From the IMG/VR virus record IMGVR_UViG_3300007735_000802: 64,000 nucleotides of DNA. One strand, written 5' to 3'. The first letter of the stretch is position 1, and each line of letters starts with the position of its first letter. Under the pieces are notes generated by a model that was not told where the DNA came from, ran no database searches, and saw nothing but the letters and a program-made list of their open reading frames with translations. The translations under genes were made by a program, and so were the position numbers. The DNA is from a virus. This document shows positions 1 through 64,000 of the stretch, piece after piece.

Positions 1-1
1 A

Positions 2-30
2 AGACCCCCCGAAAGGGGGGTTTTCTTTTT
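2..30 (+). terminator. Rho-independent terminator
   Basis: CCCCCC-GAAA-GGGGGG hairpin (5-20) followed by TTTTCTTTTTT. Confidence 0.8.
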
Positions 31-38
31 TATAAATA
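31..38 (+). promoter_or_regulatory. T4-type late promoter TATAAATA
   Basis: Exact gp55 consensus 16 nt upstream of ATG 55, with GGAG SD in between. Confidence 0.75.
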
Positions 39-54
39 AATTTGGAGATTTGAT

Positions 55-990
55 ATGTCAAATAAATTAATTCCCGAATATGTAGAACATTATAAGAAAC
101 AGTTAGTAGAAGATAATACATTATCTTCTTGGGCAAGAAAAAATTATCCTACAATTGGAGCAGCTACAGGTACATTAGTGGGTGGACCACTGGGTGGTGC
201 TGCGGGATATGGACTTGGAAAAGCAATGCAATCTGACGCAGCAAAAACCGCTATTGGTGGAGCAGTGGGTGGAACTCCCACATCAAAAGCAGCAGGAACT
301 GCGGTAGGAACTGCGGTAGGAACTGCTGTTGGTGGACCTGTAGGTGGAGTTGTTGGTGGTCTTGCAGGAGGAGCCTTATCAGATTTCTCAATAGAAGATA
401 TAAAAAGAGGAATTTCAAAAGTTTTTGGTGGTGCAAAGAAACCATCAGGAAGAATGGGATCTGTTGCAAGATTTGTTGAACGAACTCCAAGTGCTGCTAC
501 TCAATATGGAAGAAGAATGCAATATGGTATAGGAATGGAAGAACCAAGATCACAATACGATCTGTACAGAATAGCAATGGCAGATAAAGACATTGCCGCT
601 GCGGAAGCAGAAGCAGGAGGCAATCTTGGATATCAGTCAAGAGCACAACAATTAGCAGGAAGAGTTCAAAGAGGATATAGTGGAACACTTGGTGCTAATC
701 TACAAGGAGATGAAAAGCATGGTGAATTTGCAGGAAAACTTTTCACTCCAGTTGGTGCGTTTGAAAGAGAACTTGCAAAATCAAAAGCAAATACAGCACA
801 AATGAGAAGAGAGATGGAAACTGGAGTTTCAGATAAATTATCAGATTTAGAAATTGTTAGAGGCGGCGGACAGTTTGGAAGTCCAGAAGAGGCAAGAAAA
901 GAAAGACTTGATGCTTCCACTAGATTGATGGATAAGATCAAACGCGAAGCAGAAGAGAAAAAGAGAAAAGAAACTCAAGCAGCAATGTAA
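55..990 (+). CDS. Hypothetical glycine-zipper protein, possible internal head/ejection protein
   Basis: 311 aa; late promoter and SD; GxxxG-rich hydrophobic segments (GTAVGTAVGTAVGG); LVE near N-terminus resembles a gp21 cleavage site. Confidence 0.6.
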   Translation: MSNKLIPEYVEHYKKQLVEDNTLSSWARKNYPTIGAATGTLVGGPLGGAAGYGLGKAMQSDAAKTAIGGAVGGTPTSKAAGTAVGTAVGTAVGGPVGGVVGGLAGGALSDFSIEDIKRGISKVFGGAKKPSGRMGSVARFVERTPSAATQYGRRMQYGIGMEEPRSQYDLYRIAMADKDIAAAEAEAGGNLGYQSRAQQLAGRVQRGYSGTLGANLQGDEKHGEFAGKLFTPVGAFERELAKSKANTAQMRREMETGVSDKLSDLEIVRGGGQFGSPEEARKERLDASTRLMDKIKREAEEKKRKETQAAM

Positions 991-1025
991 AGAAAACAAC
1001 CCCCTTTCGGGGGTTGTTTCTTATT
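991..1025. terminator. Bidirectional Rho-independent terminator between convergent genes
   Basis: AAACAACCCCC-TTTC-GGGGGTTGTTT stem-loop with A/T tracts on both sides. Confidence 0.85.
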
Positions 1026-1028
1026 AAC

Positions 1029-2108
1029 TTATTTTTGTAATATTTGTTTACAGAACTCGTACAAGAAATTACTATAGATTGTTTTCACTGCTGCTTTCAT
1101 AGAATCAGATGTCCAAAATATATCAAGATCAGCTGGTGCTCCATATCCATTTAAGAATTGCTTATTGAAATGATTTCTTATTGCAATTTGTTCTTCTCTT
1201 CTTGCTGGATTTGAAGTGTCTGCTAATGGACTAGTTACTAAATAAACTCTCCAGTTTCCACCAAACCAAACAATAAATCCATCTCCACCATTTACTAAAA
1301 ATGGATAAATTGTATCTTTTAATAATTCATCAAAAGGTATTGTTTCAAAACCTTTTACTTTTGAATTTTCTCCAGTAATATCAGCTATTAATTCTTTAAA
1401 TAGAACAGGACTTATCCATGCTAATTTTTCTTTTGTATTTGAGGGATCAAATCTATTTACTAGTTCAGCAGTTATTTTAGTTTTTAGAGGATCAATTTTA
1501 TCTAAATTAGACTTATCTTTATCAGCAACATCATGCTGGTATAATTCAGCTGCAATCATATCAGATGCCTCTGCTACATCTTTATAACTTTCATATAAAG
1601 CATCTTTAAAATCTTTTAACTGTTTTTCATTTGCTTCGAAAACTCTAATTTGTTTTGTGCAAGTTTCATGTCTAATTGTATCTCCACCATCGGCGCATAT
1701 CCATATTGGAACATTAGGAAGAGCATAATATCCCCATTTTTTATCTGGATATTTTTTCTTTAACACATTTATCGCATCTACCATATTTTTAGATACGGTT
1801 TTTTGATTTACTGGTGTTCCATTTTGATGGGTTTTATTATACTCATTTCCTGTCATAAGAACCCAAGTATGTGGTTCTTCAAAATCAAGAAATACAGTTT
1901 TTGCTGTTGCAAATGGTGCTCCACCATCCACATATCCAGGTTTCTCTACATGGTCAATTATTTGATTTACATCAACAGTTCCATCTGTAGATTCATGATC
2001 ATTTACATCATATTGATAAAGAATAGAATATTGTTCTACTCCTAATTCTTCAAATCTAGAAACAAAAGTTGGATCTGGAATATCGTCTATGTATAACTTT
2101 ATCTTCAT
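1029..2108 (-). CDS. Putative glycoside hydrolase, GH56/hyaluronidase-like TIM barrel
   Basis: VFLDFEEP (DxE) and YPDKKWGYYALP resemble GH56 motifs IDWExWRP and RPxxxWGYYxFP; AAGGAG SD supports start at 2108. Confidence 0.45.
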   Translation of the reverse strand: MKIKLYIDDIPDPTFVSRFEELGVEQYSILYQYDVNDHESTDGTVDVNQIIDHVEKPGYVDGGAPFATAKTVFLDFEEPHTWVLMTGNEYNKTHQNGTPVNQKTVSKNMVDAINVLKKKYPDKKWGYYALPNVPIWICADGGDTIRHETCTKQIRVFEANEKQLKDFKDALYESYKDVAEASDMIAAELYQHDVADKDKSNLDKIDPLKTKITAELVNRFDPSNTKEKLAWISPVLFKELIADITGENSKVKGFETIPFDELLKDTIYPFLVNGGDGFIVWFGGNWRVYLVTSPLADTSNPARREEQIAIRNHFNKQFLNGYGAPADLDIFWTSDSMKAAVKTIYSNFLYEFCKQILQK

Positions 2109-2116
2109 AATTCTCC

Positions 2117-3838
2117 TTACTGACAACCGCTAGTTGATACATTTAATTGTCTAACATTAGGTTCAATTAAATATGGTTGGTTTCTTTCTGAATTTCCATA
2201 ATCTACCATTCCAGCAACACACACATTTTTAATTAATACATTTTTAATATTCAAAGATTTATCAGCATCAGTTGCATGTTTTTTCCATCTCATTGGTTGA
2301 TCTTTGAACTTTATGTTCTCCATCAATAAATGATTTGCATCAATCATCCACCATGATCCAGCAACTGAATTTCTGTCTTGAGATACATCCCAGTTGATAA
2401 AAGCTGTATTATCATATTGCTGAGTGCCTGTAGTCGAACTACAATTCATTTGAAATCCTTGCATCCAAAAATTTCTTGCAGTTATGTTAAAGAATATATT
2501 GTTTTCTCTTCTAATAGGACTTCCAGAATTAGCAAAGAAATGCACTAAATCTGCATGATCATCTCCAATTCTAACATATTGATCTATAAATGCATTTATA
2601 TGCAATCCTGTATTTGCTAATGGAGTATCCCCAGGTCGTATTAATCTAGAATTTATCGAAATATTAGCACTTCTCATTGTTCCTCTGGTGTTGTACATTT
2701 CACAATTTATATAATATGCACCAGCAAAACTAGAACTAAACTCACTTCCAAGTATAGGATCTTTTAAATTTCCATTATCATCATATGCCTCATAAGTGGC
2801 ATAACAATTTTCTATCGATATTATTGAGTCTAAATTACCACTTCTTATTTGTGTTGATGTAATTGTATCGTTATTATAAAAAGTTATATTTTTTACTTGT
2901 ATTAACTTAGTTCCGTAATTACCAACTCCAATTAATTTTACTTGTTCTCTGGTTAAATTTGGTGCTGGTTGTATTGTTATAAAACGACTAATAGTTGTTG
3001 GATTTGGATAAGAATACGATCCAATCCCATTTTGATGACTGCCTTCCATTAAATATATTTTAGCACCATCACATATTCCATTTTGTAGTGTTCTAACTTG
3101 TCTTAGTGCTTTACCTATGGATTGATATGGAAGTGCTTCTGAACCATTTCCTATAGTATCATTTCCATTTGGTGAAACATACATCACTAAACTTGAAAGA
3201 GTTCCATGTGAATTTAAATTTAAAAATAAAGAATGATTTCCATCTTTATATTTTAGATAATTCACTCCACCAACTCTAATATCAGATAATGATCCTTGAA
3301 GAACTCTTGGCATACCTATGTTTGGATATACAATCGCTCTTACTTCAATTAAACCATCTTGAGTGTCAAATGGATTTACAGAAATAAAATATTCTTCCAC
3401 ATTATTTGAGGAATTTAATTTTGGTTGATAAACGGATTTCCATGCTCCACCATTTACAGAAAAATCAACCTTTTGTATACCACAGATATGAAAAGCAACT
3501 ACACCTATTGTAAAATCAGTATTATATTCTGTAAATGGAACATTTGTCCATCTTGCAATGGCTTGGGCATCATATCCCCATTCATCTGGAGAACCGTTAT
3601 TTTCTGGTTGTGGAGTGGTTTCTAAAAATCCATTACCTATATCAGTTCTTTCTTCTTGACCTAGAAATATAGCTAAATCAGCAGCATTTACTGTCCCATC
3701 ACCATTAAAATCATAGTTTGGATTATTAGTATCCCATGAATTTAGAAGTTCAGCCAATTTTTCAGCATCAGATTGTTCATTATTTGGTAAATTTGCCATT
3801 CCAATCAACATCGCAAAGAGAAGTATAAACTTTCTCAA
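2117..3838 (-). CDS. Secreted protein: signal peptide, dockerin/EF-hand-like repeat and right-handed beta-helix (pectate-lyase-like) domain
   Basis: TTG start behind AAGGAG gives MRKFILLFAMLIGMA; DFNGDGTVNAADLAIFLG; YVSPNGNDxxGNGSEALPYQSIGKAL beta-helix cap; DHAD motif. Confidence 0.6.
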   Translation of the reverse strand: MRKFILLFAMLIGMANLPNNEQSDAEKLAELLNSWDTNNPNYDFNGDGTVNAADLAIFLGQEERTDIGNGFLETTPQPENNGSPDEWGYDAQAIARWTNVPFTEYNTDFTIGVVAFHICGIQKVDFSVNGGAWKSVYQPKLNSSNNVEEYFISVNPFDTQDGLIEVRAIVYPNIGMPRVLQGSLSDIRVGGVNYLKYKDGNHSLFLNLNSHGTLSSLVMYVSPNGNDTIGNGSEALPYQSIGKALRQVRTLQNGICDGAKIYLMEGSHQNGIGSYSYPNPTTISRFITIQPAPNLTREQVKLIGVGNYGTKLIQVKNITFYNNDTITSTQIRSGNLDSIISIENCYATYEAYDDNGNLKDPILGSEFSSSFAGAYYINCEMYNTRGTMRSANISINSRLIRPGDTPLANTGLHINAFIDQYVRIGDDHADLVHFFANSGSPIRRENNIFFNITARNFWMQGFQMNCSSTTGTQQYDNTAFINWDVSQDRNSVAGSWWMIDANHLLMENIKFKDQPMRWKKHATDADKSLNIKNVLIKNVCVAGMVDYGNSERNQPYLIEPNVRQLNVSTSGCQ

Positions 3839-3856
3839 TGGAGTACTCCTTTCTAT

Positions 3857-3864
3857 TATGTATA
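3857..3864 (-). promoter_or_regulatory. Probable late promoter variant TATACATA
   Basis: One mismatch to TATAAATA; lies just after the terminator and before the SD of the 3838 gene. Confidence 0.45.
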
Positions 3865-3926
3865 AAGAAACAACCCCCATTTCTGAGGGTTGTCGGACCT
3901 GAGATGCTATCTCAAGTGGGGTTATA
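3864..3926 (-). terminator. Terminator plus upstream hairpin after nrdJ
   Basis: Minus strand: CTTGAGAT-AGC-ATCTCAGG hairpin, then GACAACCCTCA-GAAA-TGGGGGTTGTT-TCTTT. Confidence 0.75.
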
Positions 3927-5843
3927 TTATGTAGTCAGATCTACAAGTTCGCATTTGTCACCACTACATGCGAATGTTTGAGTTCCAACAGTCTTGTCTT
4001 CTTTCTCATAATTTTTGAGTAGAGTCCAATCGACATTCTTTGGCATTTGTTCAAGTGCCTTTTCATACTCTTCCTTGGAACAATCCTGATATGGTGCTTG
4101 ACGATATGAGTGATCGGAATGAGGTAAAAATGAAATACCTGAGATCTCATCAAAGTGCTTATATACAAACGCTCCAACTTCCATCCATTCATGTTCCTTG
4201 ACAGTAACAGTAATTGATGGTTTATGTTCACACCAATGACGCTGATAAGTCAACCACAATTCTAGATGTTCAATTGCTGTAAGATCATTTCGTGTTACTG
4301 AACCTTCTGCCTTCATTGGGAAAGAAAAAACCATGGTGTGGTCTGGTTTCATAACACAAGGTTCCGCAGGGAATCCCATATCAATCATCATCTGACAAAG
4401 AGGATCTTTGCGATCTGCACGAACTGTGCGAATGTAATATTCATTGTGGCGAGCATGAATACCAGATGCAGCATCTGTCAATTGAGATACAGTGCCACTT
4501 GGTTTGATACAAGTGATTGCTGCTGCTGGATTAATTCCAATAATATTCGCCCACTCTTTATTAACTTCGACTGCTAATTCTTTGAGATTGATAAGAGTAT
4601 TTGGAATATCCTGTGTACTTCTCATCATTTTGTTATCAAGAATTCCAGTTAACGAAACACCTAATAGTGCTTCTTCAGTGCAATTCTTCTTCCACTCGGA
4701 TGAGAGATATGGGAAATGAGTCAATGATGCTTGCCATGTTCCTAGAATTGTAGCAAGTCTTACTTTACGACGAAGAGACTCTAGAGTATCTTCAGGACGA
4801 ACTACAACTTCTGTAAGGTTGCAAAACTGACGATCACGAAGAATAATTTCACTGCAAGGATTTGTACCAAACTCATAGGATGCATCACGACGATCACCAA
4901 GTTTAGATACAGTTCTTCTACAAGCATCACGGTTGAAAATACCACGCTCTCCACTCTTTGACTTGTAGAGTGAAACCCATTCGTCCATGAATACGCCTAT
5001 TTCTGGTTTTTCTTTATACGCGACCGAGTTGTTCGCGAGCGCGCGTTGCGGGTTTTCATTCCACCATGCTCCTGACTTGGCATCTCGCATTCTTTCATCT
5101 GTGAGATTGGATAGGCTAATAAGAGCAGATCTACGGACTCCTCCCACCACGACAATTTCTGCAATCTTGCAGACAATATCGTGACATTCAATGGATGTGA
5201 GCTTTCTCCCTGCCGATCTTTTAAAAGTATCAATGGTGAATTTGAAAAGATCTTCGAGAGGTCTTGGTCCACTTGCTCTCCCACCGAAAGTTTTGAGGCG
5301 AGCCCCAGCAGGACGAACCTTTGATAAGTCCCACTTTGGAATCTGACCTCCAATGAGTAAGGAGATAAGTTCTTTGTAAGCCTTAGCCCAACCAGCCTTA
5401 CTATCTTCAACAATAATTGTGGTATCGCTAGGACTAAAGTTTTCAGCGACTGTAGGAAGTTTTTCAACATATTGTCTCTCCACCGAAAATCCTACACCAG
5501 TTCCACACATGAGAATGTATAGGATTTCATCAAACGCTCTTACGCGGTTAATTGCAACATAAGAGCAATTATATCCTGCTGTATTATCTCTCTTCAATGC
5601 ATCCCCGGCCGTCATGAGTGATCGCATGGAAGGCATGATTTCTAGATTCAAAACTGCATCTTTCAATTCCTGACGCAATTCTGGTTGCAAATTATAATTC
5701 AATTGTGTTAGATGTTCATCGAAGAATTTAAAATAACGCTCCACGGTTTCTTCCCATGTCTCACGACGCTTTTCTTTCTCAATCCAGCGAGCGTATCTGG
5801 ATGTGTGTATAAACTTCTGATAATCAGATGGTAAATCTTTCAT
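3927..5843 (-). CDS. nrdJ: Class II (adenosylcobalamin-dependent) ribonucleotide reductase
   Basis: GYNC, TNPCSEI (thiyl Cys), IKPSGTVSQL, WCEHKPSITV, C-terminal ACSGDKC; 638 aa, no nrdB nearby. Confidence 0.93.
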   Translation of the reverse strand: MKDLPSDYQKFIHTSRYARWIEKEKRRETWEETVERYFKFFDEHLTQLNYNLQPELRQELKDAVLNLEIMPSMRSLMTAGDALKRDNTAGYNCSYVAINRVRAFDEILYILMCGTGVGFSVERQYVEKLPTVAENFSPSDTTIIVEDSKAGWAKAYKELISLLIGGQIPKWDLSKVRPAGARLKTFGGRASGPRPLEDLFKFTIDTFKRSAGRKLTSIECHDIVCKIAEIVVVGGVRRSALISLSNLTDERMRDAKSGAWWNENPQRALANNSVAYKEKPEIGVFMDEWVSLYKSKSGERGIFNRDACRRTVSKLGDRRDASYEFGTNPCSEIILRDRQFCNLTEVVVRPEDTLESLRRKVRLATILGTWQASLTHFPYLSSEWKKNCTEEALLGVSLTGILDNKMMRSTQDIPNTLINLKELAVEVNKEWANIIGINPAAAITCIKPSGTVSQLTDAASGIHARHNEYYIRTVRADRKDPLCQMMIDMGFPAEPCVMKPDHTMVFSFPMKAEGSVTRNDLTAIEHLELWLTYQRHWCEHKPSITVTVKEHEWMEVGAFVYKHFDEISGISFLPHSDHSYRQAPYQDCSKEEYEKALEQMPKNVDWTLLKNYEKEDKTVGTQTFACSGDKCELVDLTT

Positions 5844-5864
5844 ATAACTCCTTTAGTCGGTATC

Positions 5865-6566
5865 TTATGTATTCGCTGTCAGTAGACTCCAAGATTCATA
5901 AAACAAAGGTTCAATTATTTCTCCAATTGCCTTTGCATATTCTTGAACTTCCCACTGTGCATGAGGATCTGTTCTTTGTTTGTATACTCTTGCATAAGCA
6001 GAAAGAGAACCAGTCCACCACCACTCGGTATATACACCTTGTGGTAAAATAAATCTTGCTTGCTCTGGTGCAACTCCTGCTTCTAGAAGTTGGTCATAAA
6101 CTTCAATCGCTTGTTTTGCATTTTCACGATAGATTCTGTCAACATGTTCTTTTGCTCTAGGATCTGTGATGAAATCTTCCGATCCTTGCTTTGCACCATT
6201 TGTTGGTTTGCTACGAAAAAATGGATAATAAAGATCTGGTTCATATGAAACATATCTTCGTGAAATTTCATTCTCAACGAACCCAACCTTGTGTTTGAAA
6301 AGTTGTGTACGAATAGAAATTGGTGCTTTAATTCTCAAAGTTATTGAGGTATGTGCAAATGGAGTCCAGTGTTGGTGTTTTGCAAGATACTGAATTAACT
6401 TTGAATCTTTTGCTGAGAGATGACCAACACCATCATGATCAACTTCTTCCCAAGTGCTTTCTTTATTAAACGAAACTCTTGCTGCATTTACAATTGACAA
6501 GTCTGAACCCATATGATCAACATATTCAACAAACCCCGCATCAAGAACATTCTTTCTGTTGTTCAT
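5865..6566 (-). CDS. thyX: FAD-dependent thymidylate synthase
   Basis: HWTPF, RTQLFKHK...NEISRRY, PEQARFILP, HAQWEV. Confidence 0.95.
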   Translation of the reverse strand: MNNRKNVLDAGFVEYVDHMGSDLSIVNAARVSFNKESTWEEVDHDGVGHLSAKDSKLIQYLAKHQHWTPFAHTSITLRIKAPISIRTQLFKHKVGFVENEISRRYVSYEPDLYYPFFRSKPTNGAKQGSEDFITDPRAKEHVDRIYRENAKQAIEVYDQLLEAGVAPEQARFILPQGVYTEWWWTGSLSAYARVYKQRTDPHAQWEVQEYAKAIGEIIEPLFYESWSLLTANT

Positions 6567-7078
6567 TTAAACTCCTTCAAAAAATCACTAGTATCACCAA
6601 GATTCTTCTTTATTTGTTCAATTGCAAATTCAATAAACTTTGGATCATCTGTGATATATTTGCAAACTTTGACAAAGTTACTCCAATCAGTTGTATCAAA
6701 ATTTTCATATGACAAACTACGGGCATGATGAATAAAATTTGCAAGATAATTCTTCATTCCAAGAAGATCATCCTTTTGAGTCTTCTTCTTTTTCATCCAA
6801 ATTTCTTTTGCTTCGTCCTCATTTCCAACCTTGTTAACTAGACGATTAAAACTAGACTCAGTCTTAACAAGAGTCCTGAGAAGTTCATCTAAGAACTTTT
6901 TATTATCTTCATGCCAATAGTCGAAAACAATTCCATTGTCATTCTTTGCATATGTCTTGGCATAATCAACTGCTCTATAAAATAAATCACGATCTGTCTC
7001 GCGAATATATTCACTAAACTTAAAATGAAATTCTACCATGCTGGTAAGAAGTAAAAAATCTTTCTCTGAAATCTTCAT
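6563..7078 (-). CDS. Hypothetical protein
   Basis: ORF coupled by ATGA-type overlaps to primase and thyX. Confidence 0.7.
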   Translation of the reverse strand: MKISEKDFLLLTSMVEFHFKFSEYIRETDRDLFYRAVDYAKTYAKNDNGIVFDYWHEDNKKFLDELLRTLVKTESSFNRLVNKVGNEDEAKEIWMKKKKTQKDDLLGMKNYLANFIHHARSLSYENFDTTDWSNFVKVCKYITDDPKFIEFAIEQIKKNLGDTSDFLKEFK

Positions 7079-8070
7079 TGGCATTTTCTCCATGAATTAA
7101 ATGCTAAAAGTGCAGAAGCATTTTGATGTGTGTTATTACCTATTATAACAAGTGGATCCAGATCATTCAATACCATATCATTTATATCCTTTTCTTTTAT
7201 ATGATCTGGATAAATGCATATTTTTTCGCCGCGGTCGATGAGTTCTCTATAAATTTTCACTATCTCTTTATTTCTTGGTTCATTGTCCAATACGAAAATC
7301 AAATCTTGAGTTGGAAATGTCTTTCTAATTTCTAGAAAATTTCCTGAACCAAGACAAGCAATTGCATTGGGTAGGAAGAGACTGTCGATTGGACCCTCCA
7401 CAACAAAGATACGCTTGCTCAAATTAACAGTATTCAGTCCATAAATTAGTCTTGTTTTTTCATTTCTTTTCAGAGTTATATACTTTGGTTTTATATTTTC
7501 CAAAGATCTACCCTGAGCACCTATAAGTTGATTGTGCTCATCGTAAATTGGAATTATTATTCTTTCGTCTTCAATTAAAGAATAATCTGAATTTATATTT
7601 TTTGCATATGTACCAAATGTTTTGGTGTATTTAAATTTATCCCAGTGCTGCTTTGGTATTTTTCTAGACTGTAGAAAATGAATTGCCTTATGTGTCTCTT
7701 CTAGATCAGAAATAAATTCTGACGAATCAACAATCATACTAGTGATATTTTGTTTTTCTTCTACCACTATAGATTCATGTTTTGGTCTTTCATTTTTCTC
7801 CATAAACTTTTCAAGAGAGTATTGCTTAAAAAGAACAGGAGAAACTATTTCCAAAAATTTGTAGATGTTATGTGATGCACCACAATTATGACATTTGAAA
7901 AAGTAAGTATTTTCTGATTGAAAGAAATAACCTCTCGCTTTATTCTTGTTTACTTCAGAATCTCCACAAATTGGACATCTACAATTTGCAAGATTAATCT
8001 TCTTCCATTTGAATTTTTGAAGAGAAGAAGAAACAAGATTAATATACTTTTGATCAAGATACAGACTCAT
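7075..8070 (-). CDS. 61: DNA primase (T4 gp61)
   Basis: CRCPICGDS...KARG...KCHNC zinc finger; VVEGPIDSLF and DNEPRN TOPRIM motifs; KDINDM. Confidence 0.95.
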   Translation of the reverse strand: MSLYLDQKYINLVSSSLQKFKWKKINLANCRCPICGDSEVNKNKARGYFFQSENTYFFKCHNCGASHNIYKFLEIVSPVLFKQYSLEKFMEKNERPKHESIVVEEKQNITSMIVDSSEFISDLEETHKAIHFLQSRKIPKQHWDKFKYTKTFGTYAKNINSDYSLIEDERIIIPIYDEHNQLIGAQGRSLENIKPKYITLKRNEKTRLIYGLNTVNLSKRIFVVEGPIDSLFLPNAIACLGSGNFLEIRKTFPTQDLIFVLDNEPRNKEIVKIYRELIDRGEKICIYPDHIKEKDINDMVLNDLDPLVIIGNNTHQNASALLAFNSWRKCQ

Positions 8071-9440
8071 CAGAAATTCCAATTTTCAAACTTAAAGTTT
8101 TTATTTTCTTTTGGTTGTTGCTTTGGTTGCGAAGTGGGAATCACAAGCGCATCATCTTTCTTGATGTCAAACACTTTCATCTTCGCACGATTAATTCCAA
8201 GAATAAACTTTCTATTCACTGCTGTATCATTATATCGATTCTTGAGTTGCTTGACCATTATTTGGTTCATCTCTGCCAGTTCTTCGGTAGAGATCAATGC
8301 AAACATGAAATCAGCAGTAGCAGGAAGACCAAACGACTCAGATGTGTCTTCCAATCCCACATCAGAGTTTGAATATCCGGATCTTGTAGTTTGTGTTGCA
8401 CTGAAAATTGGTACATTATATTCAACCGCGAGTCCACGAAGTTCTTCAGCAATAGACTTGATGTATGTATAACTGTTTATGTTATTTCCATTCTTTAAAC
8501 GAGCAGATGCACATATATTCAAATAATCGATGAAGATAACATCTGGTTTAAACTTTCTCTTTAACCAAAGTTCATCAAGTAGAAATCTAAAGTGATTTAC
8601 ATTTGCTGTTGCGGTAGGATATTCTTTGATGATAAGTTTTCCAGTTACACCAGCACTCAGATTTTGCATTCTCTTTTCATAAACTGTCTTTGGAAGTTCC
8701 TTCAGGTTATCAAGAGTGATGTCTAATAGATTTGCATCTATTCTTTCAGCAATTCTTTCTTCTGCCATCTCACAAGTAATATACAAAACATTTGAATTTT
8801 GTTTCAGACAATTCGCGGCATGGTGGCAAAGAAATAATGACTTACCAACACCAGTTCCTGCCATGACGATATTGAGTGTCTTAGCAGGAGTTCCACCATT
8901 TGTGATTTGATTAAAGAAGTCCAAGTCAAATGGAACTTTCTTTTCAACTGTATGATAAAATTCGTAACGCTGTTCATAATCTTCAATGTAGTCATGTCCG
9001 ATATGTACATCAAAGGAAACAGCAAGTGCTTTTGATAAAATATCAGGGATTGCTCCTTGACTATTTTGAGATTTTCCATCAATGATGGAAATAGATTCCA
9101 TAATTGCATTATAAACTGCCTTTTCTTTGCAGAATGTTTCTGTCTCTGCAAATAACCATTCCATATCACACGATTCCTTACTGTTTGAAATTTCCTCAAC
9201 AATATTGGAAACGCGCTTTAGTTCATCCTGTGTGATTGATTTATTTTTATCAAGAATAATATACAGTGCCTCTTTTGTGGGCAAGTTATTATACTTCAAA
9301 ATAAAATCATGAATGCTCTCAAAAACAAATCTTACAGATCTGTCATGAAAATACTCCCTCTTGAGGAAGGGAGTAACTTTTCGTGAGTATGGTTCATTTT
9401 TGAGAAGACTGTGTAGTATTAGTTTTTCGATATCCGTCAT
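8070..9440 (-). CDS. 41: Replicative DNA helicase (T4 gp41)
   Basis: AGTGVGKS Walker [27 protein letters not shown]. Confidence 0.96.
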
Positions 9441-10480
9441 TCTTCATCCTCAGTTTTGGTTTCTCCACCATAACTGAACTTATTATACACTGCTTTATCG
9501 ATCTGGTCAAGTATGTCTTTGGTAAAATACTTTTCAGGATTATCATAGATCGTTTTTTCAAAAACTTTTGACCCATCTGACAATTCAATACGAGTAGAAT
9601 TCTTCTTGAATATTCCTGCCTCTACAGCAATATCGACAAGACCATAATATGGATCAATACCCGTATCATAATTCAGACGAATATCAACCATGCTGTTTTC
9701 TTTTGTAAATCTACCCTTGTAAAGTTTAGCATGAATAATATTTCCAACAACTTCACCATCTGAATTCTTATCCTTCTTCTTTGAAAGATAAACAATCGTA
9801 GATGCTGCGTATTTAAGACCAGTACCACCACCCATTTCAGACATTGGAACATATGCACCAACTACTTGATATGTGTGATTGGTCATGATCATTGGAATCT
9901 TTGCCACTCCGAGTTTAACAGTAAGAACACGGAATGTTGACTTTACAATCTGCGCGCGAGTCATGTCGCGTGTTTCCTTTCCTTCAGCAGTGTCATTCAT
10001 CTCCTTCGATGTTGACAACATGCCAAGAGAATCAAGAACAATCATTGTTGGTTTGCGACTCTCTTGTGGAAGTTCAAGTACCTTGTCAACGATTGTAATT
10101 GCTTGGTGTCTGAATTCCTCAATGGTTGCAACAGGAAAAACTGCAACACGCTTTGGATCAATACCTCGACTCTTGAACATCTCAGAAGTAACTGCTTGTT
10201 CTGAATCAAAGTAAAGAACGACTGCTTCTGGATTATCTCGTAAAAACTTTGAAACAATACCTAGTGTAAAATAGGTCTTACCTGTAGATGACTCTCCAGC
10301 AAGTGCTAGAATCTTATTGTTCGGAAGACCCGAATAAATGCTTGCACTTAGAAGTCCATTGAAAAGATAACAACCAGTGTCAACAAATCCTGCAACATCA
10401 CTGCCATCCAATCCTTCAGAAACGAGAGAAGCATATTTGTTTCCTGAAGATTTAACCATAGAAGATAAAAAATCACTCAT
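9437..10480 (-). CDS. uvsX: RecA-like recombinase UvsX
   Basis: [32 protein letters not shown]. Confidence 0.95.
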
Positions 10481-10490
10481 AATATTTCCT

Positions 10491-11606
10491 TTACCCAAAT
10501 AGGGATTCTAATGTATTTTTCTTTTCAGTTGACCATCCTATAGTATCTAGGATTGTAGTCAATGGATCTATAAAAGATTTTTCAAATTGCATTTTGTAAT
10601 CAATAAATTCATGCAATCCAAATTCTTTTGGTAAAATATTTGGAAAAGAAATAATTTGATCTTCACCACGAATACCACCAAGTGGATTTGGTTTCTTCAA
10701 ATGAAGATACTTGATCTTATCTCCTTCAATTATTTTTTTGTACTTTTTATTAATTTTATATTTTTCGATATAGTGGTTGTAAATCAAAGAACCTTTTACA
10801 GCAATTGGTGTCGATTTCTTATAGATTGTAGCACGATCAGCATACTTATCCATACCATTTACACTACGAGGAAATGCAATTTCCTCTGGACTTAAGGAAA
10901 AGAATTGCTTTTTACATTTTTCAACAAAAGTAACCATATCACTCTCATTGCCATTCATTGTAATATGAATTGCATCTTTGAGATATTTTCTAACACATTC
11001 TGGTGTTGAACTACGAGTAGTTTCAATTCCCATAATCTTAAGTTTTGGTTCTACATATCGAACACCTTCAGAGTCCCATACATTAAGCATGTATCTTTTC
11101 TTTGCAGTCCAAATTCCCTTGTCTGCAATAACTTCTCGACCCATCTGCATCTTATTCTCATAAGCATTCATGATGGAGGCAAGTTCTTTAAACTTTTTGT
11201 CGATGAACGGCAAGATTGCGTCGATTGAAGATTTATCGATAAAATTTACAATCTTGGTTTTATCAGTCGTATTTGGCATTACTTTTTGTACAAGTGGTCC
11301 AAGATTCAAATAAACAGAGTCAGTATCAGATGCGATCACATAATCAATATCTTTAGTTCCGACAATCTTGTTTAAATAATTATTTAGTTCTTGACCAATC
11401 CATTGAATAGACAACTGACCCGACAGAGTGATTGCCTCTGCGAGTTCAGTTGAATAATATCTAAAATATTCGTTTCCAATTGCCCCGTAAGCAGAATTCA
11501 ATTGAATTTTTCTTACTAACTGGAAATTATGGTATTTGGAAATTTCTAATTCATATTGTTTACGGAGAGATAGCAATTCTTCCGTAGATAACTTTGAATA
11601 ATTCAT
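10491..11606 (-). CDS. 43B: DNA polymerase family B, C-terminal subunit (gp43B)
   Basis: Motif [10 protein letters not shown], motif [20 protein letters not shown]; lacks exonuclease domain and motif A. Confidence 0.93.
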
Positions 11607-11613
11607 AAGTCAC

Positions 11614-11641
11614 ATTGTATCAAAAATTAATGAAGAGTCAA
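11614..11641 (-). promoter_or_regulatory. Sigma70-type promoter for gp43B (probably leaderless)
   Basis: TTGACT-N16 (ending TGA)-TACAAT, then 7 nt to ATG 11606; no SD. Confidence 0.6.
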
Positions 11642-11986
11642 GAGATACTTTGTTGTATTGATGATTGCTAGCATCTCATCACGAATATTTAAAAGATCAG
11701 AGTCTTTATCTTCAGACAAACTCTGTGGTAATTCATTGAGCAAAAAGTTTTCAAAATACTTCAAAACGGGCATTGGATGTGCAGCTTCATATCCGAGTAA
11801 CTCAATTGTTCTATTTTGTTCAGTATCCTTACCATACTTGCCCATGTAAGTTTCAACAAAAGAGTCAATTAGTGGATCTAGTGCTTCGTATGCTTTTCCA
11901 AGTGCTTTATGTTCAGCAAAGGAAGGTGTTTGCCAGTGATGAATTCTTAATTGATTTTGAAGGGTTAAAAACTTTTCGATATGCAT
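11627..11986 (-). CDS. Ferritin/Dps-like four-helix protein (DUF5856-like)
   Basis: HHWQT...EHKALG...YE...IDSFVE...RDE...KYLL pattern of Dps-like phage proteins. Confidence 0.7.
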   Translation of the reverse strand: MHIEKFLTLQNQLRIHHWQTPSFAEHKALGKAYEALDPLIDSFVETYMGKYGKDTEQNRTIELLGYEAAHPMPVLKYFENFLLNELPQSLSEDKDSDLLNIRDEMLAIINTTKYLLTLH

Positions 11987-12002
11987 ATTATTCTCCTATA
12001 CT

Positions 12003-12248
12003 TTATATAGAAGACTTCCAAACACCATCTAGAATGACTCCATAATCTGGAACATCATCTGGAGATACCTTTTCTACGCTGTAACATTGACTAATTTTCA
12101 TCGCAGTCCTGAGTCTATTTAATATTTCACATTCAGTAACTGCATTTGATTTCTTCTTGAATACAAGAATACCCTTACGGGGTTCTCCCGAAGGGTCTTT
12201 AATATTATCAGAAACAAAGTTTTTGGTTCCAGTTACAATTCCGTACAT
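12003..12248 (-). CDS. Hypothetical protein
   Basis: Short ORF in an overlapping gene chain. Confidence 0.55.
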   Translation of the reverse strand: MYGIVTGTKNFVSDNIKDPSGEPRKGILVFKKKSNAVTECEILNRLRTAMKISQCYSVEKVSPDDVPDYGVILDGVWKSSI

Positions 12249-12511
12249 TAAAACCATCCCTTTTTCTTCTCAGGACAATTGAAGACGATACAAGAAGGTC
12301 GAGTCCATTCGTAGCGCATTACCCCATAGTAGTCTAGAACCACTACACGACACACATACATTGGCATGACAATTGTTCCACTCTCCCATTGCTTTTTAAA
12401 GAGATCAGACAACTTACTGATTTCTTCCTCGTCATCGCCCGTGTATTCAGAGTCGATATGGATCAGGAACTTCAGGTTGCTCATTTCTTGTTTCTTTTGT
12501 GCTTCAGTCAT
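12248..12511 (-). CDS. Hypothetical protein
   Basis: Start and stop overlap both neighbours. Confidence 0.55.
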   Translation of the reverse strand: MTEAQKKQEMSNLKFLIHIDSEYTGDDEEEISKLSDLFKKQWESGTIVMPMYVCRVVVLDYYGVMRYEWTRPSCIVFNCPEKKKGWF

Positions 12512-12804
12512 ACCACTATCCATCCCTTCTCTTTGGTCAGGTACTTGAACAGTTCTCTTCCTACTGGGCGACTCATCGTTCTGAACTCACCTCTCCTCAA
12601 TGTGATCTGTGGAAACTTCATCACATATTCATCATCTCCGTATCCTGGGATGATTGTGACTCCAACCATATCGGTATCAACATCATCAGACCAACAGAAA
12701 TGGACTTCGTCAAGGGATGGGAGATGTCTCACAACACACGACTTTTCCCAATTCAATTCCAACGGAGATGTATCTGGAATGTATGGATCACCGTAGCGTT
12801 TCAT
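12508..12804 (-). CDS. Hypothetical protein
   Basis: ATGA overlap with the upstream gene; GGAG SD. Confidence 0.6.
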   Translation of the reverse strand: MKRYGDPYIPDTSPLELNWEKSCVVRHLPSLDEVHFCWSDDVDTDMVGVTIIPGYGDDEYVMKFPQITLRRGEFRTMSRPVGRELFKYLTKEKGWIVV

Positions 12805-13436
12805 CGTCTCCTCCGAACACCAATCATACCAGCAATCCCGATCAGCGCAAGTGCCGATGGTACAGGAACAACCGTGTAGTCGATGTTGTCTATGGCAAGG
12901 TGAGACGAATACGCCGTTCCAACTCCATACACCTTGATATCCGTGATGTTGTTCAGAGGACCAGGATATGCATTAGAGATGATGAGTTTCGTCCGATCTG
13001 CCTGATTGAGTTGGGCGGTATAGGTGAACACTCCCTCTCCGTATCGGTATCCTTCGATCACCATAGTCATGGAAGTCCACACCGCCGTGACCTCAAGGCT
13101 GTTCAGCCTCCATAATTCACCACCACGACTGATGCGATAGTTGTTGAATGCATAAGAACCCCACGGAGTGTAGATGGCACGATCTCCGATGATGCCTTCG
13201 TCATATCCACCCCAACCCGCTCCACCAACCATGTCATAATAGGACCATTGGTAGTTTCCTTGTGCATTGGAACTTGTAAAGTTGAATCCTTCGTATGATC
13301 CAATCGAATCGTGCATGAATCCAGTTGAATTGGTAAAGGAATCTGCGTTCGTCGGAGCAGGAAGGTTCTCAAAGGTGCAGAGCGCACCTTGTGCCGAAGT
13401 AGCGATCAGAGTCGTTGCGATTAGTGTCTTCATCAT
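12801..13436 (-). CDS. Exported protein with PEP-CTERM-like (VPxP) sorting signal
   Basis: AAGGA SD before MMKTLIATTLIATSAQGA signal peptide; C-terminus VPVPSALALIGIAGMIGVRRRR (motif, TM helix, Arg cluster). Confidence 0.85.
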   Translation of the reverse strand: MMKTLIATTLIATSAQGALCTFENLPAPTNADSFTNSTGFMHDSIGSYEGFNFTSSNAQGNYQWSYYDMVGGAGWGGYDEGIIGDRAIYTPWGSYAFNNYRISRGGELWRLNSLEVTAVWTSMTMVIEGYRYGEGVFTYTAQLNQADRTKLIISNAYPGPLNNITDIKVYGVGTAYSSHLAIDNIDYTVVPVPSALALIGIAGMIGVRRRR

Positions 13437-13447
13437 TGTGTGTTCCT

Positions 13448-13915
13448 TTATCCCAAGTCCTGTAGATTTTCGTAATGGGGTGGTGTTGCCTTGACGGGTT
13501 CTGAAACCACACCCCGCATCTTCAGTTCCCTCAATTGCCTGTTCTCTTCCCAAAGTCGCTCAATGCTTTTGTTATTTTCCTCTGAGCGTGCCTTTAGAAA
13601 TTTATCAAAGTCAGTTACCGATTGTGGAAACTTTGCCCACTTTCTTTCATCATTGAAATAGTTCCAACCACGGGAGATGGCATAGTCACCCGCAAGGAAT
13701 CCAGTCAAGTGGTGAAAGCCACAGACTTCCCACCTTGCTTCATCTCGTTCCTTCTCAAGTTCACGGCACTTCTGCACCAACAGGTTGTTCTGGTACTTTG
13801 CATTCTCCAGTTCCTCCGTCAGACGGTATCGCTCAGACATGGCAGGGTATGGCTTCCTGCCACGGAGTCTGTCTAGGTTGTCTCCTGCGAGTAGATCGGG
13901 GTCTTCTTCAGTCAT
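13448..13915 (-). CDS. Hypothetical coiled-coil protein with ERDEAR motif
   Basis: AAGGAGG SD; KERDEARWEVC...RGWNY. Confidence 0.65.
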   Translation of the reverse strand: MTEEDPDLLAGDNLDRLRGRKPYPAMSERYRLTEELENAKYQNNLLVQKCRELEKERDEARWEVCGFHHLTGFLAGDYAISRGWNYFNDERKWAKFPQSVTDFDKFLKARSEENNKSIERLWEENRQLRELKMRGVVSEPVKATPPHYENLQDLG

Positions 13916-14129
13916 TGTTGTCCTCCTTGAAGCAGTAAACCTTCAGTGTTTCAATCTCTTCATATATTCGGTCAAGTTTTTCATGAGTTTTATTCGGTGA
14001 AATGTTCCCATCACCAATATCGTGGCCAAGATCTATTATCTTTTCTTGGATTTTATCCAAGCAAATAAGAACATATTTTTTGGTGCCTTTTTTACTTTTT
14101 GTTTTCTTTTTAGTCTTGGGCACTGGCAT
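13908..14129 (-). CDS. Hypothetical basic protein
   Basis: AAGGAG SD; Lys-rich N-terminus. Confidence 0.55.
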   Translation of the reverse strand: MPVPKTKKKTKSKKGTKKYVLICLDKIQEKIIDLGHDIGDGNISPNKTHEKLDRIYEEIETLKVYCFKEDNND

Positions 14130-14547
14130 TCTCCTTCAGATATTGCCACCCACGCTTCTTGTATTCCTCGTCTACATCTTCAAAACGACAGGCTTGATCG
14201 ATGATCGAAGACATTACTTCTCGCCGTGCTTCGTCGCGCTCCTTGATCAAGCGATCTATCTCACTGCATCGGTGATGACCATATTCACCCGCATATCCCG
14301 CATGGCATTGATTTGCAGCAAGTGCCGTATTCTCATCAAGGAGTCTACGGGCAATGTATACCATGTCCGCAAAGTCATCGCCGTAATTGGGATACTCATC
14401 GGTTCCCTCAACTCGCTTGTCCTCCGCTGCAAGTTCCTCTTCATGGAACTTGATCGTCTTCTCCATGTCTTGCAGAGACATGATGTGATCGGAGGGACCG
14501 CATGTGAGGTTTTTGAAGTAGTCTAGTGGATTTTCTTCGTTTGTCAT
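14110..14547 (-). CDS. Hypothetical protein with ERDEAR motif
   Basis: KERDEARREV...RGWQY; start moved to 14547 to avoid overlapping the tRNA. Confidence 0.6.
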   Translation of the reverse strand: MTNEENPLDYFKNLTCGPSDHIMSLQDMEKTIKFHEEELAAEDKRVEGTDEYPNYGDDFADMVYIARRLLDENTALAANQCHAGYAGEYGHHRCSEIDRLIKERDEARREVMSSIIDQACRFEDVDEEYKKRGWQYLKENASAQD

Positions 14548-14549
14548 AA

Positions 14550-14631
14550 TACCAAAGGTGGGAATCGAACCCACATGCCGTTAGGCAATTGATTTTGAAT
14601 CAATCGTGTATGCCAATTTCACCACTTTGGT
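14550..14631 (-). tRNA. tRNA-Leu(CAA)
   Basis: Acceptor ACCAAAG/CTTTGGT; anticodon arm ATTGA-TTCAAAA-TCAAT; long variable arm; GTTCGATTC T-loop; discriminator A; no encoded CCA. Confidence 0.9.
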
Positions 14632-14636
14632 ATGAA

Positions 14637-14721
14637 TGGGATTGGTGGGATTCGAACCCACAATGTTTCTTAAGTGAGGCATTTTAAGTGCCTTGCGTTT
14701 CGCCAGTTTCGCCACAATCCC
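14637..14721 (-). tRNA. tRNA-Leu(UAA)
   Basis: Acceptor GGGATTG/CAATCCC; anticodon arm AGGCA-CTTAAAA-TGCCT; long variable region; GTTCGAATC. Confidence 0.88.
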
Positions 14722-14724
14722 GAA

Positions 14725-14795
14725 CTACCCCGCCTAGATTCGAACTAGGAAAAAGAGATCCAAAGTCTCCTGTGATACCGTTTCACCACGGGGTA
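14725..14795 (-). tRNA. tRNA-Gln(UUG)
   Basis: Acceptor TACCCCG/CGGGGTA (U1-A72); anticodon arm GGAGA-CTTTGGA-TCTCT; CCTAG-TTCGAAT-CTAGG; discriminator G. Confidence 0.9.
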
Positions 14796-15335
14796 TTAAA
14801 ACACATTACTTGCGAGTGCGTACATTGCGATACCACTCGCGGTTCTTACATTCAGACTCCTGACAGTTCCATATTGCTTAATATACAATCTGTGGTCGCA
14901 GATGTCAAGAATCTCTGCTGGAAGACCGACTTGTTCTTGACCGAACGCTAGAACATAATGTGTATTTTTATTCCATTCAAACTCATTAATTGCCGAAGCA
15001 CCCGGTAGATTATCTATGCCAATGACGGATACATTTCCATAGGAACCTCGTAGGATCTTGATTTGATCTTCAAGTTCAGAAAAGGTTCTGGTATGTAGAA
15101 AGTTCGTATAATGATGTGTACCGACAGTGCCGCGACGATCATATTGTTTAGATCCGTAAAGAATTACCTGTTTAGCAAGGAACGCATTCGAATTGCGAAT
15201 GACTGTAGCGATATTGAAGTCATTATATAAATTGCTGCAAATAACGGTAAAATTATTCCGTTTTGTTTCAAGGTCAGCAATGATCGCTTCATGCGACCAG
15301 TAGTGGTAGTGGTCGATGATGTTCCTCGTTTCCAT
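14796..15335 (-). CDS. SpoU/TrmH-family (SPOUT) RNA 2'-O-methyltransferase
   Basis: Motif 1 NIATVIR, motif 2 LAFGQEQVGL, motif 3 YGTVRSLNV. Confidence 0.9.
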   Translation of the reverse strand: METRNIIDHYHYWSHEAIIADLETKRNNFTVICSNLYNDFNIATVIRNSNAFLAKQVILYGSKQYDRRGTVGTHHYTNFLHTRTFSELEDQIKILRGSYGNVSVIGIDNLPGASAINEFEWNKNTHYVLAFGQEQVGLPAEILDICDHRLYIKQYGTVRSLNVRTASGIAMYALASNVF

Positions 15336-15341
15336 GGTTGT

Positions 15342-15369
15342 ATTATATCAGAATTATTCACTTTGTCAA
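15342..15369 (-). promoter_or_regulatory. Sigma70-type promoter for the SpoU/tRNA operon (leaderless)
   Basis: TTGACA-N16 (ending TGA)-TATAAT, then 6 nt to ATG 15335. Confidence 0.75.
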
Positions 15370-16839
15370 CCCCCTACGCTTCAATTCTGCATCAACATCT
15401 TCTAAACTTTTCTTTGCTTCAATCATTTTATTCTTAAACTCTTTTCGATCTTTATACATCTTTTCCATAAGATCTGGCAAGAATCCACGAACATTCTTTT
15501 TATAGGTTGTTCCATTTGCAGCAACGGAAAGATCTTTTCTCTTATGCTGCTCTATAAACGAAAGCGAAACATTTCCTCCAGTAAGAATACCATCAGGAGA
15601 TACTGTTCCTCTTGCACCATCTGTAGTCAAAGTCTCTGGAGAGATATTGTACTGCATAATGAGATGAGGATACAGAGAATTCAAGTCAAATGAAGCAACC
15701 CAGTGATGCATTCCAACCAAAGGTTCCTTTACATATGCACCAGCATACTGCTCGTCTTTTCTTTCTTTCTTCTTTGGAGGAATTGCAATTCCTCTTGCTT
15801 TCAAATCATTGTATATAATAACATCCCATGTTCGTACTTGTGAAAACACATCTTGATAATTAACACCAGCAGAGTATGCAAGTGCTACTGCGAGTTCAAT
15901 CAGTCTTAGTTTCTTTTCAAGTTTCTGTACTAATTCAACATCTCGAATATTATATTCAATAAACTTTTGAAAATCCTTTTTATAGAAATCGGTGATGCTC
16001 TCATACTCTGAATATGAAAGTTTTCTTTCTCCAAGTTCCACCCACGAAATATGATTTAAACTGTAAGACTCTTGATTTACATATGTAAATGTTTTATAGA
16101 GTTCGTAATAATCAAGCATTGCTATTCCGATGATATCATATGCTTGTTCTTCTGAACCCTTCTTCGTAATGAACTTTTCTTTTATGATTCCCCACGGAGA
16201 AAGTTTACGAGATATTTTCTTTCCAAGTATTTTGTTAATTCGATTAATCAAATATGGAAAATCGAAGAATCTAATGTTCCATCCAGTCACGATGTCAGGG
16301 TATGATGTTGAAAAATATTCTACAAATTTATACAGAAGATTTTCTTCAGAATCAAATTCATATACATCGATATCTTCGGTTGTCTTAAACTTACCAAGAC
16401 AAAATGTTTTCTTTCCGGTTCTTGTCGATGTGCAAGATATTGCAATGACTTCTTCTTCTGGATTTTGGATGGATGGGAAACCATTTTCTGATGCTGTCTC
16501 AATATCAATATACATGATATCGATTTGTGAGAAGTCGTAGTTTGCATTCGTCCCATATCGTGAACTTATAAACTGATACTCTATAGAAATATCACCATGA
16601 ATTTTAAAATTTGGAATTGACGAATACTTCTCTAAAAATTCCTTATATTCGTCATAAGAATCAAACTTCATCTCTGTCAAAAAATCACCCGTAAGTGACT
16701 TAACGGGTGTTTGTTTATTTGAGGGAAGATATAGAGTGTGTTTAAAATTTTCTGTTATGTATTTTGTCGAACCATCCTTTTGCTTTTCTGCTAAAAGAAT
16801 GTTTCGATAGTCATAATAAACACTTGTATAAAACTTCAT
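15358..16839 (-). CDS. 43A: DNA polymerase family B, N-terminal subunit (gp43A): 3'-5' exonuclease plus motif A
   Basis: ExoI YIDIET, ExoII GWNIRFFD, ExoIII YNIRDV, motif A SFDLNSLYPHLI; ends in the fingers domain. Confidence 0.93.
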   Translation of the reverse strand: MKFYTSVYYDYRNILLAEKQKDGSTKYITENFKHTLYLPSNKQTPVKSLTGDFLTEMKFDSYDEYKEFLEKYSSIPNFKIHGDISIEYQFISSRYGTNANYDFSQIDIMYIDIETASENGFPSIQNPEEEVIAISCTSTRTGKKTFCLGKFKTTEDIDVYEFDSEENLLYKFVEYFSTSYPDIVTGWNIRFFDFPYLINRINKILGKKISRKLSPWGIIKEKFITKKGSEEQAYDIIGIAMLDYYELYKTFTYVNQESYSLNHISWVELGERKLSYSEYESITDFYKKDFQKFIEYNIRDVELVQKLEKKLRLIELAVALAYSAGVNYQDVFSQVRTWDVIIYNDLKARGIAIPPKKKERKDEQYAGAYVKEPLVGMHHWVASFDLNSLYPHLIMQYNISPETLTTDGARGTVSPDGILTGGNVSLSFIEQHKRKDLSVAANGTTYKKNVRGFLPDLMEKMYKDRKEFKNKMIEAKKSLEDVDAELKRRGLTK

Positions 16840-17168
16840 GAATTTTCTTTGCTTTTAATATAAGCTGCTAGTAAAATTGAATAATTGATCATGTCAATTA
16901 GAGTATCATATACGGATTCATCTTCAACACTCAATTTTCCTTTTGCAGAGAAAGAAGAAAGTCTTGACATCTTATCAGTCATTCTGACTAGAAATGCTTG
17001 CTCTGTAGAGCAAATCCCAAGTGCTTCTGCTCTTTTAAAGTTTGCAAAAGGATTCACACCGTCACTACCTGCATAGTCTGCATTTTTCTTTTTCATCAAT
17101 TCTAAAGCATCATATGTCATGCTTTGATGCATCTTAAAAAGTTCTTCTCTCGTCATTTTAGTCTCCAA
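16836..17168 (-). CDS. DUF1599-like nucleotide-modification-associated all-alpha protein
   Basis: KKNADYAG...NF...RMTDKMSRL...DTLIDMINYS. Confidence 0.7.
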   Translation of the reverse strand: METKMTREELFKMHQSMTYDALELMKKKNADYAGSDGVNPFANFKRAEALGICSTEQAFLVRMTDKMSRLSSFSAKGKLSVEDESVYDTLIDMINYSILLAAYIKSKENS

Positions 17169-18492
17169 AAAGTCCCTCTAGTGTAGCAGATTTATAAGAA
17201 ATGTCAAATCCATTCTTTGAAAAACACCATATGTTTTCAATAAATGTTGTTGAGAGATGTTTCTTAAGATCCGATGATGCAATATTTTTTGGTCTTTGCT
17301 TTATTCTCATTCCTATTTGCCCATCAAATATTCCACCAAGTGATATGATATGATCTACCATCTGATCACATGTAGTATATCGTTTTCCGCTTACCCACGG
17401 ATCCATAATATTCATCATCATAGAACCACTTTCGCTGAGTGATTCATAACATGCTGTAATTACTGGTTTATAGAATTTATTCCACCAATTATCATATTCT
17501 GGATATCTGAACCACGATTGTTTCCAATCATCTCCACCTTCATCATATAATTCAGTAGAAAAATAGGGAGGTGAAGTAAAAATACAATCATATTTGTGCT
17601 TTTTTATTTCATTCAGTATGTCTTCTGCTGGTGCGTTATATGCAAACACTTCTTTTCCTGATTTGCCAAGACAATGGAAACCATCGTAAATATGATCTCC
17701 CTTTTTTATCTGTATCTTAGTTATAATAGGCAACTCACCTGAAAGCATCATCTCATAATCTTCACACTGTTTGAGATAAACAGCAAACACACTTGGATTT
17801 GGATCTGTTCCAACATAGATATTTGCTTTTGAAGCATAAAATCCAGCAAGTCTATCTCCCCATCCCATGCTTATATCAAGAACAGATTTTGTATTTGAGT
17901 TTATCTTGGAAAAGACAAAGTCATAAATTGTCTTTGCAACATGTGGTTTAAATTGAGTTGCTACATATGCACCAAGTCTGAATGATCCTCTGAATGTAAC
18001 TGGTGTCATTCCATCATTGTCTAGTCTCCAAAAAGTCCAATTCATCTTTTTTAGATCATCTGGAGAATACCAATATTCATTTGGAGACAAAAATCCATGA
18101 GATCCACAATCGTATCGATTTCGTTGCTGATAATAATTGCTTATGTCATTGAAATAATGACCATATGATATTACTGTTTTTCCATGCTTTGAAAATGGAT
18201 ATTTGTAATCATTATACTTTTCAACAACATCACCCTGATCTTTCATAATGAAAGACGAAAAGTTTGTTGTCTTTAACTGATTGAACTTGTCAGCAACATC
18301 CTCAAAACTTATTTTTCTAAAAGGAAACAATACAGAATTTTTTGAAATATATTCTGCAAGACCTTCTTTTATTTCTTCTTTTGTAAATTTAAAATTTAAT
18401 TCTTGCCAATCGGTTCCAACAATAGTTGGAATTCCATCAGCGTCTGCAAATTTTGAAATAAATTCAACAACATCATCTATTTTAGTATTCAT
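17158..18492 (-). CDS. DNA amino-methyltransferase (SPPY type, m4C or m6A)
   Basis: VLDISMGWGDRL SAM-binding motif; FTSPPYF catalytic motif. Confidence 0.85.
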   Translation of the reverse strand: MNTKIDDVVEFISKFADADGIPTIVGTDWQELNFKFTKEEIKEGLAEYISKNSVLFPFRKISFEDVADKFNQLKTTNFSSFIMKDQGDVVEKYNDYKYPFSKHGKTVISYGHYFNDISNYYQQRNRYDCGSHGFLSPNEYWYSPDDLKKMNWTFWRLDNDGMTPVTFRGSFRLGAYVATQFKPHVAKTIYDFVFSKINSNTKSVLDISMGWGDRLAGFYASKANIYVGTDPNPSVFAVYLKQCEDYEMMLSGELPIITKIQIKKGDHIYDGFHCLGKSGKEVFAYNAPAEDILNEIKKHKYDCIFTSPPYFSTELYDEGGDDWKQSWFRYPEYDNWWNKFYKPVITACYESLSESGSMMMNIMDPWVSGKRYTTCDQMVDHIISLGGIFDGQIGMRIKQRPKNIASSDLKKHLSTTFIENIWCFSKNGFDISYKSATLEGLFGD

Positions 18493-19028
18493 TATATTCC
18501 TGTGGAACCGAATCCACCATCACGATCAGTTTTAATTTTTGGTTTTTCTGTTGTATATGCAAATATAGTAGGATTATTTAAAACCATTTCACCCTGTGCT
18601 ATTCTCTCTCCACAATAAATTCTTATCTTTTCTTGTGAGTTATTGTACAAGGGAACAAATAACTGTTCAACATAATCAGAATCAATTATACCAACACAAT
18701 TAATCAAGTTCAATCCTTTTTTAGAAGAAATACCTGATCTTGGATATATTCTTACAGAATGACCTTCAGGAATGTCAAGAATAAGACCCGTAGGTATTAA
18801 TGCCCTCCACTCCCCAGGAAGATCAATGAAATTTTTCCCTTCGGCATCTTGCGTTGCCAAAATTTCTACAAGACCATTGTTCTTTGTATATGCCTTAACA
18901 CATGTCTGGAATGTTATATAAGAAGATATATCAAAACATGCTGCCTGTTCTGAACCATATTTTAGGTTAGGAACATCTTCATGTAATTTATAAAGAGTAA
19001 GTAATTGTGTTTTGAATTTTTCATTCAT
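18492..19028 (-). CDS. dut: dUTPase (trimeric)
   Basis: ACFD, PRSG, GIIDSDY, RIAQ, RDGGFGSTG. Confidence 0.93.
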   Translation of the reverse strand: MNEKFKTQLLTLYKLHEDVPNLKYGSEQAACFDISSYITFQTCVKAYTKNNGLVEILATQDAEGKNFIDLPGEWRALIPTGLILDIPEGHSVRIYPRSGISSKKGLNLINCVGIIDSDYVEQLFVPLYNNSQEKIRIYCGERIAQGEMVLNNPTIFAYTTEKPKIKTDRDGGFGSTGI

Positions 19029-19034
19029 AGCAAT

Positions 19035-19062
19035 ATTATATCAATACAGAATTAGATGTCAA
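19035..19062 (-). promoter_or_regulatory. Sigma70-type promoter for dut-MTase-gp43A (leaderless)
   Basis: TTGACA-N16 (ending TGA)-TATAAT, then 6 nt to ATG 19028. Confidence 0.75.
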
Positions 19063-19375
19063 TAGCACCACTAAATTCAGAAACATTATCTTTTACAAAT
19101 TCATAAGATTTTGTAATGAGATTAGAGTTTTGCAATATTGATGGATTGAAATATAAATTTGCCTCTGATTCATTAGTAACAATTGTTTTTGACATAAAAG
19201 AATCTCTACCATCCAATCTGGCTTGTTCTGTAAGATATCCTTCAAGAAGTATTGTTATTGTATTGATGACTTGATTTTCACTTGAAATCCACTCAGAAAT
19301 GACTTTTTGTATTTTCCAATACTCAGCAGATATTCCAGAATTATTATTGATGTATATTTGTTTTTGTAGTGCCAT
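19052..19375 (-). CDS. Hypothetical protein, probably tail-fibre associated
   Basis: AAGGA SD; MALQK...YWKI...GYLTEQARLDG pattern seen in small fibre-adjacent phage proteins. Confidence 0.6.
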   Translation of the reverse strand: MALQKQIYINNNSGISAEYWKIQKVISEWISSENQVINTITILLEGYLTEQARLDGRDSFMSKTIVTNESEANLYFNPSILQNSNLITKSYEFVKDNVSEFSGAIDI

Positions 19376-19384
19376 GTTTTATCC

Positions 19385-19600
19385 TTATATTTCGCTTGGA
19401 TCGACTTCTACAAAGTCCTCTGGGCGAAGATGTACTAATCGTTTTCCACAATAAACACCTTCAACAATACATCTTGTTGAGTCTTGTGCTATTGTGCCGA
19501 GATATATGAATCTATCGTTTTCCTTAATATCAAACACTGCAACATCAATATCTGTGATATCAACAGCCTTGACAATTGAATTTACTCTTGGTAATGGCAT
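19385..19600 (-). CDS. Hypothetical protein
   Basis: AAGGA SD; 71 aa. Confidence 0.6.
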   Translation of the reverse strand: MPLPRVNSIVKAVDITDIDVAVFDIKENDRFIYLGTIAQDSTRCIVEGVYCGKRLVHLRPEDFVEVDPSEI

Positions 19601-19610
19601 TAGTTTATCC

Positions 19611-20507
19611 TTATGTTGAGAAAATTATCATCTCTCTGTCTAGTTTTCTTCGTATTCTAGCATAGATGTAATCGACTAAAATAAATGTAGAATTTGCTGT
19701 AGCAGTTCCAGCCTTAGCACAGACTAAACCAACACCCATTGTATCTGTAGATGCTAGTGGATAATATGTTGCTGGCACTGAAGGAGCAGCAGTTCCACTT
19801 GTAGTTACTCCTGTTGTTAAATTTTTTACACTATATGTTGTAGTAAATGTTCCTGCTGAGTTTCTTTCAACAGACAAATATAATCTATATCCTGTACTTG
19901 CAGATACAGTTACATTTGTATTTACTCTTTCTTGATTTGGATTGTTTCTGAATACTATATTCCATGTGGTGTCATTTGTTGTACCGTCATATAAAAACTC
20001 AAAATATACACCATCGTTTGGTGCGCTGTTAGTAGCAGTAGACATAGCACCAAATCTTATTGATCCGTTTCTAGTCGCTCCAAATATATTTGCATCTGTC
20101 TCAATATTGCATTCAAATTCATATTTTGTTATAAAACTATTTGTTGGAGTTGGAATTCCACCAAGAATTGATATAGAACTTTGAACAGCGGAATAAGCAG
20201 TAGCATTATTTGTAGTTCCAGTTTCTAATCTAAGAATTCCTATTGAGTTATCTATTCCAAATGAAGCATAGTCTGTAGTGCTATTTGATGTAACCGATCC
20301 ACCACCAGAAACTGGAGTAACAAAAACACCACCAGAAATAGGAACGGTTCCAGCAGTGGTTGCCGATTGAATAAAATCGGAAAACATAATTGTATCCATT
20401 TGACTTGCTGTCAAACCAGTTTCGAATCTACTGTATGAAGTGGCAGCAGAGGGCATATTTTCTACCCGACCGACACCATCGTTCACATTCATTACACCAT
20501 ATGCCAT
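19611..20507 (-). CDS. Putative virion lectin-like/beta-sandwich protein (paralog 2)
   Basis: Ser/Thr-rich; collinear paralog of 20517..21419. Confidence 0.65.
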   Translation of the reverse strand: MAYGVMNVNDGVGRVENMPSAATSYSRFETGLTASQMDTIMFSDFIQSATTAGTVPISGGVFVTPVSGGGSVTSNSTTDYASFGIDNSIGILRLETGTTNNATAYSAVQSSISILGGIPTPTNSFITKYEFECNIETDANIFGATRNGSIRFGAMSTATNSAPNDGVYFEFLYDGTTNDTTWNIVFRNNPNQERVNTNVTVSASTGYRLYLSVERNSAGTFTTTYSVKNLTTGVTTSGTAAPSVPATYYPLASTDTMGVGLVCAKAGTATANSTFILVDYIYARIRRKLDREMIIFST

Positions 20508-20516
20508 TTGTTTTCC

Positions 20517-21419
20517 TTATGTACCAAATGCTACCATTTCTCTATTCAATTTCTTTCTAATTCTACAAGTAATATAATCAGACAATACAAAAGTAGAGTT
20601 TGCTGTTGCAGTTCCTGCTTTTGAACAAACTAATGATATTCCCATGTAGTTCACACCGCTGTCTGCTGGATAATAAGTTCCTGGAACTGACGGTGCTGCT
20701 GTTCCTGTAGTTTCTGTATTATCTGTTACATTTTTTATTCTATAACTGGTGGTAAAAGTTCCTGCTGTATTTCGTTCAACACTCATATACAATCTATACA
20801 TTTTACTTGCTGTAAAATTGACACTTGTGTTTACTCGTTCTTGCGTTGCGTCTCTTCTGAATACTATATTCCATGTAGTGTCATTTGTTGTACCATCATA
20901 TAAAAATTCAAAATATACACCATCGGTTGGAGCAGTATTGATATTTCCAGACATCAAACCAAAGCGAATAGATCCGTTTCTTGCTGCTCCAAAAACAACT
21001 GAATCTGTTTGTAAATTACATTCCCATTCATATTTAGTGACATATCCAGTTGTTGGTGTTGGTATTCCGTCCACCAATCCATTTGCTGTTGTTATTGCTG
21101 CATATCCTGTGGCATTGTTTGTTGTGCCTGTTGTAAGTCTGATCACTCCTATGCATTTTTCAGATCCAATGGAAGTATAATCAGTAGTGCTGTTTGATGT
21201 TACTGCTCCTCCGTTGGCAACTGGAGTATAGTAACATCCACCAGAAACAGGAACTGTCGCAGAAGAAGTAGCACTACTAACAAAATCAGAAAATAACAAA
21301 GTATCCATTTGCACGGCATTAGTAACACCAACTGCAAGTCTTTCATATTTTGTTAATGATGATGGTAATAATTCAATATTACCAACACCACCATTTATAC
21401 TCATGACTCCATATGCCAT
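20517..21419 (-). CDS. Putative virion lectin-like/beta-sandwich protein (paralog 1)
   Basis: Shares MAYGVM, DGVYFEFLYDGTTNDTTWNIVFR and AGTATANSTF with its neighbour. Confidence 0.65.
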   Translation of the reverse strand: MAYGVMSINGGVGNIELLPSSLTKYERLAVGVTNAVQMDTLLFSDFVSSATSSATVPVSGGCYYTPVANGGAVTSNSTTDYTSIGSEKCIGVIRLTTGTTNNATGYAAITTANGLVDGIPTPTTGYVTKYEWECNLQTDSVVFGAARNGSIRFGLMSGNINTAPTDGVYFEFLYDGTTNDTTWNIVFRRDATQERVNTSVNFTASKMYRLYMSVERNTAGTFTTSYRIKNVTDNTETTGTAAPSVPGTYYPADSGVNYMGISLVCSKAGTATANSTFVLSDYITCRIRKKLNREMVAFGT

Positions 21420-21429
21420 TTGCTCTCCT

Positions 21430-23412
21430 TTATACTATAGACCAGTTGGATCCATTACTTATCAAACCAATTGCCTGATATTGTTTATTTAAATAATATG
21501 CCGTAGCACCATCTATAGTCTGAGATGATGTTGTAAATATATTAATCGTTGATGCAGTTGTGCTTTTAACTGTATAAAGATTTGTATTTGATGCTGCCGT
21601 TGGCATGGTTAGTGTTAATCCAGCAGTTGCAATGTAAATATAATCAGTCGATGCAGCAGATCCTGCTGTTGTGTCTGTGCTTATACTTGATATTGATCGT
21701 GATATTCCAGATCCAGATGCTGATCCCCATGTGATGCCAGAACCAGTTGACATCAAAACTTGATTGTTTGTGCCTGTTGAACCACCAATATAAATTTTTG
21801 CAGAAGATCCAAATGTTATTCCATCTGCGACAAATAAACTTTCGCCTGATATTCCACCAACAACATGTAATTTAGCTGCTGGTGATGTGGTATTGATTCC
21901 AACATTTCCATTTAAATCAACAAGAAGTCTTGTATTTTGTGTCTCACCATATTCAGTTCCAGCAACACCAGTAATATTTGTATGGATCGACACACCAGTG
22001 TCATATCTCATCTTTACATAGTGACCAATATCAAATGTTGTTTTTTCAACTTTTGCGGCAGATTGCTTTGATGCTGCTACTGAATTTCCCCAAATTAATG
22101 CAGAAGATGATGTTGTTTCGGATACTGTTCCGTAAACACCAATATTCATTCTTTGTGCTGTGTTACCTATTGCTTGATAAGGAATACTTAATAAATTACC
22201 AATTATCGCTTGGTCAACGACATTTAATTTAGAAGCAGTTAATCCACTATTTACAAATACAACACCATTGAATGTTCCCCCAGATGCACTCAATCCGAAA
22301 TTTGCTGTCAATAATCCACTAAGTGTTGTACCAGCAGCACTCAATCCTCCATTTACTCTAACATCATTTGTAAATTCAAAGTTACCGACAGTTGTGTTTC
22401 CATCATTTGCTCTGATTGTTGATAATTTAACACCAGAACCAGAAGAAGTTGTATCAACTTTCATACCAAAATGAGTTGTTCCTGTGCCATTTGGCATCAA
22501 GTCAATTGACCCATTTGTAGAATTTCTTATAAATTCATCATTTGCTAAATTTACATTTGATGTAAACTTTCCACCAGTATTAAATGCTATATTTGTTGGT
22601 ACAAAACTTACAGCATATAAAGATCCAGTATTAACATTAACAGTAGTTGCAATTACATCTATAGATGATGGAATATTATCAGTATCTCCACCGGAAAGTC
22701 TAATATAAGCTGGGTCATCAATAAGTGCTGTAGTTTCTTGTGACTTAATTTCTAAATATTTTGAAGTAGCAGCGACAGATGGTGCAGAATGTAACATTCT
22801 AGTTCCGCTACTAGAAGTATCATTGAACACAATAGAATTTGTCATTGCTGAGAAAGTTATTCCGCGAGAAAACAATCCACCCGCAGAAGTGAACCCAGAA
22901 CTCATCACCTGAAGGACTGAGAATGTATTTCCTTCATTTGTTCGTGCAACATTTGTAATTGCACCAGTTGATCCATTTAGCGAGGAGACATAGTTGACGA
23001 ACGATACTGCACCCGTTGAACCATTAAATGATATTACATATTCTGTTGGTATTGCCCCAGTAGCACCAGTAGCACCAGTAGCACCAGTAGGGCCAACAGA
23101 ACCAGCAGGACCAGTAGCTCCTGTAATTCCTATAGGACCAGTAGGACCAGTAGGTCCAGTAGGTCCAGTAGGTCCAGTAGCACCAATACCACCAGAAATG
23201 CTATCCACATAAGTTTTAACAGCATATTGAGTGGGTATTTTTGTCTGACTATTTGAGGCTAAGGTTGCGCTGTTATCTATTTCAGCACCAACCCAAACGG
23301 CAGAAGAAGTAACACCAAGAAATAATTTATTATTGGCATAATCCCATGCTGGTTCAGCAAGGGTTAGTCCACTTGGTCCTGTAATTCCTCTTTTAAATTT
23401 TATTGTTGCCAT
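21430..23412 (-). CDS. Tail/whisker fibre protein with collagen-like segment
   Basis: [10 protein letters not shown]-terminus, [11 protein letters not shown], (GPT/GAT)n, [17 protein letters not shown]-terminal QTIDG...SNGSNW. Confidence 0.8.
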
Positions 23413-24617
23413 TAATATGTTCCGCCATCTATATTTAGATCACCTAAAACAATTAAATTTCCACTTATTGTTACATTGTTAGGTAATCCAATTATAATAT
23501 TTGGACAAGAGTTTGTTATTTCTATTTCATTTATAGTTCCAGTAATTCCTAAAATACCAGTGCATCCATTCAGCGATATTAAATAATCACCAACAGGACC
23601 AGTTGGACCTGTGATACCTTGAATACCCTGAGATCCGGTAGGACCAGTTGGACCTGTGATACCCTGAGATCCTGTAGGACCAGTTGGACCTGTGATACCT
23701 TGAATACCCTGAGATCCTGTAGGACCAGTTGGACCAGTTGGACCTGTTAGTTTATTATTTTGAACATATCGATATACTGCATCAGCAGTTGCGAGTGCAG
23801 AACTTCCAGACTGCACATCTCCAGTAACTGCTGTAATCTCTATTGTTGCTCCAACTTTTGATCCCAGTATTTGACTAGGAGAATTGCTCGTAATGTCGTC
23901 AACAAATGTATCAATAGTGTTAATTGATCTTACATGGCCATAAGCATCTATAGTAATTGTATTATTATTTGCAATTGCATATGTATTTCCACCCAAAGGA
24001 GAAGTAGCATGAGAAATAGTCAAAGCACCAGAACTTACAATAATAGGAGACACACCAGTATACTGAGGTCCAGTTGGACCAGTTGGACCAATAGAACCAG
24101 TTGGTCCAGTTGGACCTGTAATTCCTTGTATTCCTTGTGCTCCAGTTGGACCCGTTGATCCTGTTGGACCAGTTGGTCCAATAGAACCAGTTGGACCAGT
24201 TGGACCAGTTGGACCAGGAACTGTAGAATCTGCTCCAGTTGCTCCCGTTGGTCCAATAGAACCAGTTGGACCAGTTGGACCAGTTGGACCAATAGAACCA
24301 GTTGGTCCAGTTACACCCTGAATACCCTGTATGCCTTGTGGTCCTGACAAAGCAACACCAGGATAAGAAGCATATAAAACAGTAGAAGATGCTTGTGTAT
24401 TTGCTACTACATTTATTGATTGTGGTGCTGCTACTGTAAGTTGAACAGAACTTTGTTGATTTACTACAACATTGTTACTTGATTGTGATGTTGCAGTGAT
24501 TGTTGTTGCGGGACTATTCGAAGCAATTAAATTTGATAAATTACCAGAACCAGAAGATTGTACTTCTGTTCTTTCTATTATTCTAGTAATTACAAGTATT
24601 GCTTGGGTTATAGACAT
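23412..24617 (-). CDS. Collagen-like fibre protein
   Basis: Two long Gly-X-Y tracts dominated by GPT/GIQ; ends IDGGTY. Confidence 0.8.
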
Positions 24618-25051
24618 TACCTAGTTATTTCTCTGTTTATCTCAAATGTTCCCTCTATTAAACGAGTTACTTCTCCGATAGAATTTGTCAATTCTAAATC
24701 ATAAAAGTGCTTTCCATATGGAGTATTTTTCATGCTAGTAGCATCAACTTTAATTAATATTCCACCTGTATATCCCGTTGCACCAGCAATTGATGTATTA
24801 AAACTTATTCCACCAACACCAGAAATTCCATAACCCAAACTAAATTCTCCTGTATTACCTCCACCTGTAATTCCATTTTGACTTAAAAATAATATGATAT
24901 TATCATCTTTTGAAGATCTTCGAACTTGCATAGAACCTGTAAAGTTTGATAAATCAATACCAGTTCCACCAGATCCTGCATATTTGTAATCTAAGTGAAG
25001 TTTAAAAGTTGTTCCTTGTTCTGCGTAGATATCGTATCGTGATGCTGGCAT
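24617..25051 (-). CDS. Virion structural protein (fibre/baseplate adaptor-like)
   Basis: [10 protein letters not shown]...[14 protein letters not shown]...YDLEL...RLIEG pattern of T4-like structural proteins. Confidence 0.7.
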
Positions 25052-25061
25052 ATAATTTCCT

Positions 25062-25346
25062 TTAAAATGTTCCTCCGTCTAAAACCGAAACATTCACCCA
25101 CTGACTTGTAGATGAATTGTAAATTAAAATATCATTATTTTGTGCTCCTGTGATTGTTACATCACTAAGTCCATCTAATGTTGTAGATCCAGCAGCACCC
25201 GTTGGACCAGTTGGTCCTTGAATTCCCTGTGGACCAGTTAATCCTATATTATAACTTATCCATCCAGCACCATCCCACTTCCAGGTTTTACCTCCGAAAG
25301 TATAAAGATCATTTAAAGATGGTGTTGATGGAAAATCAAGAGGCAT
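25062..25346 (-). CDS. Small virion fibre-associated protein
   Basis: DFPSTPSLNDLYT...WKWDG domain, short collagen tract, LDGLSDV, LDGGTF. Confidence 0.7.
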   Translation of the reverse strand: MPLDFPSTPSLNDLYTFGGKTWKWDGAGWISYNIGLTGPQGIQGPTGPTGAAGSTTLDGLSDVTITGAQNNDILIYNSSTSQWVNVSVLDGGTF

Positions 25347-25354
25347 ATTTTATC

Positions 25355-26587
25355 TCATAAAACTTCATACCATGAAAAATCTGCAAATATTTTTGCTCCA
25401 CTATTTACAGGTATGAATGTAAGGCAGATAACTTCACTCACACCAGTCTGAGTTCTACCTATTTGATAATTAAAATTATCAGTTTCTGTAACTGTAATCG
25501 AACCGCTGCTAGAAATATATCCGCCTACAAGTTCTGTTCCACCAGTTACACTAGTCATTCCAGTATTATATTCAATATTTTCATTTACATGTGCAGTCCA
25601 ACCTCCACCAGTAATCGTAGGATTTAATAGAATTCTATATTGAACAGTATCTGGTTTATTTGATGCAGTTTCTTCTAGAACAGCATTCAACTGTGCTGGT
25701 ATGACAATACCATCTAATCTGCTTGAAGGCAATCTAATTGCTATAAATGGATATTCAGTTCCGGCAGTAGTTAATGTTGTAGCAGTAAATCCTTTATTAA
25801 TATTAAACTTTTTATTAAATCCTTGGAATCCTGCTTCACTCATTACACTAGAACATATTTGCTTCATGGTGTTTCCAGAATATGTTGTACCTGTATTTTC
25901 AATTTCATATCGAATTGGTAGACAAGCAGTTGTCATATATGTTGATGAATTTATATTGTCATTGTGGAATGTATGTGCCACAACTGGTTTTCCATCAACA
26001 AAAAAACCTGTTCGAACATCACCAACTCCTAACCATTCTATGTCTGTCCAAAAAATATTTGCTTTAGAAACATCTAGTATTCTCTCAGACTCTCCACTTC
26101 CATCAAATTTATCTCCATTCCAATTTGATTGACTTACTGTTGTTGTTGTATTTAATGAACCGCTTGCTAAACATAATGATAAAGTCAATCCATCTTGTTG
26201 TAGATAAACTCCATTATAAGGAGTACCAAATGTAGCACCACCAGTTAAACCAAAATAACCAATTCTTTGTCTTAGACCATCTTTTGGTGTACTAAATGCA
26301 AAAGTGTTTAAAATTAACAATGATTTTCCAGGTTGGTATGGAAATACTCTTTTTGTTTCTCTTGTTACCTTTGAACCAAGAGTAGCTCCGACTATTAAAT
26401 TTACAGCACTTTCATTTAAAATATAATTAGCAGTTCCACCTGTGACACCAAATGTGTCCCATTTATTATTAAATCTATATCTGTTTTGAGAATCAAATAC
26501 AGTAAATGGTTGTGATACTTTTAATCGATTAAAAGCATCAACTGCATTTCCTTTAAATCCTACAAGATCGTTAAATAGATAACTCAT
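25355..26587 (-). CDS. Virion structural protein (lectin-like), common in T4-like aquatic phages
   Basis: DAFNRLKVSQPFTVFDSQ, YQPGKS, QSNWNGD, IEWLGVG. Confidence 0.65.
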   Translation of the reverse strand: MSYLFNDLVGFKGNAVDAFNRLKVSQPFTVFDSQNRYRFNNKWDTFGVTGGTANYILNESAVNLIVGATLGSKVTRETKRVFPYQPGKSLLILNTFAFSTPKDGLRQRIGYFGLTGGATFGTPYNGVYLQQDGLTLSLCLASGSLNTTTTVSQSNWNGDKFDGSGESERILDVSKANIFWTDIEWLGVGDVRTGFFVDGKPVVAHTFHNDNINSSTYMTTACLPIRYEIENTGTTYSGNTMKQICSSVMSEAGFQGFNKKFNINKGFTATTLTTAGTEYPFIAIRLPSSRLDGIVIPAQLNAVLEETASNKPDTVQYRILLNPTITGGGWTAHVNENIEYNTGMTSVTGGTELVGGYISSSGSITVTETDNFNYQIGRTQTGVSEVICLTFIPVNSGAKIFADFSWYEVL

Positions 26588-27123
26588 TAAATTATTCTCC
26601 AACCATCCCTGTATATAAATTGCAATGAACCATTATTGATATTTATTGTAGCGGATAACTGTCTATCGATCTTATCAGTATAAGTTGCTCCGCTTATTAC
26701 AATAAATTTATTAGCATCACCAGCATGACCCGATTCATCTTTTACCACCATTATTCTTCCTACTTCTGGTCCTGATGGTAGTTTAATTCCAGCTGTTCCA
26801 GCATAACTAACACCGATATAATAATCAGCATTTGTTGCTTGGTATGTGGATCCTGTTACTGTTTGTGTTGCTTGAATTAAAACAGATGATCCGTTATCAG
26901 TTGGTTGAACCCACTGTGAACTATTTCCATCGTATATGTAAATATATTCAACGCCAGTATCAGAATCCATCCATCTAGTCCCAAAAGTAATACCAGTTGG
27001 TGGATTTTGTTGGTAATAAAAAGCATAACCTTCAAGTTTGTCCCAAGCAGCCCCATTAAAAGACCACACACGGCGATTGATGCTGTGTGTGGTTCCTGTG
27101 GATGGATTTGTGGGAAATGCCAT
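26587..27123 (-). CDS. Virion fibre-associated protein
   Basis: FPTNPSTG...WSFNGAAW, RWMDSDTG, VKDESG domains; late promoter upstream. Confidence 0.7.
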   Translation of the reverse strand: MAFPTNPSTGTTHSINRRVWSFNGAAWDKLEGYAFYYQQNPPTGITFGTRWMDSDTGVEYIYIYDGNSSQWVQPTDNGSSVLIQATQTVTGSTYQATNADYYIGVSYAGTAGIKLPSGPEVGRIMVVKDESGHAGDANKFIVISGATYTDKIDRQLSATININNGSLQFIYRDGWRII

Positions 27124-27136
27124 AGTTCTATAGCAT

Positions 27137-27144
27137 TATTTATA
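27137..27144 (-). promoter_or_regulatory. T4-type late promoter TATAAATA
   Basis: Exact consensus heading the fibre gene block. Confidence 0.7.
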
Positions 27145-27150
27145 ACAATT

Positions 27151-28374
27151 TTAGGTCTTTTGCTTTTTTCTCTCTTTGAACTTTTTCTTCTTTTGTTGGG
27201 CAGTTTCTAGTTGTTCTTTTTGTGCAACTTGCTGTTGTTGTATCATTTGTTGCTGTTGTTTTGAAATATTTTCCATTATTTGTCTATAATTATTGTAATT
27301 GTTTTGAACTCGTTCTATGTGTTCGGTGGGAATCTTTCCACTTTCTAATAATTTCTTACATGCCAAATAACCAATTTCTGGTCGTCCAGCAGCATGTGCT
27401 GTTGCTCCCAATTCATCAAGAGCAACAAAATTATAGATTATGTCGGGTACGAACAATATTTCACCATTTGGATATGGTAATTCTGCTGCTGTCTTTGCGA
27501 AGACATATGCTGCCGCTGGTTGATCAAATTTTTGTCGAAGAACTTGAGCAATGTGAACTAATGGTTCGGCACGAATTGGTCTGTAATTATATGCATCCAA
27601 GAAAGATGCCATGATTTCAGGCCATGGTCTATCCATCATTGCGCGACAAACTGCTACTCTGTACAATGAGTAATAAACCTCTTCTTGCCAACCACCCATC
27701 TCTGCTCTTTTCTTATAAGCATTCATAGATTTTTCCCATTGCTGAGAATCAAAATATGATTGTGCGAGATAGAATTGGTATCTTGTATTTGTTGGATCTT
27801 CTACAAGTGCCTTTTCTAATAGTTCTGCATCTCTTGTATACTTCTCAACAGCGGTTATTCCAACATTTCTAGCACCCAAAGTTCTTGCATTGATGTGATA
27901 ATTACCTTCAATCTTTACTAACTTTGGAGTTGGTTTGGAACATGCTGGATATTCGTGAAGAACTCCAACATATTTCCAATCAGAATCTAATCTAAAAATC
28001 TGAGTTCTCCACCAAGAAAATTCAGGTTTACCCATTCTGACAACATATCCATCTGCATCCATTTCTTGTGGAAGTTTAAGAGTACCTTCAACACAATCGT
28101 CAGCATCAATCATCCATGCATATTCCGCCTTGCCTTTTGCATGTTCCAACACTAGACTTCTGTTGTGACCAAAGTTCTTCCACTCATCTTGGTGTAGTTC
28201 TCCAGGAATTCCTTTTTCTTCGAAGAACTTCTTGATAATATCTTGAGTTCCATCTGTAGAACCAGTATCTGATATTACCCAATAATCAATTTGGTTGTAA
28301 ATAGAATTTAAGCACTCATGAATAATATGAGACTCATTCTTGACGATCATGCATAGTGTTAATTTTGGTTTCAT
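27151..28374 (-). CDS. GT2 glycosyltransferase with TPR repeats
   Basis: LCMIVKNE, DTGSTDGT, NFGHNR, IDADD, GVLHE; TPR RYQFYLAQSY. Confidence 0.9.
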   Translation of the reverse strand: MKPKLTLCMIVKNESHIIHECLNSIYNQIDYWVISDTGSTDGTQDIIKKFFEEKGIPGELHQDEWKNFGHNRSLVLEHAKGKAEYAWMIDADDCVEGTLKLPQEMDADGYVVRMGKPEFSWWRTQIFRLDSDWKYVGVLHEYPACSKPTPKLVKIEGNYHINARTLGARNVGITAVEKYTRDAELLEKALVEDPTNTRYQFYLAQSYFDSQQWEKSMNAYKKRAEMGGWQEEVYYSLYRVAVCRAMMDRPWPEIMASFLDAYNYRPIRAEPLVHIAQVLRQKFDQPAAAYVFAKTAAELPYPNGEILFVPDIIYNFVALDELGATAHAAGRPEIGYLACKKLLESGKIPTEHIERVQNNYNNYRQIMENISKQQQQMIQQQQVAQKEQLETAQQKKKKFKERKKQKT

Positions 28375-28375
28375 G

Positions 28376-29719
28376 TTAAACTCTTATATTGTCTGCTTTC
28401 GAAAAGTAATCATTCACCTTCTCTTCTATATAGTCCATTTGTTCATCTGTAATTACTGGACTTGTTCCTAAGAAGAAAGTATCTGTAGTTACCTTTGTAG
28501 CTACTGGAAAATCTTTCTTTGCATCTCCAGAATAAACATTACTATATGCTGGTTGAAGTAAGAGATTACCTCCAAAATAATTTCTGGTTTGTATCTTTTG
28601 ATCTTCTAGATACATAGTGAAATCATTTCTCTTCATAAAAACACCACTTCGAACTGTTAGTGGAAATGCAAACCATGATGGATCTGATTTCTCTGTTGCT
28701 TTTGGAAGATGAAAGATTTCTTCATATTTTGAAAATATAGAATATAGACGATTAAAGTTCTTCTTTCGAATCTCAATGATCTTGTCAAGTTTCTTGATCT
28801 GAACAAGACCAATTGCTGCTTGCATGTCTAATGGTTTTAAATTATATCCAATCTCTTCGTAGACATATTTGTGATCAAATATTTCCTCTGGAAATGCTGG
28901 CAACCAATTGCTAAATCTCTTTTTACACATTCCATTTCGCAAACACGCTGCACCTTTACCAGAGCAATAACATCCTCTTCCCCATTCGCGAAGACTCTTG
29001 ACAACTGTCTCTTGCTCTTCTGTATTACACGCAACAAACCCACCTTCACCCATTGTTATGTGATGTGCAGGATAAAAAGAGCAAGAAGCAAACTGACCAA
29101 AGGATCCTAGAAGTTTACCATCATATTTGCTACCAAGTGCATCACAACAATCTTCTAGTAGAACAAGATTGTATTTGTATACAATCTCCATGAGACGATC
29201 CATGTTTGGGGGATTACCAAGCACATGTGCAAACACCAATGCCTTAGCACCTTGTTTTGCTGCCTCTTCTACTTGATCTAGATTGAGATTTAGCGTATCA
29301 ATTTCAATATCGACAAATACTGGTTCGAATCCATTTTGTAAAATAGGATTTACCGTTGTAGGAAAACCAGCAACAGGAGTTATAATCTTTGTTCCTTTTG
29401 GAAAATTATACAATCTCTTGCTAGTTAACGCAGAGATCATCAAAAGATTTGCACTCGAACCGCTGTTTGTTAATGCTCCATATTGCTTACCCAGTTTTTC
29501 TTTAAACTGCCGCTCAAATCGAATACCATTTTCACCAAGTCCAAACCAACCCTCAAGTAAACAATCTACTGCTGCAATATATTCTTCAGAAGAAACATAA
29601 GAACCAGCATATTGAACCCAATCTTTTCCAGGTATCCACTGCTTACTAGTTTCATCAATTACTTGTTCTATAAGTGAATTTATTTTTTGTATAGTTAAAG
29701 TTTTATTCAAATTAATCAT
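28376..29719 (-). CDS. rfbH: CDP-4-keto-6-deoxyglucose 3-dehydrase (E1, RfbH/DdhC)
   Basis: NSGSSANL, EDCCDALG, SFYPAHHITMGEGG (His in place of the PLP Lys), WGRGCYC...C [2Fe-2S] Cys cluster, DHKY. Confidence 0.88.
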   Translation of the reverse strand: MINLNKTLTIQKINSLIEQVIDETSKQWIPGKDWVQYAGSYVSSEEYIAAVDCLLEGWFGLGENGIRFERQFKEKLGKQYGALTNSGSSANLLMISALTSKRLYNFPKGTKIITPVAGFPTTVNPILQNGFEPVFVDIEIDTLNLNLDQVEEAAKQGAKALVFAHVLGNPPNMDRLMEIVYKYNLVLLEDCCDALGSKYDGKLLGSFGQFASCSFYPAHHITMGEGGFVACNTEEQETVVKSLREWGRGCYCSGKGAACLRNGMCKKRFSNWLPAFPEEIFDHKYVYEEIGYNLKPLDMQAAIGLVQIKKLDKIIEIRKKNFNRLYSIFSKYEEIFHLPKATEKSDPSWFAFPLTVRSGVFMKRNDFTMYLEDQKIQTRNYFGGNLLLQPAYSNVYSGDAKKDFPVATKVTTDTFFLGTSPVITDEQMDYIEEKVNDYFSKADNIRV

Positions 29720-30548
29720 TATATGCCTTTAGTATAGTATCAACTGCTTGATAAACTGTAGTTTTAGGTCTATATCCTAAAGCAAGTAACCTACTGTTGT
29801 CAAGATACATATTTTCAATTTGAACAATTTTGTGAAACTCTGGTGTGTTTATGTTGACTATATTGCTATTAGAATTTAATTTTTCTTTGCAATAATATAT
29901 TATATCCTTAATTTTAACAGGTTCTGAGTTTGATATATTTGTAATACTGTTGACAGGTCCATTGGTTATACATGTCATGATTGCTTCACAACAATCATCC
30001 ACGAACATGTAATCACGAATTGCTGATCCTCCATCATACAATTTAACTTCCTCATTATTTTTAAGAAGGTTGATCATATATTGTAAAGCATTTTTCTTTT
30101 TTGAAACTTTCTTATCAGTTGGACCAATTATATTAGTAAGACGAAGAATTCTGTAATTCAGTCCAAAAGTTTCGCAATAAGATACTAACATTTTTTCAGC
30201 AGCAAATTTTGTTATTGAATAAAAACCAGTGGGATTACATAATGAAGACTCATTTGCTGGAAGATCATTTGTTTTTCCATATACAAACCAAGAACTTATA
30301 AAATTAAAAACTATTTGTTCTTTTTCTTTTCTACACTCTTCCAAGACATCAATTAATTTTAATAAATTTGTATTGATATCGAGTTTTGGATCACTGTGTA
30401 TATTATAATTATCTACTGTACTTATTAGATAAAGTATATTACTTGATAATGGTTTATTGGATAATTTTGATATAGACATAGATTCATTTTTATACATTTC
30501 ATTAAATCTAGATCCAATAAATCCAGTGCTTCCATATATCGATATCAT
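29712..30548 (-). CDS. NAD-dependent sugar epimerase/reductase (SDR)
   Basis: GSTGFIG, SSWFVYG, YSITK. Confidence 0.88.
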   Translation of the reverse strand: MISIYGSTGFIGSRFNEMYKNESMSISKLSNKPLSSNILYLISTVDNYNIHSDPKLDINTNLLKLIDVLEECRKEKEQIVFNFISSWFVYGKTNDLPANESSLCNPTGFYSITKFAAEKMLVSYCETFGLNYRILRLTNIIGPTDKKVSKKKNALQYMINLLKNNEEVKLYDGGSAIRDYMFVDDCCEAIMTCITNGPVNSITNISNSEPVKIKDIIYYCKEKLNSNSNIVNINTPEFHKIVQIENMYLDNSRLLALGYRPKTTVYQAVDTILKAYND

Positions 30549-30973
30549 CTATAGTTCTCCACATAATCTGAACATATTCCCATAACCTTTAAATCTGGAA
30601 CTACATCTCTATCCAAACAAACAGTTATTCCATTCTTTATATAAACACCAGGAAAACACCAAGGTATGCCTTTACTTGTAATTGTAAACTTGTCAGACTC
30701 ATGCCAAAAATAATTTAAAAAATTTACAACTTCCGTTTCTGCTGCTTCTAAATTTTTAAGATGAACCCATAATTTTTCTTTTCTATTAAATAACCAATAT
30801 TTGTCTATCTTGTAATAGGGTTCATCGTGACCTAAGTAAAAATTACTATCTTTAACCCAAAGGTCAATTTCAACATCATATCCTAATTCTATAACTTTAT
30901 TGATACGAGATGGATTATTTTCAAATTGTGGATTAGGTCCATTTAAATTTCCTCTATGCGATATCAGTTTCAT
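30545..30973 (-). CDS. GDPD/PLC-like phosphodiesterase-fold protein
   Basis: ISHRGN, DVEID, LGHD, HLKN, GICSDY. Confidence 0.7.
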   Translation of the reverse strand: MKLISHRGNLNGPNPQFENNPSRINKVIELGYDVEIDLWVKDSNFYLGHDEPYYKIDKYWLFNRKEKLWVHLKNLEAAETEVVNFLNYFWHESDKFTITSKGIPWCFPGVYIKNGITVCLDRDVVPDLKVMGICSDYVENYR

Positions 30974-31715
30974 AAATATACTTTCTGGTTGGAGTAGAAT
31001 CTACTTCAATGTCACTTTTTACAACTTGGTACAGAATATTATCATTAAAGTTTATATTAATATTTAAATAATCTGTAAGATAATATTTTAACATTCCTTC
31101 AGCATGTGAAATATTAGCATTGCGTTCGAGATACATTTTGTCAAAATGATCATACATTGATAAATAATTAATCATCGATACTTCATCGCCGTATGCCAAG
31201 TGATCACAAAATCCAGATTTAATATCTGCATTTGGTTGATAATATACACTAAAAAAATTATATGGTATAGTTATTCCAGAATCAACAGAATTTATATTTA
31301 CATCAATATAGTTAAGATCAAATCTACTTCTTACAATTATATCATAATAATTTTTTGGAATTAAATCAATAGACTGCTTTACTAAGTACCATTGATATCT
31401 TATTCTATTTGAAGCATTTGTTCCTTGTTCAATTGCAAATTTATTTGTTTTGTAAATATCATATGGTCTATCTACGGGAATAGTTGTTGGTATTGTTTTT
31501 TTATGAATATTCCAATTTAAAATTTTAATTCCTGCACATGAATTATTTTTAAATATATCAATTGGAATTTTTGTTTCATTATTTGCATCTACAGTATCCC
31601 AAGCACAATAATAAATATCAGCATTTTGAAATTTTTCAAATAATTTTAAGTGAAGTTGATGTCCATACTTTATAAAAGATCTTACAAATCCGGTAAAAAT
31701 AATAGCAGTTTTCAT
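30954..31715 (-). CDS. Putative glycosyltransferase-like protein of polysaccharide loci
   Basis: AIIFTGFVR...YDIIVRSRFDL...DHLAYG...HAE. Confidence 0.55.
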   Translation of the reverse strand: MKTAIIFTGFVRSFIKYGHQLHLKLFEKFQNADIYYCAWDTVDANNETKIPIDIFKNNSCAGIKILNWNIHKKTIPTTIPVDRPYDIYKTNKFAIEQGTNASNRIRYQWYLVKQSIDLIPKNYYDIIVRSRFDLNYIDVNINSVDSGITIPYNFFSVYYQPNADIKSGFCDHLAYGDEVSMINYLSMYDHFDKMYLERNANISHAEGMLKYYLTDYLNININFNDNILYQVVKSDIEVDSTPTRKYIYETDIA

Positions 31716-32359
31716 TTTAATATACAGTATCCAAAACCATAATCTTGTGGACACAAATTTTCAACAACATGCCACTTATCTGTATTCAATGCCTTTATAA
31801 ATGAGTTTGGCCCAGGATGTGCCGTAACATCATGAAATCCCACAACTCCTCCCTTTCTCAGCAATTTTGTATATTCCCAATCATATAAAACTTGATTAAT
31901 ACTATGAATTGCATCTATATGAATAAAATCTAAGTAGGTTACACCCAAAGATGATAAATAATCCACCACAGTAGTATAATCTCTAGAATTTGCTTGTATG
32001 AAGTAAAAATTTTTCGAAGGTGAGGCCTCCTTTGGATCTAGATCTACCCCCAAAAATATTCCATTAGATGGAATATTTTTAACAATAGTTGTTGTTGAAG
32101 AAGAATCACCGTTTCTACAAACACCTATTTCTAAAAAATATCTAGGACTAGGCACACAAGCATTAATTGCTTCTTGCAATGCACTATGGTTTGATAAACT
32201 AAATTCATCATTTGCTACTGGTCTTCTAAGCATTTCTTCGAATGGAGAACCATATCCCAAAGGATCACATATATCATCCTTTTCAGAATTGGTTCTTATA
32301 TCTTTAACTAAGTCTTGTTTCCACTTTGTTGGTAAGTCTTGCCTCTGTAACATTTCCAT
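31712..32359 (-). CDS. Class I SAM methyltransferase (Methyltransf_24-like)
   Basis: FLEIGV, DFIHIDAIHS, GGVVGFHD. Confidence 0.8.
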   Translation of the reverse strand: MEMLQRQDLPTKWKQDLVKDIRTNSEKDDICDPLGYGSPFEEMLRRPVANDEFSLSNHSALQEAINACVPSPRYFLEIGVCRNGDSSSTTTIVKNIPSNGIFLGVDLDPKEASPSKNFYFIQANSRDYTTVVDYLSSLGVTYLDFIHIDAIHSINQVLYDWEYTKLLRKGGVVGFHDVTAHPGPNSFIKALNTDKWHVVENLCPQDYGFGYCILK

Positions 32360-32993
32360 CTTCCTCATATGAAATATCATAACCTAGAGTTATCAATCTT
32401 TTTGTAATTTCAACTACGGCATCATGATCGCTGTGAGCATTAGATTCAAAGGATATAAATTCTGGCAACATTTCTGGTGAATCTGAATAATATTTCAACA
32501 CACTATCTAAAATTTTACAATCATATCCTTCAGTATCAATTTTTAATTGTTTTACTTTTCCTATGTTATAGGTATCAATCAAATTTTTATATGTATAGCA
32601 TGGTATTGTTTTTTTTGTAACAAGACCCATAGAAAGCAAATCTACCGTTTTTAAAGATTTTCTGTCTGCATGATGATGCCATGTCCAAGGACATGGAAAA
32701 TATCCTGTATGAAAATCGTGTGGTTTTCCGACAGAATTACAACCCTTCATCCAAATTCCAAGATTAAATTTGTCAATAATTTCTTCTGTTACATAATAAA
32801 CATCAAGACCATTACTGTCTTCATCAGCAACAACTGCTCCATTTATTTTAGTGACATTTTTTTTATTTGGAAGTTTATTTAAATATTCTAATATTGGTTC
32901 AACGGACAATCCGTATTCAGTATCATCTGCTTTTTCAATTAAAGTATCAAAAAAAGCAGTTCCAATTTCAATAAAATCATAATCTTGTTTCAT
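32304..32993 (-). CDS. FkbM-family methyltransferase
   Basis: FIEIG, SVEP, LKIDTEGYD, FE. Confidence 0.8.
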   Translation of the reverse strand: MKQDYDFIEIGTAFFDTLIEKADDTEYGLSVEPILEYLNKLPNKKNVTKINGAVVADEDSNGLDVYYVTEEIIDKFNLGIWMKGCNSVGKPHDFHTGYFPCPWTWHHHADRKSLKTVDLLSMGLVTKKTIPCYTYKNLIDTYNIGKVKQLKIDTEGYDCKILDSVLKYYSDSPEMLPEFISFESNAHSDHDAVVEITKRLITLGYDISYEEDGNVTEARLTNKVETRLS

Positions 32994-34183
32994 TCGACTT
33001 TACCCCATGTTTGAATTGCTTTGTGATATTCTTCACCATATGCTTTGTCAATTGCCTGTCTCATTGCCTTAGCACCAGACAATGTCCCATTTGGATGTCC
33101 ATGCACCGCACCACCAGCATTTCCAAGATAATCATTTCCCACTAAGTTAGTGATCTTGTCAACAAGACCAGGATGCAATCCGCAACTCAATGCTGGGACT
33201 GTGTTTCCCTCTCTGAGAATTCTAATGCATTCCAAAGTTTCTGCCTCGTCGTGATTGCTATAACCACCAACCATTCCTGTTTGGATTGTGTCAACGCCCA
33301 TAAGTGTTGCCAACTGGCACATCACAGTCCAACTGATGCTAAAACGATGCTGTGCGTCTGTGACTACCTTTGCTCCGCTGCTCTGGTAGTGAATGTAGAT
33401 GGGCAGATCCAACTGACGAATGCTGTTGTATGCACCGTAACCACTCCAGACATTGATATGCACACCATTTCCCCCTAATGAGTGAACCTTGGTAACGCGA
33501 TCAACTAGAATATGAGGATCACAGTTAATTGTGTGACAGAATACAACTTTTTTGGATTGAGTCGCCATGTAATTTGAAATTAGTTCTACTCGCTTTTCTA
33601 GTGGGCAGAAATTAGGATTAGACATGATTTCATCTTCCTTGATAAAATCAACACCACCATCAACTAACTCCTTTACCATATCAAGAAGAGTGTCCGGACT
33701 AATTCCAATTTTTGGTTTAATTATAGCACCAAATAATGGTTTATTATACTGCCCAGTAAACTCACGCATTCCAGATATACCAAACTTTGGACCTTTAAAT
33801 TGAGATGTTACGCTTTGTGGCAATTCTAACTTTATTAAACGACAACTTTTTATTAAATCAATATCTACATGACCACCCATAACTTGACAAAGAAGGTGAC
33901 TTATTCCGTCAGTGTTCCAGTCTGTGTTAATTATAGGAAAAGCAATTTTTACTTCTCCATTTTTCTTTTTAAGAAGTTGTTTTTCACTCCCTAAAATTAA
34001 ACAAGAATGATTTTTAAAAAGATCTTCAGTTTCCCATCGATTTCTTACATTTGGATTTCCCACACTTTGTCCGATTGCTATATTCCAAGCAGCATCTCTT
34101 AAACTTTTATTAGATTTAATTTGATATGTAGCAATGAAATAATTGTTAAGATTCACATCGTTTTCAGTTACAAATAAGTTCAT
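32990..34183 (-). CDS. RuBisCO-like protein (form IV RLP)
   Basis: GPKFGISG, IIKPKIG, GGVDFIKEDE, PALSCGLHPG, GGAVHGHPNG, GAKAMRQA. Confidence 0.92.
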   Translation of the reverse strand: MNLFVTENDVNLNNYFIATYQIKSNKSLRDAAWNIAIGQSVGNPNVRNRWETEDLFKNHSCLILGSEKQLLKKKNGEVKIAFPIINTDWNTDGISHLLCQVMGGHVDIDLIKSCRLIKLELPQSVTSQFKGPKFGISGMREFTGQYNKPLFGAIIKPKIGISPDTLLDMVKELVDGGVDFIKEDEIMSNPNFCPLEKRVELISNYMATQSKKVVFCHTINCDPHILVDRVTKVHSLGGNGVHINVWSGYGAYNSIRQLDLPIYIHYQSSGAKVVTDAQHRFSISWTVMCQLATLMGVDTIQTGMVGGYSNHDEAETLECIRILREGNTVPALSCGLHPGLVDKITNLVGNDYLGNAGGAVHGHPNGTLSGAKAMRQAIDKAYGEEYHKAIQTWGKVE

Positions 34184-34184
34184 A

Positions 34185-34514
34185 TTATTTCTCCAAAATT
34201 TCTATCTTATCTCCAGGAACAGAAGGAGTCTTTACTACAAGAACTCTACAATCTTCTAAAAAAATAGGATCTGATATTTCCATTTTGTTAAGAACAAAAA
34301 TATCTCCAGGATTAATCTCTGTGTTATGTATAGTCATTTTACCATCTAGAAGAACATTATATTCGTCCGTCTTAGCATGATAATGTTTTGGCCAGTATTC
34401 TCCTTTTTTGTGTGTCATTACTGCTACTTCAAAATTTTTTGTCTTTAAGACAGATGGTTCAAAGTCTCCAATAAACCATCCACCTTTCATCGTATTTAAT
34501 TTTATAATTTTCAT
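34185..34514 (-). CDS. Cupin-fold protein
   Basis: GWFIGDFEPS, HYH...EYN metal motif, VKTPS. Confidence 0.8.
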   Translation of the reverse strand: MKIIKLNTMKGGWFIGDFEPSVLKTKNFEVAVMTHKKGEYWPKHYHAKTDEYNVLLDGKMTIHNTEINPGDIFVLNKMEISDPIFLEDCRVLVVKTPSVPGDKIEILEK

Positions 34515-35224
34515 AATTTTCTCAAATATTCTCTTAGATCATCAGGTGTTCCAACTGAATTATGCATTATATCTGGAATATGGAAAATGCCAACTCTTTT
34601 GTTGTGTTTAATCATATAATTATATGTTGGTCCAATATAATATTCTCCATTAATAGATTTGTCTTTTTCTTTGATCATTTCTTCTGCACTGTTGACAAAA
34701 TCGTTTCCATGTTTCCAATAATGTATACCATTCAAAGAGATATTGCTAATGATTTCTTTTTCTTTTACCTCTACGACTCTTCCATATCTGTCTAATCGGG
34801 CATAACTATTTTTTGGTGTATTTGCATAATAAGTAACAATTATTCCATCATGCACATTATTCTGAATTGATTTTATAAAAAATTCACTATCCCACCACAT
34901 TATCTGATCACAATTTGCTATAATTAATGGATCATTATTATTGATATACTTTTTCATCAATAGTGCGGTAGATGCTGGACCTTCTGTTAAATAATCTATT
35001 TCTAGTATAACAGAATTATCATTATGTTTTGCAAGCAAACTTTTTAAGTCTTCACTAAAATTACTTTTGCGAATAACGAATAGATAACGACCTTTGATTC
35101 CTAAAGAATCAATAGCATGAAGAATCATTTCTTTGTTTTCTATTTTGATAAGAGGTTTTGGATCTACAAATCCTTCGTCACTAAATCGTTTACCAAGACC
35201 AGCAAGAGGTATTAATATATTCAT
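34511..35224 (-). CDS. Sugar-phosphate nucleotidyltransferase (NTP_transferase family)
   Basis: ILIPLAGLGKRF...PKPLI, TEGPA, NCDQ, EKE, NGEYY, GTPDDL. Confidence 0.88.
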   Translation of the reverse strand: MNILIPLAGLGKRFSDEGFVDPKPLIKIENKEMILHAIDSLGIKGRYLFVIRKSNFSEDLKSLLAKHNDNSVILEIDYLTEGPASTALLMKKYINNNDPLIIANCDQIMWWDSEFFIKSIQNNVHDGIIVTYYANTPKNSYARLDRYGRVVEVKEKEIISNISLNGIHYWKHGNDFVNSAEEMIKEKDKSINGEYYIGPTYNYMIKHNKRVGIFHIPDIMHNSVGTPDDLREYLRKL

Positions 35225-36141
35225 AATATAACCTTATTGATTATCTGCTGAATTAAGTTATTTTCATACTCAAATTCAGGACTCCAATTGTACATAGTAT
35301 GTATAATTGGCAATCCAGTATCAAAAACAAAATTCATGTTGTGTCTTTCACGGTATTTGTTTATTGCAACTTCATCAAAATTATCAACAAATAATGAACG
35401 ATCTGTTATGATATTTTTCCAATTTGTTGTTTTTATTCCAAAAATATTATTACAAAAATAAGGATATTTACTATTATCTTTTATAATAGTTCTTTCTTTT
35501 GGAGACATTACTTCTTTAAAATTTTGAATTATATAATCATTGATTCTTTTTTGACAATCAAATCTAACTCTAACTGGATGAATACCTTTATAATAATGAT
35601 TAAAATTTTTTACTTTAGAATAAAATCTATCTGAATCCCACTCTGGCAAATCTTCGTTTAGAGATCTGTAATCAGCACCATGATCTGCTAGTTTGGTTTC
35701 ATTAAACATCAAATAAAGTTCTTTTTTTATTGAAATAGCGTGATTTTGCAAAAATAATTCAACTGTGGGAATTCCAGAGGAAATAGCACCAGTTGTAAGT
35801 AAATCATTTTCTTCTAACGATTCGATGTTGTGAAAAAACTTATCCCAAGAATCGGTAGTCATAAAACAATCTTCATCGTGTTTTACTGAATATTCGTGGT
35901 TTTGATTTAAAGCAAATACTACTTTCATTAAGTAGTTTAGCATATGACTGCGATCAAAATAATAAAATGATACTCTATCACCCAGATAAGATTCTATGGT
36001 ATTTTTACTAGAAGTATCGATACCATTAGATAAAACATAAAAATGAAAATTTTTATATCTACATTTAGATAATTCATGGGCATGTGCTAATATAAAATTT
36101 TCTCTGCGAGCACCAAGACAAAATATACCAATTTTTTTCAT
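35221..36141 (-). CDS. Putative glycosyltransferase (GT-A-like)
   Basis: KHDED DxD-like motif; position within the glyco island. Confidence 0.5.
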   Translation of the reverse strand: MKKIGIFCLGARRENFILAHAHELSKCRYKNFHFYVLSNGIDTSSKNTIESYLGDRVSFYYFDRSHMLNYLMKVVFALNQNHEYSVKHDEDCFMTTDSWDKFFHNIESLEENDLLTTGAISSGIPTVELFLQNHAISIKKELYLMFNETKLADHGADYRSLNEDLPEWDSDRFYSKVKNFNHYYKGIHPVRVRFDCQKRINDYIIQNFKEVMSPKERTIIKDNSKYPYFCNNIFGIKTTNWKNIITDRSLFVDNFDEVAINKYRERHNMNFVFDTGLPIIHTMYNWSPEFEYENNLIQQIINKVIL

Positions 36142-36146
36142 AATAA

Positions 36147-36827
36147 TTATTCCTGTATTTTCCAATTTTCGTATCCACTATCTTTGTCTGGATCAATGTC
36201 TGGGTGTGGATTCCAATCATAAACATCTTTGTCTTTTAAATATCTCACAACTGAATATGGATTAAGTTTATAATTCCATTTACCCTGACATCTAAGTCCC
36301 CATTCAACATCTTCTCCCTGACCCCAACACAAATTATTGTTCTGTGGATTTTCCAACATAAATTTTTTACTGCCACACCAATATGTGCCGTTGATATACA
36401 TTTCTCTTATTTTTGTTGGATCATTATACTTAACAAAGTGTAAAGGTCTGTGTTGTGTAAACCAATCCCTATGTCTTAATCCATTTTTCATTCTAACTGG
36501 ATTCATACAAACATCCCAATCGTATCCAAACTTGTCATATCCTATAACCCAGTTTTCGCAAAAAGCAACATAGTCATGACTCAAGCAAATATGTTCGTAT
36601 TTTGCATTTTGAACTATAAGATTTTTCTTAACGGTTACCCAACCAGGTCTTATGGTTTCTTCAAAAACTATATTTTTAATATTTTTATTTTCTAATTTCT
36701 TTATTGTTTTGATATATGGACCAATCAATATAATTTCAAATTTTTTAATATTTTTTTGATTTACTATTGATTTAATAATTTTTTCAATATAAAGATCATT
36801 AGAATAACATATTCCAAATGTCCACAT
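36147..36827 (-). CDS. Putative GT2-like glycosyltransferase
   Basis: FEIILIG, KKNL...AKYE..CLSHDY, GEDVEW. Confidence 0.65.
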   Translation of the reverse strand: MWTFGICYSNDLYIEKIIKSIVNQKNIKKFEIILIGPYIKTIKKLENKNIKNIVFEETIRPGWVTVKKNLIVQNAKYEHICLSHDYVAFCENWVIGYDKFGYDWDVCMNPVRMKNGLRHRDWFTQHRPLHFVKYNDPTKIREMYINGTYWCGSKKFMLENPQNNNLCWGQGEDVEWGLRCQGKWNYKLNPYSVVRYLKDKDVYDWNPHPDIDPDKDSGYENWKIQE

Positions 36828-36829
36828 AG

Positions 36830-37459
36830 TTAACCTTTATTTTCCCATCCACACATACCATTTTCATAATTAATTCCTGCTTTACTAATACCAACATAAA
36901 TTTTATGATTTTCTATTTCGTGAATAGATGATGTGCAATAATTGTCTAATTTACAAAAATTGTAATCATTACTGTTATTTCTATAGTAATCTATTAAATA
37001 TGCATGTTCAGTTTCTCTAATTGATGGATCAAGTTTTGCCTTTTCACACAAATTTTTCCAAGGTTGAATAAACTCCAATGATTTTTTAGTATTATTGAAA
37101 AACATAAAACATGCATGAGGAGTGCCAATATCATAATACCATTTTCCAATATCGTATTCTTTATTCCTCATAAAGAATCCAATGTCACATGTTAATTCTT
37201 TCAATTCATCTACTGGTTTTATGAAAGAACAATCTATGTCTATCCATATAACGGCATCATTTAATTCTTTTATCTTTTGTTCAATAAAAGTTGGTTTATG
37301 AAAATTTAATGTTTTATAATTTGGATTATCAATTTGAACATTGTCAATACTATATTCGTATCCAAGAGAATCTAACTGTTTTTTTAAATTTAAATAACAA
37401 TTTTCATAATATTTTGATTTTTCTGGATTACAATCATACCAAAAAGAAATAAATTTCAT
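36830..37459 (-). CDS. Nucleotide-diphospho-sugar transferase-like glycosyltransferase
   Basis: KPTFI...VIWIDID. Confidence 0.65.
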   Translation of the reverse strand: MKFISFWYDCNPEKSKYYENCYLNLKKQLDSLGYEYSIDNVQIDNPNYKTLNFHKPTFIEQKIKELNDAVIWIDIDCSFIKPVDELKELTCDIGFFMRNKEYDIGKWYYDIGTPHACFMFFNNTKKSLEFIQPWKNLCEKAKLDPSIRETEHAYLIDYYRNNSNDYNFCKLDNYCTSSIHEIENHKIYVGISKAGINYENGMCGWENKG

Positions 37460-38118
37460 AAATTCCCCACTAGGTTATATTTAACTGCTTCTTCATTCAT
37501 TCCCATTTCACGCAAAGATTTTTCTTTAGAAACTCCATCCGCAATACCCATTGTTATCATTGGTTGCATTGTGTTTGGTATTGAAGTACCAGGCCATATT
37601 GCATAGTTTATTGGCAACATTCCTATTTTTAGTTTATGTACATACTCTGGTAAAACTTGAAACATGAGTATTTCATGATCAAAGACTTTACTTGTATTTG
37701 ATCTTAAATTTTCTTCACACTTTAAAATCCAATAATTTAAAAATTCAATCACTATGTCTTTGTATGTAAAATAAATCGGAGATGCTTTTGGAAGTGTGAC
37801 ATTGACATTTGGTGGTAGGCCCTGATACGCAAAAGCAATATCACAATTATTTTCTATTTCATCAAACACTTTCAATTCAGCATGAATTAATGAATCTACA
37901 TCCAACCAAACAAATGGTTTTTTCTTTTCAAGCAAAACATCTAATATAAACTTTGGTTTTGCCAAACAATTTAATCTGTACTCTCCTCTAGATGGAAGTT
38001 CTCTCACATCATGTGGAATATTATTTTCGTTGCAGTTGATACGCAACCTACGCGAATGATCGCTGTAGTAGGTTCTTCCATCAATGTCTGCATAAAATGA
38101 TACAATCTCAGTTTTCAT
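37456..38118 (-). CDS. Nucleotide-diphospho-sugar transferase-like glycosyltransferase
   Basis: KPKFI...FVWLDVD...FDHE; related to the neighbouring gene. Confidence 0.7.
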   Translation of the reverse strand: MKTEIVSFYADIDGRTYYSDHSRRLRINCNENNIPHDVRELPSRGEYRLNCLAKPKFILDVLLEKKKPFVWLDVDSLIHAELKVFDEIENNCDIAFAYQGLPPNVNVTLPKASPIYFTYKDIVIEFLNYWILKCEENLRSNTSKVFDHEILMFQVLPEYVHKLKIGMLPINYAIWPGTSIPNTMQPMITMGIADGVSKEKSLREMGMNEEAVKYNLVGNL

Positions 38119-38950
38119 TGATTAACTCAAACAATATATCGTCAGCATTCTTGAGTTCTTTAACACGATTAAAGTTATCTCTTACTGCTTCTAGTTTACT
38201 TTCATATAACTCTTTTGTCAACATTTTTGGATCAAAATCTGGAGTCAATTCTATAATTCCATCTTTATTGAAGATATCTCCAATATCAGGAGTTCCCCAG
38301 TATATTGGAATAGTTCCAGTTGCGAAACAGTCTGTCAACTTTTCTGTATAATATGTTTCATACTTATCATTCTCTATTGTGATTGAAAACATGTACGGAT
38401 TTAAAAGTTCTTCTTTGTTTGGCCATGGATTTCCTTGATCACCAACTCTATTTGATCCTGCTGCTCCACCAAATAAATCAATTTGATTTTTAAATTTTTC
38501 TGCAACTTGATGTCTTATATGATGTCCAAATGTAACTTTTTTCCCAGAAGCAATCATTGAAACTATCTTGGTTTTATCAAAAATCTGATGATTTTTAACC
38601 CAAGGCAAATTACTGCCAGCTGGACAATATTTGATATTAGGATGCTTTCCAACCCACTGTTTATCAGAAACAAAAACAATATCATAAGAATCTGATATAT
38701 TTTTTAAATTATCTTCCCAAACATTTATTGGAACATACCATGAATGAAAAATAGCACGGGATTCACAGATCCATGCTATTTTTCTTTCCCCTAATTTTTT
38801 CTGATACATCATCCCAGGGATTATATGTGAATCAACAAATACCTTTACTGGATGATCTTTTAAGACCCAATTAAAATTTTTTGGTTTATAATCCGAGCAC
38901 GAAGAATATTGATATAAAAATCCACCACCTATTAACTGCATTTCCTTCAT
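38108..38950 (-). CDS. GT10 (alpha-1,3-fucosyltransferase-like) glycosyltransferase
   Basis: YMFSITIEN...YYTEKLTDCFATGTIPIYWG. Confidence 0.85.
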   Translation of the reverse strand: MKEMQLIGGGFLYQYSSCSDYKPKNFNWVLKDHPVKVFVDSHIIPGMMYQKKLGERKIAWICESRAIFHSWYVPINVWEDNLKNISDSYDIVFVSDKQWVGKHPNIKYCPAGSNLPWVKNHQIFDKTKIVSMIASGKKVTFGHHIRHQVAEKFKNQIDLFGGAAGSNRVGDQGNPWPNKEELLNPYMFSITIENDKYETYYTEKLTDCFATGTIPIYWGTPDIGDIFNKDGIIELTPDFDPKMLTKELYESKLEAVRDNFNRVKELKNADDILFELINEN

Positions 38951-38976
38951 AGTATAAAGTCTCCACCATATGTATG

Positions 38977-39375
38977 TTACTTTCCTATGTGGTATTTAGG
39001 AACCAGAGTCCATTCTTGTTTGTCTTTGAATGGAATTATCTTCAATCTTGCAAGAGATAATTGTGGTTCTTTATACTTGTTTGGATCTAACGGAGTGATC
39101 AAACCCCATTCTGTCAAAAGTTTAACTATTGTATTTCTTCGTCCAAGATCATCAGTTGACATATCAGATTCTAAACCATCAAGTACAAACATTTCTTTAA
39201 AATGCATGATGGCATATCTACCTCTCTTGTGTAGTATGTGACAAGACTGATATAACTTTTTTTCTGTTTTTGAAGAAACTCCGATTCTAGTCAGGGTTTC
39301 TTTAACTTTAAGAAAGTCTTCTTCTGAATTTAATTTTACTTCTACACCCAATCCCTCAAAAATATCTTCTGTCAT
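38977..39375 (-). CDS. regA: Translational repressor RegA
   Basis: DFLKVKETLTRIG, LYQSCHILHKRGRY, HFKE, RRNTI, LVPKY. Confidence 0.96.
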   Translation of the reverse strand: MTEDIFEGLGVEVKLNSEEDFLKVKETLTRIGVSSKTEKKLYQSCHILHKRGRYAIMHFKEMFVLDGLESDMSTDDLGRRNTIVKLLTEWGLITPLDPNKYKEPQLSLARLKIIPFKDKQEWTLVPKYHIGK

Positions 39376-39400
39376 AATAAACTCCCATATTGACAGAAAA

Positions 39401-39408
39401 TATTTATA
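39401..39408 (-). promoter_or_regulatory. T4-type late promoter TATAAATA upstream of regA and the glyco island
   Basis: Exact consensus in the gp62-regA spacer. Confidence 0.6.
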
Positions 39409-39411
39409 TTT

Positions 39412-39798
39412 TTACCTTTTTTGACCACCTTTTTGTACCAAATCGCGCAACTTATCCATGGGAAGTAAGTCAATTACCTCCTTTGCTCTTTGGTCAGAGT
39501 ACCCAAAAACCTCTTTTACTATTTCAAGATCTTTGTTTTCTTCTGGTTTTATCCATTTGGAAAACCTTTTCCTCTTGGAAATAGAATGCAAATAATAATC
39601 ATATTGCATCTTTTTATCCAAAAAAGCAACCTGATTCATTCTATTTGCATAAAAAATCGTATCTGGAAAATAAGAAAAGCACTTGTTTATTACAAAAGGA
39701 ACAAACTCTTTTTCCAATCTTGGATCTTTGGAAAGGAGGTTTTCCTTGGTTTGATTAATAGAGTTTAAAAATTCAGAGAGCATATTATTTAAAGGCAC
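39412..39798 (-). CDS. 62: Clamp loader small subunit (gp62)
   Basis: LNSIN, PFVINK, ANRMN, QYDY, KRKRFSKW. Confidence 0.93.
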   Translation of the reverse strand: MPLNNMLSEFLNSINQTKENLLSKDPRLEKEFVPFVINKCFSYFPDTIFYANRMNQVAFLDKKMQYDYYLHSISKRKRFSKWIKPEENKDLEIVKEVFGYSDQRAKEVIDLLPMDKLRDLVQKGGQKR

Positions 39799-40729
39799 AA
39801 GACATCATTAATTGGACCAGACATGCCACCAAGTTAATCTCTTGGTCTGCAACGAACGCAGAGCGGTACTGAGACTCTGCAATGATTAGAATCGCCTCCG
39901 GAATGCTCTGATTCTCAAGACTGTCTCCCAAGGCATCGTAGATTTTTCTGTAAATATCCTGTGGGGATGCTTCGGCGTTCAACGCTGCCCATCTACGAAC
40001 TGTGGCAAAGTCCTTGTTTCGAAGAGCGGTCATGAGATTCTTAATCTCAACTTCTGCTACATTTGACAAAATTCCAATGTCAATTGTCCCAGAAACTCCA
40101 TATCGCTGAAGTTCATTTAGAATTCTCCGCATATCCGGAAAATGCTTCATGATTAACTGTCCAAGTACCTTCTTGTCAAACTTGACCCGTTCCTGAGTTA
40201 GAATATAAGAGCATCGCTCCATCATCTTTGCAGCGATTGCTGGTTTTTCTCCAGGTGGAAGTATAAAATCAATGCAAGTGCAGCGGGAGTGAATTGGCTC
40301 AATGATACGGGATTTATAATTACAGGTAAGAATAAATCTACAATTGTTTGCAAACTCTTCAATAGCACCCCGAAGAGCGGGTTGAATGCTATTAGCATTG
40401 GAATAATCAAACTCATCTAGAATAACTACCTTTCTAACATCACCACTCAAAGATACCGTACTGGCAAATTGCCTAATCTTTGTGCGAAGAGTATCGATAT
40501 TTCCTTCTTCAGAGCAGTTAATTAATATCCAATCACACCCCATCTCGTTGCAGAGTGCTTTTGCTACAGTTGTCTTTCCAACACCAGCAGACCCCGAAAA
40601 GAGTAAATTTTGCGGTTCCCCTTTAGCAACCATGTCGCTGAAAGTTGACTTCAGCGACACGGGGAGAACACACTCTTCGATGGTCTGTGGACGATACTTT
40701 TCTACCCACAGAAAATTTTCAGGTTTCAT
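39785..40729 (-). CDS. 44: Clamp loader large subunit (gp44)
   Basis: LWVEKYRP, GVGKTT, ILDEFD, SRC. Confidence 0.96.
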   Translation of the reverse strand: MKPENFLWVEKYRPQTIEECVLPVSLKSTFSDMVAKGEPQNLLFSGSAGVGKTTVAKALCNEMGCDWILINCSEEGNIDTLRTKIRQFASTVSLSGDVRKVVILDEFDYSNANSIQPALRGAIEEFANNCRFILTCNYKSRIIEPIHSRCTCIDFILPPGEKPAIAAKMMERCSYILTQERVKFDKKVLGQLIMKHFPDMRRILNELQRYGVSGTIDIGILSNVAEVEIKNLMTALRNKDFATVRRWAALNAEASPQDIYRKIYDALGDSLENQSIPEAILIIAESQYRSAFVADQEINLVACLVQLMMSCAFK

Positions 40730-40730
40730 T

Positions 40731-41414
40731 TTATGATCCATACTTGGAGGTATTTGCTTCCATTGCAAACCAATACTTAAGAGACATAGACTTGTTAACA
40801 AATTCGCCAACAATATTTTTGGCAAAATTTATTGTATAGTCACCCGGAAGAATCTTGATATTTTCCATCTTGAAGTTGAAGATGAATTGTGATCCCTCAT
40901 AATTTTCATCAAGATCAATCTTGTATGAGTTTGAAGTTGGATCTGAAAGATCCGAAACCATGGCAAGAATTCCGTTTCCATTACTTGTAAATGAAAGATC
41001 AGGAAGTTGCATTACAGATGCTGCCTTCTGAAGTTCTCCAAAATTCTTTTCAGTTAGAGTTACACTCACATTTACCTCTGGCATGATAACATCTTTGGTT
41101 GGCACAGAGAGTAACCTTGGTTCTGAGTAATAATAGTTTACAACAGAATTGCTACCATTCTTGATCTTTACACTTTTTTCTCCGAATGTAAAGTTAGGTG
41201 TGTTAAACAGACTTACAACACCAAGAAATTTGTTTAAGTCCCAAATTCCAAATTCCACATCAAAAGTCTCTTCTACGGTGGCAATTGCCATTCCATTCTT
41301 GGAAGGTGTAATTGTTTTAATTACATTTCCAGGCTTTACCAGAAGATTTGAATTTAGAGTAGAAAAATTCTTAAGAATTGTAAGAGTATTTTTTGATAAA
41401 GTCACTTGGTTCAT
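40731..41414 (-). CDS. 45: Sliding clamp (gp45)
   Basis: LSKNTLTILKNF, FGIWDLNKFL, LPGDY, YWFAME. Confidence 0.93.
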   Translation of the reverse strand: MNQVTLSKNTLTILKNFSTLNSNLLVKPGNVIKTITPSKNGMAIATVEETFDVEFGIWDLNKFLGVVSLFNTPNFTFGEKSVKIKNGSNSVVNYYYSEPRLLSVPTKDVIMPEVNVSVTLTEKNFGELQKAASVMQLPDLSFTSNGNGILAMVSDLSDPTSNSYKIDLDENYEGSQFIFNFKMENIKILPGDYTINFAKNIVGEFVNKSMSLKYWFAMEANTSKYGS

Positions 41415-41429
41415 AATATTACCTTTTTG

Positions 41430-41597
41430 TTATCTCATATAGTTGTCTTCAAAGTCATCATCCTCAAAACCACTTTCCCAATAATTTTTAAGTTGTTGCT
41501 TTGATCGGTTCTTTTCAGAACCTTTTTCTTTTTTAGAAACAGACTTTAATTGTTTTGGTGGTTTTGGTTGATCCCGCTTAAAATCATCTTTTTTCAT
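41430..41597 (-). CDS. Small hypothetical protein (55 aa, below the ORF-track cutoff)
   Basis: MKKDDFKRDQ...DDDFEDNYMR*, preceded by GAGG and a sigma70-type promoter. Confidence 0.55.
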   Translation of the reverse strand: MKKDDFKRDQPKPPKQLKSVSKKEKGSEKNRSKQQLKNYWESGFEDDDFEDNYMR

Positions 41598-41607
41598 ATC
41601 TTCCTCT

Positions 41608-41635
41608 ATTATACCATGTTTAAATTACAATTCAA
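41608..41635 (-). promoter_or_regulatory. Sigma70-type promoter for the gp45-44-62 operon
   Basis: TTGAAT-N16 (ending TGG)-TATAAT. Confidence 0.6.
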
Positions 41636-41942
41636 CCCAAAATCTATTACTATTTTCTCTAATGTAAGTATATAAAATACCAGTGGACGGAACATACCAT
41701 CTGTCTCCAACCTTTGCGTTTGCTGGAGGAGTTTCTGATATATAGAATCCTTCTTCTCCACCAATGGATGCCCAGTATGCTGATCCTTCAATTGTTCCAG
41801 GAACTTTATTAACATGAGCCTTTAATGTAACATATAGTTTTCCATCATAATCTACAGAGTCGCCAATTTTATAAACATACGAATTTCCATCAGGATCGTA
41901 TTGTTTATACTTGCCTCTAAAATTTAGATTATCTGTCTTCAT
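41625..41942 (-). CDS. Small protein with CBM5/12-like and fibre-type motifs
   Basis: YKIGDSVDYDGKLY...YW; PPANAKVGDRWY resembles the 26587 protein; CATAAATA upstream. Confidence 0.55.
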   Translation of the reverse strand: MKTDNLNFRGKYKQYDPDGNSYVYKIGDSVDYDGKLYVTLKAHVNKVPGTIEGSAYWASIGGEEGFYISETPPANAKVGDRWYVPSTGILYTYIRENSNRFWVEL

Positions 41943-43673
41943 TTAAGTATTTATGAGTTTACTAAAATTATTTTTCTTTTCAAATATAACCAGTGAACCG
42001 AACTTATCGACCAACTGATCTGCCTTGTGACTGATAACATAAACATTTGCCTTATCGCTTATGACTCGTAAAAGTTTCATAAGTTCATCCATTCCTACGC
42101 CATCCAAAGAAGAGTCAAATACTTCATCAAGAATAAGAAGATTGCAGTTTATGCTGTTTTTCAGTCTTGCAATCTCTCTCCATGCCAAAAGTAGGGCAAG
42201 ATCAATTCGCATTTTCTCTCCTTCGCTAAAATTCATATAACTGAATTCATCTCGGTGTCTGGACTTAATCTGTTCGTTAAACTCCTCATCCAAATTGAAC
42301 TGTACGAAAAAATCCATCGCTGATAAAAACTTGTTGATATATTTGTTCATATATGGTAGGTAATACTTTATTATCTTAGTTTTAACCCCACCATCCTTTA
42401 GCAAGTCACTTGCAAGTTCATGATACATCAAGTCTTCTGAATTCGTAGATCTTTCTTCCTCTAGTATTTTTAGTCCACCTTCAAGTTGACTTAATTTTGT
42501 CTTTTCAATCTCCAGATCATCTACAATTACAGACTTATTCAAAGTAGATTTTATCTTTTCGATTTCCTTTTTATAAGTTTCAATTTCGCGAACAATTGCT
42601 CTACATTCAGATTGCTTTATTCGAGTTTGTTCGAGAGAAATCTCAAGAGTGTTTATTTCTTCTTCAATCTGATCGCGAAATTCTATACCCTGCTCTAATG
42701 AGTCATCTGTATTTGAAATTTCCAAATTACACTGAAGAATTTTATTTCTCTTCACAGATTCATTTATATCTTGAGAGCATGTTGGACATGTACAGTTTTC
42801 TTTAAAGAGATTTATTTTCTTTTCAGTTTCTTTTCTGATTGTTTTTAATTCTGAAATGTTAGATTCTATCTTTTTTATTCTTTCTTTCTTTGCCTTCAAA
42901 GAATCAAGTATAAATTGAATATCCTTTTCCTCCCACCCACCATTCATTCCCTTTGATGCCATATCCATCTCTATATCAAAAACCTTTGATTCCAACTCTT
43001 TTATTTTTGCTAATTTAACATCATTATCTTCTGTGTTTTTCTTTTCCAAAGTTACAATATAACTATTTTGAACACTTATTTTATTTTTCTCAATTTCTAG
43101 TCGAGTATTAATGTCTTTGATTGTTTCTTTAATTGAAAGAATCTTTCCTTTCAATACAACATTCATTGTACTGAAGATATTGATATCAAGAATATTTTCA
43201 ATTACATTTCTTCGATCTGCTGCTGATAATTGCATAAATGGAACAAAAGAAGAACTACCCAAGATCACCACCTGAGTAAATGTCTTATAGTTCATCTTTA
43301 GAATTTGCTGCTCTAGAAGTTCTTGATAATCCACAGACTTTGCATCTTGATCTATAAGAGTACCGTTTTTGTGAATTTCAAATATTCTAGGATTGATTCC
43401 TCTTCTTACCATGAACTTATCAGATCCCTTTGTAAACTCAATTTCAACCAAACATCCTTTTTCGTTAATCGAATTTACAAGTTGAGGAATATTAATCTTT
43501 CTGAATGGTTTTCCAAAAAGAGCAAAAGTAATAGAATCCAAAAAAGCAAATGACTTACCACTCCCATTGTTTCCACATATGAGAGTTGTATTGTTTTTAT
43601 TCAATGCAATTTCGGTTACTGTATTACCAAAAGATCCAAAGTTTTTGAATCTTACTTTTTCAAAAATTATCAT
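41943..43673 (-). CDS. 46: Recombination endonuclease ATPase subunit (gp46, Rad50/SbcC-like)
   Basis: GNNGSGKS, CPTC zinc hook, FSEGEKMRIDL, LILDEVFD. Confidence 0.96.
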   Translation of the reverse strand: MIIFEKVRFKNFGSFGNTVTEIALNKNNTTLICGNNGSGKSFAFLDSITFALFGKPFRKINIPQLVNSINEKGCLVEIEFTKGSDKFMVRRGINPRIFEIHKNGTLIDQDAKSVDYQELLEQQILKMNYKTFTQVVILGSSSFVPFMQLSAADRRNVIENILDINIFSTMNVVLKGKILSIKETIKDINTRLEIEKNKISVQNSYIVTLEKKNTEDNDVKLAKIKELESKVFDIEMDMASKGMNGGWEEKDIQFILDSLKAKKERIKKIESNISELKTIRKETEKKINLFKENCTCPTCSQDINESVKRNKILQCNLEISNTDDSLEQGIEFRDQIEEEINTLEISLEQTRIKQSECRAIVREIETYKKEIEKIKSTLNKSVIVDDLEIEKTKLSQLEGGLKILEEERSTNSEDLMYHELASDLLKDGGVKTKIIKYYLPYMNKYINKFLSAMDFFVQFNLDEEFNEQIKSRHRDEFSYMNFSEGEKMRIDLALLLAWREIARLKNSINCNLLILDEVFDSSLDGVGMDELMKLLRVISDKANVYVISHKADQLVDKFGSLVIFEKKNNFSKLINT

Positions 43674-44728
43674 ATTTTAAGACTTTCCATGTAAACATCA
43701 CGAACAAGAGTTTTGAGTCTTACCTTATCAAAATCTCTTTGGATTGCATCAATTTCTCTTCCAATGATACTAATCGTATCTTCGCTTTCATCAAATTCAA
43801 CCGAAGTGGTTTTATCTGATATGTCTTCTATGATTGAAAGATCCTGTATACTCTTTTCCCAAAGAGCATCTATGAATTTATCAAATATGTTTTGTTTTGT
43901 TTTGGTTCTTACAGTTACACGAATATAACCATTTTTAAGATTTGTATCGCTCAAAAACTTTGCAATTTTCTTGACTTCTTCTGGACTAGAATCATCATAG
44001 TTAAATATATGAAATATGTTATTTTTATTTTCTATAAACTCAAAAGTGTCTGATACCGTGTCGTAGACATGAAATCCTTTTCTTGAATATGCATCAGAAA
44101 AGTTCATTTGATATTGAGTACCAAGATAATGAATATTTCCTTCAGATTGTTTGATATGAAAGTGTCCAGATAACACTTTATCAAATCTATTAAACATGGA
44201 TACATTGAATCCATTCTGATGCTTTACACCAGGAATGACCTGAAATCCTACAATTTCAAAGTGCCCACCAATAATTCTAGATTTGCATTTCTGTAGAAAA
44301 TTTACAATCTCTGCCTCATTCTCTTTTGTTACCCATGGGATGATTCCAAAATTAAAATCATCAAACATAATTTCTGTTGGATTTTCATATATTTTAATAT
44401 TTGAATATCGTTCAGTAAGTAACTCTTTCAATGAGTTTAGATTATTAGTATTTCTGTAATAGGTATCATGGTTACCTATAGTAATATGTAATTTTACATT
44501 TTCTGTTTCAAATGCATTTATAAATCTTTGTCTTACCAAAGACAGCGTATTGAAATTTACATATTTTCTACGATCAAAGAAGTCACCCAAGTGTACAACT
44601 TGATCTACTTTGTTTTCTTTTAAATACGGAAAGAATTGATTTTCAAAAAATTGTAAAGAATTTTCCAAAAAGATAGGTGAATCATTTCTACAACCAAAAT
44701 GAGTATCACTTATAAATGCAATTTTCAC
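43670..44728 (-). CDS. 47: Recombination endonuclease nuclease subunit (gp47, Mre11/SbcD-like)
   Basis: DTHFG, GDFFD, GNHD, GHFE, SGHFH. Confidence 0.96.
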   Translation of the reverse strand: MKIAFISDTHFGCRNDSPIFLENSLQFFENQFFPYLKENKVDQVVHLGDFFDRRKYVNFNTLSLVRQRFINAFETENVKLHITIGNHDTYYRNTNNLNSLKELLTERYSNIKIYENPTEIMFDDFNFGIIPWVTKENEAEIVNFLQKCKSRIIGGHFEIVGFQVIPGVKHQNGFNVSMFNRFDKVLSGHFHIKQSEGNIHYLGTQYQMNFSDAYSRKGFHVYDTVSDTFEFIENKNNIFHIFNYDDSSPEEVKKIAKFLSDTNLKNGYIRVTVRTKTKQNIFDKFIDALWEKSIQDLSIIEDISDKTTSVEFDESEDTISIIGREIDAIQRDFDKVRLKTLVRDVYMESLKI

Positions 44729-45312
44729 TTTTTCTTTCTTCTCTTTCTTTTGCTCTTTGCCTTTGGTTCCATTTTTTCTATATCTGTTTCTGACAAAGAA
44801 AAATGTTTTTGTAAAAAATCACTATAAGAAGGACTTTCAGATTCCCTTCTCATCCACTCCGTAAGTTTACCATCTATATCTTTCATCTGCAAGCACTTGT
44901 ATTTGATATATGCTTGTTTCTTTTCCTTTTCGATTCTTCTTAAAAATGCATAATATATTATTTGAGTAAAATATGAAAATGGGTTTGTAGACTTTTGTGG
45001 ATCAAAGTTATGAGCATATAAAATACAATTTTCCACACCATCACATATCATGTCTTCACGAAAAGGATAATTTATAAAGTTTGGACGATGGGATAAATGT
45101 TCTGCTATTTTTAGAAAACAAGTTCCAATATAATCTGTAATTGGTGGTCTTTTTTCACCACATTCCTCTGCATCTCTCACTATTTTTTTCCACTCTGTCA
45201 TAGCAGAGCAGAACTTTATATTATCGATATAATGTTTTAGAGATTTAACTTCGTCTTCTACTTCTTTTGTAATCTCTTCTTCATTATTTTTATTTTGTTT
45301 TTTCATAATCAT
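44725..45312 (-). CDS. 55: Late-transcription sigma factor (gp55)
   Basis: HYIDN, YIGTCFLKIA, RPNF, DMICDGVENC, NPFSYFTQI. Confidence 0.95.
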   Translation of the reverse strand: MIMKKQNKNNEEEITKEVEDEVKSLKHYIDNIKFCSAMTEWKKIVRDAEECGEKRPPITDYIGTCFLKIAEHLSHRPNFINYPFREDMICDGVENCILYAHNFDPQKSTNPFSYFTQIIYYAFLRRIEKEKKQAYIKYKCLQMKDIDGKLTEWMRRESESPSYSDFLQKHFSLSETDIEKMEPKAKSKRKRRKKK

Positions 45313-45327
45313 CCTTGGATGATGCCA

Positions 45328-45355
45328 AGTATAACATGGAAAATGAAGTTTTCAA
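45328..45355 (-). promoter_or_regulatory. Sigma70-type promoter for gp55
   Basis: TTGAAA-N16 (ending TGT)-TATACT. Confidence 0.55.
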
Positions 45356-45394
45356 GCAATTTATGAAATCTTCCACAACAAACTTATAAAAGGC

Positions 45395-45424
45395 TTGACA
45401 GATTCTGGTAAGCATGTGTATAAT
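45395..45424 (+). promoter_or_regulatory. Consensus sigma70 promoter oriented antisense to the uvsW block
   Basis: TTGACA-N18-TATAAT. Confidence 0.5.
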
Positions 45425-45467
45425 TTTTGTGTGGGAATGAAGAAGGAAACCTATCTATCGATAACTA

Positions 45468-46175
45468 TTAATTATAGTCTTTAGAGTTAGGATCTGGATT
45501 CCAATCACTGAACCTATTACCAAAGTTCTTATTATCCTTCTCATCACCAGTAAAGCGATTACGCTTCTTAACTTCATCTACCATATTCAATAAAATCTTT
45601 GGATCTAATATACCAGAGCTAACTAAATTCATAATGGATTCCGCAGGAATGTATAACTGCATCATTATCATATGACGATCCAGTTCTCTTTCATCTGTCA
45701 TGTCCGGTGGAAGATAGTCTGATTTTTTACTTTTTCTTTTCTTCTTGTTCTTTGGTGCTGAATAATTATTTTCAGGCATAGCGTTTTTGAAGAGTTCTTC
45801 CGTTGAAGTTAAAAAATCTTCTAACATTGAACTAAAAGAATTCATATCAATTTTTTCATCTTTTGATTCTTCAATAGTATCTAAAGTTTTTGAATTAAAT
45901 TCTCTATCACTTTCCATTTCATATAATTTTATAGTATCTGCATTTGGTTCAATTCTAAATGCTATATGATTTAAAGGTAATTCTATATCCTTTGAATCTG
46001 TGTTCATCAACCAATCATGAAGTGATGTTATGTCTATAATTCTTCCCAATTCATCTTGAGAAACCATAGTTTTAAAAACCATTGGTTTATGTATCTTAAT
46101 AAAGTTATCATTTTCTTCAAGAACCTGACATGCTATTTCTTCACCACTTCTGAGTTTAAGAACTTTTAAATTCAT
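45468..46175 (-). CDS. Conserved T4-like hypothetical protein (Sm-like N-terminus)
   Basis: LKLRSGEEI motif; usual position between uvsW and gp55. Confidence 0.7.
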   Translation of the reverse strand: MNLKVLKLRSGEEIACQVLEENDNFIKIHKPMVFKTMVSQDELGRIIDITSLHDWLMNTDSKDIELPLNHIAFRIEPNADTIKLYEMESDREFNSKTLDTIEESKDEKIDMNSFSSMLEDFLTSTEELFKNAMPENNYSAPKNKKKRKSKKSDYLPPDMTDERELDRHMIMMQLYIPAESIMNLVSSGILDPKILLNMVDEVKKRNRFTGDEKDNKNFGNRFSDWNPDPNSKDYN

Positions 46176-46176
46176 T

Positions 46177-47628
46177 CTATTCTCCTAACTTTATTTTGGT
46201 CTTCTTGAATGTGAACTGCTCATTAGTATATATGGTAGTTCGCTCATCTAGATGTCGAAGGGCGTGATTGCGATACTTTCCATACGAAAGATCGTCTCCC
46301 AAGTCATACACTGTGACTTTATCTTTTGTTTCTGACTTTCGAAGACCTCTTCCAATCGACTGCAACACTCGTATTACTGACTTAGAAGGAGAAGCAAATA
46401 TAATAGCATGTATATTTTTAATATTGATTCCTGTAGAACATGTTCCATACGATGCTACTAAAATACTATTATCGTTACTGTCTACTATTTTTCTGATTTC
46501 TTCTCGTTCTTCGATTTCCGTTTTGCCGCAGATAAGATAAGTTTTCTTTCTATTTTGTCCCTTAAATTTATCAAAGAGCGGTATTCCATGCTTTCCAACA
46601 AAATTGAAAAGAACAAGCACATTACCACGAATACTGTTAGCAAGATTGCATATGAAATCATTTCTTTTATTATTTAGCACAATCCATTCGATTTCGTCTG
46701 CATATTTTGCTCTCTTGATCTGCTGCACATCAGATTCGCCATATTTTAAAAGCAAACATTCTATATTTAATTGTGCTAGAACTTCTTTGTCTATGAGTTC
46801 TTTGGTTGATGTCACTTGGTGGACTGTACCAAATAATCCTTCCAACACTAATTTGTGAACCTGAGTTCCGTCGAGTGTTCCTGTAGTTCCAATACGATAT
46901 TCACATTTTTTGAGTTTAGTCATTATTTTAACTAAGGATTTTGCCTTAAATAAATGTGATTCATCTCCAATAATCGCATCAAACTGCTCAAAAAATGCTT
47001 CGTTTTGTGTATACAAACTTTGCCATGTCGAAATTACAACTTTGGCATTTGTTTGCTTTTCCTGACCACCGTAAATTAAATGTATGTGTTTTGATATTTG
47101 CTTTGAATTTGAGTAATCCTGAAAATCAGAATTTAATTGAGTAACCAATCCTGTTGTTGGTACAACAATTAAAATTTTCTTGTTTATTCTTTTCAAAAGT
47201 TCCAACACGATAAAATATATGATCAAACTCTTACCACTTCCTGTTGGAGATATCAGAAGTGTTCTACGATTTTGTATGGCGTGTTTCACTGCATCTATCT
47301 GGTAGTCGTGTGGTTCGATTCTCTTGCCTCCTGAGTAAACTGTAGGCAATTCTAGTGACTCTATGTCACTCTTCAATGTCTCTTCATATTCTAACTTATA
47401 TCCTCTATCTCTTGCAAAAGAGAGAACATATGGAAGAAGACCAGCATACAGTTTATTTGTTAGAATATTAAAAAGACGAATCTTTCCATCCCATTTTCTT
47501 TTACGAAATGCTGGATTATATTCAGAGTTTGGAACTCTAAATGTAAAAAAGGAAGACAACTCTTTCGCAATGCTTTTTTCGCATTCGATTTCAATATACA
47601 CTGAATCTACTTTTTTAATTTTGATCAT
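46177..47628 (-). CDS. uvsW: RNA-DNA/DNA helicase UvsW
   Basis: WDGKIRLF, SPTGSGKS, GDESH, GTTGT, QSIGRGLR. Confidence 0.95.
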   Translation of the reverse strand: MIKIKKVDSVYIEIECEKSIAKELSSFFTFRVPNSEYNPAFRKRKWDGKIRLFNILTNKLYAGLLPYVLSFARDRGYKLEYEETLKSDIESLELPTVYSGGKRIEPHDYQIDAVKHAIQNRRTLLISPTGSGKSLIIYFIVLELLKRINKKILIVVPTTGLVTQLNSDFQDYSNSKQISKHIHLIYGGQEKQTNAKVVISTWQSLYTQNEAFFEQFDAIIGDESHLFKAKSLVKIMTKLKKCEYRIGTTGTLDGTQVHKLVLEGLFGTVHQVTSTKELIDKEVLAQLNIECLLLKYGESDVQQIKRAKYADEIEWIVLNNKRNDFICNLANSIRGNVLVLFNFVGKHGIPLFDKFKGQNRKKTYLICGKTEIEEREEIRKIVDSNDNSILVASYGTCSTGINIKNIHAIIFASPSKSVIRVLQSIGRGLRKSETKDKVTVYDLGDDLSYGKYRNHALRHLDERTTIYTNEQFTFKKTKIKLGE

Positions 47629-48059
47629 AGTCCTTGTGTGAACTTGATCCACTCAATCGATGAGCGAATATTCCAAATTTTATTTGAAATAATTTTCACT
47701 ACACTTTCAATATAATTCACTTTTTCTTTTTGTAAAAATAACTTGTTACCGAGAGTGATTACATCCATATCACTATCGATGAATCTATCCAAATCATTTT
47801 TTAGAATGTTTAGATCAAAAGGTTTCCATCCCTTTTGTTTTAATTCTTCTTCAGATAACTTTCCTGAATAATATAACCATTTGTCTCGTTTTAAGACTTT
47901 GAGTTTTGATTCTAAAGATTCTAGAATTAACTTTTCATCCATCAATATACACAAATATTTGTTATGTAATTGTGGTATTTTTGATGCTTCATCATCTAAA
48001 TGTGATGTATCGATTGCAGTATCTAGTTCTGCTTGTGCTTTTATTTGTTCAATGTTCAT
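47625..48059 (-). CDS. uvsY: Recombination mediator UvsY
   Basis: KIPQLHNKY, WLYYSGK, IEWIKF. Confidence 0.9.
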   Translation of the reverse strand: MNIEQIKAQAELDTAIDTSHLDDEASKIPQLHNKYLCILMDEKLILESLESKLKVLKRDKWLYYSGKLSEEELKQKGWKPFDLNILKNDLDRFIDSDMDVITLGNKLFLQKEKVNYIESVVKIISNKIWNIRSSIEWIKFTQGL

Positions 48060-48079
48060 AATATAGATCTCAATAGTAT

Positions 48080-48664
48080 TTATGGTGAAGTTGTATACGA
48101 TTCTATCTCATAGTGAGTATACGAAAATGTTGCAGTTGCTATTATAGGATCTGTATCTGGTAATGAAGAATCAAAATCTATTGAACTTAAAAAAGTTGGA
48201 TATACATTCTTAAACTTAACTGAAAGTAAAGGTTCATATGAACTGTTCATTACGGTTATGTACGCGCTTGATATTTTTTGTTGTTCCTTCAATATTTCAG
48301 ACACACCTCTGTATGAATATCCAATGTCTGTAATCCAGTTATAGATTTCTAACCAGTTTTTCATATTTTCATCAACCGAGAATCCTATTGTTAAATCTTC
48401 ATATACAAATGAAGTTCCTGGTCTACGAATGCTGACACCTGTTGGATTTGATTGTGTTGATGTTCCAAATGAATATGATGGAATGTTCGCTCTCTGACAA
48501 AAATAAGTCATGGTTGGACATCTATTCAAAAAGAAACGAAACTTATTGTTTGTTAATTGATTGTGGGTAGATGGTTGAAAATTATTTTGTACGATGAAAT
48601 CACCAGATATATCTGAAAATCCGGTGACTCCTTTGTACATTATTTGACTATTATTGTTAGGCAT
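48080..48664 (-). CDS. 3: Tail tube terminator/completion protein (gp3)
   Basis: YFCQRANIP, F.VDENMKNWLEIYNW, YPTFLS; position after gp23. Confidence 0.85.
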   Translation of the reverse strand: MPNNNSQIMYKGVTGFSDISGDFIVQNNFQPSTHNQLTNNKFRFFLNRCPTMTYFCQRANIPSYSFGTSTQSNPTGVSIRRPGTSFVYEDLTIGFSVDENMKNWLEIYNWITDIGYSYRGVSEILKEQQKISSAYITVMNSSYEPLLSVKFKNVYPTFLSSIDFDSSLPDTDPIIATATFSYTHYEIESYTTSP

Positions 48665-48669
48665 AAAAA

Positions 48670-48677
48670 TATTTATA
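48670..48677 (-). promoter_or_regulatory. T4-type late promoter TATAAATA
   Basis: Exact consensus 5 nt before ATG 48664. Confidence 0.7.
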
Positions 48678-48712
48678 AAAGAAAAACCGGGAGTTTTCAC
48701 CCCCGGTCTTTC
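48678..48712 (-). terminator. Terminator after the major capsid gene
   Basis: ACCGGGGGT-GAAA-ACTCCCGGT followed by TTTTCTTTT. Confidence 0.85.
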
Positions 48713-48732
48713 GTTGATTTTATCTCAATCTA

Positions 48733-50211
48733 TCAGGCTGTGTTGCCGTGTAGATTCTTGACAGCAAAGAGACGGTAGTATGCATTTGTGCTTGCTTCTA
48801 GACCATCATCAGTGGATGCTGAGAATGTTGAATCTCTACCACCAGCGAATGGATTGGCGACTAGACCATAACGAGTCTTGAAACCAATCTTTGGCTGGAA
48901 GGTATCTTGTCCAACTGCTCTGACCATTTGTAGTGGAACATATGGGCAGTAGAAGAATCCTGCATCATATGGTGAGGTTCCCTTATAACCAACAGTGACG
49001 AAGTTGACATTGTTGGCAACGAATGGATCGATGTAAACCTTGAACTTATTGTTAAGGACACCAGCAAAGACATTACCAGTATCATCTACTTGCATGTCAA
49101 CATTGAGTGCTGGTGAGAGGTTAAGGAATCCACCCATTGCGAGAGCAGAAGCGACATCTGCGCTGCATACGATGAAGTTACCCTTTCCTCTACGAGTTTC
49201 CTTAGCGATTACATTGGCTTCGCGTTCAATTTGGAACATAAGTCCACGGAAGCGTTCTGCTGACCAACGACCGTCTGAATCTGCGATTAGATCGTATACA
49301 CCACCCTGTGAGGTATCTGTACCATAACCTGTAAGATCATTTTGACGGCAACCTGTCTTAGCAACATAATACATTGCGCGAAGAATTTCGCGATTGATTT
49401 CGTTCATGATTTCAACAGAAAGAATATTTGCCAATTCTGCTTCTGCATCTAGACCGTGAACTGCACGAAGATCTTGTGCCAATTCTGTTGTATATTCTGC
49501 CTTGAGAGCGCGTGATCTTGCTTGTACGGCAACTCTTTCGATGCTGAATGCCATTTCACGGAAATCTGGTCCATTTGTTGTACCAAGTTTTTCAGCAGTA
49601 TTTGTTAACATTCCGCGGAATGATGTAAATGGATCGACGCGAGTTATAAATGTTGCACCAGCACTAGCAAGAACACCACTCAATGATCCTAATGTTGATC
49701 CAGAAAGCAAGTTTGCATATGATAATGTACCACCAGCACCACCAAGAGCAAATGCACCCGATGCACCTGAGAACTTAGCCCATGGTTCATCAAAGAGTGC
49801 TTCTGTTCCTTGAGTATATCCAGTATCTGAAGCGTAGCGTGCTTTCATTGCAAAGATAAGACCTGTTGGTGCAGTCATTGGTTGAACGCCAGCGATATCA
49901 TAGGCGACAACATTAGGCATTGCACGACGAACGAGCGAGATAAGAACTGGATCATAACCAGCAAAGTTTCCTGCTGATCCAACTTGACCAGTGGTAAAAT
50001 TACCAGCCATTCCAAATGTACCAACAGTTGATTCAAAGAGGTTTCCTGCTCTTTCTTCTTGCATTGCCTTTACTTGGTTTTCAAGAAGAACTGCGGTGAC
50101 TCTTGCCTTGTGAGTATCACCAATTGATGGTAAATCTTGGTGATTTAATACGGGCGACCACTTTTCTACTAGATGGTCATATGGTGTTGTGTTTCCGAAA
50201 TCTAATGACAT
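48733..50211 (-). CDS. 23: Major capsid protein (gp23)
   Basis: KWSPVL, DPVLISLVRR, GVQPMTAPTGLIFA, SRALKAEYT.ELAQDL.AVHGLDAE, FQPKIGFKTRYG. Confidence 0.98.
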   Translation of the reverse strand: MSLDFGNTTPYDHLVEKWSPVLNHQDLPSIGDTHKARVTAVLLENQVKAMQEERAGNLFESTVGTFGMAGNFTTGQVGSAGNFAGYDPVLISLVRRAMPNVVAYDIAGVQPMTAPTGLIFAMKARYASDTGYTQGTEALFDEPWAKFSGASGAFALGGAGGTLSYANLLSGSTLGSLSGVLASAGATFITRVDPFTSFRGMLTNTAEKLGTTNGPDFREMAFSIERVAVQARSRALKAEYTTELAQDLRAVHGLDAEAELANILSVEIMNEINREILRAMYYVAKTGCRQNDLTGYGTDTSQGGVYDLIADSDGRWSAERFRGLMFQIEREANVIAKETRRGKGNFIVCSADVASALAMGGFLNLSPALNVDMQVDDTGNVFAGVLNNKFKVYIDPFVANNVNFVTVGYKGTSPYDAGFFYCPYVPLQMVRAVGQDTFQPKIGFKTRYGLVANPFAGGRDSTFSASTDDGLEASTNAYYRLFAVKNLHGNTA

Positions 50212-50253
50212 TTTTCTCTCCTATGTTCTTTTATATTTATTAATTTTATTAAT

Positions 50254-51318
50254 TTAAATAAAATTGTCCTGACTTACGCCTTTGTTAATTAACGATGCTA
50301 AACGAGCAGATGATGGTGAATCAAATGCTTTTGATGGTTTTGGTTGGTTTTTGGTCATAAGAGAAAGAGTATTCATTACGCTTTCCATCATTGGACTTGA
50401 TGCTGTATTGACAGAACCATTTCCTTCTACTTCTTCAGTTAATGGAACTTGAGTTGTGCCAAAGTTTGCTGCAAATTTTGTTGAATTTGATGAACTATTG
50501 AAATATGACTCACGAAGCAATGCTACCTTTTGTGCATATTGTTCTGGTGATTCAAATTCAATACCTTCGCTTAATTTTGCAAGTTTTTCGACTTGAGTGT
50601 CTGTTAAACCTGATGCTTGTTGCATGAAAGCTTCTGCACAAAGATGAGCATTGATTTCATTCTTGAGATCAATATTTTCTTTGATTGCGCTGTTTAAACT
50701 TTCTTGTAGTTCTGAATTTGCTTCATAAATGTCGTCTAGAACATTATATTTTTCTTGTGGAACATCAATGAATGAGGACTCAAATAGATCCTTCAATCCA
50801 TTGATAAAGTTTTCCGCAATTTCAGTACGAAGACCTCTTTCTACAGCAACTTTATTTTGTTCCATCCATTCAGAAATTACATAGTTTAGATAACCATCAA
50901 TATGTTCGATGAGTCCTTCCTGTGACTGTTGTGTAGCTTCCAATACAACTTCTTTTGCTGCTTGGGATTGCTCTTCTATAATTTCTTTTGCTGCTTGAAT
51001 AATATGTGCTTCAAGAATTGAAACTTTTTCATTTATTGCTGCTTCAAAGATGGTTTTTGCCTTAAACTTAAAATCTTCGCTAAGGTTTTCTCCATCAAAA
51101 AGACTAGCAAGATAATCAACTCCCTCTTCCTGAAGTTGATCATCTTCTTGCTCTGGTTGCATTGCTGTTGGTTGTCCGCCCATTGGTCTTAATGATGCCT
51201 GATGTCTCATGGCAAATGTTGGATCTGCAATAGGTGGGTTAATAACTGCACCTTTACCAGTAGCATCTTGGTATAATTGAGGTGACGAGTATTCTGCATA
51301 TGGGTTATTTGCTTGCAT
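50254..51318 (-). CDS. 22: Prohead core scaffold protein (gp22)
   Basis: LSEDFKFKAKTIFEAA, DGYLNYV..EW, F..GLK.LF, LRESYF. Confidence 0.92.
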   Translation of the reverse strand: MQANNPYAEYSSPQLYQDATGKGAVINPPIADPTFAMRHQASLRPMGGQPTAMQPEQEDDQLQEEGVDYLASLFDGENLSEDFKFKAKTIFEAAINEKVSILEAHIIQAAKEIIEEQSQAAKEVVLEATQQSQEGLIEHIDGYLNYVISEWMEQNKVAVERGLRTEIAENFINGLKDLFESSFIDVPQEKYNVLDDIYEANSELQESLNSAIKENIDLKNEINAHLCAEAFMQQASGLTDTQVEKLAKLSEGIEFESPEQYAQKVALLRESYFNSSSNSTKFAANFGTTQVPLTEEVEGNGSVNTASSPMMESVMNTLSLMTKNQPKPSKAFDSPSSARLASLINKGVSQDNFI

Positions 51319-51370
51319 TAAATTTTCTCCATTTTCTCTAAAAAGTATTTAGAATATTTTAAAATTCAAC

Positions 51371-52072
51371 TTATACTATTGTCTCTAATCTTGATAAAAA
51401 TTTACCAACTACAGGACTTAAATTTTTATAATCTTGTGCTGCCTGTGATCTTCTCTGTTGTTTTTTCATTTGTCTGAATTTTGCTAAAACATCAGCAGCA
51501 TAGGCCGGGTTGATTTTTCTGTCCTGTCGTGTAGCTTTCACACGACCTAAAACTTCTTTGGTTCTTGCTCTCTGCATGATATCTGTAGCACCTTTGGCAA
51601 ATTGAGCAATATTTGGATTATCTTTAAATAATTGATTTTGTCTTGTCAACAATGCCTGTCTTTCATTCCATTGTTGTCTTTGCTCTATGTATCTTCTAAC
51701 CAATTGTTGATGTGCTTGCAGTTGTGCTTGTGATGGATTTCTTGGTAATGTTGGTGCAGTTGGTTGAACTTTTGGATATAAGTTCATTACTTTTTGATAA
51801 TATTGTGGAGAAATGCCAAGATTTGATGTAACATGATGTGTTAACATAATATCACGAATTCTTTGAGCATCCTGATATGATCTTTTTTGTGTTGCAGTTT
51901 TTATTTGCTCTATTGCTGCCTTACCTCTTTGAACTAATTCTTGTCCAAGTGCAGATAGTCTTGTTCCAAATCCTTGTCCAAATGCTTCGTGTATATTTTT
52001 AGCAAATATTGGAATTGCTTCTCTTAAAGCAACTCCAACTTCTTCGTATAAATGTGAATCTTGATTAATCAT
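51371..52072 (-). CDS. Hypothetical basic Gln/Arg-rich protein in the head module
   Basis: 233 aa, coupled by overlap to gp21. Confidence 0.65.
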   Translation of the reverse strand: MINQDSHLYEEVGVALREAIPIFAKNIHEAFGQGFGTRLSALGQELVQRGKAAIEQIKTATQKRSYQDAQRIRDIMLTHHVTSNLGISPQYYQKVMNLYPKVQPTAPTLPRNPSQAQLQAHQQLVRRYIEQRQQWNERQALLTRQNQLFKDNPNIAQFAKGATDIMQRARTKEVLGRVKATRQDRKINPAYAADVLAKFRQMKKQQRRSQAAQDYKNLSPVVGKFLSRLETIV

Positions 52073-52713
52073 ATTCTTCTCAGGAAATCTGCAAATAATT
52101 TAATAGCATTTTCTTCAAGTTTTCTTTTTGAAGTTCTTTTTAATTGTTTATGATATTTTGCAATTTCTTTTTCAACCAAAAGACCATTATCCCAGATCCA
52201 TTCTTTTCCTTCTAAAATTCCATCAACAAATGCATTTGGAGCAGATGGATCTGCAACAATATCAATTGCTGCTAAGGTAAAATCTTCTTGTACGACATTT
52301 ACTCCATTTTGACTTTTAAGAGAACCCATACCTCTGGAGGAAACACCTAATTGAGCACCTTCATCTATAAGATTTTTTACAATCTTACCCATTGGAGTAT
52401 CCATTATTTTGGCTTTACCAATTATTTGTTTTCCATTTTCTTGTAAATTTGTGATCATATGAGATACACGATCCAAATTAACAGTTGGTCCAGATGGATG
52501 ATTTAGTTCTCCGAGTGCTCTCTTTTTATTCACATATTCTACAACATATCTTCTGGTTTCTTTTATAAGGGTTGATTCGTTGTATAATCTTTTATTTCGA
52601 TTAACAACTCCCGCTTCCATCATTATACCTTTAATGAAGTAGTTTTTCCCACCAGCCTCATTTGATTCAACGATGGTTTGTATATTTTCTGTTGTTTCTG
52701 TAATAAGTTTCAT
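52069..52713 (-). CDS. 21: Prohead protease (gp21)
   Basis: MKLITE, NRNKRLY, ALGELNHP, GVSSRGMGSL, DIVADPSAP. Confidence 0.97.
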   Translation of the reverse strand: MKLITETTENIQTIVESNEAGGKNYFIKGIMMEAGVVNRNKRLYNESTLIKETRRYVVEYVNKKRALGELNHPSGPTVNLDRVSHMITNLQENGKQIIGKAKIMDTPMGKIVKNLIDEGAQLGVSSRGMGSLKSQNGVNVVQEDFTLAAIDIVADPSAPNAFVDGILEGKEWIWDNGLLVEKEIAKYHKQLKRTSKRKLEENAIKLFADFLRRI

Positions 52714-52732
52714 GGTGGATCCTTCAAGTTAT

Positions 52733-53245
52733 TCAATATTCAACACCGGATTGTCTTATGTTTGGTGCTTGATTTCCTGCATCCAATTCGTCTTCATCTT
52801 CTTCATTCTCTATTTCACCTTCTGTATCTTCATGTTCTTCAGCATCCATGGTTGCATTTTCTTCCATCATGGAAAGATATTCGTTTGCAAGTTCGATAAT
52901 TTCGTTTTCGGAAAGTTCTTCTCCCAACTCTTCTTGAACTTCTTCGATGAGAGATAATAGTTCAGTTTCAAAGTTTTCCAAAATAGCGTCCATTTCTGGA
53001 TCTGTTGATTCTTTACGAAGAAGTTTAAAATCTTCTGCGTCAATTTTATCATTATTATTTTTATCGATGTGCTTCTTTTGCTTTGATGTAAGCTTTCCTT
53101 CATTAAATACAGTTGGAGCAAAATCTGTTAATTTTTCTTCAAGAGCATCACCTAGTTTAGAAAGTAAAGACTCGTTGATTAACTTATTTGCTGTGTGATA
53201 ATCTTCACTGATAATTGCTTTTAAAAGATCGTTGTTTCTTGACAT
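52733..53245 (-). CDS. Prohead core protein (gp67/gp68-like) with EF-hand-like loop
   Basis: Between portal and protease; acidic; DKNNNDKIDAEDF. Confidence 0.65.
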   Translation of the reverse strand: MSRNNDLLKAIISEDYHTANKLINESLLSKLGDALEEKLTDFAPTVFNEGKLTSKQKKHIDKNNNDKIDAEDFKLLRKESTDPEMDAILENFETELLSLIEEVQEELGEELSENEIIELANEYLSMMEENATMDAEEHEDTEGEIENEEDEDELDAGNQAPNIRQSGVEY

Positions 53246-53262
53246 TTTTATTCTCCTAAAAA

Positions 53263-53270
53263 TATTTATA
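53263..53270 (-). promoter_or_regulatory. T4-type late promoter TATAAATA
   Basis: Exact consensus before the AGGAG SD of 53245. Confidence 0.7.
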
Positions 53271-53274
53271 ATAT

Positions 53275-54861
53275 TTATTGTTGCTGTTGTTGGTCGTCTG
53301 CTAAACCAAGTTGCTGCATCTGTAATTGCTGTTGAATTAATTTTTGTCTATCTTGTTCAATTTCTTCATCCATTTTTGCAATTTCAGCATCGGTTTGCTT
53401 CAAAATATTCTTTCTTACATACTTGGTTGAGAAATATAAACCATTGTATTGACCAATAGTATTCAACATGTTTATTCTTTCTGCCAATATTTCATTTTCC
53501 TTAAGATCATTAAAATATGCATCTTTTGAAAAGTTTATTACAATATCTTGATGAATATTAGACCAATCTTCTGGGGTCATAATACCCTTCAATAAGCATT
53601 GTTTCTTTAAAATATCAAGGAATAAAAATGCAAATTTTCTTTGTTGTCTTTCTATGAACTTATAGAATTTCACTTCATCTCTAGTAATTTCGCTGCTTCT
53701 TCCAAGATTAAACCCTGTCTGAACTTCCATTCGAGTAAGAGGAACATTCAATGCTCGGTATAATTTCTTAAGAAGATATTCGATATCTTCCAGTTGACCA
53801 AGATTTTGACCACCTGGAAGTGTAGTGATTTCTGTTCCCTTTCCACCTTCTCTTCGTGGTAACCAATAATCTTCTAGAACAGACATGAAGTTTCTTTGGT
53901 CTTGAATTTGTCCAGAGGCAGAATCGTAAGTTAATTTATTACGATATCGATTCATCAAATCTTTTATATATTGCTCTGCCTTTTGCTTTGGAAGATTTCC
54001 AACATCAACATAAAATACTCGTCTCTCTGGTGCTCTTGCAAGACGATAAACCACTAAGGCATCCTCACTCTGTCTGAGCATGTTTAGTGGTCTGATTGCC
54101 TTGTATAAATTACCAACAACCTTTCTGGTTGTCTGATCAATAAGACCAGAGTGACAATATGTGATTGAATCAACAGATATTTTTACACCCGGAGTATTTA
54201 CTGATGGTGTAATTGCACTTGCATTGTTAATTTCATAATCTGAATATATGTAAAATTCTTCAACAGATTTAACCAATGGAACTGTAGTGTTGTTGACTTT
54301 TTTGATTTGTTTCTGAACTCTTCTTACTTTTCTAATTTTAATTGGATCAATTGCTCTGAGTTCAAGAATTCCTTTTTCTGGATGTTCAGTATCAATTATA
54401 TTTTGAAAATATAGTCTTCCATCAACATACCATCTTCTGAATATATCATAACCTTTATTGTTATAATCTAATAATTTTACAACTTTATCAAATTCTTGTT
54501 GAACTTTAGATTTAATATTATCAGATAAATCTGTATTATCTAAGGATATTTTTACAGATGTTCCACTTGTGTCAAATGTTATCGCCTGTGTGACAATATC
54601 ATCAATTGCCATATCTACTTCTGGATAAAGTGCCATCGATCTATATTGTTTGATCAAAGCATTTTCATCTACGAAGTAACCATTAAAGTCATAAACAGAA
54701 GACATGAAGCCTCCTGTTTCGACAATTTGAGTTCCATCAAATGTATCTGGTGCAATAAATGAAGCGTTAGATGGACTGTCTCCGCTCAAACCTCCGAGCG
54801 AAACATCTAGCGTTTCATTGTTTTTATTAAAAGAAAAACCAAAAAGATCAAATAACTTCAT
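53275..54861 (-). CDS. 20: Portal protein (gp20)
   Basis: PEVDMAIDDI, FRRWYVDGR, YRLARAPERRVFYVDVGNLP, EDYWLPRREGGKGTEI. Confidence 0.98.
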   Translation of the reverse strand: MKLFDLFGFSFNKNNETLDVSLGGLSGDSPSNASFIAPDTFDGTQIVETGGFMSSVYDFNGYFVDENALIKQYRSMALYPEVDMAIDDIVTQAITFDTSGTSVKISLDNTDLSDNIKSKVQQEFDKVVKLLDYNNKGYDIFRRWYVDGRLYFQNIIDTEHPEKGILELRAIDPIKIRKVRRVQKQIKKVNNTTVPLVKSVEEFYIYSDYEINNASAITPSVNTPGVKISVDSITYCHSGLIDQTTRKVVGNLYKAIRPLNMLRQSEDALVVYRLARAPERRVFYVDVGNLPKQKAEQYIKDLMNRYRNKLTYDSASGQIQDQRNFMSVLEDYWLPRREGGKGTEITTLPGGQNLGQLEDIEYLLKKLYRALNVPLTRMEVQTGFNLGRSSEITRDEVKFYKFIERQQRKFAFLFLDILKKQCLLKGIMTPEDWSNIHQDIVINFSKDAYFNDLKENEILAERINMLNTIGQYNGLYFSTKYVRKNILKQTDAEIAKMDEEIEQDRQKLIQQQLQMQQLGLADDQQQQQ

Positions 54862-54872
54862 TCATTTATTCC

Positions 54873-55424
54873 TTATCCATCATATGGTTCCCAATAATCA
54901 TAAGCAATCTGAACAGTAAATTCAGAGAATGAATCCTGAAGGTCATAGTTCAGTGTTATTGCGCCGATATCTACTGGAAAACAATTCTTTAATTTAATTG
55001 CCTTTGTAAAGTTTTCTGGTTGTTGTGTTTCTGTTGGTGTTGAAGATGTACCTGGAATTAAATCACTATAACGAATAACCCAGTCTGTAACTAGATTATA
55101 ATTAATTTGATTGGTATTTCTACCACCCATTGCTTCAATCCAACGCTCAAATCCAGATCTCAAATCCTTTGATGGAGTATTTGAATCATAAACGCTGATA
55201 GCCCAATCACCATATTGGCGTTCTCCAGCAAATTTCACTATTCTTCCTTGCCATGCAATTGGAATTGCTCCAATAGAAGAACCTGGTAAGTCCGCTGCCT
55301 TTACATAGATATAAATGTCACTTAAATTTGGAGATTCAACGCCATCAGGCCATTGACCTTCGACCAAAAATCTATTAGGTCTTACTCCAAAGAAATTATT
55401 TCTAAATTCGTTTAATGTTGCCAT
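54873..55424 (-). CDS. 19: Tail tube protein (gp19)
   Basis: RPNRF, KAADLPGS, GR.VKFAGER, F.V...YDYW. Confidence 0.93.
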   Translation of the reverse strand: MATLNEFRNNFFGVRPNRFLVEGQWPDGVESPNLSDIYIYVKAADLPGSSIGAIPIAWQGRIVKFAGERQYGDWAISVYDSNTPSKDLRSGFERWIEAMGGRNTNQINYNLVTDWVIRYSDLIPGTSSTPTETQQPENFTKAIKLKNCFPVDIGAITLNYDLQDSFSEFTVQIAYDYWEPYDG

Positions 55425-55447
55425 TTATAACCTCTTTTCTTTATGTA

Positions 55448-56665
55448 TCAAAGTTCCGAAGATAGATCTTTGTTGGTTAGAGTAATTGTTACATAATTAA
55501 TAGATGTTATTGGTTTGATTAATATATCGGCAACAAAGTAATTTGCTTCTACTACTTCTGGCGTATTATTTGATGTATCGCAGACTACTCTATATTCTGA
55601 AATACCTCTTTGTGCTACTATGCGATCTAAGAATCCTTCTGCTGCAATCTTGAATCGTGAGCGAGTTATTGCATCATTTTGTTCAAACAATATTGATCTT
55701 GCAACTGGTCCGAGCGATCTCTTGATATACATGAATAGTCTAGAAACATTAATTCTAGAAAGAGTTGATGTAGCTGGTTCTCCAGTTTTATCACCATATA
55801 GGTAAGTACCTTCGCCAGCAAATGTTACAACAGGATTAATTTTTGCATCATACAATGAGTCTTGTTCAGCAGTTGTGAGATTTTTGCTAAGACGAATTAC
55901 ATTTAGAATTCTTCCCTTCTTAGTTCCTGCTGGAGAGAACCAGGGATAGAAGTCTCTATCTGTACGAGCAATACATCCTGCCAAGTCTGCTGCAAGAGGA
56001 GTTGTTACTGTGTTTAGACCAGTTACATCAAAATGAACTTTTGATCCATATACTACAGCATAATTTTTATCGGTTGCTGTTGTAAAATTAGCTATATCGT
56101 TAGAAACAGATGTTGCTCCAATTGGAACATACATTATTCCAAGTGCTGGTTTTTCTGTACTTGCTTTTGTATCAACAATTGTTTGAAGTGGTGTAATATA
56201 TGATGAATTGCCAGAACCACCCTGGAAAATAACTTGAAAATCAATATCTGCAAATCCTGCGGGTGGTGTTGTTCCATTTGCAAATGCAACATAACAACCA
56301 CCACCATATTGTAAGAAGTTATTTACTGGATACCATTCATTTCTAAATGTTGCACCAGATACCCCAGTTCCTGTATATGTTCCATCTAAATATGATGCAG
56401 CACATGAACCTACACTATATCCCGTTTGTCCTTGTACAAATGTAACTCCTCCAGCATTTAGATAAACTAAATCTGTTAGTCTATTGTACCATTCTGATGA
56501 GTTCTGAACATAAAAATATCCCTGTGCTTGTTCTGCCGTATCACCCATTCTTTTAAGAGCAGTCGTAATATTGCAAACAGCACCAACTGTAGATGAAAAT
56601 TGTTCTGTTACGGGAACAACCAATGATTCATCTAAAATTCTAAATTGAACATTTGGTCTAGCCAT
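55448..56665 (-). CDS. 18: Tail sheath protein (gp18), short form
   Basis: PWFSPAG, INPV, LYGDKT, RINVSRLF, FEQND, CD.SNNTP, IKP..SINY. Confidence 0.92.
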   Translation of the reverse strand: MARPNVQFRILDESLVVPVTEQFSSTVGAVCNITTALKRMGDTAEQAQGYFYVQNSSEWYNRLTDLVYLNAGGVTFVQGQTGYSVGSCAASYLDGTYTGTGVSGATFRNEWYPVNNFLQYGGGCYVAFANGTTPPAGFADIDFQVIFQGGSGNSSYITPLQTIVDTKASTEKPALGIMYVPIGATSVSNDIANFTTATDKNYAVVYGSKVHFDVTGLNTVTTPLAADLAGCIARTDRDFYPWFSPAGTKKGRILNVIRLSKNLTTAEQDSLYDAKINPVVTFAGEGTYLYGDKTGEPATSTLSRINVSRLFMYIKRSLGPVARSILFEQNDAITRSRFKIAAEGFLDRIVAQRGISEYRVVCDTSNNTPEVVEANYFVADILIKPITSINYVTITLTNKDLSSEL

Positions 56666-56750
56666 GCTTCTCTCCTTAAATAAATTTCCTATTTATATGT
56701 AGTTAAAATGGAATTTTGTATAGATTGTGACCGTTTTGTTTTGATTTTTG

Positions 56751-58466
56751 TCAAAACCATGGCATTTTTAGATCTTTTTTGTCGATAATCAACCATCTGT
56801 CATCTTCTTCGCTCCATTTCGAATCCTCTAAAATATCATCAACATCAAGGGATCCATCCAAATAATATCCAAATGGCAACATATCATCTTCTATTTTTTC
56901 AATGTCTTGTTGATACATTGCTAATCGAACATCCATATCAGTTAGACTCTTAAAATATGGTTGCCTTGTACACCATGCAAATAAAACCAAACACATGACA
57001 AGATCATCATTATGACCATCTTCTGCTTCAAAACTTTGCTTTTTGGAAATAAATGTTGTAAACTCTGAGATCACATCAGCGTCTTCTACAATTAGTTTAT
57101 CTTCCTCAATCATATTTTTGAGGACTTGACAACCAACCTTTTTTGTAAGAACCGATGTTTTAACTCCTAATTGAACTTTTTTGACAGGTCCAAATCCCTC
57201 GGTCATGACCTGACCTTTTCTACCCATCATTGTCGTTTTCACTATATTTTCATATTCCAGATCTGTATGAAGTATATTTGCAACTTCTATTCCTATACTG
57301 TTCACTTCTACCAGTACATGGGCATTGTTGTATTTTCTAGCAACTGTTTTGAGAACAGAGGCAAACAATAAAGGAGAGACTGTGTTATTTCTGTATGTTG
57401 CAACTACTTTATAAGGAAACTCAGTAACATCCACTACTGCCATTGCTGTATAGTCTTTTCCCTGTCCTTCAGCAACATCGGCGGTTATAAAATATAAATG
57501 ATCTTGACTTTTTTCATTATCTGGATCTTTTCTAACAGGTTCCTGATAAATGTTCATTCCATCTTTTGTTCTGAGTATTGGTTTTGTATAAACCAATGTG
57601 TGTAACTTTGCAGATGATATTAAAGTATTTGAACTTCCCAAAAAGTCACACTCGAACTCCTGCTCGAATTGCTTTTCTGAAGTTTTAGAAATCATGTCTT
57701 GTTTCCACTTGTCATCACGCAAGGGTCCACCTGGATATTTTGGAACTTGACTCCAGTGAACTTCAAAAGGAACATATCCATTTTGTTTGTTGATTGCACC
57801 CTTCCAATAGTAATAGAACATGTTCAAACCATTGGGGGTTGATATGATAAACATTTTGGTAGACTGACCAGATGTAATTGTTGGATATACAGAGGTAAAG
57901 AACTCTTCCGCAATTTGCGTAGGAATGTGAGCAAATTCGTCTAGGAGAATGCAGTTGAAAGAACCACCACGAATAGCAGAAGAAGATGTTGCCGCTGCTA
58001 AAATTCTAGACCCATTCTCAAGAACAATGGATCCCTTGTTCCATTCAATAACACCTTGCTGTAACCACTTAGGCAAATATTCATATGCCATTTTAATTCT
58101 TCCTAAAATTTCAATGGCAGTGGATTGTTTGTTTGCAAGAATAGCAACATTCATATTTTGATTAAACAAAACATAATGTAGTAAATATGCACCTACGGTT
58201 GTGGTTTTACCAACCTGACGAGGAAGTTTACCTATAACAAATCGATTGCTGTGTAAATTTTGAATTAGTTCTTTTTGAAAATCATACATTTCAAAGGAAA
58301 CAAGACCCTTATCAACAGCAACAATTTTTACATATTTTTCAACAAAATAGATTGGATCATTTGCACATTTTACATATTCTTGAACTTGTTCTTGAGTAAA
58401 TTGTTGCTGTACACCTACTGGTTTTAGATTTGGGTTTCCAAGATATCCATCTTTTTTAGCTGTCAT
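56751..58466 (-). CDS. 17: Terminase large subunit (gp17)
   Basis: YLGNPNLK, PRQVGKTT, LLDEFA, STPNG, FEQEFEC, DVAEG, HNDDLVM. Confidence 0.97.
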   Translation of the reverse strand: MTAKKDGYLGNPNLKPVGVQQQFTQEQVQEYVKCANDPIYFVEKYVKIVAVDKGLVSFEMYDFQKELIQNLHSNRFVIGKLPRQVGKTTTVGAYLLHYVLFNQNMNVAILANKQSTAIEILGRIKMAYEYLPKWLQQGVIEWNKGSIVLENGSRILAAATSSSAIRGGSFNCILLDEFAHIPTQIAEEFFTSVYPTITSGQSTKMFIISTPNGLNMFYYYWKGAINKQNGYVPFEVHWSQVPKYPGGPLRDDKWKQDMISKTSEKQFEQEFECDFLGSSNTLISSAKLHTLVYTKPILRTKDGMNIYQEPVRKDPDNEKSQDHLYFITADVAEGQGKDYTAMAVVDVTEFPYKVVATYRNNTVSPLLFASVLKTVARKYNNAHVLVEVNSIGIEVANILHTDLEYENIVKTTMMGRKGQVMTEGFGPVKKVQLGVKTSVLTKKVGCQVLKNMIEEDKLIVEDADVISEFTTFISKKQSFEAEDGHNDDLVMCLVLFAWCTRQPYFKSLTDMDVRLAMYQQDIEKIEDDMLPFGYYLDGSLDVDDILEDSKWSEEDDRWLIIDKKDLKMPWF

Positions 58467-58926
58467 TTTCCACTTCTTCCGTAGGTATGGCTTTTAATTG
58501 ACTACGAGTTTGATTTATAATATTTTGAAGATCCCGAGTAGAACCAACAAATATAGAATTATTTGTTGTATTCTTTACTACTTTATTTGTTCCTAGAGCA
58601 TCTGCTGTTGTTTTATGCATTTCCATAAGATCAGAATTTATTTCACTTACTGTCTTAATAAGAATAGAAGCAACTTCATATGCTCTTGGCGAATCTCCCG
58701 CTTCTGCAACTTTCATGATGCCATCAATTGCTTCAAACCCAAGACCAATTAGATCTTTCATATTTTTTCTGGCAGAATCAAAATCTTGTCTGACTTGATC
58801 TTTTCTTTTTATTTTTGCTTTTTTTGCAAAATCATTAACTACTTCAATTTCTTTAATTTCAGACTTTGTTATTTCAATGTCTAATATTTCAGAAAGTTTT
58901 TCTTCGGATGTGTTTTTGTCATTCAT
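58456..58926 (-). CDS. 16: Terminase small subunit (gp16)
   Basis: PRAYEV, NNSIFVGST.DL. Confidence 0.92.
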   Translation of the reverse strand: MNDKNTSEEKLSEILDIEITKSEIKEIEVVNDFAKKAKIKRKDQVRQDFDSARKNMKDLIGLGFEAIDGIMKVAEAGDSPRAYEVASILIKTVSEINSDLMEMHKTTADALGTNKVVKNTTNNSIFVGSTRDLQNIINQTRSQLKAIPTEEVENDS

Positions 58927-58936
58927 TGTACACCTT

Positions 58937-59683
58937 TCATGGCCATGGACCTATTACTGGTGTTATAGAACCTGTTATATGATCACCAGTATAACCAATA
59001 TCTGTTACAAATATATCACCAGCAGTTGTGTCATCATATAGATTGACATCGGTTCTTTCTATTATTCCTCCCGTAGAACCACAAATTTCTGGATAGACAT
59101 ATGTCTTTGCTGTAAAGTCAAAACTACTAATCAATACTCTTCTTGAATCAAAAGATCCTTCGTAATCTTCATTCAGGGCAACTCCATTCAATACCACAGG
59201 AACATCTACTTCCTGGTATAGATCATTCATCTTGATTCTCATCATATATTCTGGAGCAAAGAATGGAACAACTTGTTCAATTATTTGCAACATATCATCC
59301 ATATGTCTTGTGTATGCATATAAAGAAAATCCAATATTGTATGGAACTTCAGAATAAGCAGATTTATAAACTCCGTTTACTACATCTGCTCTCTTTATAA
59401 GTCTATTAACTTTTCTTGTTGGATCGTATAGTAAAGTTGTAATTTCAAATCCGAGTTTTGGTAAGACTATCTGAACTCTGCTATCTTTTGTGAGACTGCT
59501 TTCTTGTGTAAGTTTCAGAATAAACTTTTCTTTACTTCCATATGCAAGTGGTACTCTGATTTTATCTTTTTCTGTATTGTCTGTGTTATATCTTGTCACA
59601 TAGACAGAATCAAATAAAGATCCAAACGCGAGAACTGTTTTTCGTATGGACTGATTGTAGAATGTTTTATTTACGCTAAACAT
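58937..59683 (-). CDS. 15: Tail sheath stabilizer/completion protein (gp15)
   Basis: FYNQSIRK..LAFGSLF, VPLAYG.KEKF, YDPTRK, QIIEQ..PFF.P. Confidence 0.93.
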   Translation of the reverse strand: MFSVNKTFYNQSIRKTVLAFGSLFDSVYVTRYNTDNTEKDKIRVPLAYGSKEKFILKLTQESSLTKDSRVQIVLPKLGFEITTLLYDPTRKVNRLIKRADVVNGVYKSAYSEVPYNIGFSLYAYTRHMDDMLQIIEQVVPFFAPEYMMRIKMNDLYQEVDVPVVLNGVALNEDYEGSFDSRRVLISSFDFTAKTYVYPEICGSTGGIIERTDVNLYDDTTAGDIFVTDIGYTGDHITGSITPVIGPWP

Positions 59684-60615
59684 TAATCACATTCCTCCGA
59701 GAATGGATCATCTTTATTAAATTCCAATATACCGTCTGCTGCCTGTGAATAAAGATCGTTTTCCATAATATTGACACCCGATATTGGATCTACAGATAGA
59801 TTTACATTTGTTGTGGTGATACCTAACAAATAGTATTCTGTTAGAGTTATTCCAGTTCCGTATGTCTTTATAGACTGAGTTCCTGTTGGACCAGCAACAA
59901 AGGTTCCGGTAAGTCCTTTAATATATGCATTTATTCCAGAATATTCAACTATTGTTGCTATACCAGTTGCATTTGCATATGTTGCACCAGCACCAGTAAC
60001 CCCACTTACTTGATATATTGTATCTCCTCTTCGTGGTCGTATTGAACCAGAGATTGGTAAAGAAGAAATTGTAAGTATTTCCATATTATATTGACGATCA
60101 TCTTGAACTTCATCAATTTCAGATACGCCAGTTTCAATGTCTTCGAATGAATATGTGAAGAGTTCACATGTTAATGTATATGTTGTTAGACTTCCAAATT
60201 GGAAGAATGGAATCTTGTCTTCTACATAATTTATTTCAAATAAACTTTTATTTAGTGGAAAAAATATTAAATCTCCTTCACGGGGAGTTAATATTGTTGA
60301 ATTCTTTGTTGTTATTTCCTGAGCAAAACGAGTCTTTGATAATTGAAATGTAACGCGATCTGTGATGCTAATGCCAAATTTATTGACAATATTCATCTGA
60401 TTGCCGAACGATGTTACATTTTGTATATACATTTCAATGCGATACGAATCTGAAAAACTTGATGTTGGATCTTCTCCAAAGATTAAATCTATATCCAATG
60501 CCTCTCTTGGAATATAAATCATATCTCTACCCATAGCACGAATCGTCTCTATGGTGAGATCATCTAAAAGTTTTTGTTCTCCTCTATAATCTCGGAAGAA
60601 TGGATTTACTGCCAT
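59683..60615 (-). CDS. 14: Neck protein (gp14)
   Basis: NPFF, YIPRE, IFGED, IEMY, KFG, PREGDLIFFP, CELF.YS. Confidence 0.93.
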   Translation of the reverse strand: MAVNPFFRDYRGEQKLLDDLTIETIRAMGRDMIYIPREALDIDLIFGEDPTSSFSDSYRIEMYIQNVTSFGNQMNIVNKFGISITDRVTFQLSKTRFAQEITTKNSTILTPREGDLIFFPLNKSLFEINYVEDKIPFFQFGSLTTYTLTCELFTYSFEDIETGVSEIDEVQDDRQYNMEILTISSLPISGSIRPRRGDTIYQVSGVTGAGATYANATGIATIVEYSGINAYIKGLTGTFVAGPTGTQSIKTYGTGITLTEYYLLGITTTNVNLSVDPISGVNIMENDLYSQAADGILEFNKDDPFSEECD

Positions 60616-60618
60616 ATG

Positions 60619-61437
60619 TTATCCTATCATGAAATCGACTGGTAATTCATATGCCGATTCGAATTCTCGTTCTATTAATGCAATTTCTTGAAGTGCTTCT
60701 TGATATATTTGAGCACCCCTGAGTGTTATGCCACCGGGAAGTTGAACACCGTCAAACTTTGCCATGTTTGCTCCCCATTGTCTCTTGATAAGTGCGGTAA
60801 CATATTTTTTAAGCATACGATCATCGTATATTTTTGTCCATGTATCAGGATCAAGCATGGCATATGCTTCTATAATTAGATAATATCCAGCAGTTACTTC
60901 TGAATTTTGTTCATTTAATGCATCAATATAAATTCTATTTGTTACTTTACTAAATCTTATTGATTTTTCTGGACTGAATATTTGTTCAATCAAACTAATG
61001 TAAGACATAGTCGATTGATATCCTGCCATTGGATTTGCTTGAGATCCATTCAATCCTCTGTTAATTCCAAAGTAGTCAGTAAGTGCCAACTGATATCTAA
61101 CATCAAACATATTAACACCTGTCATCAGCCCAAACCTGAAGACACGAACCACTGAAACTATATCTGTTCCTGATGGACTGTCATTTACATCTCCGCTTGG
61201 TGGCAATATATCTTCAAGTTCAATATATCCTCTAGAAATATCTGCTTGAGTGACCTGATATTTAAAAAATGTTTTCTGAACACCATCAAAATGTCTGGTA
61301 GCAAAGTATTGAAGTGCTTCATCTAGACGATCTTCGCATTGCTGACGATCTACATTGATTTCAAGTATGGGAGCACCAAGTGCTCTTAGACAATGATCTA
61401 TTAATGTATCTCTTGAGGTAGGTGGTTCTGATCCCAT
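60619..61437 (-). CDS. 13: Neck protein (gp13)
   Basis: CLRALGAP..EINV, HFDG, KRQWG.NM.KF, LPGG. Confidence 0.93.
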   Translation of the reverse strand: MGSEPPTSRDTLIDHCLRALGAPILEINVDRQQCEDRLDEALQYFATRHFDGVQKTFFKYQVTQADISRGYIELEDILPPSGDVNDSPSGTDIVSVVRVFRFGLMTGVNMFDVRYQLALTDYFGINRGLNGSQANPMAGYQSTMSYISLIEQIFSPEKSIRFSKVTNRIYIDALNEQNSEVTAGYYLIIEAYAMLDPDTWTKIYDDRMLKKYVTALIKRQWGANMAKFDGVQLPGGITLRGAQIYQEALQEIALIEREFESAYELPVDFMIG

Positions 61438-61439
61438 TT

Positions 61440-61476
61440 AAAAATCTCCATCTTTATTTATAAGATGGAGATTTTT
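61440..61476 (-). promoter_or_regulatory. 15-bp hairpin with late promoter TATAAATA in its loop and the gp13 SD in its 3' arm
   Basis: Minus strand AAAAATCTCCATCTT-ATAAATA-AAGATGGAGATTTTT-AA-ATG. Confidence 0.75.
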
Positions 61477-61479
61477 TTA

Positions 61480-62070
61480 TTATTTGGGATTTGTTGATTC
61501 TTCTGGTTTTGGACCTGGAGGTTCGTGTGAAGATACTTGAATCTTCTCAATTTCTTTATATGGTAGTTGTTCGATATACCATCTTCTTGTCACGGGATTT
61601 TGTGCTTCGTCTGGTTTTGACTTTTGATAATTTGAAAATCCTGGCATTTGCAACGGACATGAAAGTCTCGGATAGTCTAGTTTACTATACTCGTCACCTT
61701 CTGCCAGCAACCATGTTCCTTTTCTATCTCCACACCCACATCCACCACAAAAGAATTTTCCTGGTGTTTCACTTCGTTTTAAATGTTCACATGGAGGGAG
61801 AATTCCACCCTGCGCCTTGTTTCCAAAACAACTCACAACTCTGAGTTGTTTCATTGGAATTGTTACTTTTTCGTTATTAAATCCTCTTGAAGCAATAGCG
61901 GTTGCAAAACTTTGCATCATGGTTAATTTTTCTTTAACCACATTTGTCTTTTGTATTTCTTCTGATCTAAATTCCACAGGTTGCTCTGTTGGTTGTGATA
62001 TTGCCTGTGCTGGTTCCGCTTTTGGTTGTTCAGGATTTACATTATTTTTATTTTTACAATTGCAACCCAT
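61480..62070 (-). CDS. Cys-rich hypothetical protein
   Basis: MGCNCK, SC..PCEH..FCGGCGCG..SCP. Confidence 0.7.
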   Translation of the reverse strand: MGCNCKNKNNVNPEQPKAEPAQAISQPTEQPVEFRSEEIQKTNVVKEKLTMMQSFATAIASRGFNNEKVTIPMKQLRVVSCFGNKAQGGILPPCEHLKRSETPGKFFCGGCGCGDRKGTWLLAEGDEYSKLDYPRLSCPLQMPGFSNYQKSKPDEAQNPVTRRWYIEQLPYKEIEKIQVSSHEPPGPKPEESTNPK

Positions 62071-62080
62071 AATATACCTT

Positions 62081-63565
62081 TCATGTTAAAACAATTTTTC
62101 TAAAGAATAAAATATTCTGAGAAGTCTTGCTATTTACCAAATAAGTTTTGAAATTAGTTTCATAAGAATCACTTATTCCTATAGAATACAAGAACTTACT
62201 ATTATATAGATCAGATACAGATGTGACTGAGTTTATATAATTTGAATTAAAGAAAGAAGAAGATAATAAATTACCCTTTTCGGTAATTCCATTTCTGTAC
62301 AAATATGCAGCATAGAAATACAATTCATATATGGAAGGAATATAGTAATCTATAAATCCTTTTCTTGCATTATATTTAATTGTATTTGTAAGTGCATTAT
62401 TAATTCCTGGGAATGATGTATTTCCATAAGTGTTATAATATCCATCCCACAAAGAAGTTCTATACACCACTTGCTCTTCATCATATTTAAAGAATGGTAA
62501 ATATGTAAGAGTCTCGTCTACTATCAACGCCCATTGCTTATCAGTTCCACCAACAGAATTACCAGTTACTGTTCCTAAAGATGGACTTCCAAAACTAAGA
62601 TTTCCATATACTTGACTGCTCTTGCCATTCAGATATGGTGGTTTAAATATACCAATATATATTCCACCCTGAAATTTATCTCCAGCAGTTAATCCCTTTG
62701 AATTAAACTCAGACAATGTCATTGATTGTCGTGTAAATATTCCGTTTACCTTTACTGGATCTTCTGGTTGATATGAATTTACACAAAATGCATTTGTTTC
62801 ATCTGCACTCTCTACCCAATATCCATTACACATAGATTCATGAGTCAATGTGCATTCATATTCGTTGTCACTATTTAAAGTATAACAAGAACCAATTGTA
62901 TTTGCAGAATAGTTTGTTGTTGAAGTTATTAATTGTGTTTGAATATCTAATGTTGTACAATCTGTTGATCCACATCGGTCTGAATTAAATACAGACGGAT
63001 ATGCATCAGTAGTCAATCTTTCACAATCAATCGCAGTGCATACATTTGTGCATACAATGTCTGTAGGCCATCCAGTTACTGGATCAAAATCTAAATGACA
63101 ACAACCTTTTGGTTTTCTAACATCTGTATTTGGAGCGTTAACACATCTATATCTCCAATCATTTGTATCATTTGGGTTTGTATTCACTAATGTGTCTGGA
63201 CATGAACCAGCAGTCCATTTGCCACCTCGTCTTGCACATTCACACCTAGTGATATTGCTTTGTGTACCAGAATCTAAATATGGTTGTGTTCCCCCAGATA
63301 GTGGTAAATCTGGAATTGAATCTAAATCTCCTGGTGTCACTCTAGAACAAGAGCAGCAACAACCAAGTTGTAAGTCGGCATTTGGACATTCTACATTATC
63401 AATTGATCCCGTTATACCAGCGACGAAATGACCATTTTCTGTAAAGCATTCAATAAATGACTTTATTGTTTTTGTGTTGTCTATTCCACAACACACTCCA
63501 TAACTGTTTAGTTTTGGTGCATAGTTAATTGCTGGTTTGATGCGTGATCTGAATTGTATTGACAT
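62081..63565 (-). CDS. Cys-rich repeat protein with C-terminal Lcl/DUF1566-like domain, probably virion
   Basis: GVCC, GCCC, GCCH, GSCY repeats; GDKFQGGIYIG...DYYIPSIYEL. Confidence 0.6.
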   Translation of the reverse strand: MSIQFRSRIKPAINYAPKLNSYGVCCGIDNTKTIKSFIECFTENGHFVAGITGSIDNVECPNADLQLGCCCSCSRVTPGDLDSIPDLPLSGGTQPYLDSGTQSNITRCECARRGGKWTAGSCPDTLVNTNPNDTNDWRYRCVNAPNTDVRKPKGCCHLDFDPVTGWPTDIVCTNVCTAIDCERLTTDAYPSVFNSDRCGSTDCTTLDIQTQLITSTTNYSANTIGSCYTLNSDNEYECTLTHESMCNGYWVESADETNAFCVNSYQPEDPVKVNGIFTRQSMTLSEFNSKGLTAGDKFQGGIYIGIFKPPYLNGKSSQVYGNLSFGSPSLGTVTGNSVGGTDKQWALIVDETLTYLPFFKYDEEQVVYRTSLWDGYYNTYGNTSFPGINNALTNTIKYNARKGFIDYYIPSIYELYFYAAYLYRNGITEKGNLLSSSFFNSNYINSVTSVSDLYNSKFLYSIGISDSYETNFKTYLVNSKTSQNILFFRKIVLT

Positions 63566-63574
63566 ATGTTTCTC

Positions 63575-64000
63575 TTAACACGCTTCATAATCAGAACAAT
63601 CGGAACCACATAAAATAGGAACACACAACTCTTCATTATTTATAGTTATTTTTACATTTTTAATTGTTGTGTTTGTTGAATATCTGAATGTTAACGATGG
63701 AATACATGAAACTGATTCGTTTATAATTAAATTATCACAATTCACAATTCTTTCAAGATCACATGGTGGACTAAATGTACCTGGAGGACCAACTTGACCA
63801 ATTTGAGGACCATTATTGCATTCTTCAACACATTGTTGTGGTTCACAAGTTCCTGTTGCACAACAATCACATCCACCAGGATAACATTCATCTGGAGATC
63901 TACAAGGACCAGCAGCACAATCACATATAGTTGATGGAGCTACTTTATATCCAAATAACAAATGTGCTCTGTGATCAACATACTGCAATACTGGACAAGA
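63575..64000 (-). CDS. Cys-rich protein, C-terminal part (5' end outside the window)
   Basis: Frame is open to the window end; about 17 Cys in 137 aa. Confidence 0.6.
   Translation of the reverse strand, partial: SCPVLQYVDHRAHLLFGYKVAPSTICDCAAGPCRSPDECYPGGCDCCATGTCEPQQCVEECNNGPQIGQVGPPGTFSPPCDLERIVNCDNLIINESVSCIPSLTFRYSTNTTIKNVKITINNEELCVPILCGSDCSDYEAC

Follow-up and report, generated by a model that had tools for sequence, protein, structure and literature searches.

A RuBisCO-like protein linked to a nucleotidyltransferase in phage and cellular glycan loci: a possible biosynthetic role for the RuBisCO fold

Why would a virus carry a full-length relative of the RuBisCO large subunit in a glycosyltransferase island? 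The question is raised by a 64,000-nucleotide stretch of viral DNA (IMG/VR record IMGVR_UViG_3300007735_000802), here called the window. An initial annotation described a full-length RuBisCO-like protein (RLP) in a tight run with a nucleotidyltransferase (NT), a cupin and two methyltransferases, and both the ORF coordinates and the Pfam matches bear this description out. The run consists of the NT, the cupin, the RLP, the two methyltransferases, a protein with a predicted GT-A fold and a miniature GDPD-like protein, then SDR, DegT and GT2 genes, all in the same direction. From the NT to the second methyltransferase, neighbours in the ORF list either share a few bases or are separated by 1 nt. 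The features of the locus are:

39401..39408, minus strand: T4 late-promoter-like TATAAATA, upstream of regA and the island
35221..38950, minus strand: upstream island genes, four ORFs without a Pfam match (314, 226, 209 and 220 aa) and a GT10 gene
38108-38950, minus strand: the GT10 fucosyltransferase-like gene, in the upstream part of the island
34511..35224, minus strand: predicted nucleotidyltransferase (NT) of the RmlA/4evw-like sugar-phosphate type (237 aa)
34185..34514, minus strand: small cupin, predicted metal type (109 aa)
32990..34183, minus strand: RuBisCO-like protein (RLP), assigned to the "Form IV-like" clade (397 aa, full-length)
32304..32993, minus strand: FkbM-family SAM methyltransferase (229 aa; Pfam Methyltransf_21, E=3e-5)
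31712..32380, minus strand: Methyltransf_24 (TylF-like) SAM methyltransferase (222 aa; Pfam E=6e-7)
30954..31754, minus strand: DUF7796/WavE-like protein with predicted GT-A fold (p266; 266 aa), which may be the transferase that uses the product
30545..30973, minus strand: putative miniature GDPD-like phosphodiesterase (p142; 142 aa)
29712..30548, minus strand: SDR epimerase/dehydratase-family gene of the island, non-core (278 aa; Pfam Epimerase, 2.4e-31)
28376..29719, minus strand: DegT/DnrJ/EryC1-family PLP enzyme of the island, non-core (447 aa; Pfam 2.4e-80)
27151..28374, minus strand: GT2 glycosyltransferase with a helical-repeat C-terminal part, the last gene of the island (407 aa; Pfam Glycos_transf_2, 2.2e-14)
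27137-27144: second copy of TATAAATA, directly past the island end

T4-type regA, gp62/44, gp45 and gp46 border the island, so the original call of a phage is correct, and the carrier is T4-like. Within the island the cassette sits amid GT2, GT10, DegT, SDR and methyltransferase genes, and collagen-like fibre genes with G-P-T repeats abut the island. The surroundings of the cassette change: the upstream genes vary from locus to locus, and homologues of the SDR and DegT genes occur in only 9 (by tblastn) and 5 of 80 phage loci, respectively. Copies of the T4 late-promoter-like motif bracket the island; seven of its eight matches in the window lie on the coding strand, which is a hint only, as the number of matches overall does not exceed chance.

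The RLP matches the Pfam RuBisCO_large domain (PF00016) with an E-value of 9.7e-38 and 130 bits (cut-off 30); its N-terminal domain scores 17.5 bits, under the cut-off of 20.7, and alignments to PDB entries cover residues 19-382. By these matches we place it in the RuBisCO large-subunit superfamily (PF00016/PF02788). Could it be an auxiliary enzyme that fixes carbon or salvages nucleotides (the AMP pathway) and so boosts host carbon metabolism? The domain itself speaks for this, as does the best NCBIfam score, which is to type III RuBisCO (rubisco_III); however, that score is 195 bits, far under the 497-bit cut-off, and no e2b2/PF01008 partner is found. The active site argues in the same direction. 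Residues were mapped with a HMMER alignment to the P. horikoshii RuBisCO (2cwx) and an alignment of 153 sequences. K175, K177, K201, D203, E204, H294, S379, G381 and G403/G404 are retained, while E60 is replaced by G, T65 by N, N123 by G, T173 by I, R295 by Y, H327 by Q, K334 by Y and G380 by C. The calls of the initial annotation for K175, K177, K201, D203 and E204 (present) and for E60, N123, R295, H327 and K334 (replaced) are all correct under this mapping, and the motifs IIKPKIG, KEDE, SCG, GGAVHGHP, AIGQS, MGGH, IQTG and VGGY occur in the translation. The protein keeps the carbamate-Mg site (K201, D203, E204), the K175/K177 pair and one phosphate cradle (S379, G381, G403, G404); the other phosphate site is gone, and so are the residues that handle CO2. 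The catalytic set of bona fide RuBisCOs (forms I-III) is incomplete at E60, N123, R295, H327 and K334, and four of these positions (all but H327) are replaced invariantly throughout the clade described below. We predict that the RLP is non-carboxylating, and a role in carbon fixation is scarcely credible.

To which family does the RLP belong? It scores below every NCBIfam equivalog cut-off: 139 and 172 bits against the MtnW models TIGR03332 and NF007095 (cut-offs 513.6 and 409; a true MtnW, P0220, reaches 652 and 641), and 152.7 bits against the OiaX/OiaC model NF042437 (cut-off 700). On these scores it is classed as neither MtnW, OiaX nor form III. The phylogeny called for by the initial annotation (FastTree, midpoint root, in which deep placement is not robust) puts it outside the MtnW clade, in a clade of its own with support 99. 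The 65 leaves of this clade include Beckwithbacteria L092 and 18 IMG/VR loci, and their active-site signature is uniform. We therefore assign the window RLP, by its sequence, to the "Form IV-like" phage/Beckwithbacteria clade, which is defined by phylogeny only. The publication on that clade (Jaffe, Castelle, Dupont & Banfield 2019, PMC6389311) notes carriers among Myoviridae and divergent key residues, and assigns the proteins neither a function nor a gene neighborhood. Compared with that report, the clade is much wider, extending to SAR11, Legionella, Actinobacteria and DPANN, and its members are linked to an NT and in some cases fused to it.

Relatives of the RLP number more than 3000 in metagenomes, with 180 IMG/VR contigs, and the cellular carriers include SAR11, Legionella, Nonomuraea, CPR and DPANN. 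Across phage, bacterial and archaeal members, K156, K158, K182, D184, E185, Y308, S333, G335 and G357/358 are invariant, and a glycine occupies the RuBisCO N123 position throughout, where MtnW has a catalytic lysine. The H294 position is H or F and the H327 position H or Q, a variation that counts against the explanation we favor below. Among INPHARED phages there was no match to the RLP and no near-DNA match to the window. The RLP carriers are uncultured; relatives of the NT and of HAD-NT proteins do occur in cultured cyanophages.

Is the RLP tied to a sugar-nucleotide gene, as the initial annotation held? For 61 phage and 31 cellular loci we counted the genes lying no more than 3 kb from the RLP. 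The NT is present in 60 and 30 of them, respectively (90/92), p142 in 50 and 16, and the cupin in 46 and 10; DUF7796-like genes accompany 41 of the 61 phage RLPs. Gene order within the cassette is reshuffled between loci while the linkage is kept. Moreover, at least 28 protein clusters (658-672 aa) are RLP-NT fusions; one of them, P0284, is found on 24 contigs, and translation of the DNA confirmed the fused frame. The fusion loci also carry the cupin, a GDPD-like gene (hhalign 96%), a second NT and WavE, and their neighbors, namely flippase, KpsC/S-like and phosphonate genes, mark them as loci for surface polysaccharides. The proposed link to an NT is thus upheld, as is the suggestion that the GDPD-fold gene at 30545 is part of the module. 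Neighborhood and fusion indicate functional coupling, not the direction of a pathway. That the module is carried by a virus, which had been singled out, holds for this phage and is not distinctive: the cassette is not phage-specific, since surface-glycan loci of cells contain it too, in Legionella, in DPANN archaea and in a Pelagibacter whose genome is complete. A literature search returned no relevant publication linking an RLP to a nucleotidyltransferase/cupin, LicD, a nucleotide sugar, a capsule, pelagimyophage or IV-GOS.

The near-universal partner is predicted to be an RmlA/GlmU-like (PF00483) sugar-phosphate nucleotidyltransferase. The window protein alone gives a weak Pfam match (NTP_transf_3) and a sub-cut-off NCBIfam match to rmlA_long (E=4e-14), while the family profile (A2) finds PDB 4evw at 3.5e-34 and then ManC, HddC and RmlA at about 1e-9. 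The motifs LAGLGKRF (the G-x-G-x-R NTP loop) and VKEKE (the E-K sugar-phosphate motif) are present, and G9, G11, R13, E155 and K156 are invariant in the family. The closest solved relative, 4evw, was deposited just as a "nucleoside-diphosphate-sugar pyrophosphorylase," and the wider relatives include inositol-1-phosphate and phosphonate cytidylyltransferases.

The cupin has weak Pfam matches (Cupin_7/Cupin_2), its profile finds small cupins in the PDB at 3e-6 to 1e-4, and H44, H46 and E51 (H-x-H-x4-E, motif 1) are invariant in 23 homologues, which suggests a metal-type member of the cupin superfamily. As it is missing from about one quarter of the phage and two thirds of the cellular loci, we regard it as accessory, and the order RLP, cupin, NT given in the initial annotation is a guess. 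One small protein, c16, was considered as a hidden cupin of the cupin-less loci and rejected; it is a ferredoxin. An RLP beside a small cupin has a single precedent known to us, the Rhodospirillum rubrum RLP with its cupin methylsulfurylase, which raises the possibility of salvage as in the MTA-isoprenoid shunt: methylthio- or 5-deoxy-pentulose phosphates arising from the many SAM and radical-SAM enzymes of these islands would be recycled by the RLP together with the cupin. SAM methyltransferase and radical-SAM genes are indeed frequent neighbors, and a Nonomuraea locus has AdoHcyase-like and nucleoside-kinase-like genes. However, MtnA (PF01008), which makes the ribulose-1-phosphate substrate, was found in neither of two complete RLP phage genomes, and is missing from three of five carrier genomes (the complete Pelagibacter and two others) and far from the RLP in the remaining two. 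The remark that no methionine-salvage genes lie in the window stands for the stretch from 27 to 43.7 kb, with its 20 ORFs. In addition, the RLP does not fall in the MtnW clade and scores below the MtnW cut-offs, the cupin is dispensable, and the universal partner is an NT, even fused, for which salvage has no need. We consider salvage improbable.

The small protein p142 has no Pfam or NCBIfam match. It carries the motifs H-R, E-N, E-x-D and H-D, with H6, R7, E18, N19, E35, D37, H49, H71 and K73 invariant; its family profile matches the GDPD 7e0v in the PDB (E=1.7e-4), and its AF2 model (pLDDT 95.7, few helices) retrieves mostly GDPDs among the top Foldseek matches (TMq 0.5-0.66), rank 1 being a chain of a multidomain glucanase. 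The model and motifs point to a GDPD-like protein with the H-R/E-x-D/H-D residues of that TIM barrel, but a strand carries H71-x-K73 where GDPD has E-x-K, so that the third acidic metal ligand is absent, and its 142 aa compare with about 220-250 aa for a full-size GDPD barrel. A phosphodiesterase within a biosynthetic route is itself a point against the explanation we favor. An apparent p142-RLP fusion (P0156) was discounted, the RLP there being split into two ORFs on the contig. Kinship of p142 with p266 as paralogues was also rejected: BLAST is negative, and their joint cluster reflects single linkage through a few long ORFs.

The window p266 has no Pfam match, and 13 of 37 members of its family match DUF7796. 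Its AF2 model (pLDDT 77.5) finds GT6 transferases in Foldseek at about 1e-7, with a VIA Z of 12.1 against Mnn9 (rmsd 3.3, 194 aligned) and 11.8 against BoGT6a, and we predict a GT-A fold. G22, D46, Y137, R144 and D146 are invariant, a canonical DxD is not evident, and the model matches nucleotidyltransferases that share this fold almost as well as it does glycosyltransferases. The p250 family profile gave no match to the PDB by sequence. FkbM-type methyltransferases occur in 32 of 80 phage loci, and Methyltransf_24 homologues in 30-35 of the 80, mostly adjoining the RLP.

What, then, does the cassette make? With an RLP that is not MtnW, near-invariant linkage to an NT, RLP-NT fusions and p142 in the module, the cassette is best read as biosynthetic and nucleotide-activating, in agreement with the core of the initial interpretation; its enzyme order, and its "branched-chain" sugar, are not supported. 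The most likely role of the RLP is enolisation or isomerisation feeding a nucleotide-activated sugar or ketose-phosphate donor, and on balance we think it probable that a conserved cassette, with the RLP as its catalytic core, makes an unusual donor of this kind (sugar, or ketose/polyol phosphate) for glycan synthesis. The RLP would enolise a mono-phosphorylated keto-sugar from central metabolism and then isomerise or rearrange it; the NT would attach an NMP to what the RLP makes or to its substrate; the small metal cupin, if present, might add an aldose-ketose or epimer step. Methyltransferases may decorate the sugar unit, and GT-A-fold DUF7796/WavE-like proteins may transfer it. It is tempting to suppose that p142 acts on the phosphodiester of a vicinal-diol phosphate moiety, in transfer, trimming or proofreading.

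In a variant of this explanation with other chemistry, the donor is a ketose or polyol phosphate activated in the CDP manner (compare CDP-ribitol, CDP-glycerol and CDP-6-fructose). Here the RLP product would keep its primary phosphate, the NT would make NDP-X, X-phosphate would be transferred as a phosphodiester, and the GDPD-like enzyme would make or trim the diester. Such a route needs neither kinase nor mutase; the module has neither, so that a classical sugar-1-phosphate NT has no evident source of anomeric phosphate, a point against the explanation we favor. To our knowledge, every characterised RLP substrate has a primary phosphate adjacent to a carbonyl, p142 retains those residues with which GDPDs hold a glycerol-phosphate-like diester, and the NT relatives include the cytidylyltransferases mentioned above. 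Furthermore, a LicD-family phosphotransferase adjoins the RLP-NT pair in four Legionella/Tatlockia species, all without p142, and in Legionella it may serve as the transferase instead. In contrast, LicD occurs in none of the 80 phage loci, the commonest associated transferases have the GT-A glycosyltransferase fold, and the nearest characterised NT relatives are sugar-1-phosphate enzymes. We hold this variant to be unlikely, if well worth keeping in mind. The links to LicD (phospho-alcohol transfer) and to GT-A proteins (glycosyl transfer) imply differing donor chemistries, which weighs against our favored explanation as well.

Where would the activated unit end up? T4-like phages glycosylate their DNA, and phage glycosyltransferase islands can reportedly serve DNA hypermodification, according to a 2023 preprint, so the unit could be placed on phage bases instead of proteins or polysaccharides. 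We judge this very improbable: in cells the same cassette is accompanied by flippase, KpsC/S-like, ArnT-like and LicD genes, the window island abuts collagen-like fibre genes, and the 20 scanned ORFs (27-43.7 kb) show no base-hydroxymethylase or DNA-GT signature. The phage island probably glycosylates a surface structure, and the adjoining G-P-T collagen-like fibre proteins are candidate targets.

RLPs are otherwise known to us only from salvage and catabolic routes. The stronger claim, that this clade is the first biosynthetic RuBisCO-fold enzyme, using enediolate chemistry to turn a common keto-sugar phosphate into a precursor for an undescribed nucleotide-activated sugar displayed on the surfaces of SAR11, Legionella, CPR/DPANN and many aquatic phages, seems to us nearly, though not quite, an even call. 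One option is that a ketose-1-phosphate is closed to an aldose-1-phosphate; another is that the RLP acts on an NDP-linked ketose, the NMP lying in the space freed by the replacement of E60 and N123 by glycine. If true, the RuBisCO fold would gain a new kind of job, the synthesis of activated glycan precursors, and cells (SAR11) and viruses that rank among the most abundant in water would carry an undescribed sugar or sugar-phosphate decoration, with consequences for phage-host recognition and for annotation. Genes of this clade are routinely labeled "ribulose-bisphosphate carboxylase large chain," a name that could be mistaken for evidence of viral carbon fixation. With just two to four proteins, in some cases a single fusion, the cassette is small enough for direct testing in vitro.

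How does the cassette compare with known systems? The published "Form IV-like" RLPs (PMC6389311) belong to the same clade as the window RLP, which groups with IMG/VR phages and Beckwithbacteria L092.

MtnW/YkrW (2,3-diketo-5-methylthiopentyl-1-phosphate enolase, form IV) enolises without CO2. It resembles the RLP in predicted fold, K175, K201, D203, E204 and one phosphate site, but the two fall in separate clades and the RLP has glycine for the catalytic lysine. OiaC/OiaX, the 3-oxo-isoapionate-4-phosphate decarboxylase and transcarboxylase RLPs, reportedly act in D-apiose catabolism (work attributed to Carter et al. in 2018). We know of no other RLP precedent in "branched sugar" metabolism (the substrate is a branched sugar-acid monophosphate), and of no NT partner for it; unlike the role proposed here it is catabolic, and it falls in another clade (P0233).

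The R. rubrum RLP (5-methylthio-D-ribulose-1-phosphate 1,3-isomerase) is, like the window RLP, encoded near a small cupin, and by analogy its isomerisation of a ketose monophosphate through successive proton transfers offers a plausible chemical model. Its pathway requires MtnP and MtnA and has no NT, whereas the RLP cassette occurs in two phage and three of five carrier genomes that lack MtnA. Parallels in layout are the GmhA-HldE-GmhB-HddC and RmlA-D cassettes, which share with the RLP cassette an isomerase and an RmlA-like NT (HddC and RmlA being PDB relatives of the window NT), followed by tailoring by cupin, SDR, PLP-enzyme and methyltransferase and by glycosyltransferases. In contrast to these GDP-heptose and dTDP-sugar cassettes, the core of the RLP cassette is without kinase, mutase or 4,6-dehydratase, and it places a RuBisCO-fold enzyme in the isomerase slot together with a putative phosphodiesterase-fold protein.

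Around the RuBisCO-like protein (RLP) the genes run on the minus strand throughout and, by their ORF calls, are closely packed. In 5'-to-3' reading order they are as follows.

Genes of the island and its upstream border
38977-39375, minus: regA, first in the order
38108-38950, minus: GT10-like gene
35221-38118, minus: four ORFs without a family match
34511-35224, minus: RmlA/4evw-like nucleotidyltransferase (NT, 237 aa)
34185-34514, minus: cupin
32990-34183, minus: RLP (397 aa), with the RuBisCO_large match
32304-32993, minus: FkbM-type methyltransferase
31712-32380, minus: Methyltransf_24 methyltransferase
30954-31754, minus: p266, a DUF7796/WavE-like protein
30545-30973, minus: p142, a miniature GDPD-like phosphodiesterase
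29712-30548, minus: SDR
28376-29719, minus: DegT-family PLP enzyme
27151-28374, minus: GT2, last of the island

T4-type gp62/gp44, gp45 and gp46 lie upstream of the island. T4-like cyanophages and Pelagibacter phage HTVC008M have clamp loaders with 53-55% identity to the one encoded here; the window therefore belongs to a T4-like aquatic myovirus. The metagenomes that contain its DNA are viral, estuary and sediment samples. The motif TATAAATA occurs on the coding strand at 27137-27144 and 39401-39408 (minus), in the gaps after the last island gene and before regA; of its eight occurrences across the window, seven are on that strand, and their total number is at chance level.

The RuBisCO_large match is unambiguous (E=9.7e-38), and PDB alignments cover nearly all of the protein, including the N-terminal domain. 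All sequence strings quoted in the initial annotation are present in the translation, and its by-eye reading of the active site holds in a RuBisCO-numbered mapping. K175, K177, K201, D203 and E204 are kept as claimed, along with H294, S379, G381 and G403/G404. The five residues said to be lost are all replaced (E60 by G, N123 by G, R295 by Y, H327 by Q, K334 by Y), as are T65 (by N), T173 (by I) and G380 (by C). We take this pattern to mean that the carbamate-Mg enolisation site is intact with one phosphate cradle, and that the protein has lost the other phosphate site along with the residues handling CO2 and the carboxylated intermediate. A role in carbon fixation is excluded by this active site: judged from its residues, the RLP is a non-carboxylating protein that retains an intact enolisation site.

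The protein falls far below the cut-offs of all NCBIfam equivalogs (type III: 195 bits versus 497; MtnW models: 139-172 versus 409-514; OiaX: 153 versus 700). In a FastTree phylogeny of 153 sequences (representatives of a 1.84-billion-protein library plus 18 phage and 24 cellular loci), it lies within a 65-leaf clade with support 99, in which phage and cellular sequences are interleaved. Outside this clade lie a true MtnW (P0220, 652 bits), a form III enzyme and a protein resembling OiaX; the RLP does not group with MtnW. Full-length members share a nearly uniform active-site word, G-N-G-I-K-K-K-D-E-[H/F]-[F/Y]-S-[H/Q]-Y-S-C-G-G-G, the exception being the basal and more divergent P0144. C334 of the RLP, at the glycine that follows S379 in RuBisCO, is Cys in 36 of 37 members; Y308, in place of the loop-6 K334, is found in 37/37, and Q39, R198, H242, N244 and Q267 are likewise invariant. 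One might speculate that the small invariant residues at E60 and N123, beside the retained phosphate site, make room for a nucleotide.

Gene neighbourhoods bear out the proposed linkage: the RLP is nearly always coupled to a nucleotidyltransferase.

Partners within 3 kb of the RLP, counted with family HMMs only in loci whose flanks each reach 3 kb or more
NT: phage loci 60/61, genome loci 30/31
GDPD-like p142: phage loci 50/61, genome loci 16/31
Cupin: phage loci 46/61, genome loci 10/31
DUF7796-like: phage loci 41/61, genome loci 8/31

The linkage is kept despite repeated reshuffling, with orders such as NT-cupin-RLP-MT-p142, p142-NT-RLP and p142-RLP-MT-NT-cupin, among others. It extends to fusion. 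A 667 amino acid protein consists of a full RLP and a full NT, and a targeted search gave 28 such clusters (658-672 aa, identity down to 65%), one of them on 24 contigs; DNA translation confirmed the reading at four loci. Downstream of the fusion at those loci come genes for a cupin, a 204 amino acid GDPD-like protein (hhalign 96%) and another NT, and a gene of WavE-like type. Such fusions are strong evidence that RLP and NT share one metabolite. Because flippase, KpsC/S-like, ArnT-like and phosphonate-biosynthesis genes adjoin the fusion, these are marked as surface-polysaccharide loci, and the setting of the cassette is that of surface glycans. At the fusion loci L133 and L135 the phosphonate genes are those for PEP mutase, a split phosphonopyruvate decarboxylase, Fe-ADH and a PntC-like NT, and sulfatase/EptA-like transferases lie alongside, which suggests heavily decorated surface polysaccharides.

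An apparent p142-RLP fusion (P0156) was discounted, the RLP being split on its contig. Other RuBisCO-fold fusions lie outside the window. P0183, a metagenomic protein of 583 aa, has a TIR domain at its N-terminus and then a complete RLP of a different clade, 30% identical to the window RLP; it may represent a defence-type architecture. P0162 and P0168 (approximately 730-740 aa) join an eIF2B-like domain (ribose-1,5-bisphosphate isomerase family) to a form III-type RuBisCO, and would place two consecutive AMP-pathway enzymes in one chain.

A role of the RLP in methionine or 5'-deoxyadenosine salvage is unlikely. Complete genomes without the MtnA/e2b2 family are those of two RLP-carrying phages (274 and 187 kb) and one Pelagibacter; two more carriers lack it as well, and in carriers that have it, it is far from the RLP. 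Salvage would also have no use for an NT fusion.

What, then, might the partners contribute? The NT profile matches 4evw in the PDB (3.5e-34), an uncharacterised Vibrio cholerae "NDP-sugar pyrophosphorylase," followed by ManC, HddC and RmlA, and its G-x-G-x-R and E-K motifs are invariant. Some close relatives carry a fused second NT, others a beta-phosphoglucomutase-like HAD domain; the latter type also occurs in cultured cyanophages. The NT-HAD fusions (P0311-P0393; Synechococcus phage S-CAM9, L132 5341-6726) are approximately 455 amino acids long, 45-55% identical to the cassette NT and widespread in marine metagenomes, and their cultured cyanophage carriers have no RLP; they probably activate sugars by a route of their own, in islands of the same type. 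The p142 protein has the GDPD catalytic motifs H-R, E-N, E-x-D and H-D, with a histidine at the third acidic metal ligand; its model (pLDDT 95.7) is a stripped-down barrel whose best structural matches are mostly GDPDs. The cupin keeps its H-x-H...E metal site. The p266 protein, which has a GT-A fold, belongs to a viral DUF7796/WavE-like family, as does the 242 amino acid gene product following the RLP in cupin-less phage loci. In Legionella, a LicD-family phosphotransferase adjoins RLP-NT, and p142 is absent from these loci.

The cassette core has no kinase, mutase or dehydratase. We infer that the RLP would isomerise or rearrange a mono-phosphorylated keto-sugar drawn from central metabolism, that the NT would activate the product or, acting first, the substrate, and that the remaining genes would tailor and transfer it. 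The data lean neither towards nor against the branched-chain sugar suggested in the initial annotation. The donor may be a glycosidic NDP-sugar, as the GT-A partners and the sugar-1-P type of the NT relatives suggest. Alternatively, a ketose or polyol phosphate activated in CDP form may serve as donor and be passed on as a phosphodiester; this reading draws on the LicD gene of Legionella, on the cassette's GDPD-like protein and, to our knowledge, on the primary phosphate in the substrates of all known RLPs.

One complete Pelagibacter chromosome carries the cassette, as do many single-cell genomes of SAR11; further carriers include three species of Legionella, a MAG of Tatlockia, Azospirillum, Nonomuraea, Elusimicrobia, Francisellaceae, CPR bacteria and DPANN archaea. 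The cassette is therefore cellular as well as viral; it is real, and more than a phage curiosity. These cellular loci do not fit an activated unit for DNA hypermodification, a reading that we consider improbable for the phage itself. In Nonomuraea rosea (L119, 5090-14713), p142, RLP, cupin, NT and GT2 precede two further genes, one for an AdoHcy-hydrolase-like NAD protein and one for a deoxynucleoside-kinase-like protein, possibly a nucleoside link; with integrase and transposase genes at its borders, the locus looks like a mobile island.

In the window phage, a virion fibre is a plausible target of the island's sugar, because a pair of large genes (660 and 401 aa; 21430-24617, minus) with long collagen-like G-P-T / G-x-T triplet runs lie directly downstream; their products are candidate glycosylated virion fibres. 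Two paralogous Ser/Thr-rich proteins of 298-300 amino acids follow (19611-21419).

The RLP family has more than 3000 metagenome relatives and occurs on 180 IMG/VR contigs. We found no publication on the gene context of the clade in the searchable literature. With one sequence from Beckwithbacteria and myovirus contigs from IMG/VR among its members, it is identified as the "Form IV-like" group of Jaffe et al. 2019 (PMC6389311), who described it from about 80 phage sequences and left its function open; the carriage of this RLP by phages is already published.
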